Source of the DNA: a virus
IMG/VR virus record: IMGVR_UViG_3300028591_002545
Span: 1-38,660 of that record
DNA: 38,660 bases
Reading direction: 5' to 3' (one strand)
Shown: positions 1 to 38,660 of the stretch, in pieces
Layout of the letters: each line of letters begins with the position of its first letter
How positions within the stretch are numbered: position 1 is the first letter of the stretch
The notes under the pieces: generated by a model
Told to the model about the DNA's origin: nothing
The model's database searches: none
What the model saw: the letters and a program-made list of their open reading frames with translations, nothing else
Translations under genes and position numbers: made by a program

Positions 1-105
1 CTAATTTATGTGAATCCCTTATCAGCAAGGCGATTGATTTCGATTGTGACGAGTTGATTACCCGTGGCCTTGAGAGTGACGGCATCATCATCAACCGCAG
101 TGACA
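1..105. repeat. Terminal direct repeat identical to 38556-38660 (circular-genome assembly overlap or terminal redundancy)
   Basis: The first 105 nt match the last 105 nt base for base. The ORF starting at ATG 38552 reads in frame through the junction into 3-587. Confidence 0.97.
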
Positions 106-587
106 TCGACTTCTCTGCCACCGTGTTTGACGCCACCAACCCCAACATCATCAAGACTCTCGTCTTGAAGACCGGCAAGGTTGGCTATGATGTGAAGCAG
201 CTGGGCAACACCCCCTTCACTGGCACCCAATCTACCCTTGAGGTAGGCACTTACCGCAACACTTGGACTCACCAAATCCCCATCGTTGTCTTGTCGAACA
301 CCCCCGAAGTGGCCAACAAGATTATCGACGGCCTTTCCAACGGCACCTTCGTTGCGATTCTTCGCAACAAGTTCAAGGGTGAGAACGGTGAGGCCGAGTT
401 CCAGGTCTATGGCTACACCCAGGGCCTTGTTGCAAGCGAGGGAACTAACGAGAAGTACAGCGAGGACACCGATGGCGGTTGGCTCATCACGCTGCAAGAG
501 ACTGGCGCACGTTTGAGTGCAATGTTCTTCTTCAACACCGATGCCACCACTACCGCTGCCGCTTACGAGGCGTTGAAGACTGCCTAA
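3..587 (+). CDS. Virion-module protein encoded directly after the capsid gene (possible major tail/tube protein); true start is ATG 38552 across the circular junction
   Basis: Open frame from base 3 (NLCESLISK...) to TAA 587. The same residues follow ATG 38552 (MANLCESLISK), which is preceded by AAAGGAG. Product is about 195 aa. Function assigned from position and size only. Confidence 0.6.
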   Translation, partial: NLCESLISKAIDFDCDELITRGLESDGIIINRSDIDFSATVFDATNPNIIKTLVLKTGKVGYDVKQLGNTPFTGTQSTLEVGTYRNTWTHQIPIVVLSNTPEVANKIIDGLSNGTFVAILRNKFKGENGEAEFQVYGYTQGLVASEGTNEKYSEDTDGGWLITLQETGARLSAMFFFNTDATTTAAAYEALKTA

Positions 588-593
588 TTCGTT

Positions 594-1067
594 ATGACAT
601 ACGAAGAGGCTCTCACTATCGTGGAAGAGTTAAGGGGGCGAATAAACGCCCCCTTTTCGTTAGAAGACAAGCAGACCATTGCGAGGCTATATCCCGAAAT
701 CACGGGCAGACCATTCCGCAAAACTGCCTGTAAGAGATGTTACCAAGATGCCGTCATTGAGATGGCCGTTAAACTGAGAAAGGAACAAAAGATGAGAGAG
801 AAATGCGATTACCATATGAGGGCGGGTTTCATCATCCGTTGCGGTGATTTTGACGAAGGTCAAATCTATACCAACGCCAACCTCACCAACGATGTTGCCA
901 AGCGTTATCTTGAGCGTTTCCCGCAGAAACGTGTGATGTTTGACCGCATACCCGAAGAAACAGCAGAAATACCCGCAGAGACCGAGGAAAAGCCAAGCGA
1001 GGTAAGTGTTCAACCGCAGGGAGAAACGCCCGTGAAGGCCCCCGCAAAACGTTCTAAGAAGAAATGA
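594..1067 (+). CDS. Hypothetical protein with Pro/Glu/Lys-rich C-terminal tail
   Basis: 157-aa ORF with ATG 6 nt after the upstream stop. Its stop overlaps the next start (ATGA). No recognisable motif. Confidence 0.6.
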   Translation: MTYEEALTIVEELRGRINAPFSLEDKQTIARLYPEITGRPFRKTACKRCYQDAVIEMAVKLRKEQKMREKCDYHMRAGFIIRCGDFDEGQIYTNANLTNDVAKRYLERFPQKRVMFDRIPEETAEIPAETEEKPSEVSVQPQGETPVKAPAKRSKKK

Positions 1068-2218
1068 ACGTCCAGCAGGTGAAACAGGCGGCACCGCGTT
1101 TCGACACGGCCTACCACCAGCGGCTCAACCTTCAGGCATGGGGTAGCGATAACCTCTACCCGCAACACCTGTCGAGGATTGCAGCCGCGAGTGGCACGGC
1201 CGAGCTGTGCCTGTCGCGCTTTTGCAAATTCATCGAGGGCAACGGGTTCATGGACGGCTTGGCCGGGAAGGAATTGAACGAGCAGGGTGACACGGCAGAT
1301 GATATTCTGCACCTCATCGCCCAAGATGTGGCCCGATATTCGGGTTTCGCCCTGCACGTCAACTACAACCTGCTTTGCGAGGTCACCGAGATTCATCATG
1401 TGCCGTTTGAACATTGTAGGTTGGAGGAATGTGACGATGCCGGCCATGTGCAGCACATCATCACCCATCCCGACTGGATAGGAAAGAAAACGAAGAACGG
1501 ACAGCGCATTGCGGTTGACGAGCAGCATGTCGAACACTTCAACGTTTTCAATCCGAACCATGAGGCCATTCGTGAACAAATCATGATGGCTGGCGGAATT
1601 GACTGCTACAACGGACAAATCCTTTGGTGTTCGATGGCGGGCAGAAACATCTACCCGACACCCATCTACGATGCTGTGATTTCCGACATGAGTACTGAGG
1701 AGGGCCTTGGTAATATCAAGAACCGAAATGCCCGCAACAACTTCTTGACATCGGCCATGCTCATCACCAAGCGTGGTGTTCCCAAGTTCGACCAGGACGG
1801 CAACGACATCAGCTCACCGACCATCACCCCTGAAGACTTGGCAGCGTTCCAGGGTGATGAGCGGGTTGGAAAACTGCTGCTTGTCGAATTGGAGAATGAC
1901 GAAGACAAACCCGAAGTCGTGCCGTTCACCGCAAACAACTACGACAAGGACTTCACCGCCACCGATGCATCAGTTATTGAGAGGATTTATGCGCAGTTCC
2001 ATCAGGAATTGTTCTATGCAATCCGCATCGGGAAACTTGGCTTCAGCGGTGACGTGATGGCCGATGCCTACACCTACTATGCGGGTGAGGTGACCATCGA
2101 ACAACGGTTCATATCTCGCGGCTTGTCACAGGTGCTTGCCGTTTGGCATGAGCCGATTTTGCGCAATGCAGACACAACGATTTTGAAAATCCAATATGCA
2201 GGGATGACCAATGTATAA
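1064..2218 (+). CDS. Putative portal protein
   Basis: 384-aa acidic ORF in the head/virion block, coupled to both neighbours. It is the only remaining candidate of portal-like size and composition. The assignment is positional and not verified. Confidence 0.4.
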   Translation: MNVQQVKQAAPRFDTAYHQRLNLQAWGSDNLYPQHLSRIAAASGTAELCLSRFCKFIEGNGFMDGLAGKELNEQGDTADDILHLIAQDVARYSGFALHVNYNLLCEVTEIHHVPFEHCRLEECDDAGHVQHIITHPDWIGKKTKNGQRIAVDEQHVEHFNVFNPNHEAIREQIMMAGGIDCYNGQILWCSMAGRNIYPTPIYDAVISDMSTEEGLGNIKNRNARNNFLTSAMLITKRGVPKFDQDGNDISSPTITPEDLAAFQGDERVGKLLLVELENDEDKPEVVPFTANNYDKDFTATDASVIERIYAQFHQELFYAIRIGKLGFSGDVMADAYTYYAGEVTIEQRFISRGLSQVLAVWHEPILRNADTTILKIQYAGMTNV

Positions 2219-2777
2219 CGAGAAAAGACAACTGCTTATCTGGCCCGAACAATTTCGGGAACTTGCGCGTCCCGTCAGCATCCACACCGATGAGGACGAG
2301 ATAGCGCAGTTCATCCGCGAGTGCGAGGATGTGTACATCATCCCCGCAATAGGCTGGCCGACCATGAAGCTGGCCACGATGACCGACCCGTGCGCTGCCG
2401 ACTGGTCAACCATCTACGATGATGACTTTGACGCTGCCGTCATGTTGGATGGCGGTGAGTACAACCCCGGTAACGGGTGCGGGTGCGGCACTGATGGTGA
2501 GATGCGTTACTGCAACGGCTTGCGCAAGGCATTGGCCTACTTCGTATATGCGAAGATGCTGCGCAATGACGGAAACATCATCGCCCGTGCCGGTTCCATG
2601 CAGCACCAAGACCAATATGCTTACCATACCAACGATGGTGAGTTGAAGCGATATGATGACACGATGACCATTGCCGAGAAATATCTTGGCGAGTGCCTTG
2701 AGTATGCCAACCTTCACAATTCAAGCAGAAAATCGGCACGTCAAACGCGGTGCCGAGTGATAGCAGTAGGGGATTAA
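2211..2777 (+). CDS. Hypothetical virion-module protein
   Basis: 188-aa ORF overlapping the upstream gene by 8 nt. Contains the Gly/Cys cluster GNGCGCGTDGEMRYCNG. Confidence 0.55.
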   Translation: MYNEKRQLLIWPEQFRELARPVSIHTDEDEIAQFIRECEDVYIIPAIGWPTMKLATMTDPCAADWSTIYDDDFDAAVMLDGGEYNPGNGCGCGTDGEMRYCNGLRKALAYFVYAKMLRNDGNIIARAGSMQHQDQYAYHTNDGELKRYDDTMTIAEKYLGECLEYANLHNSSRKSARQTRCRVIAVGD

Positions 2778-2780
2778 GTT

Positions 2781-3329
2781 ATGGGAAAGACAAAGATTTT
2801 ACACACGCAAGGAAACCAAATCACTATCGGGTTTCCTGTTACCGAAGTCTATGCAGACCTCATCAACGGAAACCTTGACATCAACAACAACGACAACCTT
2901 CTTGGTGACACTTGGGTAGTATTGAGGCGTGGCTTGCTTGTGCGTCAGTACAGGGCCAGCGTGTCATTCAACTATGTGCATTTTACTGACATGGGACACC
3001 TTCCGTGCGGTGAGTATGACATTGAGGTGTACTACGATAGCCGTGATGAGGGACACCGCATGCGCCTCAAACATGAGAAAATCCTGTGTGTCGTGGATAC
3101 TACTGACGAAGGGCAGATCTATGACAGCACCGACTATGACGTGACCACTTACTACCCCGTCATTCAAGGCCGAGCATCTGCCGTGATTATCGGCAGCGAC
3201 TATGTGGCACTTGTGGCCGGGAACGGCCTCAACGCTGACATCAGCGAGAATTCCGTTAACCTCCGTGCAGGTTATGGGGATTCTACTATCGACATTGGCA
3301 ACAACAACGTTAATATACGGATTCAATAA
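2781..3329 (+). CDS. Hypothetical virion-module protein
   Basis: 182-aa ORF immediately upstream of the fibre gene. No motif recognised. Confidence 0.55.
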
Positions 3330-3330
3330 T

Positions 3331-5589
3331 ATGGCAATCGACAAAAAACTACGGATATTTGATGCCCAAGGCAATGAGCAAGACTATGACATCATGGCAA
3401 CTGATGTCAAGTTCTTACCCAATGGAGATGACTTGCCCACCAAGCTGGCCGAGATGGAACAGGAAATCGGCGAGGCCGGGCAGGTCAATGAAATCATCAT
3501 GAACGGCCAAACCTATAAACCCACCAACAAGGTCATTGACCTTGGCGCGGTGGTCGGCGAACAAGGCCCGCAAGGTGAGCAAGGCCCCCAGGGCGAACAA
3601 GGCCCGCAAGGCCCGCAGGGAGTTCAAGGTGTGCAGGGTGTTCAAGGCCCTCAAGGAGAAACAGGTGCGACAGGCCCACAAGGTGAGACGGGAGCCACTG
3701 GCCCTGCCGGGCCAATCGGCCCGCAAGGCCCTACTGGCAACGTGCAGGTTGACGGCAACGGCAATGTGCTTATCGTCAACAACCTTGAAGACGGCGGCCC
3801 AGGTGCTGCACTTTCTGCCGAAATGGGCAGGCGGCTGGCCTTGATGTCGGGAACTTTCGCTCAGGCATGGGCGAGGTCTAAAGCCATTCCTTTTCCATTC
3901 TGCTTCATTTGGAATGAGACCATTGACGGTGATGCCATCAGCAAACCGATTTGGCACAAGGGTAACTCGGTCTTCATTGATGCAGCAGGTGCCATTGTTA
4001 ATGTCGATGCCGCATCCGTTCCAAATGCGCCCACAATCACGGGAGCGACAAGCGGCTCAACCGTGCCCAAGAACACGCAGTTCACCATCACCCCTGCAAG
4101 CGGCAGTGCGTTGTACTATTCACTTGACGGAGGAACAACATTCAATGTCAGCGATGCCGCAGTCACGATTAAACTTGGAACCGCTGGCAGCGTGAGCATC
4201 GTTGCCTATTGTGCCAACAATAAAGGCAATTCGGACAATGCCACATTGAGTGTCACCGTAGCAGGTACGGCAGTGCCGTCAATGGCTGCAAGCGGTTCAG
4301 TGGCAAGAGGCTCATCGGTAACGGTGAGTGTACCAACTGGCGGTGAATTACACTACAAGGTGGATAACGGCTCATGGACTACCGCAAGCGGCACATCGGT
4401 AAATATACCGATTACAAGCACCGACTCAGAGAATCCCACCGTTATTCAAGCCTATAACGTGGAGGATGGTGACCAGAGCAACACCATCACAAGGGAATAT
4501 TACATGGCCGCTCTTGCTGCACCTACATTCAACCATCCCACTGGCACTGAGTTCCCGATTGGTGGCGGCTCGGTAGAACTGACTGGCCCTGCTGGTGCAA
4601 CTATGTATTACACCACCGACGGCAGCACACCCACCGACCAAAGCACTCAGTACACTGGTGCTATTGCGGTAACTTCGTCAATGACCATCAAGGCGGTTGC
4701 AAAGGACAACTATGGTTACAGTGAAGTCAAAACGGCATCGTACACGGTTGCCGTTGACCACAAGTTCCAGTTCAAGATTAAACTGACTGGCAACGACTCA
4801 ACCGAGTATGTGCCTATGAATGGTAATTTAGGTGCAAAATACAATATCGTCGTTGATTGGGGTGATGGCAATACGACAAATTATAATGATGATGGCAATG
4901 ATAAGAACGGCGCACAAAAGGCGTGTGGGCACACTTACAATGGCAGTGCAGGTGACGAGTTCACCATCACCATCCGAGGAAGCAGGTGTGACAGGTTGAT
5001 TTTTGGTGACAGTAACTGCTGCAACCCCGCTGCACTTGTCGCTATCCTCGACAACTCGCTTGAGTGTGACATCTTCATCAATGATGACAGTGACAATACC
5101 AAAAAAGGCTTCGGCCCGAATCTTGCAAGCATCTGCGCCAATGCGTTACACAACAACACCAATCCAGAAGTCACATTCAAAAATACTGCGCTCACATCGC
5201 TTCCCGATGACTTGTTAAGCCACTTAACCAAGAGCGGTGTAGCATTGACTTCATGTGCCCAGATGTTCTACGGCACATCCATCGTTCTTACGGCAGATCA
5301 ACTTGACGAACTAAAAGCGGTTATCGGTTCGGTGACTTTGTTCAATACGATGTTCTTCCAATTCCAAGGCACTGCCGCATTGCCCGATGATTTCTTTGAC
5401 CTTGTGGCTGCTGGTAGTGTTACAAGGTGCAACAACATGACTGCACAAGCGGGTAGCGGGTTGACTGGCGATGCCAAGGCATTGTATGATGTCCTTGCAA
5501 CAAAGGTCACTGGTTCGGCCACTACTTCTGGATGCTTCGCTGGAGGCAACTTTGAAAATGTTTCACAAGTTCCAAGCGGCTGGAAATAA
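3331..5589 (+). CDS. Tail fibre with collagen-like stalk and repeated Ig-like modules
   Basis: ATG 3331 lies 2 nt after the upstream stop (the track ORF from 3202 overlaps the previous gene). Contains 20 uninterrupted Gly-X-Y triplets and three related modules with ALYYSLDGG / ELHYKVDNG / [11 protein letters not shown] motifs, as in chitobiase-C/Ig-like domains. The C-terminus is divergent. Confidence 0.8.
3556..3738 (+). repeat. Collagen-like Gly-X-Y coding repeat
   Basis: [61 protein letters not shown] read directly from the fibre reading frame. Confidence 0.9.
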
Positions 5590-8153
5590 TGGCAAACGGA
5601 ATCGAAATATCCAACGGCACTATCCGCACCCTGTCGCTTGACGGGGTCGCGGTTGCCGAGGGTGGAAACTTGAATAGGGCAGGTTTGTATGTCATAGGCA
5701 ACAAACTCTACCTTGACGGGGCGGTGATTGCCGAGTCCAACAATGCCCTCGGTCTTATCCGCAAGGCTGACGGCTTGTACTATGGCGATGTGCAGGTGGG
5801 AACGGATATTCCCGAACCGCCTACACCACCATCGGCAGGGTTGTGGTTGCCGCCAACACAAGAGGCTTCAACCTACAACAAGTACAACTACGAAACGCTG
5901 ATAGATGCCTACGATGACTTGAAGGACAATTCAAGTTATACAGGTACTATTACCAAGACGAGGTATAGCGAGGACGGCTATGGCGATTATCCGCTATGGC
6001 ACTATGAGTTTACTCCCGCCAACTACACCAAGACGTTCTATGTGCAGGCTTGCATTCACGGAAACGAGAAGGACGCACCGCAGACAATACTGCGTATCTT
6101 CAACATCATCTGCAACCATTGCAACGAGTCGGCTTATTCAAGGTTGAGGCCGCTGCGTGACAATGTGAGATTTATCGTTGTGCCTTGCGTCAATCCTTGG
6201 GGATTTGACAACGCAAAAATGAATGTGCCTTGGACTGACTGGAACGGGGTATTCCACGATATTGACAAAGCAGGCGGCTATGGCATGAATATGAACCGCA
6301 ACTTCGACTTCATTCACAAATATGGTATTGACGGAACTGGTTGTGCTGGCAACTATCCATTCCAGCGCAGCGAGGTGCGTCATGTCAAGAGCATCATCGA
6401 AGGTATCGGTGTGCAAAACATTGACTATTTGTTCGACAACCATGATGGAGGTGATGTGAAAAAGCATTTCTGGTTCAATTACAACATGGATGGGCCGAAT
6501 GCGGAAATGGCTCGGAAACTGCTTGCCGACCTTATCGAATATGAGGACACGCTGATTGCGAATGGAGGAACCGACTACCGCAGACCAATGTCTTATGTAA
6601 TCAAGGCTGGTGATACGGCTCTTGATTACACTAATCCGTCATTCGACCACCATGTCAAGAAACTCTTGCAGGTGGCCGTATCAACTCAAGAAATCGCTGA
6701 CCTTATCAATGCCAACGGAATCACGTTCACTGGTAGCACTTACCTGCTGCATAACGTGGTTAAGAGTTCTAATGGGACTGATACCGAAATAAGGAGTGAT
6801 AGGTCAACCTACATCCTTGCGGAAGATACCCCATCGGTAACTATTACATCTTATAAGGTAAATGATGTTGACACACCGCTTGTTGTGGCCGTTGGTGACA
6901 CTATCAAAGCAATCGTGACTCCTCAAGCCGATAGCGAGGGATGGGTGCATCCGAATGTCGCAGACTCAAGCGGATATAGCACTGGCACCACTTCAGCATG
7001 GGCAAACTCTACGCTTGGTATTCCCGCATCGGGGCCTGAGTACATCGGTGGTTACTTCGGCTACTCATTCAACTCAGAGCAGATGACCCGCTCATTGCGT
7101 ATCCGTGCGAACCTGCTTATATATGCTTATGAACTGCTCGACACGAAGGGTTGGCTGGTCAATGAAGATGGTGACTACTTCCACTTCGACTACCCGATTG
7201 CGATGACACGTCAAGGTCTGCGAAAGGATGGTGTGACGAGTGCGAATGACAACCAAATCGTGTCGATTAATGATGTCTATGACCGCTGGGATGCGCTTGT
7301 AGAGAACTACCCGACCTATGTAAGCAAGTCTGCCAAGTTGGGCGAGAACTCAAGCGGTGACAGCATCTATTCATATACGCTTGGAAACGGCAACAAGAAG
7401 GTGTTGTTACTTGGTGGCTCAATGCGATATGCGGTTGACAACAAGATTACCGAGTTCGGCATGTATGTACTGGCTGAATACTTGTGCAACAACTACGTCG
7501 TTGCGCAATCATCGTTCCTGCAAACGCTCAAGCAGGATTACACGATTGTTGTGCTGCCGTGTATTGATTTCATTCCTGGCCATCATACTACTGGCAACTA
7601 TGAGCGCAGCCTCAATAATAGTTATTCGAGTTATGCCAAATGGCAAATATCCAACGACAAGTGCGTACCTACCACTTATGGTAATGGAGCCGCAGATGTT
7701 GGCATCTTTATGGATTGGTTAGAAGCCAATGATGATGCCGTTGCGCTTATAAGCGGTGGCGAATTGAAAACTACGGCTTCAGCGGTGGGCAAACCAGACT
7801 ACTCAACCGAGTATATGACGCAGGTAATAATCCCGAAAAACCTCATAGAACCAGATTGGCTGACGGACTACTGCAACCACATTGAGGATGATAGGGGCGA
7901 GGATAAACCAGATGTTGAGAACACAGCAGGTGCAACGTGTGGTGACTATGCTTTCGACAACTACGACATCCCCACGTTTTTCATCAACCTCAACGTGTCG
8001 CAAATGTGGGATGAGCGAAAGCAGTATGCACAACCCCAAGACTCAGCAGACAGGTATATGTATCGCAATTACGAGACTGGTAGAAGAATCGCTAACATCG
8101 TCAACTTCATCCTGATGGCTGGAGGTGACATTTCAAACAACAATAACGACTGA
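5589..8153 (+). CDS. Tail-associated protein with M14 zinc-carboxypeptidase domain and a second, degenerate M14-like domain
   Basis: TAATG overlap with the fibre gene and a fibre-like N-terminus. M14-type motifs: CIHGNEKDAP (HxxE), VPCVNPWGF, MNMNRNFDF, FDNHDGG. The C-terminal segment KKVLLLGGSMRYAVDNKITEFG resembles the fold but lacks HxxE. Confidence 0.7.
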   Translation: MANGIEISNGTIRTLSLDGVAVAEGGNLNRAGLYVIGNKLYLDGAVIAESNNALGLIRKADGLYYGDVQVGTDIPEPPTPPSAGLWLPPTQEASTYNKYNYETLIDAYDDLKDNSSYTGTITKTRYSEDGYGDYPLWHYEFTPANYTKTFYVQACIHGNEKDAPQTILRIFNIICNHCNESAYSRLRPLRDNVRFIVVPCVNPWGFDNAKMNVPWTDWNGVFHDIDKAGGYGMNMNRNFDFIHKYGIDGTGCAGNYPFQRSEVRHVKSIIEGIGVQNIDYLFDNHDGGDVKKHFWFNYNMDGPNAEMARKLLADLIEYEDTLIANGGTDYRRPMSYVIKAGDTALDYTNPSFDHHVKKLLQVAVSTQEIADLINANGITFTGSTYLLHNVVKSSNGTDTEIRSDRSTYILAEDTPSVTITSYKVNDVDTPLVVAVGDTIKAIVTPQADSEGWVHPNVADSSGYSTGTTSAWANSTLGIPASGPEYIGGYFGYSFNSEQMTRSLRIRANLLIYAYELLDTKGWLVNEDGDYFHFDYPIAMTRQGLRKDGVTSANDNQIVSINDVYDRWDALVENYPTYVSKSAKLGENSSGDSIYSYTLGNGNKKVLLLGGSMRYAVDNKITEFGMYVLAEYLCNNYVVAQSSFLQTLKQDYTIVVLPCIDFIPGHHTTGNYERSLNNSYSSYAKWQISNDKCVPTTYGNGAADVGIFMDWLEANDDAVALISGGELKTTASAVGKPDYSTEYMTQVIIPKNLIEPDWLTDYCNHIEDDRGEDKPDVENTAGATCGDYAFDNYDIPTFFINLNVSQMWDERKQYAQPQDSADRYMYRNYETGRRIANIVNFILMAGGDISNNNND

Positions 8154-8155
8154 TT

Positions 8156-8416
8156 ATGAACGACAAGAAATTGCACATCATCGCAGGGTTTGTCATCGCA
8201 TTGGCGGTGGCCCTGCCCGCCTACCTTGAGAGTTTGAACTTGTTCGCTGGCCTTTGGCCTGCATTGACAAGCGGCATTATTGTAGCCAGCATCAAGGAGT
8301 ATTACGACTACCGAACCGAGGGCAACACTTGGGATTGGTGGGATTGGGGATGCACGGTCATTGGTGCGGCTATCGTGGCGGTGTTCATCATCTGCCTACA
8401 CTACGGAAAGGGTTAG
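8156..8416 (+). CDS. Small membrane protein (three hydrophobic segments), holin-like by position
   Basis: 86-aa ORF at the head of the lysis block. Hydrophobic stretches: IIAGFVIALAVALPAY, LWPALTSGIIVASI, TVIGAAIVAVFIICL. Confidence 0.55.
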   Translation: MNDKKLHIIAGFVIALAVALPAYLESLNLFAGLWPALTSGIIVASIKEYYDYRTEGNTWDWWDWGCTVIGAAIVAVFIICLHYGKG

Positions 8417-8419
8417 ACT

Positions 8420-8890
8420 ATGGGCAACTACACGCATATCATTCAAGGCTTGCCAGTGATGTACCTCATCGTGGTGGTTTCCATGTGCGTGGTAATAGGT
8501 GCCATGTGCATGGATGCCATGTTCGGTTGGCGCAAGGCCAAACTGAGGGGCGAGGCACGGACAAGTTACTTGTTCAGCAGGTCAATAACCAAGTTCGCCC
8601 TTTACGAAGGGGTGCTTTTCATCAGTGCTGGCATAGACACGCTCATTCATTTCGTGTGGGCGCAGTTTTCGACCACATCCATCCATTGTGTGCCGCTGGC
8701 CTCAATCCTTGTGGCTATCACATTGTGCATCGTGGAGATATGGAGCATGAGAGAAAAAGCCGAGGAAAAAACCCGTAGCAATTTCAACCATGCCATCAAG
8801 GTTGTGGCTGATGTGTTGCAGAAGGAGCAGGCGGTGGAAATCGCAAAGCACATCATTGACAAGGCTGCTGAGAACGACCAACAAGAATGA
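8420..8890 (+). CDS. Putative holin (phage_holin_4-like multi-TM protein)
   Basis: 156 aa with about 4 TM segments, the pattern MDAMFGWRKAKL...SRSITKFALY, and a charged C-terminal tail. Lies upstream of the endolysin. Confidence 0.6.
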   Translation: MGNYTHIIQGLPVMYLIVVVSMCVVIGAMCMDAMFGWRKAKLRGEARTSYLFSRSITKFALYEGVLFISAGIDTLIHFVWAQFSTTSIHCVPLASILVAITLCIVEIWSMREKAEEKTRSNFNHAIKVVADVLQKEQAVEIAKHIIDKAAENDQQE

Positions 8891-9774
8891 TAACTTTATT
8901 TCTAACATTAATAATGCTTACTACTATGAGCGAAGAAAAGAACAAACCGACACCCGCAGAGGTAGTCGATGCGGTATTAGCAAAGAGCGAAGACAAGCAG
9001 TTTGACGTGAATGGCGACGGCAAGGTAGACATCAAGGATGTGACTGCCGCCATTGAACATCAGTTGGAGGAGCATCAGTCATCGCACTCCAACGAGTTCA
9101 ATGTTAACTGTGTCAAGTTTTCCGTTGTCAAGGTGGAGGGCGGCACGTTCCTCATGGGTGCAGCCAGAACCGATGGGTTCTCATCCACCATCGAGAAGCC
9201 CCAGCATGAAGTCACCGTTGACTCGTTTCGCATTGCCAAGACTCCCGTCACGCAGGGCTTGTGGATTGCGGTTATGGGAACTAATCCCAGCCTCCACAAA
9301 GGAGACCAGATGTTACCCATCGAAAATGTGTCGTGGGAAGATGTACAAGTATTCATCAACCGCTTGAATGTCATTACTGGCAAGAACTTCCGTCTGCCTA
9401 CCGAGGCCGAGTGGGAGTATGCGGCAAGGGGCGGAAACAAGGACGATGACGGTCACTTCTCAGGCGGCGCACTTGACGATGTGGCTTGGTGCGCAGGTAA
9501 TAGCGGCAACCAAACGCATCCAGTTGCAACGAAGCAACCAAACGAGTTGGGCATCTATGACATGAGCGGCAATGTGGACGAGTGGGTGAGCGACTGGTAT
9601 TCTGCCTACACCGCAGTTCACCAAGACAACCCGACTGGCCCTGCAAGCGGAACGCTCAAAGTCTTCCGAGGCGGCAACTTCGCCAATGTTGGCAAGCAGT
9701 GCCGCGTCAACTACAGGTACATGGCCGATCCGTCCAAGAAGGCAGGCACAAGAGGGTTCAGGTTGGCGTTGTAG
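8887..9774 (+). CDS. FGE-sulfatase (SUMF1) / C-type-lectin-fold domain protein with an N-terminal dockerin/EF-hand-like repeat
   Basis: Motifs FLMGA...QHEVTVDSFRIAKTPVTQGLW, VSWEDVQVFINRLN, FRLPTEAEWEYAARGG, GNVDEWVSDWY, RGGNF and GFRLAL. The N-terminal part carries DVNGDGKVDIKDVTAAI. Confidence 0.75.
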   Translation: MITLFLTLIMLTTMSEEKNKPTPAEVVDAVLAKSEDKQFDVNGDGKVDIKDVTAAIEHQLEEHQSSHSNEFNVNCVKFSVVKVEGGTFLMGAARTDGFSSTIEKPQHEVTVDSFRIAKTPVTQGLWIAVMGTNPSLHKGDQMLPIENVSWEDVQVFINRLNVITGKNFRLPTEAEWEYAARGGNKDDDGHFSGGALDDVAWCAGNSGNQTHPVATKQPNELGIYDMSGNVDEWVSDWYSAYTAVHQDNPTGPASGTLKVFRGGNFANVGKQCRVNYRYMADPSKKAGTRGFRLAL

Positions 9775-9783
9775 GCTTTCCAG

Positions 9784-9868
9784 TGTTTAAAGAACTTGAA
9801 ATAAAAAGCCACCCCGAAGGATGGCTGAACCCTGCAAGAAAGCAAGGCGTTTGATGTTCTTTTAAACA
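9784..9868. other. 85-nt inverted-repeat element in the gap before the endolysin gene
   Basis: TGTTTAAAGAAC (9784-9795) pairs with GTTCTTTTAAACA (9856-9868) with one bulge. It encloses the hairpin AGCCAcCC-CGAA-GGaTGGCT. The A-run precedes that hairpin, so any terminator polarity is minus-strand. Confidence 0.4.
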
Positions 9869-9902
9869 TTGCAAAGATAACGATAAATATTGAATTGACA
9901 AT

Positions 9903-10343
9903 ATGAAACTATCGAAAAATTTCACTCTTGAAGAACTTATATTCTCGACCAGTGCCAACAATCACGGCATTGACAATACGCCCAACGCCGAGCAACGTGC
10001 TTACTTGAAGCGGTTGTGTGTTGAGGTATTGCAGCCGATTCGTGACGCATGGGGCGCACCAGTCAAGGTGACGAGTGGCTATCGCTGTCCGTGGCTTAAC
10101 AAGCTGGTTGGCGGCGTGACTGGAAGCCAACACGTCTATGGGCAAGCCGCCGACATTCAAGCACTGCATCCGTATGATAACGGCAAGTTGTTCGCCCTCA
10201 TCAAGTCGCTTGTTGATAGCGGCAAGATAAAGGTCGGTCAACTTATATGGGAGTACGGAAGTAAGACCTGCCCAAAGTGGGTTCATGTGTCGCTTCCTCG
10301 GAAGGGCAAGAAGAACAACCAAGTTCTCTACTACTACTCGTAA
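9903..10343 (+). CDS. Peptidase M15A-type endolysin (zinc D-Ala-D-Ala carboxypeptidase/L-Ala-D-Glu peptidase-like)
   Basis: LSKNFTLEELIFS, VTSGYRCPWLN, GSQHVYGQAADI and WVHVS supply the His/Asp/His zinc ligands typical of this endolysin family. Confidence 0.85.
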   Translation: MKLSKNFTLEELIFSTSANNHGIDNTPNAEQRAYLKRLCVEVLQPIRDAWGAPVKVTSGYRCPWLNKLVGGVTGSQHVYGQAADIQALHPYDNGKLFALIKSLVDSGKIKVGQLIWEYGSKTCPKWVHVSLPRKGKKNNQVLYYYS

Positions 10344-10453
10344 TGAACGACAACCAGCATAGGGCGATATTGGGCGGCGGGTGCATAACGCTCGTAGTGG
10401 CGGTGCTACTGCTGCTCGTTACGCTCCTGTGCGCAATTCTGGATAAACTATGA
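10343..10453 (+). CDS. 36-aa single-TM micro-ORF in the lysis cassette
   Basis: MNDNQHRAILGGGCITLVVAVLLLLVTLLCAILDKL. Its ATG overlaps the endolysin stop (TAATG) and its TGA overlaps the next ATG (ATGA). It falls below the ORF-track length cut-off. Confidence 0.45.
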   Translation: MNDNQHRAILGGGCITLVVAVLLLLVTLLCAILDKL

Positions 10454-11064
10454 AGATGAACAAGACACACTTGATTGTTGCGCTCGTCATGGCCATTCTC
10501 GGCTTCGCTGCGGGCTTCTTTACTGGCAAGGCTATCTACGACCGTCCCATTGTCGAAAGCGTCTCACGCGACACGCTTGTCATTTTTGACACCATTCCGC
10601 AGTACTATCCCAAGCCCGTTGAAGTGGAGAGGGTGCGCACCGAGTACCAGTGGCTACCCATCGCCAAGATAACCCACGACACGGTAGGGTTTACTCAGTT
10701 CATACACGATTCGGTGTTGGTCGAAGTGCCGATTACTTCCAAGCACTACCACGGCGAAAACTACGATGCGTATGTGAGCGGCTACCAGCCCAGCCTTGAC
10801 AGCATCAGTGTATATCAAAGGACAGAGTACATCACCGAAACGATAACAAGAATGAAGCCTCCCAATAAGTGTGAACTTGATATTATCGGCGGCATCAACT
10901 ACGCGACCGGCTCGCAACACTGGCTACCCTATGCCGGTGGTGAACTGATGCTCAACCGAGACAAACGCCTGCAACTTGGCATTGAGGGCGGCATATTGAA
11001 AGAACCGCTTGCCACAAAATGGACACCGTTTGCTGGTGCCAAGATTCGGATTAAGGTTTTATAA
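10450..11064 (+). CDS. N-terminally membrane-anchored protein, spanin-like by position
   Basis: 204 aa with TM segment LIVALVMAILGFAAGFFTG. The remainder is beta-rich. It is the last gene before two terminators. Confidence 0.5.
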   Translation: MKMNKTHLIVALVMAILGFAAGFFTGKAIYDRPIVESVSRDTLVIFDTIPQYYPKPVEVERVRTEYQWLPIAKITHDTVGFTQFIHDSVLVEVPITSKHYHGENYDAYVSGYQPSLDSISVYQRTEYITETITRMKPPNKCELDIIGGINYATGSQHWLPYAGGELMLNRDKRLQLGIEGGILKEPLATKWTPFAGAKIRIKVL

Positions 11065-11120
11065 TGGTTATTATCTATATATGTAATATTAATAGAAAGG
11101 AGGCAATTTGACTTGTTTAT

Positions 11121-11166
11121 GGCTGGTTGTGCCGTGAGGCAGGAAACCAGCCTTCCTTATTTTGGT
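11121..11166 (+). terminator. Hairpin plus T-rich tract after the lysis operon
   Basis: GGCTGGTT (11121-28) pairs with AACCAGCC (11145-52), followed by TTCCTTATTTTGGTTTT. Confidence 0.55.
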
Positions 11167-11197
11167 TTTAAGTTAATAATTATGATGTTAGTTTTGC

Positions 11198-11230
11198 CCG
11201 CCACCGTCAGCGATGATCGTGGCGGTTTTT
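11198..11230 (+). terminator. Rho-independent terminator
   Basis: CCGCCAC (11198-204) pairs with GTGGCGG (11219-25), followed by TTTTT. Confidence 0.7.
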
Positions 11231-11302
11231 CGTGTTTTTCTGCCCGAAATACTATCGAAAACCATAAAAATATATCTTTTTTGATATTTTTTTGCCAAAA
11301 TA

Positions 11303-11334
11303 TTTGGTGGTATATATTATTTGATATATCTTTG
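11303..11334 (+). promoter_or_regulatory. Bacteroidota-type promoter (-33 TTTG, -7 TATCTTTG) for the moron genes
   Basis: TTTG at 11303-06 and TATCTTTG at 11327-34, 20 nt apart. ATG 11377 lies 43 nt downstream. Confidence 0.5.
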
Positions 11335-11376
11335 CAGTGTCAAAATAAAATTACTAACAATTAAAACAACAAGATT

Positions 11377-11694
11377 ATGATAACGATTATCGAGCTTTTG
11401 AAAAAGTACAGGGAGGTGGTTATTAGCCGTTACAACCGCGCAAGCAAGCAGCACACATCCCTCAAGAACTTCATGAACCTGGTGATTAAGTTCTTCGATG
11501 AGCATCCTGGCATTACCCGCAAGTGTTTGAAGAAGGCCAATGCAGGTAGCACTCATGAGTTTATCTACCAACTCAACAAAGCTTGTGACTTCGCAGCTTA
11601 TGTGGCTGCTGCACCCGCACGCAGACAAAACGCAATCGAAAGATATAACAATGTCGCTGGAGCTGAAACTTTAAAGCATCAAAATTACCTTTAA
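11377..11694 (+). CDS. Hypothetical helical protein (moron gene 1)
   Basis: 105-aa ORF between its own promoter and the downstream HTH gene. Confidence 0.6.
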   Translation: MITIIELLKKYREVVISRYNRASKQHTSLKNFMNLVIKFFDEHPGITRKCLKKANAGSTHEFIYQLNKACDFAAYVAAAPARRQNAIERYNNVAGAETLKHQNYL

Positions 11695-11718
11695 TATTAA
11701 CCTAAAAATATATTTGTC

Positions 11719-12156
11719 ATGAGTTTAAGAAGTCCGAAAAACCCTTACAGGGTAGAGATTAATTATGACAAGCCACTGGAATTTGGCAACGTGTCAAGTT
11801 ACACGGGCGAAAGTGTTGAGAATGTGCTGCACCTTGCTATTGGTGAGATAAAGCGTAACAACACTTCAGCATACATCCGCATTTGGCACAATGATGCTGG
11901 ATTCCCCAACTTTGACTGGCAGATTGTGAGCGAGGCCTACTACAAGGCCAACGGAACCGAGGATGTGAACCGCAATATCGGCATCCGTATTGCCTGCCTC
12001 CGCCGTGAGGCTGGCCTCACCCAAACCCAGCTTGCCGACAAGTGCGGCATGGCACAACCCAACATCGCCCGCATCGAGGCTGGAACGTATGCCACCAGCA
12101 TCGACGTATTGAGCCGCATCGCCGAGGCATTGGGCAAACGTATTGAACTGGTATAA
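11719..12156 (+). CDS. Unknown N-terminal domain fused to a C-terminal XRE-type HTH (moron gene 2)
   Basis: C-terminal GLTQTQLADKCGMAQPNIARIEAG...IDVLSRIAEALG is a classic XRE HTH. The first ~85 aa match nothing I recognise. Confidence 0.7.
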   Translation: MSLRSPKNPYRVEINYDKPLEFGNVSSYTGESVENVLHLAIGEIKRNNTSAYIRIWHNDAGFPNFDWQIVSEAYYKANGTEDVNRNIGIRIACLRREAGLTQTQLADKCGMAQPNIARIEAGTYATSIDVLSRIAEALGKRIELV

Positions 12157-12182
12157 TGCAGTCCCTGCACCGACCAAAGCTG

Positions 12183-12208
12183 GAGCCGTAGTAATACGGC
12201 TCTTTTTT
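12183..12208 (+). terminator. Rho-independent terminator
   Basis: GAGCCGTA-GTAA-TACGGCTC followed by TTTTTT. Confidence 0.8.
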
Positions 12209-12317
12209 GTTATGTCGAAGAAAATGCCTACCTTTGCCGACATCACGTCGTGAGACGGCTACTTTAGTAATTTTATTTTGACCTGCCCCGGTGTAAATCG
12301 GGGCATTTTCGTACACT

Positions 12318-12336
12318 TTTGGTGCAACTTTGGTGC
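12318..12336 (+). repeat. Tandem pair of TTTGGTGC (11-nt register), left set
   Basis: TTTGGTGC at 12318-25 and 12329-36. The second copy continues as TTTGGTGCTATC; the right set contains TGCTATC. Confidence 0.8.
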
Positions 12337-12396
12337 TATCAAATATAAAACGAACCGCCAACCCGCTATCAATCAGCGGTTTGTGCGGCTCAATCA

Positions 12397-12414
12397 TGTT
12401 TAACCCTAAAGAAC
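12397..12414 (-). other. Candidate att core (reverse complement GTTCTTTAGGGTTAAACA)
   Basis: The 10-mer TAACCCTAAA at 12401-10 is the inverted copy of TTTAGGGTTA at 22387-96 and 22920-29. It lies midway between the two TTTGGTGC pairs, 170 nt upstream of int. Confidence 0.35.
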
Positions 12415-12519
12415 GGGGAATGTATAACGAAAGGGTAACGAATGGGTAGTTAGTAAGGGCGATTTCAGTTGTTCGGCATTGTCGAACTACCCAAACAATA
12501 CCATATTGTTATACTTTTT

Positions 12520-12538
12520 TTTGGTGCTATTTTGGTGC
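12520..12538 (+). repeat. Tandem pair of TTTGGTGC (11-nt register), right set
   Basis: TTTGGTGC at 12520-27 and 12531-38, 202 nt from the left set and in the same orientation. Confidence 0.8.
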
Positions 12539-12552
12539 TTGTGCTATCTTTG
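12520..12552 (+). promoter_or_regulatory. Bacteroidota-type promoter for the integrase gene
   Basis: TTTG at 12520-23 and TATCTTTG at 12545-52, 21 nt apart. ATG 12583 lies 30 nt downstream. Confidence 0.55.
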
Positions 12553-12582
12553 CAGCCGTTAACCCATTCAATCAAGGTCAAA

Positions 12583-13647
12583 ATGAAGAAACAATCGGTA
12601 ATACTGAGGAAGCGGAGAATGCCATCAGGCAACATGTCGCTCTACCTGTGCATCTATGCCGGTGGTGTGCGAACATACGAATATCTGCACCTGTATCTTT
12701 CGCCCGACAAACGGGACAAGGAGAAGAACCGCGAGACGATGATGCTTGCCGAGGCGATCTGCGCTAAGCGGCTGGTTGAAGTCCGCAACGGCCAGTATGG
12801 ATTCAAGGAAGCACAGGCCGTGCAGCTTCGTGACTATGTGCAGCGCATCACCGAAGACAAGCACGGCAGCACCAAGCGCAGGTATGACGCACTGGACAAC
12901 ATCCTCGCAGGGTATTGCCGACCATCCATGATGCTGACGGACATCACCCCGGCATGGTTCAGCGGATTCATGAACCACCTCGACAAGCAGGGCCTCGCCA
13001 AGAACACGCTGGCCGTATATGTGGCAACCATGCGCAGCATCATCAGCCAGGCACACAGGGAAGGGTTACTACCGACCAACCCAATTGTGGGTATCAAGGG
13101 CGTGGGATATGAGGAAACGAACCGCACCTACCTCACCACTGACGAGGTGCGGAAGCTGGCAGACACACCATGCCCCAACGAGGTCACCAAACGAGCCTTT
13201 TTGTTCGGGTGCCTGACTGGTCTGCGCAACTGCGACATCCGTGCTTTGACATGGGCCGATGTTCACGAACAAGACGGATATACCCGAATCATCTACCGCC
13301 AAGCCAAGACCAAAGGCCAAGAATATCTTGACATATCCGCACAGGCTGCATCGTTGATGGGTGAGCGAGGAAGTGATAATGAGCCAGTGTTCCCGCTGAT
13401 GAGCTGGCACGCAGTACGTCAGCAGCTGAAGGCTTGGGTTAAGAGAGCCAAAATCGCCAAGCACGTCACCTTTCACGCAAGCCGCCACACCTTTGCAGTG
13501 ATGATGTTGTCGGTCACCGACATCTACACCGTTTCAAAGCTGCTTGGGCATCGGGAACTATCCACAACGCAGGTCTATGCCAAAGTGCTTGACAAGGCCA
13601 AGCGGGAGGCCGTTGACAATATGCCCGATTTGCTGAAAACGCCATAA
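12583..13647 (+). CDS. int: Tyrosine site-specific integrase (Bacteroidota IntDOT-like, with N-terminal arm-binding domain)
   Basis: Start MKKQSVILRK. Arm-type N-terminus SLYLCIYAGGVRTYEYLHLYL. Catalytic residues in LTGLRNCDI (Arg), HASRHTFA (His-x-x-Arg) and LGHRELSTTQVYA (His, Tyr). The track ORF from TTG 12469 is rejected as the start. Confidence 0.9.
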   Translation: MKKQSVILRKRRMPSGNMSLYLCIYAGGVRTYEYLHLYLSPDKRDKEKNRETMMLAEAICAKRLVEVRNGQYGFKEAQAVQLRDYVQRITEDKHGSTKRRYDALDNILAGYCRPSMMLTDITPAWFSGFMNHLDKQGLAKNTLAVYVATMRSIISQAHREGLLPTNPIVGIKGVGYEETNRTYLTTDEVRKLADTPCPNEVTKRAFLFGCLTGLRNCDIRALTWADVHEQDGYTRIIYRQAKTKGQEYLDISAQAASLMGERGSDNEPVFPLMSWHAVRQQLKAWVKRAKIAKHVTFHASRHTFAVMMLSVTDIYTVSKLLGHRELSTTQVYAKVLDKAKREAVDNMPDLLKTP

Positions 13648-13714
13648 TTGCGTTCTAAGGCCGTTTTATTCTTCGGATATATAGTTTATCGTCTTCGCCG
13701 AAAAAGTGCGACAG

Positions 13715-13751
13715 GGGCGAAATTTGGCAAAAATAACGCCATTTTTCGCCC
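13715..13751. terminator. Hairpin between the convergent int and repressor operons (possible bidirectional terminator)
   Basis: GGGCGAAA (13715-22) pairs with TTTCGCCC (13744-51), with A/T tracts on both arms. Confidence 0.45.
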
Positions 13752-13762
13752 TTGTCTATATA

Positions 13763-14032
13763 CTATTGTACCCGCGTGAGCGATTCTATAACCCTCTGCT
13801 GGCTCTCGATGATGGCCAGCAGCCTTGACACCGTGTCAGGTTCTCTCACTTCGGCTGGCGGCTCTGGTAGAATCTTTAACAGTCGGTTAATGGCTTCGAC
13901 CTGCACAGGCTTCGGCTTCGACACACCTGCTTCCCAATTTTGGATCGTGCGTGACGATACCCCCACGATTTGCGCCAACTCATTCTGCGAAAAACCGAGT
14001 CTATCCCTTGCTTGTTTCACGTCCATAGTCAC
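13763..14032 (-). CDS. XRE-family HTH protein co-transcribed with the repressor
   Basis: LGFSQNELAQIVGVSSRTIQNWEAG. Its start overlaps the stop of the upstream CI-like gene. Confidence 0.75.
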   Translation of the reverse strand: MTMDVKQARDRLGFSQNELAQIVGVSSRTIQNWEAGVSKPKPVQVEAINRLLKILPEPPAEVREPDTVSRLLAIIESQQRVIESLTRVQ

Positions 14033-14685
14033 ATCTTAATCTTCAACGACAACACATTCTCCACGATGAACAAGTGCCTGATGCTGGTCTTTGCGAGGCG
14101 CATATCATCGTATCTCTCATTCTCGCTGCGCAGTATGACGTAGTGCTGCTCGTCCTCATCTTTGCGCAGGTACTTGAGCAGTCGGTACTCGTCAGTGATG
14201 ACCAGGTACACCTGCCCGTAGAAAATCTCGCCAAGGTTCTTGACCTCCCGCACGGCTATCCAGTCACCGTCCTTGATGTGCGGCTCCATGCTGTCACCGT
14301 TGGCACGGATGATGGCGGCAGTCGGTGACACATTCGGCAGATTGACGTGGCCGATGATATGCTCATCAGCGAACACGATAGGCCGAGACAGGTCACCGCA
14401 GGTGGCATCAATGTTATAGACCGGGGTGCCATGCTCAGTGATTTCGACAACCTCTTTGGTTGACTGCTTTATCATTTCCCCATCGCCAGTCAATAACCAT
14501 GCGGCATTCAATCCAAACTCGTTTGCCCATTTTATGGCATTCTGCTTGCCAAAAGGTTTGCGCCCTGTTAAAAGGCTGTTTATCGCTTGTTTAGTAACAC
14601 CAAACCTCTTTGCAATTTCTTCTTGCGTCAAGCCCAAATTTGTTAGATACCTGCGCAATTCGTTTAGTCTTTCGTTTGCTTCCAT
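14029..14685 (-). CDS. CI-like repressor: HTH plus S24 (LexA-type) autopeptidase domain
   Basis: HTH LTQEEIAKRFGVTKQAINSLLTG. S24 Ser in ANGDSMEP and Lys in LLKYLRK. Divergent from the early operon. Confidence 0.9.
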   Translation of the reverse strand: MEANERLNELRRYLTNLGLTQEEIAKRFGVTKQAINSLLTGRKPFGKQNAIKWANEFGLNAAWLLTGDGEMIKQSTKEVVEITEHGTPVYNIDATCGDLSRPIVFADEHIIGHVNLPNVSPTAAIIRANGDSMEPHIKDGDWIAVREVKNLGEIFYGQVYLVITDEYRLLKYLRKDEDEQHYVILRSENERYDDMRLAKTSIRHLFIVENVLSLKIKM

Positions 14686-14704
14686 TTCTTAAAAAATATT
14701 AAAA

Positions 14705-14735
14705 GTAAAACAAAAATTTGCATGGTAAAACAAAA
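14705..14735. promoter_or_regulatory. Direct repeats GTAAAACAAAA x2 (candidate operators)
   Basis: Exact 11-mers at 14705-15 and 14725-35, spaced 20 nt, in the cI/early intergenic region and overlapping the -33 region of the rightward promoter. Confidence 0.4.
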
Positions 14736-14748
14736 GGGTTTACTTTTG
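14717..14748 (+). promoter_or_regulatory. Rightward early promoter (-33 TTTG, -7 TACTTTTG)
   Basis: TTTG at 14717-20 and TACTTTTG at 14741-48, 20 nt apart. An A-rich leader runs to ATG 14824. Confidence 0.55.
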
Positions 14749-14774
14749 CAATCAAATAGCAAATCATATTGCGA

Positions 14775-14782
14775 CAAAGATA
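14775..14782 (-). promoter_or_regulatory. Leftward -7 box (TATCTTTG on the minus strand) for the repressor operon
   Basis: CAAAGATA on the + strand at 14775-82. I saw no good -33 element. Confidence 0.4.
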
Positions 14783-14823
14783 CGAAATAAAAACGAAAAT
14801 AAAAATAAAAACATAAATAAAAA

Positions 14824-15033
14824 ATGATTATGACATTACGAACACCATTCCAAATCAAGAGGCAAGAGAAGCGTCAACGCATCTATGCCAAGTATTGCGA
14901 ACTGGCTGCGAACCCCAACAACAGCCGCTCCGCAATCATCCAGTATTTGATGAAAGAGTTTAACATCGGTGCCGCATCAACCATCTACGGCATCATCAAG
15001 GAAAAGGAGGCCCACCATGAGACGCTGGCTTAA
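14824..15033 (+). CDS. Small basic protein, Cro-like by position
   Basis: 69-aa first gene of the rightward operon, with the helical, HTH-like segment SRSAIIQYLMKEFNIGAASTIYGII. Confidence 0.5.
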   Translation: MIMTLRTPFQIKRQEKRQRIYAKYCELAANPNNSRSAIIQYLMKEFNIGAASTIYGIIKEKEAHHETLA

Positions 15034-15199
15034 CCTTTCAATCGTGTTGGCTATCATGTTCGCTGCTGGGCTTCTGCTGGCACTGGACTATGACAGCACC
15101 ACCGACAAGTGGCTGGCACTCATTGCAGCCGCTATCCTATTCGCCGTTGGCATCCGCATCGGCATCGTGTTCCACCGCCATAATATGTTGCCCGAATGA
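15017..15199 (+). CDS. 60-aa two-TM membrane protein
   Basis: ATG 15017 is preceded by AAGGAGG (15004-10). Sequence MRRWLNLSIVLAIMFAAGLLLAL...LALIAAAILFAVGIRIGIVF. The track ORF start 14969 is not preferred. Confidence 0.5.
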   Translation: MRRWLNLSIVLAIMFAAGLLLALDYDSTTDKWLALIAAAILFAVGIRIGIVFHRHNMLPE

Positions 15200-15507
15200 T
15201 AACACTGGAGGACATAGCAAAGCGACTTGACAGGCTGGAAATCTTGACGGCATTATCAGCGAAGGATGTGCTTGACATCAACGACACTGCCATGTTCACC
15301 GGTTACTCGGTGAAGTACCTGCGCCAGTTGATCGCCAAGCGGGACATTCCGCACTACCGCCGAGGCAACCGCCTGTACTTCTGCCGTGAGGAGGTTGAAG
15401 GCTGGATGATGGGTGAGCGCATCCCCACCAAAGAAGAAATGAATATTGTAGCAGTAGGCTATATAAATGGCAATGCGGAAAGCCGTAAGACCGCAACAAA
15501 AAACTAA
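15196..15507 (+). CDS. Excisionase-family / HTH_17-like DNA-binding protein
   Basis: DINDTAMFTGYSVKYLRQLIAKRDIPHYRRGNRLYFCREEVEGWM fits the MerR-like excisionase HTH pattern. Confidence 0.7.
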   Translation: MITLEDIAKRLDRLEILTALSAKDVLDINDTAMFTGYSVKYLRQLIAKRDIPHYRRGNRLYFCREEVEGWMMGERIPTKEEMNIVAVGYINGNAESRKTATKN

Positions 15508-15512
15508 ACAAG

Positions 15513-15809
15513 ATGAACACTAAATTATTGAACAAGAAAATCATTGCACGCATCGAGCGTGCAGGTGTGTTCCACGGAACACTGGACTACATTGACGGTG
15601 AAATTATACGTCTCAAGGACGCACGCCGCATCTACTACTGGAATGGCGCATTGTCAGTCACCGACATGGCGGCGAAAGGTCTCACGGGCGGTAAAATCTC
15701 CATCCCTGTATCAACCGTAGAGTTCATGTCGCCGATGATTACTGAGTTGAACGAGTGTAGCGTCGAGGCTACAAAGTCCATTGAAGCCATCGAGGTATGG
15801 AAGAACTGA
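15513..15809 (+). CDS. Hypothetical protein
   Basis: 98-aa ORF overlapping the next gene by 13 nt. Confidence 0.55.
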   Translation: MNTKLLNKKIIARIERAGVFHGTLDYIDGEIIRLKDARRIYYWNGALSVTDMAAKGLTGGKISIPVSTVEFMSPMITELNECSVEATKSIEAIEVWKN

Positions 15810-16567
15810 TAAAATCGTTCCTTGCTGATTGTCGCGGCAACGGCTACGGCTACGGCAACGGCAACGGCTACGGCAACGGCAACGGAGACGGCAACGGCGA
15901 CGGCTACGGCAACGGCTACGGCGACGGCTACGGCGACGGCAACGGCTACGGCAACGGCGACGGCTACGGCGACGGCTACGGCAACGGCGACGGCTACGGC
16001 AACGGCTACGGCGACGGCGACGGCGACGGCGACGGCTACGGCAACGGCTACGGCGACGGCTACGGCAACGGCGACGGCTACGGCGACGGCGACGGCAACT
16101 TATTATCCCTCACCAAAGTCGGCGAGGATAAAATTTACAACATTGACGATGTGCCGACAGCCATTGACAGCATCAAGGGAAACATCGCAAAAGGCCGTAT
16201 CCTCAACGCTGACATGACGTTCACACCCTGCTGGGTAGTCCGTATCGGCAACTCATTCGCCCACGGCGAAACCCTGCACGATGCACAACGTGACGCACAA
16301 CAGAAGCACATGAGAACGGCAAGCGAGGAAGACCGCCTCAAGATGTTTGTCGAGCAGTTCCCCGACCAAGACAAGAAGATTCCTGCAAAGTTGCTCTTTG
16401 ACTGGCACAACATCCTCACAGGTTCGTGCCTGATGGGGCGCAAGCACTGGTGCGAGCAGATGGGCATCGACATCGAGAACGATACCTTCACCGTCAAGGA
16501 GTTCATCAAACTGACAAAGGATGCCTATGGAGGTGAGACCATCAAGAAATTGACAGGCTATTACTAA
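15797..16567 (+). CDS. Protein with an 88-aa Gly-(Asn/Tyr/Asp) dipeptide-repeat tract and a ~165-aa C-terminal globular domain
   Basis: 256-aa ORF. The repeat tract occupies residues 14-101 and is followed by non-repetitive sequence (FTPCWVVRIGNSFAHGETLHDA...). Confidence 0.7.
   Translation: MEELIKSFLADCRGNGYGYGNGNGYGNGNGDGNGDGYGNGYGDGYGDGNGYGNGDGYGDGYGNGDGYGNGYGDGDGDGDGYGNGYGDGYGNGDGYGDGDGNLLSLTKVGEDKIYNIDDVPTAIDSIKGNIAKGRILNADMTFTPCWVVRIGNSFAHGETLHDAQRDAQQKHMRTASEEDRLKMFVEQFPDQDKKIPAKLLFDWHNILTGSCLMGRKHWCEQMGIDIENDTFTVKEFIKLTKDAYGGETIKKLTGYY
15836..16099 (+). repeat. 44 tandem hexamers GGC-NAC (N = A, T or G)
   Basis: Read directly. 43 of 44 Gly codons are GGC (one GGA at 15884-86). Every second codon is AAC, TAC or GAC. 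Confidence 0.95.
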
Positions 16568-16706
16568 CATTTACAGGTCTCCTGCGATAGGGGCCGCCGC
16601 AGTAGTTCAAGAGCAGAACAGCCGAAAGGCAAGATGGCGAGTGCGAATCCACCCTGCGGACAATGGGAATTATCCCAGATGATTAACTAATAATTTCACA
16701 AAAACA

Positions 16707-16853
16707 ATGACAAACGACATCAACAAAGTGAAGGCGTATGCCGCAGAACTGGAGAGGCTGCTCTATGTAGCCGACATCAACCCTACACAGCGACCAATCA
16801 TCAACAGCATGATTGGCAGTGCCAAAGAGAAATTTAATATGTACAACAATTAA
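16707..16853 (+). CDS. 48-aa micro-ORF upstream of the ATPase gene
   Basis: MTNDINKVKAYAAELERLLYVADINPTQRPIINSMIGSAKEKFNMYNN. Below the track cut-off. It fills most of an otherwise empty gap. Confidence 0.45.
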   Translation: MTNDINKVKAYAAELERLLYVADINPTQRPIINSMIGSAKEKFNMYNN

Positions 16854-16867
16854 AGAATTAAAGAATC

Positions 16868-17815
16868 ATGAGTTTGTTCAAGAATCCCAACGAGTTGGAA
16901 ATCAACTCCACAATCAAGATGTTAGTTTATGGGCAGCCGGGTATCGGCAAAACCACGTTGGCCCTGTCATCACCTCAACCCGTCCTGTTTGACTTTGACG
17001 GTGGCATTTCCAGAGTAAACAAGGCGCATCAATGCCCAACCCTGCAAGTCAAGTCATGGGATGAGGCACTGGACGCACTGACCGAGCTGGAGAAGGGCGA
17101 AACCCCCTGCAAGACCATCGTCATTGACACGGCTGGAAAAATGTTAGACTTTATGTCTGACTATATCATGCGCAACGATCCAAAGATGAAGATGCGTGAC
17201 GGTTCACTTGCCCTGAAAGGCTATGGTCAGCGCAAGGTGATGTTCGTCAACCTAATCAAGCGCATCAGCCTCATGGGTAAGAACGTGGTATTCGTGGCAC
17301 ACGAGAAAGAGGACAAGGACGGAGAAACCCGCAGGGTACGACCAGACATGAGTGGCTCAAGCCTCGGTGACCTCATCAAAGAACTTGATCTTGTAGGCTA
17401 TATGCAAGCCTTCGGGCGTGAGCGCACCATCTGCTGGACCCCCAACGAGCAATATTATGCGAAGAACACCTGCAACCTGCCCGAATTTGAGAAGGTGCCC
17501 ATTATCATCGACCAGCATGGCGGCATCAGCGGCGATAATAATTTCCTTGCTAAGACATTCGCAAACTACGACACATATCTCAATGTTCAGGCGCAGATTG
17601 GCGAGGAATATAACAAACTGACCGAGCAGATTGCAGCCGACATTGCAGCCATTACCGATGCTGACGGTGCCAATGCATTCATCGTCAAGATTGATGATTA
17701 CGGCCATATCTGGGACAGCAAAGCAAAGGCCCGCAAGTGGTTCGGTGAACACATGGCCAAGATTGATAACGTGACCTACGACAAAAAGACCAAGCGTTAT
17801 GCAGCCAAGGATTGA
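16868..17815 (+). CDS. RecA-like ATPase (AAA_24 / Sak4-like recombination ATPase)
   Basis: Walker A GQPGIGKTT and Walker B TIVIDTAG. Followed by nuclease and SSB genes, as in phage recombination modules. Confidence 0.75.
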   Translation: MSLFKNPNELEINSTIKMLVYGQPGIGKTTLALSSPQPVLFDFDGGISRVNKAHQCPTLQVKSWDEALDALTELEKGETPCKTIVIDTAGKMLDFMSDYIMRNDPKMKMRDGSLALKGYGQRKVMFVNLIKRISLMGKNVVFVAHEKEDKDGETRRVRPDMSGSSLGDLIKELDLVGYMQAFGRERTICWTPNEQYYAKNTCNLPEFEKVPIIIDQHGGISGDNNFLAKTFANYDTYLNVQAQIGEEYNKLTEQIAADIAAITDADGANAFIVKIDDYGHIWDSKAKARKWFGEHMAKIDNVTYDKKTKRYAAKD

Positions 17816-18632
17816 TTATAGAATCTACCCGACTTTGCTCGATGCTTGGTGGAAGTATCAGAACCAAAAATTGGAGGATTTCTTCTACCAGGACGAGCAG
17901 GGTGGCTGGCACCTCAATTATAACGAGGCCGATGGCACATACCACTACTCGCAAGAGGAGATGGATGCCCTGCTGGAACAGGATTTAATCGACAAAATCA
18001 ACCGTGTTCCCACTGAGCCGAGCGAGGCCGCAAGCAAAGGCACTATCTTCAACGAGATTGTGGACTGCATCATCGAGCGCAGAGGGTGTCACCATGACGG
18101 CTGGACGGTTGAGAGTGTTGCCGACGAGAACGGCAAAAAAACCGCCATCCGTGGCGCACTGGACGGCTTTGAGTTCCTGTTCGATGCAGCCTTCTGCAAG
18201 AGCGTGGCCGCCTATTTCGCTGGTGCTTTGCCTCAGTACTACATCGAGGCCGTTCTGTCTGTGCGATACGGAAACGTGCTGCTCTATGGATGGATTGATG
18301 AACTGCGCAAGGATGTTGTCTATGACCTAAAGACCACCAAGCGTTACGAGTTCGGCAACTATGCCCACTACTGGCAAAGGCACGTCTATCCCTACTGCCT
18401 GATTGAGTCGGGCGACTCCAAGACCATCAAAGGCTTTGAGTTCACCGTCATCAAGTGGACTGGCGGCACCAAGTACAACCCCGTGTTGAGCGGTGAGATG
18501 TACAAGGAATACTACACCTACGACCACTGCGAATCGTCTGCCCTGATACGACAGGAGTGTGAAAGGTTCATCGAGTGGCTGGAGACCAATAGAGAGAAAA
18601 TTACGGACAAGAAAATTTTCAACGAGCAATGA
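17799..18632 (+). CDS. PD-(D/E)XK RecB-family nuclease
   Basis: IDELRKDVVYDLKTT (D...D-x-K) and QRHVY (QxxxY) motifs. Lies between the ATPase and SSB genes. Confidence 0.6.
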   Translation: MQPRIDYRIYPTLLDAWWKYQNQKLEDFFYQDEQGGWHLNYNEADGTYHYSQEEMDALLEQDLIDKINRVPTEPSEAASKGTIFNEIVDCIIERRGCHHDGWTVESVADENGKKTAIRGALDGFEFLFDAAFCKSVAAYFAGALPQYYIEAVLSVRYGNVLLYGWIDELRKDVVYDLKTTKRYEFGNYAHYWQRHVYPYCLIESGDSKTIKGFEFTVIKWTGGTKYNPVLSGEMYKEYYTYDHCESSALIRQECERFIEWLETNREKITDKKIFNEQ

Positions 18633-19039
18633 GCGTAAACAAAGCATTCATATTGGGACGTGTCGGCAAAGACCCGCAAGTGTCCCACATCAACGACACC
18701 AAGAAGGTATCGTTCAGCATGGCCACAACCGACAGGGGCTACACCAAGCAGGACGGCACCCAGGTGCCTGACCGTACCGAGTGGCACAACATCGTGGCAT
18801 GGCGCAGTCTGGCCGAGGTGTGTGAGAAATACGTCCGCAAGGGTGACCTCCTGTACATCGAGGGTAAGATTACCAACCGCTCCTGGGAAAAGGACGGCAC
18901 TACCCACTACATCACCGAAATCGTGGCAGAGGTGGTCGAGCTGTTCCCCAAGAACCAGTCAAACCAGAATCCTGCTCCACAACAGGAAAAGACTTGGGAA
19001 CCGGTACTGACACCCATCAACGATGATGAACCATTCTAA
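18629..19039 (+). CDS. ssb: Single-stranded DNA-binding protein
   Basis: OB-fold pattern NKAFILGRVGKDP...TEWHNIVAW...LYIEGKITNRSWE and the acidic tip NDDEPF. Confidence 0.9.
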   Translation: MSVNKAFILGRVGKDPQVSHINDTKKVSFSMATTDRGYTKQDGTQVPDRTEWHNIVAWRSLAEVCEKYVRKGDLLYIEGKITNRSWEKDGTTHYITEIVAEVVELFPKNQSNQNPAPQQEKTWEPVLTPINDDEPF

Positions 19040-19194
19040 TGGTGACTATTAGCAACAGCCAACGAGATCAGGCGGTGAGGTACTTGCAGGCACTCGCCGA
19101 ACTGGAGAGCGACAACCGGGAAATCAAGGTTGTGAACCTCTGCCGCCTTGCCCGTAGGCTCGCTAAACAACTTGAAAAACGAGAAAAGAAATGA
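19039..19194 (+). CDS. 51-aa micro-ORF
   Basis: MVTISNSQRDQAVRYLQALAELESDNREIKVVNLCRLARRLAKQLEKREKK. TAATG overlap with ssb and ATGA overlap with the initiator gene. Confidence 0.45.
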   Translation: MVTISNSQRDQAVRYLQALAELESDNREIKVVNLCRLARRLAKQLEKREKK

Positions 19195-19988
19195 ACGGCT
19201 GGATTAAGATATATCGCAAAATGCGCCAATGGCAGCACTACAAGACACCGAGCGTCCGCATGGTGTTTGAAGACCTGCTGCTTTCTGCGACAGGAATCAA
19301 AAGCACCTACAATGGTGTCGCACTGGTCGCTGGTGATGCGGTCTCATCCGTGGCCATTCTTCAACGCAACACAGGCCTTTCAAAGCCGACTATCATAAAA
19401 GCGATTAGAGTGCTGACCGAAAGCGGAGAAATCACCCGCAGGTTTGAAAACAATGTGGCCATCTACCACATCAACTCATTTTGCTTTTATCAGTTGCAAG
19501 GTGGTAAAAAAGATTTACCACATACCGAAAAAGGTGGTAAAAATATTTTACCGCAGGGGGTAAAACAAATTGACCACAGTGGTAAAACCATTTTACCCCA
19601 TATAAGAATAAAAGAAGATAATAAAGAAAATATTGTTGTTGCTGATACGCACGCACGCACGCGCGAGGAGTTCATTGCAGATGCACTCAATGACATGAGG
19701 GTTGAGCAAGGCTGCATGGCGATGGGGATAACACCAGAACAATATCGCCAACTCGTTACCGAGGTGACCAACGACTGGATATATCGCCAACTCCCCGACG
19801 ATGAGTGGACTCTTACCCACCTGCTGGCGCAGATGCGAATCAAACACAACATAAACAACCGTAACAATGGAAACAATCAACAAACTGGTAGTGCAGACAG
19901 CATCCGGGCGAAACTTGACCAAGATGCAGCCAAAGCGATGGCCACACTTGCAAGCCGCATCGGACAGCCTACTGAAGTGCCATTCTAA
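19191..19988 (+). CDS. Replication initiator / replisome organiser-like protein carrying the origin
   Basis: N-terminal WIKIYRKMRQW...winged-helix-like region. The central part is encoded by the iterons (GGKKDLPHTEKGGKNILPQGVKQIDHSGKTILPH), as in the lambda O arrangement. Confidence 0.6.
   Translation: MNGWIKIYRKMRQWQHYKTPSVRMVFEDLLLSATGIKSTYNGVALVAGDAVSSVAILQRNTGLSKPTIIKAIRVLTESGEITRRFENNVAIYHINSFCFYQLQGGKKDLPHTEKGGKNILPQGVKQIDHSGKTILPHIRIKEDNKENIVVADTHARTREEFIADALNDMRVEQGCMAMGITPEQYRQLVTEVTNDWIYRQLPDDEWTLTHLLAQMRIKHNINNRNNGNNQQTGSADSIRAKLDQDAAKAMATLASRIGQPTEVPF
19500..19599. repeat. Four 22-bp iterons (candidate ori), followed by an AT-rich tract to about 19640
   Basis: GGTGGTAAAAAAGATTTACCAC (19500), GGTGGTAAAAATATTTTACCGC (19533), GGGGGTAAAACAAATTGACCAC (19556), AGTGGTAAAACCATTTTACCCC (19578). 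Each is an inverted GGTAAAA/TTTACC. They are followed by ATATAAGAATAAAAGAAGATAATAAAGAAAATATT. Confidence 0.7.
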
Positions 19989-20007
19989 CCTCAATGCATT
20001 CTGCACG

Positions 20008-20490
20008 ATGTTCAACCCGGACTTGCAGCAGATTGCGGCTGCGAACGAGGACAGGGCCATGTTCGGAACAGCACCGATGCTGTGTGTCCTGGATGCAGCC
20101 TACGGCGAGGGCAGTGCCGTGACATGGTTAATCCCCCAGCTTCACAATATGTGCGTGGCCGTTGGGGTGAAGACCAAGCTGGATGATGAGCAGCTTAGGC
20201 AACTGGCCGTGATGATCCGCAACGAGTTCGGATATTTAAAGGTCACCGAGGTGATGCTGTTCATGTGGCGGCTGAAGGGCGGGCACTATGGCGAGTTCTA
20301 CGGCAGCGTGGATATGCAGCGCATCATGCGTGCCTTGCGTGGAAAGTACAGCGAGGAACGTGCCCGAATACTTGACAGGCACGAGGCAGAACTGCGTGCC
20401 GAGCAACAACGCCAGTGGGCAAAAGATGCACTCAAGCCAGAGGAGATTGAAGCACTGAGAAAACGGTTACAACAAGAAGGTAAAATTTAA
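20008..20490 (+). CDS. Hypothetical early protein (start uncertain)
   Basis: The track ORF begins at 19867 inside the initiator gene. ATG 20008 is the first in-frame start after the upstream stop. C-terminal coiled coil. Confidence 0.5.
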   Translation: MFNPDLQQIAAANEDRAMFGTAPMLCVLDAAYGEGSAVTWLIPQLHNMCVAVGVKTKLDDEQLRQLAVMIRNEFGYLKVTEVMLFMWRLKGGHYGEFYGSVDMQRIMRALRGKYSEERARILDRHEAELRAEQQRQWAKDALKPEEIEALRKRLQQEGKI

Positions 20491-20499
20491 AAAATAACG

Positions 20500-21177
20500 A
20501 TGATTATGAAAAAATTGATTTTAACAGCTATCGCAATGTTGGCACTCAATGCCAACGCAGAGTCGGCCATCTACACCGACGAGTTTATTAGGTTGAATCC
20601 CGGCACCGCCGAGATGACGCTTACCATCAGCATGACCACCGACAGGCCGTGTGACCGATGGATGTTTGACCTGGTGCTGCCTGAAGGCATCAAGCCAATA
20701 TCCGTCACCCAGCTTGACGGAATGACACTGACCTATGCAGGTGACACTTTACAGGCTCCCTTGTGTGTGTCGCAAGACATGGCAACCATCACGTCATTCG
20801 TCGGGATCAACCAATATTGGAATGCCGCCACAAACACGATTGAAAACGGAGTGTATAAGTGGCAAGCTGGAAAACACGAACTGATGGAGATTACCTTTTC
20901 GGTGGCTCCCGATTTCCGCTTCTCGGTGATGTTCCTCTACGGCATCATCGACAATGGAAGTACCGATGTACGGTTCTTCAGCCCCTGCAACATCAGTGTT
21001 GGCTACGAGCGCGGTGACGTGAACGGTGACGGCCATGTGAGCATTGCCGATGTGTCGGCTATAATTGACCACCTGCTGGGTGGGGAACTTGACGAGTTCC
21101 AGCGTGAGGCTGCCGATGTGACCACCGACGGAGAGATTACTATTGGAGATGTAACCGCTTTAATTGATTTGCTATGA
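20500..21177 (+). CDS. Secreted protein with C-terminal dockerin-type double repeat
   Basis: Signal peptide MKKLILTAIAMLALNANA. DVNGDGHVSIADVSAIIDHLL and DVTTDGEITIGDVTALIDLL are dockerin/EF-hand-like repeats. The N-terminal beta-rich domain is possibly cohesin-like. Confidence 0.7.
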   Translation: MIMKKLILTAIAMLALNANAESAIYTDEFIRLNPGTAEMTLTISMTTDRPCDRWMFDLVLPEGIKPISVTQLDGMTLTYAGDTLQAPLCVSQDMATITSFVGINQYWNAATNTIENGVYKWQAGKHELMEITFSVAPDFRFSVMFLYGIIDNGSTDVRFFSPCNISVGYERGDVNGDGHVSIADVSAIIDHLLGGELDEFQREAADVTTDGEITIGDVTALIDLL

Positions 21178-21446
21178 TTGAGACAACATTACTGATTATC
21201 GCCGTTGCCTGTGCCGCAATGAACGTGTTGCAGTGCATGGAGCGCAGGATCGAGAGAAACGAGACAAACCGCATCATCGCAAAAGCTGCACGGATTGAGC
21301 GTGAACGTGATGAAATGGAAGCCAGCTACAAGAACGAAAAACCCCATCGTGAATGGGCAATAGGCCGCATCAAAGACCAAGACAAGGTTATTAAACAGCT
21401 TGAGAGGAATATTAGACCAAGAAGAAAGGAGGCCAGCAATGATTGA
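21174..21446 (+). CDS. Small N-terminally anchored coiled-coil protein
   Basis: 90 aa with TM segment LLIIAVACAAMNVL followed by a charged helix. Confidence 0.55.
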   Translation: MIETTLLIIAVACAAMNVLQCMERRIERNETNRIIAKAARIERERDEMEASYKNEKPHREWAIGRIKDQDKVIKQLERNIRPRRKEASND

Positions 21447-21648
21447 TTGCAAGAAGAACTACGTCACCCGTGACGGCTTCCCTGTCCGCATCTTGGCCAC
21501 TGATGCAAAAGGCGTGTTCCCGGTTGTCGGCCTCGTTGACTTGGGAGAGAGTGAGTACACCAAACAATGGACTGCTGGCGGGAAGGTTGACCCGCGTGGA
21601 TTCGTCAAGACGAACTATGATTTGGTAGAGAAAGGAGGCGAACAATGA
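21439..21648 (+). CDS. Hypothetical 69-aa protein
   Basis: ATG 21439 is preceded by AAAGGAGG. Ends ...EKGGEQ with the shared 21-nt junction. Confidence 0.55.
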   Translation: MIDCKKNYVTRDGFPVRILATDAKGVFPVVGLVDLGESEYTKQWTAGGKVDPRGFVKTNYDLVEKGGEQ

Positions 21649-21863
21649 CAATAATCATAAATGACTGTAACAACCACTGCACCAAGACGTGGCATAATTG
21701 GGATAATAGGCCTATTCCGCAGGTGGGAGACTTGCTGATTATACACTTTGGTGACTATAACGAGATTGCACAACAGGCAAAAGTGGTTGCCCGTGTGTTT
21801 GATGGCACAAGACCAGATATGGTTTTTCTAACAACTGATTACGAGAAAGGAGGCGAACAATGA
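21645..21863 (+). CDS. Hypothetical 72-aa protein
   Basis: Starts and ends within the repeated junction GAGAAAGGAGGCGAACAATGA. Confidence 0.55.
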   Translation: MTIIINDCNNHCTKTWHNWDNRPIPQVGDLLIIHFGDYNEIAQQAKVVARVFDGTRPDMVFLTTDYEKGGEQ

Positions 21864-22255
21864 GAGACAGTGATTACTACCCTGCCGGGGCATACAACGA
21901 TCCAAACGCGCCCTACAACGAAGTCGATACACCAGACATCGAGGTGGCGTGCCATGTGTCGGTTAATCTGGTCAAGGATGTGCCCGTGATGACCGACCAG
22001 TACATTACCGAATACGACGAGGAAGATGGAAGCCGCCACACTGAATTGATTGCATCTTACTCGGACATGGAGACCGAGTACCGCAAGCAGCACATGTCAG
22101 TTCCTGAGCTGCTCATGGAACTTGCCAAGTACATCAATGGCGAATTGGCTGGCGGCGTCACAGGTTCCCGCAAATGGGAACTGCAAGATATGCTTGCCGA
22201 CTGCCAAGGGTGGAAGGAGGAGTTCTTGGAGATAGAAGAATTTGAGCCCGCATGA
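21860..22255 (+). CDS. Hypothetical acidic protein
   Basis: 131 aa; the last gene before the long non-coding region. Confidence 0.6.
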   Translation: MRDSDYYPAGAYNDPNAPYNEVDTPDIEVACHVSVNLVKDVPVMTDQYITEYDEEDGSRHTELIASYSDMETEYRKQHMSVPELLMELAKYINGELAGGVTGSRKWELQDMLADCQGWKEEFLEIEEFEPA

Positions 22256-22284
22256 GCAATGCGAAAGTGAGTTTTTTCATGGCG

Positions 22285-22346
22285 CCGCCAAGTCACCAAG
22301 CGTGGTTATGCCCTGATGGTATCGTAGGCTGATACTGGCGGTTTTT
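22285..22346 (+). terminator. Branched hairpin followed by T5
   Basis: CCGCCAAGT (22285-93) pairs with ACTGGCGG (22334-41) with one bulge. There are inner small hairpins, followed by TTTTT 22342-46. Confidence 0.5.
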
Positions 22347-22437
22347 AAGAAGACACTGATTAATTTTTCTTCATATTGTTGTTTTTTTTAGGGTTAAACA
22401 ACCACCATGACCTGCGAAGGCAAATGGTGGAAACATC

Positions 22438-22514
22438 ACCGAGCTGACGGATTCAGCGAACATTGCATAGGGAGCCGTAGAGAACGGCAGAATAACCCGC
22501 CTGTCGTGACAGGC
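22438..22514 (+). repeat. Three-hairpin module, copy 1
   Basis: ACCGAGCTGACGGATTCAGCGA ... GGG-A-GCCGT-AGAGA-ACGGC-AGAATAA-CCC-GCCTGT-CGTG-ACAGGC. Confidence 0.85.
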
Positions 22515-22696
22515 AGTGAATTAGCAACTATTATTAACGCGCGGACATAAGAACGCGACCTTACCGTAGTTGCCTTCACACAGAGAGTCATTTTCCACGA
22601 TGTCGGGAGGTTTCGGCCTCCCAACCCATCACAGCAGGGGGTGAGAGTGGTGACACCTCACAGGAAACAAAAGCCTCGCACCCCTGCTGACACAAA

Positions 22697-22779
22697 ACCG
22701 AGCTGACGGATTCAGCGATGTTTTACAAAGATTGGGAGTCACAGCGAGTGACGGAAGAACCCGCCTGTCGCGTACAGGC
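22697..22779 (+). repeat. Three-hairpin module, copy 2
   Basis: ACCGAGCTGACGGATTCAGCGA ... GGG-A-GTCAC-AGCGA-GTGAC-GGAAGAA-CCC-GCCTGT-CGCGT-ACAGGC. Confidence 0.85.
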
Positions 22780-23002
22780 TCACGCAAGTTGGTACCCGAA
22801 AAATCGGTGCATCGCATCTTGTCTTCTAAAACAACGGGGGAGCAATCCCCCACACGAGAGGCCCTGGTTGGGCTGGCCGCATTAAAGTGTTAGATAGTTA
22901 ATTAGTTTCATTTTGGTTCTTTAGGGTTAGTGTTTCGTCGCGGTCATGGGGGTTCAATTCCCCTGCTCTTGCCTAAGATTATTGATTTTAAATTACGAGA
23001 AT

Positions 23003-23464
23003 ATGATTATGGAAACGAAAGTATGTACCAAGTGCGGGCGCGAGTTGTCCGTCAAGGATTTTTATCTTCACAACAAGAAAGATGGCCGCCGCCGCAATGT
23101 GTGCAAGCATTGTTACATAGAGCGTCAGAGCATCACGGGCGCAGTGGTGAAGCATCGCGTCAAGCTGCACCCTGCCAAACCAGAGGGCGAGCCAAAGAAG
23201 AAACGTGTTGCAAACGGGCAGGGTGATAGAAGCCAGTACACTCACAAGTACTACATCACCCACAAGGCCAAACTGAAAGCCAAGAATGCAGCCGACTATA
23301 TCAAGCGAAGGCTTGACATTGAGGTGGAGCGACAGGTGAACATCCCGACTGGCCGCACCTGCAAGGACAGCTGTATATATTACCAGTGTTTCACGGGCAT
23401 AGAAAACATCGAGTCGAACCTTTCCGTGACTTGTCACGGATTCAAAGAAAGAACCAATGCTTAA
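23003..23464 (+). CDS. Zinc-ribbon protein (possible transcription activator)
   Basis: CTKCGRELSVKDFYLHNKKDGRRRNVCKHCY (CxxC...CxxC), a basic centre and a second Cys cluster near the C-terminus. ATG 23003 is chosen over the track start 22946. Confidence 0.6.
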   Translation: MIMETKVCTKCGRELSVKDFYLHNKKDGRRRNVCKHCYIERQSITGAVVKHRVKLHPAKPEGEPKKKRVANGQGDRSQYTHKYYITHKAKLKAKNAADYIKRRLDIEVERQVNIPTGRTCKDSCIYYQCFTGIENIESNLSVTCHGFKERTNA

Positions 23465-23810
23465 CGGATTTCAAACGCAGACAGAGCCGCTGACGGACTA
23501 TGAGCGCAACACCCTGTTGCCGGTCATCTGCCGAGGACTCAGCAACAAGTTCGGTGAGGCGAGGGCCATCACCAACACGGCCATCACGAAGGCGATGAAG
23601 GGTGCAGGCTACCAGCTTACCGAGGCGAGGCTGAGAAAGATTATCAACCACATCCGTATCAACGGCATGATACGCTGGCTCATTGCCACAAGCAAGGGTT
23701 ACTACATTGCCACCAGCGTTGACGAGATGCGCCAATATATCGAATCCCTGCGTGGCCGTGAGGATGCCATCAGGGCGGTGCGTGAGAGTATGGAGAAACA
23801 ACTGAATTGA
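23457..23810 (+). CDS. Small winged-helix-like DNA-binding protein
   Basis: 117 aa. ARLRKIINHIRINGMIRWLIATSKGYYIA resembles a wHTH recognition helix plus wing. Confidence 0.5.
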   Translation: MLNGFQTQTEPLTDYERNTLLPVICRGLSNKFGEARAITNTAITKAMKGAGYQLTEARLRKIINHIRINGMIRWLIATSKGYYIATSVDEMRQYIESLRGREDAIRAVRESMEKQLN

Positions 23811-23811
23811 T

Positions 23812-24660
23812 ATGAGACCAGAGTTACAAAAAAAAGTAGAGTTTGGCATCAAACTGATACAGGCTGGAGCGCAGAAAGCAGCCGAGGTCGGTCAGCCGAT
23901 AGAGATAGCCTATTCAGGCGGCAAGGATAGCGACTGCATCCTTGAGTTAGCGAAGATGGCAGGCGTTAATTACCGAGCCATCTACAAGAACACCACCATC
24001 GACCCACCGGGCACTATCAAACACTGCAAGGAGAAAGGCGTGGAAATAGTAAATCCGAGTTTGTCTTTCTTTAAAATAGTAGAAAAAGAATCTCCACCAA
24101 CAATGAGGGCAAGAATTTGCTGCAAGCACCTCAAAGAATATAAAATCCTTAATGTTTCAGTCCAAGGCATAAGAAGATGCGAAAGCGAAAAGAGAAAAGA
24201 GAACTATCAAGAACCAACAATTTGCAGAACATATGGCAGCAAGAAGAACGCAGTAGAGGTGTTTCTTCCAATCTTGCAATGGGATAACGAAGATGTCAAG
24301 AACTTTGTTGAAGATAGAGGCATTAAGTGCCATCCTCTATACTACGATGATCAAATGAACTTTCACGTTGAGCGCAGATTAGGGTGTCTTGGATGCCCAT
24401 TAAAGAGTGATAGAGGCGTATCGGATTATAAGCGTTATCCAAAGTTGCTAAAGCAACTGGTTATAGCAACAAAAAAATGGTTAGAAACACATCCTGATGC
24501 AGAAAGCGCAACAAAGTTTGGAGACGCATATCGAATAACATACCACAATCTTTTTTGCAAGTCTTATGAAGATTTTCAGTATAGGATGCAACCGACATTG
24601 TTTGGAGACATACCTGACTGTAGAAAACTTCTTGAAGATTATTTCGGCATTGAACTATGA
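23812..24660 (+). CDS. PP-loop ATPase of the PAPS-reductase family
   Basis: PP-loop IAYSGGKDSDCILE and C-terminal RLGCLGCPL (CxxC). The composition changes sharply inside the gene. Confidence 0.8.
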   Translation: MRPELQKKVEFGIKLIQAGAQKAAEVGQPIEIAYSGGKDSDCILELAKMAGVNYRAIYKNTTIDPPGTIKHCKEKGVEIVNPSLSFFKIVEKESPPTMRARICCKHLKEYKILNVSVQGIRRCESEKRKENYQEPTICRTYGSKKNAVEVFLPILQWDNEDVKNFVEDRGIKCHPLYYDDQMNFHVERRLGCLGCPLKSDRGVSDYKRYPKLLKQLVIATKKWLETHPDAESATKFGDAYRITYHNLFCKSYEDFQYRMQPTLFGDIPDCRKLLEDYFGIEL

Positions 24661-25187
24661 CAATGAAACTACAAGACCTACAACCGACACGCCACTACGT
24701 CATCGGCATTGATCCCGACGTGGAGAAGAACGGCGTGGCTATCGTTGAGAAAGAAACCAAGCGTCTTGAATGTGCCGCACTGACATTCGCCGACACGTTG
24801 AACTACCTGCAATGGGTTGCTCAACGAGCAGCAGAGACAGGCGCACATGTCAAGGTCTATGTCGAGGCTGGGTGGCTGAACCGCACGAACTGGCACCTGA
24901 CCAAATGGGACAACCGAGGCCAGGTCGTGGCAAAGGGTGTATCCCAGGGGCGTAACGAACAGGTCAGCCGTCTGCTGGGCGAGATGTGCGAAGCCTACGG
25001 ACTGGACTGGCAATACATCAAGCCGCTGCACAAGTGTTGGCGCGGGCCGAACCGAAAAATCACACACGAGGAACTGTGTGCCGTCACTGGCCTTGTGTAC
25101 GGCAGAACGAACCAGGAAATGCGGGATGCGGCACTCATCGCATGGGTGGCGGCTGGCCTCCCGGTGCGGCTGACGAGAAAACGATAG
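24657..25187 (+). CDS. RuvC-like Holliday-junction resolvase
   Basis: Acidic catalytic pattern VIGIDPDVEKNG, VYVEAGW and EMRDAALIAW. Confidence 0.65.
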   Translation: MTMKLQDLQPTRHYVIGIDPDVEKNGVAIVEKETKRLECAALTFADTLNYLQWVAQRAAETGAHVKVYVEAGWLNRTNWHLTKWDNRGQVVAKGVSQGRNEQVSRLLGEMCEAYGLDWQYIKPLHKCWRGPNRKITHEELCAVTGLVYGRTNQEMRDAALIAWVAAGLPVRLTRKR

Positions 25188-25225
25188 ATTGTCAATTTTT
25201 TTGTTTCATTTCATTTTGACCTTTT

Positions 25226-25258
25226 CCCGCTCCTGTCGTGAGACACGGGCGGGTTTTT
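25226..25258 (+). terminator. Rho-independent terminator
   Basis: CCCGCtCCTGTC-GTGA-GACAcGGGCGGG followed by TTTTT. Confidence 0.75.
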
Positions 25259-25387
25259 CGTTTCCGTGCACCCTGACGGCCTCTTTTTCGTGGATGGTAT
25301 AGTTTATCAATCCATCCGAGAAATGCCCGCAGACGCAAAATTTCATGAAAATAACTTCGTTTTTTCGTGTTTACACGAAAAATGTAC

Positions 25388-25395
25388 TATATTTG
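25388..25395 (+). promoter_or_regulatory. -7 box TATATTTG upstream of the methyltransferase/terminase operon
   Basis: Exact TAnnTTTG match 113 nt before ATG 25509. No clear -33 element. Confidence 0.5.
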
Positions 25396-25470
25396 CAGAC
25401 GTGTTTCTTTTAAACGTTGTGAAACGTGGACATGATTAATGCAAAAGTGAACAGTTATTAGTTGATTATC

Positions 25471-25490
25471 GGGGCAGTTAACCCTGCCCC
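25471..25490 (+). other. Leader hairpin
   Basis: GGGGCAG-TTAACC-CTGCCCC lies between the -7 box and the AGGAG/ATG of the methyltransferase gene. Confidence 0.4.
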
Positions 25491-25508
25491 TTCATTAAAC
25501 AGGAGATT

Positions 25509-26756
25509 ATGGAGAACGTTCAAAATATATCAATAACAAAGCTGGAGTTGAACAATGGGCAGGTCGAAGGCTTGCCCAAGAACCCCCGCTTTATCCGTGA
25601 CGAACGGTACAAGGCACTGGTCAAATCCATCGAGGACGCACCCGAAATGCTGCGGCTGCGTGAACTGCTGGTCGTGGAGCATGGCAGCAAGTTCGTTGTC
25701 ATCGGCGGCAATATGCGTCTGCGCGCCTGTAAGGAGTTGGGCATGGAGACCGTCCCCTGCAAGGTCTTGCCTGCCGACACACCCGTTGCCAAACTGCGAG
25801 AGTATGCCATCAAGGACAACAACGGCTTCGGTGAGGACGATTGGGACATCCTTGCCAACGAGTGGGATGCCGAGGAACTGCAAGACTGGGGCATGGAGTT
25901 GCCGATGGATTGGGATGTGGAAAGCAGCGAGGACGAGATAGAACGCAAGGCTCGTGAGTTCCAAGAGCGCATGGAGGCTGGCGAAATTGACGAGGACGAT
26001 GAGGAATACCAAGAGTTTCTTGAAAAATTCAAACTCAAAAAGACCACCGATGACTGCTATACCCCTGCCGTTGTCTATGAGGCCGTGGCGAATTGGGTGA
26101 GCGAAACGTACAGGATAGACCGCAAACACTTTGAACGTCCGTTCTATCCCGGTGGCGATTACCAAAAAGCAGACTACCCGAAAGGCTGCGTGGTGGTGGA
26201 TAATCCCCCGTTCTCAATACTTGCCGAAATTACAAGATTTTACAAGAAACACAATATCCGGTTTTTCTTGTTTGCGCCACGCATCAGTAATTTAAGTGTT
26301 GCAAGTTCGCAAGGTTTTACGAATTTGTGCGTTGGTGCGGGTATTACCTACGATAATGGGGCGATAGTTCCTACCTCATTCATTACAAATATTGAAAGCG
26401 ATTATATTGCCAAATCTTCGCCAAGTCTATACAAAGCAGTAACTGAAGCCAATGAAAAGGTGCAGGCTGGGCTTCATCGCCAAATTCCAAAATACGAATA
26501 TCCCAATGCTGTTGTTACTGCTGCAATGTTAAGCAAGTACAGCAAATATGATGTTGAGTATGGAGTGAAGTTCAACGAATGCAGGTACATCAGCGAACTT
26601 GATGCACAAAAGAAAGTTGGCAAGGCAATCTACGCAGGTGGGTTGCTTGTCAGCAACGACAAAGCGGCAGAGAAAGCAGCGGCAGAGAAAGCAGCGGCAA
26701 CTCAATGGCCTTTGAGTGAAAGGGAAGAAAAAATAATCGCTGAATTGTCGCAGTAA
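25509..26756 (+). CDS. ParB/Srx-like N-terminal domain fused to a DNA methyltransferase
   Basis: ParB-like LPKNPRFIRDERYKALVKSIED and VIGGNMRLRACKELG. Methyltransferase motif IV VVVDNPPFS. C-terminal AAEKA repeat. Confidence 0.8.
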   Translation: MENVQNISITKLELNNGQVEGLPKNPRFIRDERYKALVKSIEDAPEMLRLRELLVVEHGSKFVVIGGNMRLRACKELGMETVPCKVLPADTPVAKLREYAIKDNNGFGEDDWDILANEWDAEELQDWGMELPMDWDVESSEDEIERKAREFQERMEAGEIDEDDEEYQEFLEKFKLKKTTDDCYTPAVVYEAVANWVSETYRIDRKHFERPFYPGGDYQKADYPKGCVVVDNPPFSILAEITRFYKKHNIRFFLFAPRISNLSVASSQGFTNLCVGAGITYDNGAIVPTSFITNIESDYIAKSSPSLYKAVTEANEKVQAGLHRQIPKYEYPNAVVTAAMLSKYSKYDVEYGVKFNECRYISELDAQKKVGKAIYAGGLLVSNDKAAEKAAAEKAAATQWPLSEREEKIIAELSQ

Positions 26757-27160
26757 TGGCTAACGATGACAACCTCAAATCGTTGGGAGACCGAACAACG
26801 GAAGAACAACGAGAGATAGCAAGGCAAGGCGGCAAGGCCAGCGGACGTTCCCGCCGCCGCAAGCGTCAGTTCCGAGACGAACTGGAGATGCTGCTGCCGC
26901 TGACCGACAAGGGCAAGGACGGGCAACCCATCATCAACCCGCTCACTGGCCGCAAGCAGACCGTCCAGCAGTCCATCACGATGCAGTTGCTACTGAAGGC
27001 TCGCAAGGGCGATGTAAAGGCGGCAAAACTGATACTCGACACGCTGGGCGAACTGGTCATCAAAGAGGAACACAAGCACGAAATCGAGGGCGGCATGGTC
27101 ATCGTCACGGCTGACGAGATGGAAAAATCTGCACTGAAGAAGATGAAGGATGAGGATTAA
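26756..27160 (+). CDS. terS: Terminase small subunit (putative)
   Basis: 134 aa with basic N-terminus EQREIARQGGKASGRSRRRKR, directly upstream of and overlapping terL. Confidence 0.55.
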   Translation: MANDDNLKSLGDRTTEEQREIARQGGKASGRSRRRKRQFRDELEMLLPLTDKGKDGQPIINPLTGRKQTVQQSITMQLLLKARKGDVKAAKLILDTLGELVIKEEHKHEIEGGMVIVTADEMEKSALKKMKDED

Positions 27161-28364
27161 CGGCAACGACATAACGGGCAAGACGATTGCAGGGGTGACG
27201 GCAAACGAACTGGCGAAGGGGACACGACTCATCGCCAACAAGGGCGGCACCCGTTCAGGCAAGACGTACAGCATCTTGAAGATGATGCTGAACATTGCCC
27301 TATACATCCCCCGCACGTTTGACGTGGTGAGTGAGTCGCTGCCGCACCTCAAACGTGGTGCATTGCACGACTTTGAGGAAATCATCGCCGCCAACGACCA
27401 GCTTGTTGAAGGCCGCAACTACGAACTGAACCGCACCGACCGCATCTATTCGTTCCCCAACGGGAGCGAGATACGTTTCTTCGCTGCCGACAACTGGGGC
27501 AAGGTCAAAGGCTCACGCAGGGACATCCTGTTTGTGAACGAGGCCAACCGCATAGACTGGGAGGTGTTCCGTCAGTTGGATGTGCGCACGACACGCAACA
27601 TCATCATCGACTGGAACCCCGATAGCGAGTTCTGGTATGAACAACAAGGACTGAGCGGACGTGAAGACACCACCGAGATAGTGACAACATACTTGGATAA
27701 TCCCTACTTGGGTGAGACGCAGATTGCGGCGATTGAGGCCTACCGCACGGATGAGCGTTGGTGGAAGGTGTACGGACTTGGCGAGACTGGCAACCGCAAG
27801 GGCCTTATCTACACCGATTGGGAACAATGCAAGGACATCCCCGCCAATGCCCGACTGGTTGGTCGTGGCCTTGACTTCGGTTATCAGGCAGACCCGACCA
27901 GCATCGTGGCGGTGTACATCATGGACGGGGAGTTGTATATTGACGAGGAGTTGTACGCCCCCGGCCTCACCAATGACCGCATCGCCAAGTCGCTGACCGG
28001 GAAGAACGGCCCGATCGTGGCCGATAGTGCCGAGCCAAAGTCCATTGCCGAACTGCGCAACTACGGTGTGCGCAACATCGAGCCATCGGTCAAGGGTGCC
28101 GACTCGGTGCGCAACGGCATCCAGGTAGTGCAACGATACAAGCTGCACGTCACGCAACGCTCACTAAACATCATCCGTGAACTGCGCAACTACCGATGGG
28201 CCGAGGACAAGGTGACGGGTGAGTTGAAGAACGAGCCGGCCAAGAGCGAACACTTCGACCATGCGCTGGATGCACTGCGTTACTTGGTCATGGCCAAGCT
28301 GCAACAGCGCAGAACAGGCACGGCAAAGTACAACCCGACTTATCTATACCAGTATGGACAATAA
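27150..28364 (+). CDS. terL: Terminase large subunit (PBSX/Terminase_3-like)
   Basis: Walker A GGTRSGKT and Walker B ILFVNEA. Nuclease half with GLDFGY...DPTSIVAV and DSAEPKSIAELR. Confidence 0.9.
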   Translation: MRINGNDITGKTIAGVTANELAKGTRLIANKGGTRSGKTYSILKMMLNIALYIPRTFDVVSESLPHLKRGALHDFEEIIAANDQLVEGRNYELNRTDRIYSFPNGSEIRFFAADNWGKVKGSRRDILFVNEANRIDWEVFRQLDVRTTRNIIIDWNPDSEFWYEQQGLSGREDTTEIVTTYLDNPYLGETQIAAIEAYRTDERWWKVYGLGETGNRKGLIYTDWEQCKDIPANARLVGRGLDFGYQADPTSIVAVYIMDGELYIDEELYAPGLTNDRIAKSLTGKNGPIVADSAEPKSIAELRNYGVRNIEPSVKGADSVRNGIQVVQRYKLHVTQRSLNIIRELRNYRWAEDKVTGELKNEPAKSEHFDHALDALRYLVMAKLQQRRTGTAKYNPTYLYQYGQ

Positions 28365-28899
28365 CACCACATACGGCTATTGGCGGGTGATTGCAAGGCA
28401 TTGCAACTACACCATCGAGGAAGGGTTTGAACGGCCCGCCTATGTAGGCAAAACCCGCTGCCCCGAAGACTTGAACGGACTGACCATCGGCCAGCTTATC
28501 GAGATAGGCGAATCGGAAGGCCCAGACACCGACTACCGCATCATCGACATCGTGCTTGACATCGACAAGGCAGAGGCCGACAAGTGCCGAGCAACGGAGG
28601 TTGTGGCTTTCCTGTCGTGGGTGGGCCGACAGGTGAAGAAGATAAACCGCCTTTTTCAGTCGGTGCAATCGAAGCCGACAGCAAAGGAGAAACAGGCGGG
28701 CGTTGACAAGTTGCAGTTCGGCTTGTTCGGCATCTTGGACTGGTATGCCAAGCGCATGGGCATCACCAACCACGATGATGTGTTGACGGTTCCCTGGCTA
28801 CGCATCTATAAGTGCATGGAGATGGATAACAAGGTCGAGCAGTACCAACGCAGATATAACGAGATTTCAATGCAAGAGGCAAGGAGGAAAAAGAGATGA
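28354..28899 (+). CDS. Hypothetical virion-module protein
   Basis: ATG 28354 (MDNNTTYGYW) overlaps the terL stop by 11 nt. The track start 28261 is rejected. Confidence 0.55.
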   Translation: MDNNTTYGYWRVIARHCNYTIEEGFERPAYVGKTRCPEDLNGLTIGQLIEIGESEGPDTDYRIIDIVLDIDKAEADKCRATEVVAFLSWVGRQVKKINRLFQSVQSKPTAKEKQAGVDKLQFGLFGILDWYAKRMGITNHDDVLTVPWLRIYKCMEMDNKVEQYQRRYNEISMQEARRKKR

Positions 28900-29312
28900 C
28901 AATTGACCAAGCAATCAAGGAAATCGCAAAAAAGCATTTCCCGCAATACACCTACATCTTCGATGATGAATTTAACATTGACCAAGCCGTTAGCCGTGAG
29001 AAATTACCCGCAATCGCTCACGTCTTGCCCATCGGTGGGACGATGGTAATGCGCAATGGCCGCATCTATGACCGTGAAAGCATCTATATCGGTTTTGTCG
29101 ATAAGGTCACACGGGATGCAAGCGGAGATGACCAACGTGAAGTCTTTGAGCGCATGAAAGACGCAGCAAAGGACTTCATAAGGGTAGCAAATAAGAGCGG
29201 ACATTTCCAGTCGGTGACGGCTTGGGACTATGGTGTAGTGTATAACCAAATGGCATCCATCGTAACAGGTGTCATGCTTTCAATCACTATCGAGGACAAC
29301 GGAACATGCTGA
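28896..29312 (+). CDS. Hypothetical virion-module protein
   Basis: 138-aa ORF with ATGA coupling. Confidence 0.55.
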   Translation: MTIDQAIKEIAKKHFPQYTYIFDDEFNIDQAVSREKLPAIAHVLPIGGTMVMRNGRIYDRESIYIGFVDKVTRDASGDDQREVFERMKDAAKDFIRVANKSGHFQSVTAWDYGVVYNQMASIVTGVMLSITIEDNGTC

Positions 29313-29836
29313 ACGATGGAACGGTCATAACTGGCACACAGGTGTCCCAGATTCTCACCGAAGAACTGGGAACGCTCAAGGCAACCATCATCAACAACAT
29401 CCGCACCACTGGCCAATGGGCATCGGGGAAAACGGCTGCATCTATGGCCGTGATGGTGTCGGGCAACATCGGTGAACTGGTGGGCCGCAGGGCCTTCGGA
29501 ACACTGGAAACGGGCCGCAGGGGTGGGCGAGTTCCACGCAACTTTGAGGCAATCATCTATGAATGGATGCAAGCCAAAGGCGTACACGCCCAACCAATGC
29601 CGTACAAGACCAGCAGACCGCACAAGTACACCGAACAGGAACGTGCCGACAGGACTATGGCCTACTTCATCAGCCGCACCATACGCAGGGAAGGCACGAG
29701 GCTTTACAGGAATGGCGGCAGGGATGATGTTTATAGTCGGGCGATACCTTTGACCATCCAACGCATAAACTCGCGTCTAAGCGGCATCTATGTTGCTTCA
29801 GTGACACAGCAGATTAAACTTAACGTACCACAATAA
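29306..29836 (+). CDS. Hypothetical virion-module protein
   Basis: 176-aa ORF overlapping the upstream gene by 7 nt. Confidence 0.55.
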   Translation: MLNDGTVITGTQVSQILTEELGTLKATIINNIRTTGQWASGKTAASMAVMVSGNIGELVGRRAFGTLETGRRGGRVPRNFEAIIYEWMQAKGVHAQPMPYKTSRPHKYTEQERADRTMAYFISRTIRREGTRLYRNGGRDDVYSRAIPLTIQRINSRLSGIYVASVTQQIKLNVPQ

Positions 29837-29848
29837 AACTCAACGAAT

Positions 29849-30913
29849 ATGGCAACACAAACAATCAACGGCATTACTTTGTTCTCACCGAACGATCCCT
29901 GTTTGGTGTTCAATCCCTGCCTGTTCCGACTGACTGGCACCATGTCACGCACAAGGGTAAGCATCACCAGCGGAGGGAGGCACTATGAAACGACATACCA
30001 AACGCCAAGCGGCGGGTATCTTGACCTGCGCCAGTACTTGCAGACGTTCTTTGACGGAAGCAATTTCGGACAGGACTTTGAATTGATTGGGGACTTACAG
30101 GCGAGTGACCTCGGCAAGCAGGTCACCATCACGCTTGAGGCCCTGGATAGTGACGGCACGGTGATATCCACATTCAACAAGTCCATCTACTGCGTTTGGG
30201 GCGGTGTTGCTGTCGGTGAGAGATACAATGAGGCAACGCGGCACTTGACATGGTTCCGCAATTACCCGTTCACGGTGGGCCTGTATGCTTCTGCCGCCAA
30301 GACGGTAGAATATTCTTCTTACATCGTGTCACCGCAAGACGGTGGCCTTGTTCGCCATGTAGTCCTTCCCTCGGCTGGCCTGTACAACGTCAACATCAAC
30401 GATGACGGTGATGTGACACAGCGTTTCATCACGCTCATAGATGCAGCATCGCCATATAAGGAACATGCCATCATCAAGATTGACCGCGAACATGACGAGG
30501 GCATTTACCTGCGTTGGGTGAACCGTCACGGCATGTGGGATTATCATTTGTTCAAGGCTGGTGACGATACCCGCAACGCTGCGTCAAGGTTCGGCATGTG
30601 GTACCGCAACAATCTCGCCAAGTTCTACCAGGAGGACGGGTGGCAGGGTGATGCAGGGCGCAGACAGTCGTTCACCCGCAACGATGTGTTGCCCCTGTGT
30701 GCGCCTCTTGTGGATGACGAGACCTTTGAACGGCTGCAAGACATCACCACATCGCCAGTGATTGACATGTTCTTGGGCTATGACCAGCACGATGAACCGA
30801 CATGGACGGCTGTCACCGTTGAGGCTGGCAGCTACACGAAAGACGCGAAGAAACCCGAACAGGACTTCATTTTCAATTTGTTGTTACCCGAAATCCCGGT
30901 GCAGACGCTATGA
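29849..30913 (+). CDS. Tail/baseplate-like structural protein
   Basis: 354 aa, coupled to the next gene. Assignment by size and neighbourhood only. Confidence 0.45.
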   Translation: MATQTINGITLFSPNDPCLVFNPCLFRLTGTMSRTRVSITSGGRHYETTYQTPSGGYLDLRQYLQTFFDGSNFGQDFELIGDLQASDLGKQVTITLEALDSDGTVISTFNKSIYCVWGGVAVGERYNEATRHLTWFRNYPFTVGLYASAAKTVEYSSYIVSPQDGGLVRHVVLPSAGLYNVNINDDGDVTQRFITLIDAASPYKEHAIIKIDREHDEGIYLRWVNRHGMWDYHLFKAGDDTRNAASRFGMWYRNNLAKFYQEDGWQGDAGRRQSFTRNDVLPLCAPLVDDETFERLQDITTSPVIDMFLGYDQHDEPTWTAVTVEAGSYTKDAKKPEQDFIFNLLLPEIPVQTL

Positions 30914-32874
30914 CACAGCAGCTATTCATTGACGGCCAACAGGCCGACCTCGGAGAGAACACCGAGGTGTCGTTTTCAGTCCGTTCAAACCTACTTTCAG
31001 GTGCAGGGGAGTTTCTTGGCAACCGTTCCCTGACGGTTACCATTCCTGCAACCGTACACAACAGGCGCATCATCGACATGGCCCAATCCGTGCAGGGTGG
31101 CGGCTCATTCCCTTACACCTTCCACAACGTGGACTACTACCGAGAGGGCGTGAACATCGTGCAGGGCGGCATCGGGAGGCTCATGTCGGCCACACCCAAC
31201 GAGCTGCGCATCGTCATCGTCTGGGGCGTGCGCTCATCCATCGAGGCCCTGCTTGGAAGCGGAAAGTCATTGGCAGAACTTACCACACCCGCATATATCG
31301 AGTTCAATGCCGTGCCGGCCGTGACCGACTACAACGATGCACTGGTTGATGACGTGTTCTATGCGTCACTTGACACAGCACTGCATGAGGGTGCCAACAC
31401 ATTCTACCACACCCATGTCGTTGTTGAAAGCGGTGCCGTTTATGGCTACACCGAAAGACAAGAGGCATCGCCATATCTTCACCCGTCAGTGAGAATGAGC
31501 TGGATCTTGTCGCTGATGGAAACACAATACGGTGCGCATATTGATTGGGGAGATGCTTTTGATGACATCGGCACGATGATTGTGCCGCTGATCAAGAAAA
31601 TCCCCAACGGCACGACCTACAACAACGGCTACCGTGCTTCAACGGCAGAACCTTCGCAGATGGGAGGCTTTGGCGGCAACTTCATCCAACTGAAAACATC
31701 CAACAACTCGCCCATCATCTCGCAAAGCACCAGCGACCCGCAAACGATTGCACTTACATGTGCAACCGCATTCAATGGCCTTGTCAAGTACCAGTTATCG
31801 GCATACATCAACGTGGCCGGCCTTGTAAGCGTGTCATATCCCATCGTGAAGGCCAGATACGGCTATTCCATTGGTCTGCATGTCGGTGACACTTGGCACT
31901 GGTGCCCGATTCTGCCCGAAGGCACATACTTCAACGCGCACAACATTGCAGGCACCCGCTTAGACATCTATGTCACGGGTTATCTTGCCATTGAAATGGC
32001 AGTCGGTGACCAGTTGTCGTTGCGCATCGGCATCACATCTAACGGCGTATTCTCACCAGAAATCGCCAGCGACCTGCACATCCAGGGCGGGTCGTTGTAC
32101 ATCAGTGAAATCATCGGCAAGGAAAATGAGGTGCAGCCGGGCCAACTCTACCCAGTTGAGGGTAACATTCCCGACATCAAACCCATTGACCTCATCAAGT
32201 TTCTTGCAGCCGTGACGGGTGTGTTCCCGACACAGGCATCAACAGCAGACACATTGGTCATGGCTCCAGTGTCGAGCGTATTTGACTGGAGCAGGGCCGT
32301 TGACTGGACTGGCCGCTTGCTATCGCCCTCATCGCAGCCTGTGGCCGCAGAAAAGGCATTCACGGCTGACGGGTGGGCACAACACAACTGGTGGCGATGG
32401 AAAGAGGACGATACCGTTGCAGGTGACTATGACGGCAGCATTGATGTTGCTGACGAGACCATAGAGGCCAACCGCGACATCGTGACTTTCCCGTTTGCCG
32501 CTTCGGACGGCAACAATGTGCCTGTCTATTCAACCGAGGTGAGAAACGGCATCCCCGAAATCAAGTACAAGGCCGTGCAGCCGCGTGTGCTGACCATGAG
32601 CCGAGGCGAGAACGGTGAGGCTGTCGGGAACTTCGACATGGATATGAAGCGCATTATTGCCGAGAGATACGGTGATGTTGCGGCAACGATGGAGCACCCT
32701 GCCATCATCACCGAAACCATCCGCATCAACGATGTAGAGCTGGCGTGTGTTGACGAGACGCGGGCCATATACATCCAGCAACACGGGGCCTACTTTGCCC
32801 TGCTGGAGCTGAACGTCAAAGGCAACGGCACTGCCGAGGCCAAACTTTTAAGGCTTAAAAAACAGGAGGAATGA
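30910..32874 (+). CDS. Large tail/baseplate-like structural protein
   Basis: 654 aa. The N-terminus LFIDGQQADLGENTEVSFSVRSNLL resembles N-termini of phage tail proteins. Not verified. Confidence 0.45.
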   Translation: MTQQLFIDGQQADLGENTEVSFSVRSNLLSGAGEFLGNRSLTVTIPATVHNRRIIDMAQSVQGGGSFPYTFHNVDYYREGVNIVQGGIGRLMSATPNELRIVIVWGVRSSIEALLGSGKSLAELTTPAYIEFNAVPAVTDYNDALVDDVFYASLDTALHEGANTFYHTHVVVESGAVYGYTERQEASPYLHPSVRMSWILSLMETQYGAHIDWGDAFDDIGTMIVPLIKKIPNGTTYNNGYRASTAEPSQMGGFGGNFIQLKTSNNSPIISQSTSDPQTIALTCATAFNGLVKYQLSAYINVAGLVSVSYPIVKARYGYSIGLHVGDTWHWCPILPEGTYFNAHNIAGTRLDIYVTGYLAIEMAVGDQLSLRIGITSNGVFSPEIASDLHIQGGSLYISEIIGKENEVQPGQLYPVEGNIPDIKPIDLIKFLAAVTGVFPTQASTADTLVMAPVSSVFDWSRAVDWTGRLLSPSSQPVAAEKAFTADGWAQHNWWRWKEDDTVAGDYDGSIDVADETIEANRDIVTFPFAASDGNNVPVYSTEVRNGIPEIKYKAVQPRVLTMSRGENGEAVGNFDMDMKRIIAERYGDVAATMEHPAIITETIRINDVELACVDETRAIYIQQHGAYFALLELNVKGNGTAEAKLLRLKKQEE

Positions 32875-32877
32875 TAA

Positions 32878-35800
32878 ATGCCGACACAAGGACAACAAGC
32901 AGTTGAAACAATCCTTAAACTCACGGTTGACTACGAGAAAGGCATCAAGGATGTTGGCTCGTACCTTGCAGAAATCAAGAAACTCAAGGACGAACAAACT
33001 GAATTGAATAAGGCATTCACCAAAGGCACTATTTCCGAGGAGCAGTATGGTGATGCTATGGCCAAGAATAAGACCGTCACAACGCAGTTGAACAGCGAGG
33101 TGAAGGTCTTGACCACCGAAATCAAGAAGAAGCTGGAGGCAGACCGAGCCGAGCAGAAGCAAATCGACATCAACACGGCCTCATACAACAAGCTGTCGCA
33201 GACCTACACGCAGATGAAGAAGAAAATCAACGAGATGGATGCGGCACAGCGACAGCAGAACAAGGCTTACATCGACCAGTCCAAGCAGGTCTATGAACGG
33301 ATGAAGCAGTTGCAAGCCGAGACTGGCAAGATGCAGTTGAATGTCGGCAACTACCAAGCCGCCATCACGCAAGCCATCACAGGCAACAGCAAATTCGCCT
33401 CATCGCTCATGGGCTTGAGTGGCGGAGCATCAACGGCAAGCGGAGCATTGGGTATCGTCAATGCCAATGCTATGGCTCTTGGCGAAACGCTGAAACTCTT
33501 GCTTGCCAACCCTGTATTCTTGGCCATTGCGGGCATTGCTGGTGTGGGTATGGCATATTCCTGGTGGAAGGACTACAACAATGGTCTTGCCGAGGCTTCA
33601 CGCTTGACGCAGCAGTTCACAGGGCTGACAGGACAGGCGATGGATGGTGTGCGCGATTCCATACAGGCAACGGCAGACGCATTCGGCAAGGACTTCAAGG
33701 AAACCTTGCAGACTGCCGACACACTCGTTTCCCAGTTCGGCATATCATGGCAAGAGTCCATCGACATCATCAACAAGGGCTTTGAGGCCGGTGCCGACAT
33801 CAACGGCGATTTTTTGTCGAAGGTGCAGCAGTTCGGCCCAACGCTGCGTGACGCTGGCCTCAGTGCCGAGGAACTTGTTGCAGTCATCCAGCAGACGAGA
33901 AGCGGCATATTCGGCAATGATGGACTGACGGCCATACAAAAGGCATCGAAGTCGTTGCGTGACATGAGCAACAGCACGGCAGATGCTTTGCGTGGCGTTG
34001 GCATCAATGCCGATGAACTGAAAACCAAGCTGGCAGACGGCACCATCACCATGATGCAGGCCATTCAACAGGTGACAGGTGCATTGAAGACCGTGAGTGG
34101 TAACAGCCAGGAAGCGGGTGCCGTCATCAGTGACGTGTTCGGCAAGAAAGGCGTTGCGGCTGGTCAACAGCAGTTGAAGGCCATCGAGGACTTGAACATG
34201 TCGCTTGACTCGCTGATCGAGAGCGAGGGCGAATATGGGCAGGTGCAACAGGAGATTGTCGAAACCCAGACGCTCATCAACAAATATACTGCCGCCTTGT
34301 TCGGCAGTGACGGTTGGGATGTTCTCAAAAAGAAGGCCGAACTGTATGCAAAACAGGCCTTGTTGGCCGTACTGAAGGGCATCGTGGCTATTGTCAACAA
34401 GACCATTGACTGGTACAATATGTCAACCAAGATGTTCAACGGCATCGTCATGACGATTTCTTTGGCCGTTGGAACTGCATGGAACGCCATACGCACGTTC
34501 TTCAAGCTGGTGGGTGACGGATTGAGCGGCTTGGGCAATTCCTTTAAAGGTTTCGGCACGATTATCGAGGGTGTTTTCACGCTGAACACCGACAAAATCA
34601 AATCGGGTTGGTCGGAGGTGACTGGTTCCTTGCGTGGTGCATGGCAGAGTGCCGTGATGGATGCAAAGGGTTTTGGTGCTGCAACCGCCAAGAGCTGGGC
34701 AAGCGGGTACAATGCCGTGATGGATGCAGAAGGTGTCGGCCACATATCCCTGCCAGGTAGTGACTATGGCGATGGGGGTAATACATCCTATTCGGGTGGC
34801 GGCTCGTCTTCATCATCAGGCCGTGCTGGGGGCAGTTCTTCCAAGTCATCAACGCCCACCAAGTCACAGGCAGAGAAAGCCGCCAAACAACAGGCCAAAG
34901 CCGTTGAAAAGGCCATGAAGTCCGAACTTGAGCAGTTGCAGATGCTCATCCAGTCAAGGCTGGCCATCGTCAAAAAAGGAACTTGGGATGAAACGCAGTT
35001 GAAACTCCAGCAGATTGAGAATGAGCGACAACTGGCCATTGAGAAACTGAACAAGGAGATGATAGATGAGGGAACCCGCCAAGAACTGCTGCTGAACCTT
35101 GAAAAGCAATACCAGCAGAAACGGCAGGACGTACTCACGCAAGCCAACGAGAACGAGCGCAAACGTCTTGAACAGGAATCGGCCAACATGTTCACCGAGC
35201 GGCTTATGGCCGCAGCCAACAACGAGCTGGAACAGGAACGCATCAAGCTGGAACAAGCGCAGATGTTGCGTGACAATGCCCGCCAAATGGAGGGTGAAAC
35301 CATCGAAGCGTGGAATGCCCGCAGGTTGCAGTTGGAGCAGAACTATCTTGACCAGAAACAGGAACTTGCCAACAAGGAGGTTGAAGTCGAACAGGCCAAA
35401 TATGAAGCCTACGCATCCATCGCTGGCGGCATCGGCAAGGTGTTTGAGGCATTAGGCAACGACAATGAGGAGTTTGCAAGGCTGTCAAAGATACTTGCAC
35501 TTGCCGAGATTGCCATCAACACAGGTAAGGCCATTGCCGCAGGTGTGGCACAGGCCCAAAGTGTTCCGTTCCCCGGCAACATTGCAGCCATTGCGACCAC
35601 CGTTGCAACCATCATGGCCAACATCGCAACGGCCATCTCAACCGTTAAATCGGCCAAGTTCGCCAAGGGTGGTCTTATTCTTGGCCCAGGCACGGGAACA
35701 AGCGACAGCATCACGGCGCAGGTTTCCAACGGCGAGAGCGTGATGACGGCCAATGCAACGGCCATGTTTTCACCGCTATTGTCTGCCATTAACCAGCTTG

Positions 35801-35976
35801 GCGGCGGCGTGCCAATCATCAGTCACGGAGGCGGCGCAACACAAGTCGGTGAGGATATGCTGGCGGCAGCTATCGCCAAAGGCTATGCAATGGCCCCGTC
35901 ACCAGTGGTGAGTGTGGAAGAAATCACTGACGTGACGAACCGTGTGCAGGTCATCGAAAACATGTCAAGGTCATGA
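32878..35976 (+). CDS. Tape measure protein
   Basis: 1032 aa with long coiled-coil tracts, two hydrophobic segments, a Gly/Ser linker, and the C-terminal GPGTGTSDSITAQVSNGESVMTA motif common in tape measure proteins. Confidence 0.75.
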   Translation: MPTQGQQAVETILKLTVDYEKGIKDVGSYLAEIKKLKDEQTELNKAFTKGTISEEQYGDAMAKNKTVTTQLNSEVKVLTTEIKKKLEADRAEQKQIDINTASYNKLSQTYTQMKKKINEMDAAQRQQNKAYIDQSKQVYERMKQLQAETGKMQLNVGNYQAAITQAITGNSKFASSLMGLSGGASTASGALGIVNANAMALGETLKLLLANPVFLAIAGIAGVGMAYSWWKDYNNGLAEASRLTQQFTGLTGQAMDGVRDSIQATADAFGKDFKETLQTADTLVSQFGISWQESIDIINKGFEAGADINGDFLSKVQQFGPTLRDAGLSAEELVAVIQQTRSGIFGNDGLTAIQKASKSLRDMSNSTADALRGVGINADELKTKLADGTITMMQAIQQVTGALKTVSGNSQEAGAVISDVFGKKGVAAGQQQLKAIEDLNMSLDSLIESEGEYGQVQQEIVETQTLINKYTAALFGSDGWDVLKKKAELYAKQALLAVLKGIVAIVNKTIDWYNMSTKMFNGIVMTISLAVGTAWNAIRTFFKLVGDGLSGLGNSFKGFGTIIEGVFTLNTDKIKSGWSEVTGSLRGAWQSAVMDAKGFGAATAKSWASGYNAVMDAEGVGHISLPGSDYGDGGNTSYSGGGSSSSSGRAGGSSSKSSTPTKSQAEKAAKQQAKAVEKAMKSELEQLQMLIQSRLAIVKKGTWDETQLKLQQIENERQLAIEKLNKEMIDEGTRQELLLNLEKQYQQKRQDVLTQANENERKRLEQESANMFTERLMAAANNELEQERIKLEQAQMLRDNARQMEGETIEAWNARRLQLEQNYLDQKQELANKEVEVEQAKYEAYASIAGGIGKVFEALGNDNEEFARLSKILALAEIAINTGKAIAAGVAQAQSVPFPGNIAAIATTVATIMANIATAISTVKSAKFAKGGLILGPGTGTSDSITAQVSNGESVMTANATAMFSPLLSAINQLGGGVPIISHGGGATQVGEDMLAAAIAKGYAMAPSPVVSVEEITDVTNRVQVIENMSRS

Positions 35977-36206
35977 CGCGCTTTGAACTGATAAAATCTG
36001 CCGAGTCCATTCTACGGATGTGTGACGCGGCTGGCATCGCACCGAGCGAGGCCAACTACATCGCAGCCTATGAGGATTGGTTGCGGCTTACGAAGGAAGG
36101 CCACAAGAAGGTGTGGATATTGGCATATCTATCGCAGCAGTACAATATCAGCGAGGCAACCATCAAACGCATCGCCCGAAAAATGGGCAAAAAGGTCAAG
36201 GCGTGA
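35973..36206 (+). CDS. Small HTH-like protein between the tape measure and head genes
   Basis: 77 aa. YNISEATIKRIARKMGKK resembles an HTH recognition helix. ATGA overlap with the tape measure stop. Confidence 0.5.
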   Translation: MTRFELIKSAESILRMCDAAGIAPSEANYIAAYEDWLRLTKEGHKKVWILAYLSQQYNISEATIKRIARKMGKKVKA

Positions 36207-36212
36207 CCTACA

Positions 36213-36250
36213 CGAAAGGCGAAAATTTTCGTTTTCCGCCTTTCGATTGA
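36213..36250 (+). terminator. Hairpin terminator
   Basis: CGAAAGGCG (36213-21) pairs with CGCCTTTCG (36237-45). An alternative pairing is GGCGAAAA/TTTTCCGCC followed by TTTCGATT. Confidence 0.55.
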
Positions 36251-36252
36251 AT

Positions 36253-36260
36253 TAACTTTG
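36253..36260 (+). promoter_or_regulatory. -7 box TAACTTTG for the head genes
   Basis: Exact TAnnTTTG match 20 nt before ATG 36280. Confidence 0.45.
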
Positions 36261-36279
36261 TCAAATCAAACGGAAAACT

Positions 36280-37470
36280 ATGGCAGTACTTAACATATAC
36301 AACGATATCCAGAGCGAACAAGAGAAGGCCGTGACCCGCATGTGGGGCATGGAGCCTGGTGTTTCGTTCCGTGACATCAACGAGTTCTGCGATTCTCTAC
36401 CAGCCGAAGACAAGAACATTGACGTGCATATCCACTGCAACGGCGGTGACGTGTTGGAAGGCTGGGCAATATATGACCGACTCCGTGCCACAGGCAAGGA
36501 CATCACCACCATTGTTGACGGAACTGCCGCATCAATGGCAACGGTGATACTCATGGCGGCACCCAAAGAGAGGCGAAAAGCCTATGCCAATGCCCAAATC
36601 CTCGTTCACAACCCGTGGCTTGACCCTGCATGGATCGGGAACTGCGGGATGGCCACAGCCGATGACCTTGAGAAAGCGGCTGCTGGTCTCAAGGAACAGC
36701 AAGACCGCATCCTTGACCTATATGTCGAGCGTTGCGGTTGTGACCGCGAGGAGATGGCGGCACTCATGGCCGAGGACAAGTTCATCAATGTGGAACGTGC
36801 AATGGAACTTGGCATGGTAGGAGAAATCATCGCACCAATATCAGCTAAAAGTGTAAATCATATGAACATCAAAGACAAAATCATCAACGCCATCAATAGC
36901 GTGTTCGGTACTGAAGAACAGGCACCCATGATGGCTATGGAACTGGCCACTGCCAGCGGTAACACCCTGCGCATCGAGCGTGAGGAAGGCACACCCGCTG
37001 TCGGTGACGTGGCAGAGCCTGACGGTGAATGGCTCATGCCCGACAACACCACCATCGTGGTAGAAAACGGTGTCATCACTGAAATCCGTCAAGCCGAGGA
37101 GCAGGTTGACGAGGCAGGTGATGGACAGGAAGGAGACGCAGCCGCAGAGGAAGAAGAACGTCACGATGACAACCTTGAACAAGAGAACGGCAGACTGAAA
37201 GAACGCATTGCCGAACTTGAGGCCGAGGTTGCCGAGTTGACGGAACTGCTGGAACAGGCCCGCTCCAATGCGCGAACCACCGATGACCTGCGCATCTTGA
37301 ACATGGTGACAATGGCTGGCGGCTATGAAAAAGTTGCCGCAAGCATCAAATCAACATACACGCCCGAAAAGCGTGAACCCGTGACATCTAAGGCTGAGGA
37401 GGCAACCCAACGCAACTACCTCAAAGATGCCATCGAGGAGGCCCGCAACAAAATCAAAAACAAAAAGTAA
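36280..37470 (+). CDS. ClpP-like (S14) head-maturation protease fused to an acidic coiled-coil scaffold-like C-terminus
   Basis: GGDVLEGWAIYD, GTAASMATVIL (Ser) and ILVHNP (His). The C-terminal ~190 aa are Glu/Asp-rich with heptad character. Confidence 0.85.
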   Translation: MAVLNIYNDIQSEQEKAVTRMWGMEPGVSFRDINEFCDSLPAEDKNIDVHIHCNGGDVLEGWAIYDRLRATGKDITTIVDGTAASMATVILMAAPKERRKAYANAQILVHNPWLDPAWIGNCGMATADDLEKAAAGLKEQQDRILDLYVERCGCDREEMAALMAEDKFINVERAMELGMVGEIIAPISAKSVNHMNIKDKIINAINSVFGTEEQAPMMAMELATASGNTLRIEREEGTPAVGDVAEPDGEWLMPDNTTIVVENGVITEIRQAEEQVDEAGDGQEGDAAAEEEERHDDNLEQENGRLKERIAELEAEVAELTELLEQARSNARTTDDLRILNMVTMAGGYEKVAASIKSTYTPEKREPVTSKAEEATQRNYLKDAIEEARNKIKNKK

Positions 37471-37493
37471 AACATAAAAACAGGAGAAAAACA

Positions 37494-38522
37494 ATGGCAA
37501 CTTTTCTTGAGAACCTTTTGATTCAGCCTGAGAACATCCGCGACTTGTCTCAGCTGATTAACATTGACACCCTGCGTGACGAGCGCATCCAGGACTATGT
37601 GCGTGTCGTTCGCGCCAAGAACGGTGACCCTGTCGGCCTCATCGGCAAGGGTAATCCTATCGGCACCACCGGCTGTGGCTGCGATCCCGAATACGGAAGT
37701 CTGGCTCCCTTCAACGCCCTCAAGCGTTGGGAACTTGGTTGTTGGGTAGCACCGTTGAAGATTTGCTACACCGATATGGAAGGCACCATCGCCGAGTATG
37801 CGTTGAAGAACGGCACCGCTATCGGTGACCTCAACGGCACACAGGTAATGAGTGAGGTTATCTACCCCATCATCAACGACCTGCTTGTTGACCTCATCTG
37901 GCGCATTGCTTGGTTCGGTGACACCGAAGCCGAGAACATCAGTGACGGTGGTTCTATCACCAACGGCGTTGACACTGACCTCATCACCGTTGCTGACGGC
38001 CTCTGGAAGCGCATCTTTGCGCAGGTGGCTATCAACGGCGCACAGCGCACTGCCATCACCACCAACACCAAGGCAGCCATGAACGCACAGGGTGCGGCCA
38101 CCGCACTCATCGACCAGATGCTCATTGATGCTGGCCCCGAAATCATGGCCAAGTCGGGCAAGGTCATCTACATGACACAGGCAATGGCCACTGCATTTGA
38201 CCTTGACCTGCGCAAGACCAACTGCTGCAACCTGCCTTGGGAGCAGATTGTTGACGGCATCACCACCACCACCTACAACGGCATCCGCTATGTCGCTGTT
38301 GCCAAGTGGGACGAGCTGATTGCTACCTTCGAGAACGGCGCAATGCCTTATCGTGCTATCCTCACCACCCGTGACAACCTGCTGGTCGGCACTCCCGCTG
38401 GTGAGTTCGTGAACGACTTCGACTTCTACTTTGACCGCATCAGCCGTAACTTCTACGTCTACGGCACGGGCAAGCTGGGCACCATGTTGATGGAGGACAA
38501 GGCATTCCAGGCCGCTTATTAA
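37494..38522 (+). CDS. Major capsid protein
   Basis: 342-aa ORF immediately after the protease-scaffold gene, preceded by CAGGAG. Assignment is positional. Confidence 0.75.
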   Translation: MATFLENLLIQPENIRDLSQLINIDTLRDERIQDYVRVVRAKNGDPVGLIGKGNPIGTTGCGCDPEYGSLAPFNALKRWELGCWVAPLKICYTDMEGTIAEYALKNGTAIGDLNGTQVMSEVIYPIINDLLVDLIWRIAWFGDTEAENISDGGSITNGVDTDLITVADGLWKRIFAQVAINGAQRTAITTNTKAAMNAQGAATALIDQMLIDAGPEIMAKSGKVIYMTQAMATAFDLDLRKTNCCNLPWEQIVDGITTTTYNGIRYVAVAKWDELIATFENGAMPYRAILTTRDNLLVGTPAGEFVNDFDFYFDRISRNFYVYGTGKLGTMLMEDKAFQAAY

Positions 38523-38551
38523 TCACCCATCAAAAGAAAGGAGATTAAGAA

Positions 38552-38660
38552 ATGGCTAATTTATGTGAATCCCTTATCAGCAAGGCGATTGATTTCGATT
38601 GTGACGAGTTGATTACCCGTGGCCTTGAGAGTGACGGCATCATCATCAACCGCAGTGACA
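38552..38660 (+). CDS. 5' part of the gene that continues at 3-587
   Basis: ATG 38552 is preceded by AAAGGAG. MANLCESLISKAIDFDCDELITRGLESDGIIINRSD runs to the window end inside the terminal repeat. Confidence 0.6.
   Translation, partial: MANLCESLISKAIDFDCDELITRGLESDGIIINRSD
38556..38660. repeat. Terminal direct repeat identical to 1-105
   Basis: Base-by-base identity with the window start. Confidence 0.97.

Follow-up and report, generated by a model that had tools for sequence, protein, structure and literature searches.

A gene-free gap in a temperate Bacteroidota phage

The window (the whole stretch of DNA analysed, 38,660 nucleotides, IMG/VR record IMGVR_UViG_3300028591_002545) encodes an integrase and a CI repressor, and the phage is temperate. 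Between its early genes and a block of Zn-ribbon, PAPS-reductase-like, resolvase and terminase genes lies a gap of ~0.75 kb (22256-23002), bounded by an ORF that ends at 22255 and by a start codon at 23003 or 23009. No gene was called in this gap, and stop-free stretches did not exceed 86 codons on either strand. The same absence of a gene call was found in an independent ENA assembly (L182; 100% identity across the gap) and in the equivalent gaps of seven further contigs. The GC content (0.49) equals the genome average. The minimum free energy of the gap was -215 kcal/mol versus -182.5 ± 6.0 for shuffled sequences, giving folding z-scores of -5.46 (+ strand) and -4.39 (- strand). No terminator-like site was found on the + strand 3′ of the locus.

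These observations agree with the first-pass annotation of the window, which had described a protein-free, hairpin-dense locus of genome-average GC with a hairpin and T5 just upstream and no terminator behind it. Nearly all of the helices it listed are real and could be matched to elements supported by comparison with related phages (Table 1), and its upstream hairpin proved to be a conserved element, U. That annotation had also failed to place the sequence in any known family, and the comparison with Rfam 15 returned no family at the gathering threshold across the window and noise alone at E ≤ 10 across 22200-23050. An internal duplication of ~260 nt, the tRNA cloverleaf formed by the 3′-most helices and the modular make-up of the locus came to light in addition.

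Table 1 Elements of the cassette in the window and the first-pass helices that coincide with them.
Element	Position	Strand	Structure	First-pass helix
U element	22272..22346	+	T-run and CAT, long irregular hairpin, T5 tail; terminator- or attenuator-like; outer stem 22284-90/22336-41; 31-nt apical core 22297-22327 CAAGCGTGGTTATGCCCTGATGGTATCGTAG	22285-22346 (hairpin plus T5)
AT-rich spacer	22347..22401	+	TTCTTCATATTGTTGTTTTTTTTAGGGTTAAAC; possible promoter region	
H1 hairpin	22402..22430	+	CCACCAT/ATGGTGG, inner CCT-GCGA-AGG (GNRA loop)	22402-08/22424-30
M hairpin, copy 1	22439..22458	+	CCGAG-GCTGA-CGGAT-TCAGC-G	22443-47/22453-57
K module, copy A	22470..22514	+	GGG-A-(hp1 GCCGT AGAGA ACGGC)-AGAATAA-CCC, then hp2 GCCTGT-CGTG-ACAGGC	22474-78/22484-88 (hp1); 22499-504/22509-14 (hp2)
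S domain	22516..22622	+	Insertion only in A-type units; stem GTGAA+GCAACTA/TAGTTGC+TTCAC; conserved CCACGATGTC; hairpin 22605-22622	22524-30/22567-73; 22605-10/22617-22
X domain	22632..22689	+	9-bp stem CAGCAGGGG/CCCCTGCTG around GTGA-loop hairpin	22632-40/22681-89
M hairpin, copy 2	22698..22717	+	Identical to copy 1	22702-06/22712-16
K module, copy B	22734..22779	+	GGG-A-(hp1 GTCAC AGCGA GTGAC)-GGAAGAA-CCC, then hp2 GCCTGT-CGCGT-ACAGGC	22738-42/22748-52 (hp1); 22763-68/22774-79 (hp2)
W′ hairpin	22791..22813	+	GGTACCCGAAAAATCGGTGCATC; resembles CACCCGAAAAGGCGGGTG of L189	
H hairpin	22836..22851	+	GGGGG-AGCAAT-CCCCC	22836-40/22847-51
tRNA-like structure (TLS)	22855..22971	+	117 nt, tRNA-like without anticodon; acceptor 22855-60/22966-71; D arm 22861-73 (GCCC-TGGTT-GGGC); 'anticodon' stem 22875-80/22940-45; T arm 22948-64 (GGGGG-TTCAATT-CCCCT)	22860-64/22870-74 (D arm); 22948-52/22960-64 (T arm)
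AT-rich loop of TLS	22881..22939	+	59 nt, replacing the anticodon loop; contains TTTCAT, TTGGTT, AGGGTTA	

Two words, TTTTCAT and GGTTAA, occur far more often in the arrays than expected. Small minus-strand ORFs starting from the recurrent TTTTCAT (= ATGAAAA) were rejected, as the peptides differ among relatives, and a CsrA-type sponge was rejected as GGA is not enriched (75 observed versus 95 expected). The 52-aa neighbour protein belongs to no Pfam or PHROG family, and its confident AF2 model (pLDDT 91) had no significant PDB match (best E 0.41).

Modules are shuffled, duplicated and lost among relatives

Relatives were reached through metagenomic JGI, ENA and Logan contigs, the family being nearly absent from IMG/VR. 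Comparison of the gap with 50,697 GenBank phages by blastn gave no match, IMG/VR scans with GGGGGAGCAATCCCCC, GCTGACGGATTCAGC and GGAAGAMCCCGCCTGT gave almost exclusively chance matches, and scans of IMG/VR with refined H and TLS patterns returned L001 or nothing. Genome-collection matches in Acidimicrobiia and Nocardia, and the match in L174, were rejected as coding or chance. The cultured relative Bacteroides phage BC679P3 was likewise set aside: its 800-nt gap consists of AT-rich repeats unrelated to the cassette, and K had no match there.

The relatives carry the same modules in other copy numbers and orders, including one to three TLS per locus. In L176 and L172 the cassette is only ~320 nt long because one M-K unit is missing, and deleting the window sequence between the two M copies would yield exactly this form. 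The two identical M copies compare with 0.01 expected by chance; the M 20-mer also occurs in L001/L175, L172, L173 and L176, and a variant, CCGAG-CTGCG-(9-nt loop)-CGCAG-CG, in L188. In the close relatives L179 and L180, tightly packed genes occupy the position of the cassette, which is therefore accessory.

This variability bears directly on what kind of RNA is present. The first-pass annotation had proposed a large structured phage RNA, and its non-coding nature, dense structure, + strand and conservation with compensatory changes all stand; its extension to one ornate RNA of the GOLLD/ROOL type is not supported. GOLLD and ROOL are large ornate RNAs of unknown function (PMC5737381; PMC12286853), often located in prophages and adjoining tRNAs (PMC5737381). 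The cassette resembles them in its hundreds of densely structured nucleotides (about 575 nt from H1 to the TLS, a ROOL-like size), its strong fold z-score and its temperate phage context with tRNA-like elements inside the cassette, and a helix pairing 22400-12 with 22942-54 could close the whole. However, the GOLLD and ROOL models, built on conserved multistem junctions and pseudoknots, matched neither the window at their gathering scores nor 22200-23050 at E ≤ 10, the homologues are either 320 nt long or have a different order and number of modules, and no fixed architecture is discernible. The closing helix would also compete with H1 and the T arm, and is impossible in L175 as an ORF there extends to the M motif. 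A single large RNA acting as a unit is thus very unlikely. Betaproteobacteria-1 RNA (RF02932) did not match in the window either, and was seen only in an unrelated contig (L128; 47.2 bits versus a gathering score of 49.4), beside an M-like 21-mer.

K is a covarying module of the arrays

K is the most widely shared module besides the TLS. Its covariance model, R1, scored copy A at 58.6 bits (E 8e-11) and copy B at 60.7 bits (E 3e-11), and the differences between their hp1 stems are fully compensatory. Scores across 12 K copies ranged from 31.7 to 64.6 bits, and within the roughly 350 kb searched R1 matched K solely in arrays: one search of 101 kb gave no other match, and neither 214 kb from unrelated viral loci nor the genome of Bacteroides phage BC679P3 gave any. 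Ten of the 14 pairs had changed on both sides among the 12 copies. The covariation score was 0.447 versus 0.145 for shuffles, none of 500 shuffles reached this value, and slid partners gave at most 0.139. The first-pass annotation had made covariation in relatives a test of its proposal, and both K and the TLS (below) display it, on a base of about 10 independent lineages that are all related phages. K is not universal, since L217 has U, W and one TLS without it.

The purine-rich RGAAGAA internal loop suggests that K is probably a protein-binding platform. In a kink-turn, a 3-nt bulge and then tandem sheared G-A and A-G pairs lie between a canonical and a non-canonical helix. The Kt-7 kink-turn has the strands GGCGAAGAACC and GGGGAGCC; similarly, K has GGG(G)AG opposite (C)RGAAGAACCC around a helix, with the 8-mer GAAGAACC and GGGAG in common. 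On its 5′ strand GA stands ahead of the hp1 helix, and on its 3′ strand GA (TA in copy A) follows a 4-nt loop. In contrast to Kt-7, the covariation-supported helices leave K with a bulge of 4 nt rather than 3 nt, its non-canonical stem has only 1-2 Watson-Crick pairs, and copy A carries a T where the first G-A pair of a k-turn needs G. In geometry K suits a canonical k-turn poorly, and the likeness is a resemblance and not a match.

The 3′ element keeps the top half of a tRNA

A four-arm cloverleaf was obtained for the TLS both from MFE folds and from RNAalifold on four natural sequences. Its 6-bp acceptor and 6-bp T stem make a 12-bp stack, its T loop fits UUCRANN, and its T arm is the only canonical one on the + strand of the window. 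Across loci the TLS keep the GG-containing D loop, the T loop and the acceptor-plus-T stack, whereas the anticodon-arm loop varies from a GAT triloop in L181 to 31 nt in L172, 59 nt in the window and greater lengths in other loci. With the anticodon arm free to vary, the conserved part is the top half and elbow of a tRNA, the features recognised by RNase P, RNase Z and the CCA-adding enzyme.

A covariance model built from four window-type TLS (R2) scored the window TLS at 105.7 bits with no second match in the window. Beyond the window it picked out nine further TLS-like elements (in L175, L188, L189, L192 and L186) and scored the true tRNA-Ala of L175 at 19.1 bits. In a set of 15 TLS, 92% of cells pair. 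Part of the set was gathered with a finder for which pairing is a condition, so this percentage is inflated; the diversity of pair types and the independent covariance-model matches are unaffected by this. Eleven of the 12 acceptor and T-stem pairs had changed on both sides, which none of 500 shuffles equalled, with T stems such as GGGGG/CCCCT, GATGG/CCATT and GGCGG/CCGCC and acceptors such as CGAGAG/CTCTTG and GGACAG/CTGTCC. The strand of the locus follows from the T-loop motif and from the many G-U pairs in its helices, which would be C-A mismatches if read on the opposite strand.

Phage tRNAs and tRNA-like candidate structured RNAs have been catalogued at scale in IMG/VR, including 8,495 unnamed candidates (PMC10690425). 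The TLS shares with phage tRNAs the cloverleaf of acceptor, D and T arms, the T-loop consensus TTCRANN and a phage location amid replication and packaging genes. Unlike them, it has no 7-nt anticodon loop, whose place is taken by a stretch that ranges in size from a triloop to an AT-rich insert of 60-100 nt; its stack is usually 6+6 bp rather than 7+5, position 7:66 is mostly unpaired (9/15 TLS), and it is embedded among other conserved modules. It also escapes tRNA detection: ARAGORN called no tRNA or tmRNA in the window, and neither ARAGORN nor Rfam RF00005 called one at the TLS of L172, L176, L181, L183, L186 or L188. The only tRNA calls among relatives were the tRNA-Ala of L175 and the L192 element (Rfam tRNA, 49.5 bits), a near-canonical tRNA that fills an array position; an ARAGORN-callable pseudo-tRNA also lies within sister arrays. 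The window TLS ends in CTCTTG-CCTA and does not encode CCA, and three TLS (L001/L175, L183, L189) have encoded ACCA 3′ ends.

The sole Rfam signal in the window was to tmRNA (RF00023), limited to the T arm and scoring 12.9 bits against a gathering score of 47. The tRNA-like domain of tmRNA similarly combines acceptor and T arm with a long helix in place of the anticodon arm, several relatives' TLS have a stemless D loop, and L175 reads GGACAGG-CTGGAT...ACTGTCC-ACCA. The window TLS differs from it in having A3-U70 and G2-U71 but no G3-U70, no 3′ CCA, no conserved tag frame (the loop can be as short as 3 nt) and no pseudoknot series linking the two strands of the domain. Short frames in the loop differ among homologues (IKVLDS*, INDMSFA*, KLVIS*), and a tmRNA-like tag ORF was rejected because the loop is dispensable, being absent in L181. 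Equally, a tmRNA-like fold in which the M motif supplies the 5′ acceptor strand was rejected, M having no complementarity to the 3′ end in L001.

The restriction of conservation to the acceptor-plus-T stack, T loop and GG D loop, with the anticodon arm free, is what would be expected if the mimics were tRNA decoys. They would titrate host factors whose targets are the acceptor end or elbow of tRNAs, for instance tRNA maturation or modification enzymes, or toxins of defence systems that cleave or modify tRNA 3′ ends. The presence of one to three mimics per locus and an accessory, mosaic distribution typical of counter-defence genes point the same way. Yet acceptors and discriminators vary (C1-G72 with C73 in the window, G1-C72 with A73 in L175, G3-U70 only in L188), which argues against a single partner reading identity elements, and decoys leave K, U and W unexplained. 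We consider this reading quite unlikely.

That the TLS is clearly derived from a tRNA gene, with a tRNA and an ARAGORN-callable pseudo-tRNA in sister arrays, could also suit elements acting or decaying at the DNA level, i.e. tRNA-cluster remnants, an attP core or an iteron origin without selection on RNA. The repeated TTTTCAT and GGTTAA words in AT-rich stretches and the integrase of the phage lean in this direction. Against it, compensatory changes preserve the helices of K, TLS, U and W, and the G-U pairs and the T-loop motif are strand-specific. For an attP site the 3′ half of a tRNA is enough, whereas the TLS also has a 5′ acceptor strand, which covaries with its 3′ partner, and the integrase (12469-13647) lies 9 kb from the cassette, so an attP with a tRNA fragment was rejected. 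Nor is M an iteron set, given the single M of the short forms. An explanation without RNA-level selection is therefore extremely improbable.

U and the remaining modules

The core of U is kept in L172, L173/L176, L186, L188 and L217, every copy folding alike, and its outer stem covaries (CCGCCA/TGGCGG, CCGACA/TGTCGG, GGCTGC/GCAGCC). The spacer between U and H1 is the sole AT-rich stretch separating the two, and a promoter may lie in it. Bacteroides promoters have a -7 box of consensus TAnnTTTG, and the spacer of L172 and L176 contains CATATTTG, with 7/8 matches to it; a sigma-70 promoter scan found nothing in 22347-22401 at the 5′ end of the cassette.

H1 recurs in L172 and L176, where its loop changes from GCGA to GTGA and so remains a GNRA loop. 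The S domain aligns with L001/L175, in which its inner hairpin (CGCG/CGCG vs GGG/CCC) and its terminal hairpin (GGGAGG/CCTCCC vs GCCCTACTT/AAGTAGGGC) differ by compensatory changes. X occupies the slot of the middle TLS of L175 (L175 13013-13091) and lacks a T arm in the window; it may be a decayed TLS. The W′ hairpin also resembles the W modules with covarying stems in L183, L186, L192 and L217. Its homology to them is weak; it is probably what is left of a two-hairpin W module such as the relatives have. H is kept in L001, L172 and L176, as GGGGG-AACATT-CCCCC in L181 and as GGGGGAGCGATGCCCC in L186.

The terminator-like character of U, with a 31-nt apex far more conserved than a plain terminator requires, raises the prospect of a cis-acting leader in which U terminates conditionally and the array influences RNA polymerase or read-through, put- or attenuator-like, to switch on the late genes. 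The cassette separates the early genes from the block that leads to terminase, it has no terminator behind it on the + strand, and in most loci an array module stops 30-50 nt ahead of the next start codon. HK022 put, about 70 nt of two stem-loops directly 3′ of a promoter, is likewise a structured phage RNA ahead of an operon with no protein-coding role. However, no similarity to put or likeness to another known antiterminator RNA was found (Rfam), L179 and L180 express the same downstream genes without the cassette, U lies 3′ of the TLS rather than ahead of the array in L188, and the array of L175 sits elsewhere in the genome, after the homologue of window 15797-16567. A tRNA-shaped element would moreover be expected to be excised from a leader. 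Such a leader appears unlikely.

A model for an accessory RNA array

The locus is best explained as an accessory cassette for non-coding RNA in a temperate Bacteroidota phage, read from the + strand and composed of separable modules. That it is a selected, structured and modular RNA locus with a tRNA mimic is highly probable. The recognition of its 3′ end as a tRNA-like structure shifts the most likely mechanism away from those of the first-pass annotation, and the best explanation of the whole, at close to an even chance, is an accessory RNA array whose precursor is cut at the TLS.

Transcription, starting at a promoter in 22347-22401 or reading through the U hairpin, would yield the whole array as a single precursor, to be cut by tRNA-maturation enzymes of the host. 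RNase P would cut between 22854 and 22855, and a 3′ cut just after 22971-22972 would be made by RNase Z, or by exonucleases with CCA addition. The products would be a structured, stable 5′ RNA (about 450 nt) with both K modules, which may act as effectors, and a stable tRNA-shaped RNA, each parted from the downstream mRNA. Tentatively, and with somewhat less assurance than for the array as a whole, we attribute the cuts at the mimic to RNase P and RNase Z. The window TLS is a candidate substrate only, as it lacks an encoded CCA and as 7:66 is unpaired in most of the set, and processing alone leaves the retention of the modules unexplained.

Non-decoding tRNA mimics serve as processing signals in MALAT1 mascRNA and in the tRNA-miRNA units of murid herpesvirus 68, and the tRNA cluster of phage T4, with its stable 'species 1 and 2' RNAs, is a further case. 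As in these units, a mimic is fused to structured RNA, and RNase P and RNase Z cuts setting the ends are proposed here. They differ in being eukaryotic, herpesviral or of T4, and have no sequence relation to the TLS.

There is also a small chance that the cassettes represent a kind of phage RNA not described before: natural 'tRNA-scaffold' arrays, in which mimics and K/W/M form a trans-acting small-RNA toolkit directed at the host. Such a toolkit might, for instance, lure away defence toxins or enzymes that bind tRNAs at the acceptor end or elbow, or it might serve as an RNA-protein platform, with processing and stability both conferred by the mimics.

Implications for Bacteroidota phages

Bacteroidota of the gut and rumen are hosts to abundant phages and, to our knowledge, almost nothing is known of the non-coding RNAs of these phages. 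The family described here is supported by covariation and brings together the K module, a tRNA mimic reduced to the top half and the terminator-like U, all three absent from Rfam 15. In this cassette tRNA genes appear to have been reused as non-decoding structural or processing units within a shuffled RNA array. This gives the tRNA-like processing signals found in non-coding RNAs of eukaryotes and herpesviruses a counterpart in a bacterial virus. Should the mimics be punctuation only, they would account for several small RNAs from one phage transcript; if they are decoys or scaffolds, they would represent a new kind of phage-host interaction.

Structured RNA modules in a gene-free gap

The gap of 747 nt between the end of the upstream ORF (22255) and the next gene start (23003 or 23009) contained only short stop-free stretches, its GC content (0.49) equalled that of the rest of the genome, and no gene was called there in L182, an independent ENA assembly 100% identical across the gap. 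This bears out the first-pass annotation, which had described a protein-free, hairpin-dense locus of roughly genome-average GC, and confirms the gene-free structured gap. Positions 22380-22985 folded with an MFE of -215 kcal/mol, compared to -182.5 ± 6.0 for dinucleotide shuffles (z-score -5.46 on the + strand, -4.39 on the - strand). The helices listed in the annotation were present and nearly all of them are elements confirmed by comparison with relatives; however, it had missed the modularity of the locus, the tRNA cloverleaf in the last helices and a direct repeat (period ~260 nt), between whose copies one hairpin changes from GCCGT/ACGGC to GTCAC/GTGAC.

Rfam 15, against which the annotation had suggested scanning the gap, returned no family at gathering score across the whole window. 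At E ≤ 10 on 22200-23050 there was no match to ROOL, GOLLD, tRNA or riboswitch models, and the sole meaningful line was the T arm of the tmRNA model (22949-22963; 12.9 bits versus a gathering score of 47). ARAGORN found neither tRNA nor tmRNA in the window, and blastn of the gap against GenBank phages gave no match. No part of the cassette, as we term the array of modules, was present in Rfam 15 or described in the literature searched. Candidate phage RNAs without a name, some of them tRNA-like, have been catalogued at large scale (PMC10690425). RNAs with a tRNA-like structure, and phage RNAs linked to tRNAs, belong to kinds already described; relative to Rfam 15 and the papers searched, an anticodon-less mimic within a shuffled K/W/M/U array is a new variation on them.

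Coordinates of RNA modules, genes and related elements in the window and in comparison contigs (L-numbers)
Feature	Sequence	Position	Strand	Description
U	window	22272-22346	+	long irregular hairpin, then T5
H1	window	22402-22430	+	hairpin; loop GCGA (GTGA in L172 and L176)
M	window	22439-58, 22698-717	+	5-bp hairpin, loop CGGAT
K	window	22470-22514, 22734-22779	+	GGG-A-[hairpin, loop AGCG(A)]-RGAAGAA-CCC, then second hairpin with CGUG-type loop
S	window	22516-22622	+	restricted to two-unit forms (window, L175)
X	window	22632-22689	+	restricted to two-unit forms (window, L175)
W'	window	22791-22813	+	
H	window	22836-51	+	
TLS	window	22855-22971	+	tRNA-like structure
W (approximate)	L183	1805-1850		two neighbouring hairpins after TCGTC; conserved loops A(A/C)AAGG and TACGNAA(C)
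W (approximate)	L186	1300-1350		
W (approximate)	L189	1730-1775		
W (approximate)	L192	1765-1810		
W (approximate)	L217	8375-8430	-	
tRNA in array	L192	1618-1693		
tRNA-like element in array	L189	1893-1962		70 nt
Further TLS	L175	11391-11519		133 nt, AT-rich insert; 150 nt upstream of tRNA-Ala
tRNA-Ala(CGC)	L175	11674-11746		genuine tRNA
Hexamer-repeat run	L175	12119-12341		GGCGAT/GGCTAT, within coding region
Portal protein	window	1064-2218		
Integrase	window	12469-13647		Arm-DNA-bind_5 and SAM_5 domains
CI-like repressor	window	14029-14685		
Dockerin-repeat protein	window	20500-21177		early region
131-aa gene	window	21860-22255		
PAPS-reductase-like (PP-loop)	window	23812-24660		
ParB-N-like	window	25509-26756		
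Large terminase	window	27150-28364		

Module order and covariation

The modules are arranged as U-H1-M-K-S-X-M-K-W'-H-TLS in the window, U-H1-M-K-W'-H-TLS in L176 and L172, M-K-S-TLS-K-H-TLS in L175, U-TLS-W-K in L183, U-TLS-TLS-W-K-H in L186, M'-K-TLS-U in L188, TLS-W-K-TLS in L189, TLS-tRNA-K-W-TLS in L192 and, with K absent, U-W-TLS in L217; about ten lineages, related to each other, lie behind the comparisons. The first-pass annotation had proposed, as one of two readings, a stand-alone ornate RNA, which we rank third by weight among the rival explanations. The differences in module order speak against a single RNA whose overall fold is fixed, and in favour of units that fold independently.

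With three helices written into an alignment of 12 K copies (A3), 84.6% of cells paired, compared to 65% in shuffles, and both partners had changed in 10/14 pairs. The covariation score (0.447 versus 0.145 in shuffles) was reached by 0/500 shuffles and was at most 0.139 when partners were slid by 1-3 columns. Stems of the first hairpin (hp1) were CCGT/ACGG, TCAC/GTGA, TTGG/CCAA, TCGC/GCGA, TAGG/CCTA, CAGG/CCTG, CGC/GCG and CAT/ATG. A covariance model of K (R1) retrieved exactly these 12 copies (31.7-64.6 bits), with no further match in 101 kb of window and loci and none in 214 kb of unrelated IMG/VR loci or in one cultured Bacteroides phage. The two strands of K resemble those of the kink-turn Kt-7, but its loop length and short non-canonical stem do not fit, and we treat the resemblance as a lead only.

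The W module usually adjoins a TLS and is present in the window in reduced form only. Its stems covary fully in both the first (CTCCG/CGGAG, GACCG/CGGTC, CACCCG/CGGGTG, CCCAG/CTGGG) and the second hairpin (CTGGG/CCCAG, CCACC/GGTGG, CTGCC/GGCAG, CAGCC/GGCTG). Beside such paired changes, an interpretation as DNA-level or decaying elements ranks fourth among the rivals. In the terminator-like hairpin U, the apical 31 nt are nearly invariant and the outer stems covary (CCGCCA/TGGCGG, CCGACA/TGTCGG, GGCTGC/GCAGCC); of the rivals, we give most weight to one in which U underlies a cis-acting leader or conditional terminator system.

The 5' strand of H1 (22400-22412) is complementary at 12/13 positions to 22942-22954, a segment containing the T stem's 5' strand. 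This pairing would abolish both H1 and the T arm; it may represent a switch, or may be coincidental, since the H1 3' strand resembles the T stem. In L172, 11/13 pairs of the alternative helix persist despite an altered T stem. Across the window gap and the arrays of eight relatives (L172, L175, L176, L183, L186, L188, L189, L192), TTTTCAT occurred 13 times (0.4 expected) in a single orientation throughout, GGTTAA 11 times (1.9 expected) and GGTT 57 times (24 expected), mostly in AT-rich inter-module stretches and within TLS loops. The TTTTCAT-GGTTAA spacing of 10 to 23 nt makes a two-box promoter unlikely.

An unrelated GC-rich phage contig, L128 (IMGVR_UViG_3300028586_000760, 3032-3187), carries the 21-mer AACCGAGCTGACGGATTCAGC, comprising the M motif and its 5' flank, in a non-coding region that immediately follows a divergent promoter/operator-like stretch. 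A near-threshold Rfam match to Betaproteobacteria-1 RNA (47.2 bits versus a gathering score of 49.4) comes 20 bases after the 21-mer. A chance match of the extra six bases is expected in about 1% of such scans, and M may be a module common to very different phages.

A tRNA mimic without an anticodon

Single-sequence MFE folds of the last ~120 nt gave a cloverleaf in the window, L176, L172 and L181. In the RNAalifold prediction from the four natural sequences, the acceptor has 6 bp, the D arm 4 bp (loop YGGTT), the 'anticodon' stem 7 bp and the T stem 6 bp, the last closing a 7-nt TTCRATY loop; the T-loop motif and many G-U pairs identify the strand as +. The loop on the 'anticodon' stem varies from an AT-rich 59 nt in the window through 31 nt in L172 to a GAT triloop in L181, and is therefore dispensable. 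The TLS is a tRNA-like structure without an anticodon.

A finder combining the T arm, the 3' acceptor strand and its upstream complement (background 2.5 matches per 77 kb of shuffled sequence) located one to three elements per array. Among 15 excised TLS (acceptor and T-arm strings), 92% of cells paired, a frequency partly built in by the finder; 11/12 pairs changed on both sides (reached by 0/500 shuffles), a diversity of pair types that is not built in. Pair 7:66 was unpaired in 9/15. Independently of the finder, a covariance model built solely from four window-type TLS (R2) detected TLS-like elements in L175 (three), L188, L189, L192 (two) and L186 (two, weak), with no other match within the window.

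R2 scored the genuine tRNA-Ala of L175 at 19.1 bits, in the same range as the detected TLS, three TLS end in ACCA, and the L192 array includes a tRNA, which together mark the TLS as derived from tRNA genes. The L192 element (Rfam tRNA, 49.5 bits; ARAGORN, Asn GTT) has a 9-nt anticodon loop, TTGGTTAAT. The L189 element was called tRNA-Ile(AAT) by ARAGORN and went unrecognised by Rfam; both look like intermediate stages between tRNA and anticodon-less mimic. In L175, a further TLS and the tRNA-Ala lie ~1.3 kb before the main array. The TLS keeps the tRNA top half and elbow and has given up decoding.

Distribution and gene neighbourhood

Two copies of the 20-mer CCGAGCTGACGGATTCAGCG lie in the window (0.01 expected); elsewhere it matched three JGI contigs (L172, L173, L176) and a single contig in IMG/VR, L001, which represents the phage also seen as JGI contig L175. 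L173 and L176, with 92% identity to the window in the 3' part, lack all sequence between the two 20-mer copies, so that their RNA is only ~320 nt. L175 is from a related phage whose proteins are syntenic and 50-80% identical; there the cassette occupies another genome position, where it directly follows the homologue of window 15797-16567. The cassette is accessory, as the related contigs L179 and L180 lack it and have their genes tightly packed.

A 52-aa protein is encoded just 3' of the cassette/TLS in L172, L173, L176 and L181. Its family comprises 66 homologue clusters, and related modules lie upstream of the gene in 10/11 informative contigs, in gaps without called genes (L183/184, L185/186, L188, L189/190, L192, L193). 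The protein had no Pfam or PHROG match; its confident model, a small beta-barrel plus helix, had no match in the PDB. Window positions 22972-23010 hold the leader and first codons (ATGATTA) of this gene fused to the Zn-ribbon gene start (ATGGAAACG), and the window has lost the 52-aa gene through a deletion joining the two. The Zn-ribbon gene has few homologues. On the other side of the cassette, the 131-aa gene reflects an insertion or a deletion when compared with L172, L173 and L176, which retain only ATGAGAGATAG fused to GAAGAATACGAGCCCGCA, with the break at a repeated GAGATAG.

The phage is temperate, with an integrase and, on the - strand, a CI-like repressor. The integrase domains and the closest terminases, found in Bacteroides phages (43-45% identity), make a Bacteroidota host likely. 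SSB and AAA_24 ATPase genes lie upstream of the cassette, and a PAPS-reductase-like protein, a resolvase, a ParB-like protein and the large terminase downstream. The pairing of PAPS-reductase-like and ParB-N-like proteins is reminiscent of the IbrA/IbrB prophage regulators. In L180 the PAPS-reductase gene occurs where no cassette is present, and it is thus not strictly tied to the RNA. The secreted-looking early protein, with signal peptide MIMKKLILTAIAMLALNANA and dockerin repeats, matched Pfam Dockerin_1 in the otherwise identical L182 (223 aa as called) and is unusual phage cargo. Plant microRNA Rfam matches in L175 were spurious, produced by the hexamer-repeat run.

A possible route of RNA processing

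That the locus is a modular array of structured RNA under selection, with a tRNA mimic in it, is very probable. On a tRNA, all the features that the TLS conserves are recognised by RNase P, RNase Z and the CCA-adding enzyme. Its drifting features (anticodon arm, acceptor sequence, discriminator) are those needed for decoding and by most synthetases. A decoy for factors binding tRNA ends, the rival ranked second, could draw on the same conserved features. We tentatively propose precursor cleavage from this pattern of retention and loss, as a mechanism that is possible but short of probable. The array would be transcribed as one precursor and cut at the tRNA mimic; a role for K in this scheme is presumed. 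Cleavage would free two products, a structured 5' RNA with the K modules and a stable RNA of tRNA shape, each detached from the mRNA downstream.

Follow-up and report, generated by a model that had tools for sequence, protein, structure and literature searches.

Two copies of a three-hairpin module in the window (the whole 38,660-nucleotide stretch of viral DNA analysed here) are best explained as the conserved core of a previously undescribed phage locus of approximately 570 bases for a structured non-coding RNA, which is probably cut from a longer plus-strand transcript at tRNA-like handles; our confidence in this reading is evenly balanced. The coordinates of the preliminary description captured this core but fell short in extent, as the locus covers approximately 570 nt or more.

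Genomic setting of the module locus

Genes for a portal, TerL, a tape measure, an integrase and a repressor mark the window as a phage genome, that of a temperate siphophage of apparently gut or rumen Bacteroidota type. The portal matched only Bacteroidota phages and resembles Bacteroides phage portals; a Firmicutes host, considered on account of SD-like sites and a dockerin ORF, was dropped for this reason. Both modules were found within an ORF-free plus-strand element of at least 570 nt (approximately 22400-22973), the largest ORF-free region noted. A DnaD/O-like initiator gene lies approximately 2.3 kb upstream of this element, which has the replication/recombination genes on one side and the packaging block on the other; the neighbouring genes are on the same strand, and the gene 3' of it is a Zn-ribbon endonuclease-like ORF. 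The only ORFs spanning the modules were of 47 and 55 amino acids, the ATG being lost in the related loci L286 and L117 and the frame shifting after a conserved 22-mer, and the lack of a conserved ORF marks the locus, on the reading frames, as non-coding.

Structure of the two modules

An exact 22-mer and an exact 13-mer recur in two modules of approximately 80 nt, 259 nt apart (Table 1), as first described. Each module runs through hairpin a (GCTGA/TCAGC), a variable linker (12 and 17 nt, respectively), GGG-A, hairpin b, a 7-nt purine linker (AGAATAA and GGAAGAA), CCC and hairpin c, and three of the five pairs of hairpin b are doubly changed between the copies. The exact 22-mer repeat would be expected by chance in 38.7 kb approximately 4e-5 times (arithmetic), and the alignment of module 1 with module 2 scored far above shuffles (z = 11.2). 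The G-rich hairpins reported downstream of each copy are present (22605-22622 and the capping hairpin of Table 1), but the suggestion that they mark duplication of a unit of approximately 260 nt was not borne out, because the two tails of approximately 175 nt that follow the modules are unrelated (they align less well than the average shuffle, z = -0.9); the G-rich hairpins are thus not homologous and only the module is repeated.

A cloverleaf closing helix round hairpins a, b and c was rejected, being found only in module 1, and a conserved helix closing all three hairpins was absent as a feature of all copies. Kissing of the b and c loops was rejected as no covariation was seen by eye, and no partner for hairpin a was found, the 22-mer having only weak, G.U-rich and non-conserved complementarity to other parts of the RNA.

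Table 1. Positions in the window of the module locus and its parts.
Feature	Position	Strand	Remarks
Branched terminator-like hairpin, GCCGCCA ... UGGCGGU then U5	22284-22346	+	just after ORF 21860-22255; read from sequence
Motif TTTAGGGTTA(AAC), copy 1	22387-22396	+	5 nt before 5' hairpin
5' hairpin P0, CCACCAU ... AUGGUGG	22402-22430	+	inverted repeat read from sequence
Module 1	22438-22514	+	R1 score 86.9 bits
Module 2	22697-22779	+	R1 score 102.8 bits
22-mer ACCGAGCTGACGGATTCAGCGA, modules 1; 2	22438-22459; 22697-22718	+	with hairpin a
Hairpin a, modules 1; 2	22443-22457; 22702-22716	+
GGG-A, modules 1; 2	22470-22473; 22734-22737	+	GGG flank 22470-72; 22734-36
Hairpin b, modules 1; 2	22474-22488; 22738-22752	+	GCCGT-AGAGA-ACGGC; GTCAC-AGCGA-GTGAC
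Purine joiner, modules 1; 2	22489-22495; 22753-22759	+	AGAAUAA; GGAAGAA
CCC flank, modules 1; 2	22496-22498; 22760-22762	+
Hairpin c, modules 1; 2	22499-22514; 22763-22779	+
13-mer AACCCGCCTGTCG, modules 1; 2	22494-22506; 22758-22770	+
Tail A	22516-22696	+	confined to two-module loci; unrelated to tail B
Tail B	22780-22835	+	RNAalifold on L136/L117/L286
Capping hairpin, GGGGGA-GCAA-UCCCCC	22836-22851	+	GNRA loop; directly 5' of tRNA-like element
tRNA-like cloverleaf	22855-22973	+	MFE fold is a four-way junction
Acceptor, CGAGAG/CUCUUG	22855-60 with 22966-71	+
D-like arm, GCCC-UGGUU-GGGC	22861-22873	+
Long arm (6 bp), GGCCGC/GCGGUC	22875-80 with 22940-45	+
AT-rich insertion in long arm (59 nt)	22881-22939	+	holds TTTAGGGTTA copy 2 (22920-22929)
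T arm, GGGGG-UUCAAUU-CCCCU	22948-22964	+

Covariation and strand assignment

The helices of the module are supported by covariation. Covariance models were used for the module (R1) and for the tRNA-like element (R2); the untrained L294 module scored 60.3 bits with R1, and R2 found untrained copies in L135 and L294. Across eight module copies at six distinct loci, a set that takes L294 in, 96.1% of cells were paired, with double changes in 10 of the 19 pairs; across seven copies the figure was 97%, with 10 pairs changed on both sides, compared to 21-46% in slid controls. None of 500 shuffles reached the observed pairing values, a statistic that overstates independence because the loci are few (only six distinct, several closely related), with the A8 and A9 alignments fitted to the models. 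All four helices hold over the eight copies, consistent with the original proposal that pairing rather than sequence is conserved, and the compensation looked for in homologues at hairpin b was found in six different stems (GCCGU, GUCAC, GUCGC, GUUGG, GCAU and GCGC). All copies retain the loop AGNG(A), a purine joiner of 7 nt and the flanking GGG and CCC, and the 22-mer is identical or one base off in all eight full copies, the surroundings of which are only approximately 75% identical. Hairpin b showed three pairs switched at once between near-identical relatives, a pattern that suggests replacement or template switching more than RNA evolution by single steps.

No G.U pair occurs among the 19 module pairs in any copy, so that the module by itself gives no strand and each arm pair is also a perfect DNA palindrome. 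This weakened the argument, made from the module stems, for RNA or single-stranded DNA over a duplex palindrome; RNA on the plus strand is nevertheless favoured by the adjoining helices, since the locus ends in a cloverleaf with many G.U pairs, which would read as A.C mismatches on the complementary strand. It is these wobble pairs, together with those of tail B, that fix the strand.

Flanking helices and the tRNA-like cloverleaf

The 5' hairpin P0 is conserved in L136, L117 and L286, with changes falling in the loop and the ATG there gone in L286. Tail A, homologous to L135 12898-13010 (75% over 177 nt), contains a long-range helix kept by RNAalifold (GUGAA/UUCAC and GCAACU/AGUUGC, 22516-22529 with 22568-22579) with an inner hairpin, the conserved sequence CCACGAUGUC, a GGGAGG/CCUCCC hairpin and a long hairpin (22632-22689). 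Tail B contains a helix with G.U pairs on the plus strand (GCAAGUU/AUCUUGU, 22784-22790 with 22816-22822) followed by UCUUCUAAAACAAC, and compensatory changes keep its inner hairpin paired (CCGA/UCGG in one form, CCGU/ACGG in the other). RNAalifold also proposed that GAUUGGG pairs over a long range with the D-like arm, which was rejected as impossible in module 1 or L135. The capping hairpin is present in all six loci covering that stretch, with an ACAU loop in L285 and L286.

Pairing in the cloverleaf was 100% both in five copies and in eight, with compensatory and G.U changes; in the eight copies seven pairs had changed on both sides, and GU often alternated with GC on the plus strand. Like a tRNA or the tRNA-like domain of tmRNA, the element has acceptor, D-like, long and T arms, a UUCRAUY T-loop (UUCAAUU, UUCGAUC, UUCGACU), a D-like loop of (C/U)GGUU with its GG and, in L135 and L294, an ACCA end. 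Unlike a tRNA, it has no 5-bp stem with a 7-nt anticodon loop, the long arm being of 6 bp with a loop of 5 nt in L285 (CGAUG; the minimal cloverleaf) and insertions of 31 nt in L117 to 59 nt in the window, and a G.G or G.A mismatch closes the acceptor. Unlike tmRNA, it has no tag reading frame and no pseudoknots; tmRNA, suggested by the T arm and a CUGGAU-like 5' part, was rejected as the acceptor strands are local (approximately 110 nt apart, 67 nt in L285) and a tag frame is absent.

Untrained R2 matches were obtained at L135 13228-13349 (33.7 bits), L135 11389-11526 (25.3 bits) and L294 485-603 (31.2 bits), and R2 also picked up a true tRNA-Ala (17.4 bits). ARAGORN reported no tRNA or tmRNA in the window, L001, L117, L136 or L121, and the Rfam tRNA model RF00005 gave no match in the window, L117, L136, L285 or L286; on L001 the Rfam tRNA model scored 19.4 bits in a different register, below the 29-bit gathering score. 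The tmRNA model of Rfam matched only 22949-22963, 15 nt of the T arm, with 12.9 bits compared to a cut-off of 47.

Related loci

Relatives have a single module or two, as many as three tRNA-like elements and a true tRNA. Unit 1 of the window is similar to the first unit of a different phage, L001/L135 (75% over 177 nt), and unit 2 to the single-module relatives (92%, L136); module 2 and the single module of L136/L121 share 92% identity, apart from a hairpin b whose changes are all compensated. Upstream and downstream genes differ among the homologous loci: L136, L117 and L285 have a 52-aa ORF downstream, and in L135 and L294 an 87-aa 'DGFPV' ORF lies there, with replication-type genes after it; the locus thus spreads in a cassette-like manner among different flanking genes. 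At L135 a true tRNA-Ala and several tRNA-like elements lie together, one tRNA-like element preceding a second b/c unit at the place where the window has hairpin a, and the hairpin before the tRNA-Ala stands before the 22-mer in L294. Trailers such as CCAAAG(A/U)UUAUUGAUU recur 3' of tRNA-like elements, and hairpin a aligns with the T arm of one of them.

Searches with blastn and megablast of 50,697 deposited phage genomes returned nothing except the L135 tRNA-Ala. Collection-wide virome scans used exact patterns, and those of IMG/VR with CTTACCRTAGTTGCCT, CTGACGGATTCAGCG, GGGGGAGCAATCCCCC and GAGGCCCYGGTTGGGCTGG gave only chance matches after a BLAST filter, except for L001; an 18-mer scan of 185,579 species genomes gave 16 matches, all by chance, and no prophage or host. 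Following the neighbouring proteins (PAPS-reductase-like, Zn-ribbon ORF, 'DGFPV' ORF) led mostly to related contigs that lack the RNA (L155-L162, L284, L289-L293 and L295-L298); weak R1 matches in L159 and L160 were dismissed as lying within apparent coding sequence. Rfam gave no match for the module locus with the whole window at gathering score, and only chance-level matches at E <= 10 for 22200-23050 and for L001, L117, L136, L285, L286 and L294.

Proposed processing of the RNA and alternative explanations

The basic unit, which stands alone in relatives, runs from P0 through hairpin a, GGG-[b]-purine joiner-CCC, hairpin c, a tail hairpin and a capped GC hairpin to the cloverleaf, and in the window phage a second, different unit (module 1 with tail A) would have been spliced in at the shared 22-mer. 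An exact TAnnTTTG box was absent from 22256-23009, such boxes being found elsewhere in the switch region (14741 on the plus and 14782 on the minus strand) and before the packaging genes (25388, plus strand), and no plus-strand terminator was found between the modules and the next gene. As there is neither a canonical Bacteroidetes promoter nor a terminator before the next gene, the RNA is probably part of a longer transcript from which it is then cut out. The motif TTTAGGGTTA, with three exact copies in the window compared to 0.84 expected and conserved in L136, L117 and L286, may be a candidate non-canonical promoter or regulator site; the sites of TTTAGGGTTAAAC are 22387, 22920 and 12401 (minus strand).

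Excision would probably be by RNase P at the tRNA-like handles. The tRNA-like element retains the features that RNase P and tRNA enzymes measure (6+5 stacked pairs, or 12 layers including the G.G or G.A position, the T-loop and the D-loop GG) and has lost the anticodon loop, and its most likely role is that of a handle for processing and stabilisation. The module RNA would then have the capped hairpin as its protected 3' end. A protein or RNA partner would probably contact the module through the invariant hairpin a and the conserved unpaired purines, and hairpins b and c would act as scaffolds with sequence that is free to change.

Two alternatives are unlikely to a similar degree. In one, the locus would represent a new 'ornate' class of phage RNA made of tRNA-derived units, in which hairpin a would be a remodelled T arm and the cloverleaves lacking an anticodon, beyond being processing handles, would be decoys or sponges for host factors that recognise the tRNA elbow and acceptor, or else the b/c module would be an RNA of a new kind that cleaves itself or binds a ligand. 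Targets proposed for such a sponge are tRNA-targeting defence nucleases or toxins, CCA-adding or modification enzymes, and RNase P itself.

The other, to which we assign an equally low probability, is a cis-acting leader RNA for the downstream genes, either a processive antiterminator like HK022 put or a tandem riboswitch-like sensor. HK022 put RNA forms two stems just downstream of its promoter and acts in cis on RNA polymerase to suppress downstream terminators, and putL/putR and tandem riboswitches are known tandem arrangements, which the paired modules recall. A leader would also suit the shared strand, the lack of a terminator before the next gene, the position ahead of the packaging block and the conserved unpaired nucleotides, which look like a binding core. 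However, the downstream gene is not constant between loci, a complete tRNA-like element always stands between the modules and that gene, no Rfam riboswitch or leader matched even at E <= 10, and the likely promoter box of the packaging operon is 2.4 kb further on, at 25388. The plus-strand terminator looked for after the modules as a riboswitch feature was absent. A canonical promoter box in the locus and downstream terminators were not found either.

A DNA-level element, whether bound by dimeric phage proteins, belonging to a replication origin or acting as a folded single-stranded DNA signal, is more doubtful than a leader. The wobble-free, perfectly palindromic module stems have an operator-like geometry of 5-6 bp arms round 4-5 bp centres, the invariance of the 22-mer is as expected of a protein site, and AT-rich stretches lie nearby in this large ORF-free region downstream of the initiator gene. 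A duplex operator or iteron array consists of similar repeated sites that one protein reads, with symmetry required in the DNA alone; the palindromic stems fit this, but hairpins a, b and c are dissimilar among themselves. Neither b and c within a module nor their versions in near-identical phages match one another, so that a single protein could not read them, and the conserved features are asymmetric (GGG and CCC lie 1 nt and 7 nt from b, and the loop is AGNGA). The helices of tail B and the cloverleaf need plus-strand G.U pairs, and the T-loop and D-loop signatures are features of RNA.

We consider it just as doubtful that the locus is a decaying, functionless remnant of a phage tRNA array whose stems were kept or regenerated by template switching in quasi-palindromes. 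Template switching is able to create and maintain hairpins (PMC8794818), and the tRNA-Ala and tRNA-like elements gathered at L135, the recurring trailers, the alignment of hairpin a with a T arm and the multi-pair switches free of wobble intermediates would all fit such an origin. Against it stand the near-invariance of the 22-mer in all eight full copies amid more divergent surroundings, the conserved loop, joiner and flanks, and the complete pairing of the cloverleaf through wobble and compensatory changes, which template switching leaves unexplained. Phage non-coding regions near tRNA-like genes are a typical setting of small ribozymes. The repeated module, a small junction of several helices whose unpaired nucleotides are invariant and whose stems covary freely, lies in such a region. 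That it is an undescribed self-cleaving ribozyme cutting the transcript together with the tRNA-like handles is nonetheless very improbable, as it matched no hammerhead, twister, twister-sister, pistol, hatchet or HDV-like model at E <= 10 and no conserved helix closes the three hairpins in all copies.

Comparison with known RNAs

The favoured reading, a processed structured phage RNA, places the locus close to ROOL and GOLLD, which are likewise several hundred nt long, rich in helices and encoded by phages or prophages, often beside tRNA islands. Location in a phage beside tRNA genes is shared, the window being a phage genome and the L135 locus containing a tRNA-Ala, and in GOLLD tRNAs are sometimes found within a linker (PMC12286853). 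The locus differs in matching no Rfam model (the window at gathering score; 22200-23050 and six loci at E <= 10), in its helix plan, its apparently Bacteroidota host lineage and its repeated modules, and in ending with a degenerate tRNA-like element, where ROOL and GOLLD adjoin ordinary tRNAs.

The stable RNAs of the T4 tRNA cluster are processed in the same way as the C4 and M3 RNAs, all three being released by tRNA enzymes because part of the precursor resembles a tRNA. Like the RNA proposed for the locus, the P1/P7 C4 antisense RNA and phage M3 RNA are small phage RNAs freed from longer precursors by tRNA-processing enzymes, RNase P acting on both as well as on tmRNA and viral tRNA-like structures (PMC11143913). 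The locus has no sequence relation to these RNAs, its handle is a full four-arm cloverleaf apart from the core, and its processing is at present a prediction.

In MALAT1-mascRNA and the MHV68 tRNA-miRNA units a non-decoding tRNA-like fold sets the end of a neighbouring RNA through RNase P or RNase Z, the MHV68 order being a tRNA-like element and then two hairpins, an order shared by L135 13011-13160. Plant mitochondrial t-elements are non-decoding tRNA-like folds that set mRNA ends via RNase P or RNase Z (PMC1920247). Unlike the phage locus, these systems are eukaryotic or organellar. We know of no bacterial or phage example with this tRNA-like processing architecture.

Two further classes fit less well. 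YrlA, a bacterial Y RNA, is also a non-coding RNA with a tRNA-mimicking domain that occurs in phages (PMC4201824), but no Ro60/Rsr (TROVE) gene was seen among the approximately 28 window ORFs scanned, the tRNA-like part lies at the 3' end with no Ro-binding stem closing it, and Rfam gave no match. Type III toxin-antitoxin RNAs (ToxI-like), which are short repeats in head-to-tail order beside the gene of an endoribonuclease toxin, were not indicated, as 259 nt separate the copies, the spacers are unrelated, relatives are single-copy and no toxin family was found among the genes neighbouring the modules.

Phage structured RNAs beside tRNA genes, such as GOLLD, ROOL and the T4 stable RNAs, are old puzzles with few families, and the locus adds a compact one, with well-defined helices, a modular core of an invariant 22-nt hairpin and two freely covarying hairpins, and tRNA-like ends without decoding features, which is small enough for direct tests. 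If the tRNA-like elements release the RNA, bacterial viruses would have their own version of the strategy of MALAT1-mascRNA and the t-elements, and the locus would offer a way to look for further tRNA-punctuated non-coding RNAs in viromes. If instead the sponge or the new ribozyme or ligand reading were true, the locus would be an RNA-based device of host takeover or anti-defence in Bacteroidota phages.

Upstream of the locus, the branched terminator-like hairpin at 22284-22346 would require read-through or a non-canonical promoter. The 3' arm of this hairpin, with the AT-rich stretch after it and CCACCA, is a paralogue of the long arm of the cloverleaf and its insertion; R2 aligned 22320-22425 weakly (9.2 bits), and this stretch is conserved in L117 and L136.

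Genome setting and confirmation of the repeated modules

The window is the genome of a temperate tailed phage whose portal protein has matches limited to phages of Bacteroides, Phocaeicola, Parabacteroides and other Bacteroidota (identity ≤48%), and no DNA match to it was found among deposited phage genomes. Positions 22256-23008, flanked by the + strand ORFs 21860-22255 and 23009-23464, lack a long ORF. A preliminary description had defined two three-hairpin modules here by an exact 22-mer (22438-22459 and 22697-22718) and an exact 13-mer (22494-22506 and 22758-22770), and both repeats were confirmed from the sequence, with hairpins a, b and c, the GGG/CCC flanks, the 7-nt purine joiners and two G-rich hairpins at the positions described. 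The two modules align with z = 11.2 over shuffles. The repetition is real, but its proposed extent, a duplicated unit of ~260 nt, was wrong, as the ~175-nt stretches following the modules are unrelated (z = -0.9 vs shuffles) and the module alone is repeated.

Features of the phage genome and of the structured locus
Feature	Position	Strand	Detail
Portal	1064-2218
Motif TTTAGGGTTA copy	12401-12410	-	4 nt before ATG of - strand ORF 12397..12017, beside integrase
Integrase	12469-13647
S24/HTH repressor	14029-14685	-
Sak4	16868-17815
SSB	18629-19039
DnaD/O-like loader	19191-19988
Dockerin-domain ORF	20500-21177
Branched terminator-like hairpin	22284-22346		GCCGCCA...UGGCGGU + U5; 3' of ORF 21860-22255
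Motif TTTAGGGTTA copy	22387-22396	+	5 nt upstream of the RNA's 5' hairpin
5' hairpin P0	22402-22430		CCACCAU/AUGGUGG; 5' of module 1; kept in four loci
Module 1	22438-22514	+
Tail A	22516-22696		Long-range helix GUGAA..GCAACU with AGUUGC..UUCAC; kept in L135
Module 2	22697-22779	+
Tail B	22780-22835		Helix GCAAGUU/AUCUUGU, G.U pairs on + strand
Capped hairpin	22836-22851		GGGGGA-GCAA-UCCCCC; after tail B
tRNA-like cloverleaf	22855-22973	+	After capped hairpin; acceptor CGAGAG/CUCUUG; D-like arm GCCC-UGGUU-GGGC; 6-bp arm GGCCGC/GCGGUC; T arm GGGGG-UUCAAUU-CCCCU
Motif TTTAGGGTTA copy	22920-22929	+	Within 59-nt insertion, long arm of tRNA-like element
Zn-ribbon endonuclease-like ORF	23009-23464	+
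PAPS-reductase-like gene	23812-24660
Holliday-junction resolvase-like gene	24657-25187
ParB-like gene	25509-26756
TerL	27150-28364
Tape measure	32878-35976

Homologous loci and origin of the two-module form

Exact-pattern scans and neighbour-protein look-ups yielded six distinct metagenomic viral loci beyond the window; the remaining exact-pattern matches were chance according to BLAST. A single 32.7-kb viral contig (L135, the same as L001 and L287) carries two modules, four loci carry one (L136, with the same locus sequence as L121; L117; L286; L294) and L285 holds the 3' part only, while L283 is the same sequence as the window. As the flanking genes differ from locus to locus, the element moves as a cassette.

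Single-module loci share with the window the sequence 5' of module 1 and that 3' of module 2. What the window has in addition is a segment made up of tail A and the remainder of module 1, with both ends in the shared 22-mer. This segment has its homologue in unit 1 of L135 (75% over 177 nt) and module 2 with its downstream sequence is 92% identical to L136, so that the two copies are distinct alleles joined at the 22-mer and did not come from a recent tandem duplication.

Compensatory change in the module stems

When the described structure was imposed on seven copies, 97% of cells were paired, 10 of the 19 pairs had changed on both sides, and the covariation score was 0.446 (0.144 ± 0.032 in 500 shuffles, none as high), bearing out the compensated pairing first claimed from two copies. 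Sliding the partner columns by 1-3 brought pairing down to 21-46%. A covariance model built from these seven copies scored the L294 copy, on which it had not been trained, at 60.3 bits; once this was added as the eighth, 96.1% of cells were paired and 22 were doubly changed. Folding each module by itself as RNA recovered hairpins a-c together with the GGG/CCC helix, with unremarkable z-scores (-2.0 and -0.7), so thermodynamics alone is insufficient to pick the modules out.

Hairpin b occurs with six stems (GCCGU/ACGGC, GUCAC/GUGAC, GUCGC/GCGAC, GUUGG/CCAAC, GCAU/AUGC and GCGC/GCGC) and hairpin c with four (GCCUGU, ACCAGU, GUGGGA and GGUGA). Constant in all modules are GGGA 5' of hairpin b, its AGNG(A) loop, the joiner RGAAKAR and the CC(C) after it, and the 22-mer has at most one base changed in any of the eight full copies, L283 counted. 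Between module 2 of the window and L136, substitutions are concentrated in hairpin b (six, every one compensatory) and one small tail hairpin (CCGA/UCGG vs CCGU/ACGG). ORFs crossing the modules are not conserved: L286 has lost the ATG in P0, L117 and L286 both lack the one that follows hairpin a, and the frames part ways downstream of the 22-mer. In our judgement, a role of the modules as structured RNA is very probable.

A tRNA-like cloverleaf ends the locus

The preliminary description missed a tRNA-like terminus, and the locus is larger than it reported. Free-energy folding alone gives the four-way junction in the window and in L117. In L285 a 5-nt loop closes the 6-bp arm, which in L117 carries 31 nt and in the window 59 AT-rich nt; the arm thus accommodates insertions, and an anticodon loop is absent. 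Five copies were 100% paired, with C-G/U.G, G-C/G.U and C-G/U-A alternations and T stems GGGGG/CCCCU, GAUGG/CCAUU and GGCGG/CCGCC. Their covariance model found untrained matches at L135 13228-13349 (33.7 bits), L135 11389-11526 (25.3) and L294 485-603 (31.2), picked up a genuine L135 tRNA-Ala (17.4) and gave a further copy at L135 13011-13099 (17.1), exactly at the position of module 2 hairpin a in the window. Across eight copies 149/149 cells were paired and seven pairs doubly changed, figures somewhat flattered by the alignment being fitted to the model. The G.U pairs, of which there are many, turn into A.C when read from the opposite strand, so the RNA strand is +, like that of the flanking genes.

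At the level of sequence, these comparisons show a conserved, predicted non-coding RNA structure of the + strand, at least 570 nt long (~315 nt in single-module relatives), with compensatorily maintained helices and a tRNA-like end.

In L135 a tRNA-like element precedes the second b/c unit. Its T arm (GCCG-UUCAAUU-CGGC) stands in place of the 22-mer, aligns in register with hairpin a and leads into the same CAAAG linker. The hairpin 5' of the L135 tRNA-Ala is that found 5' of the 22-mer in L294, and CCAAAG(A/U)UUAUUGAUU-type trailers recur 3' of tRNA-like elements. Taken together, these relations make the locus resemble a series of tRNA-derived units with a b/c pair after each one, in which hairpin a may have arisen by remodelling of a T arm. 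The three L135 elements, all anticodon-less, lie within 2 kb with the tRNA-Ala(CGC) (11674-11747), which has a hairpin c-like hairpin upstream (CCGUCCUGUCGUGAGACACGG) and a 3' trailer, CAAGUUUUAGAUAG, repeated after the last tRNA-like element.

Transcription signals and proposed processing

Exact Bacteroidetes-type -7 boxes (TAnnTTTG) were found at 14741 (+) and 14782 (-) in the repressor/early switch region, at 25388 (+) in the gap before the ParB-like and terminase genes and at 36253 (+) before a protease gene, positions which suggest start sites of early and late transcripts. There was none in 22256-23009, and no terminator was found between the locus and the next gene; the locus is thus probably transcribed within a longer message and then excised. 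The motif TTTAGGGTTA (usually TTTAGGGTTAAAC) has three exact copies in the window (0.84 expected) and may be a non-canonical promoter (leaderless for the 12401-12410 copy) or a regulator site; the copy within the tRNA-like element is missing in the relatives L117 and L285. The 3' arm of the 22284-22346 hairpin, with the next AT-rich stretch and CCACCA, is a paralogue (22320-22425) of the tRNA-like element's long arm plus insertion. Alternative structures are possible, as UGGCGGU could pair with upstream GCCGCCA or downstream ACCACCA, and CCACCAU with AUGGUGG.

The cloverleaf keeps what tRNA-processing enzymes measure (stacked acceptor and T helices, T-loop, D-loop GG), decoding features being gone, and is most likely a putative RNase P handle, possibly also one for RNase Z/CCA. 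After cleavage there, the 3' end of the module RNA would lie in the capped hairpin and so be protected. The probable contact surface of the module is made up of hairpin a, which does not vary, and of conserved purines left unpaired; b and c would act as scaffolds. We give about even credence to this overall reading of a phage structured RNA excised through a tRNA-like handle.

A cis-acting leader, antiterminator or riboswitch-like, would fit the position and strand of the locus but is unlikely, as downstream genes vary among loci and the cloverleaf is interposed before them. The module stems contain no G.U pair in 152 cells (19 pairs, eight copies) and no one-sided variation, whereas the adjacent tRNA-like element is rich in G.U/G-C alternation. 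The initial argument for RNA or ssDNA over a duplex palindrome stands in that pairing is conserved, but this lack of wobble, with the operator-like geometry of the stems, keeps alive a DNA-level element (operators, origin or folded ssDNA); we find it improbable given that a, b and c are dissimilar, conserved features are asymmetric and adjacent helices rely on G.U. A decaying tRNA array with stems kept by template switching (PMC8794818) would account for multi-pair jumps without intermediates but for neither the invariant 22-mer nor the wobble-mediated conservation of the cloverleaf, and is likewise improbable. Template-switch mutation, two-strand selection or cassette replacement could have produced the wobble-free stems. 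That the module is a new self-cleaving ribozyme is very unlikely, there being no match to known classes.

Relation to known RNA families

Rfam 15 gave no match at gathering scores or E ≤ 10. The tRNA-like element shares elbow and acceptor architecture with tRNA and tmRNA, but was detected as neither and lacks an anticodon loop and tag frame. The nearest kin by context are the phage RNAs ROOL and GOLLD, often near tRNA islands and sometimes with tRNAs inside (PMC12286853); they differ in helix plan, and their models do not match the locus. In the mechanism proposed, the locus comes closest to phage RNAs that RNase P processes and to the tRNA-like elements that form RNA ends in eukaryotes and organelles. 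Among phage RNAs, M3 RNA and the P1/P7 C4 antisense RNA are RNase P substrates, as are tmRNA and tRNA-like structures of viruses (PMC11143913); in plant mitochondria, tRNA-like t-elements set transcript ends (PMC1920247). As judged from sequence, the locus is a phage RNA family not described before, rare in present collections, whose structure has good comparative support.

Neighbouring genes

The 131-aa ORF 5' of the locus (21860-22255) is missing from L117, L136 and L121, with the junction inside ATGAGAGA|GATAGAAGAAT (compared with L117 281-310 and the L136 reverse strand), as if its interior had been lost or gained between short repeats. Several of the phages (the window, L290 and L291, and L294 at its start) encode type I dockerin-domain proteins near the RNA locus, which is unexpected given the Bacteroidota-phage-type portal. 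L135 ORF 12033-12818, which terminates at the 22-mer, encodes a low-complexity phage protein of unusual kind with a long GYGD/GSGY-type repeat run (GGCTATGGCGATGGC...).
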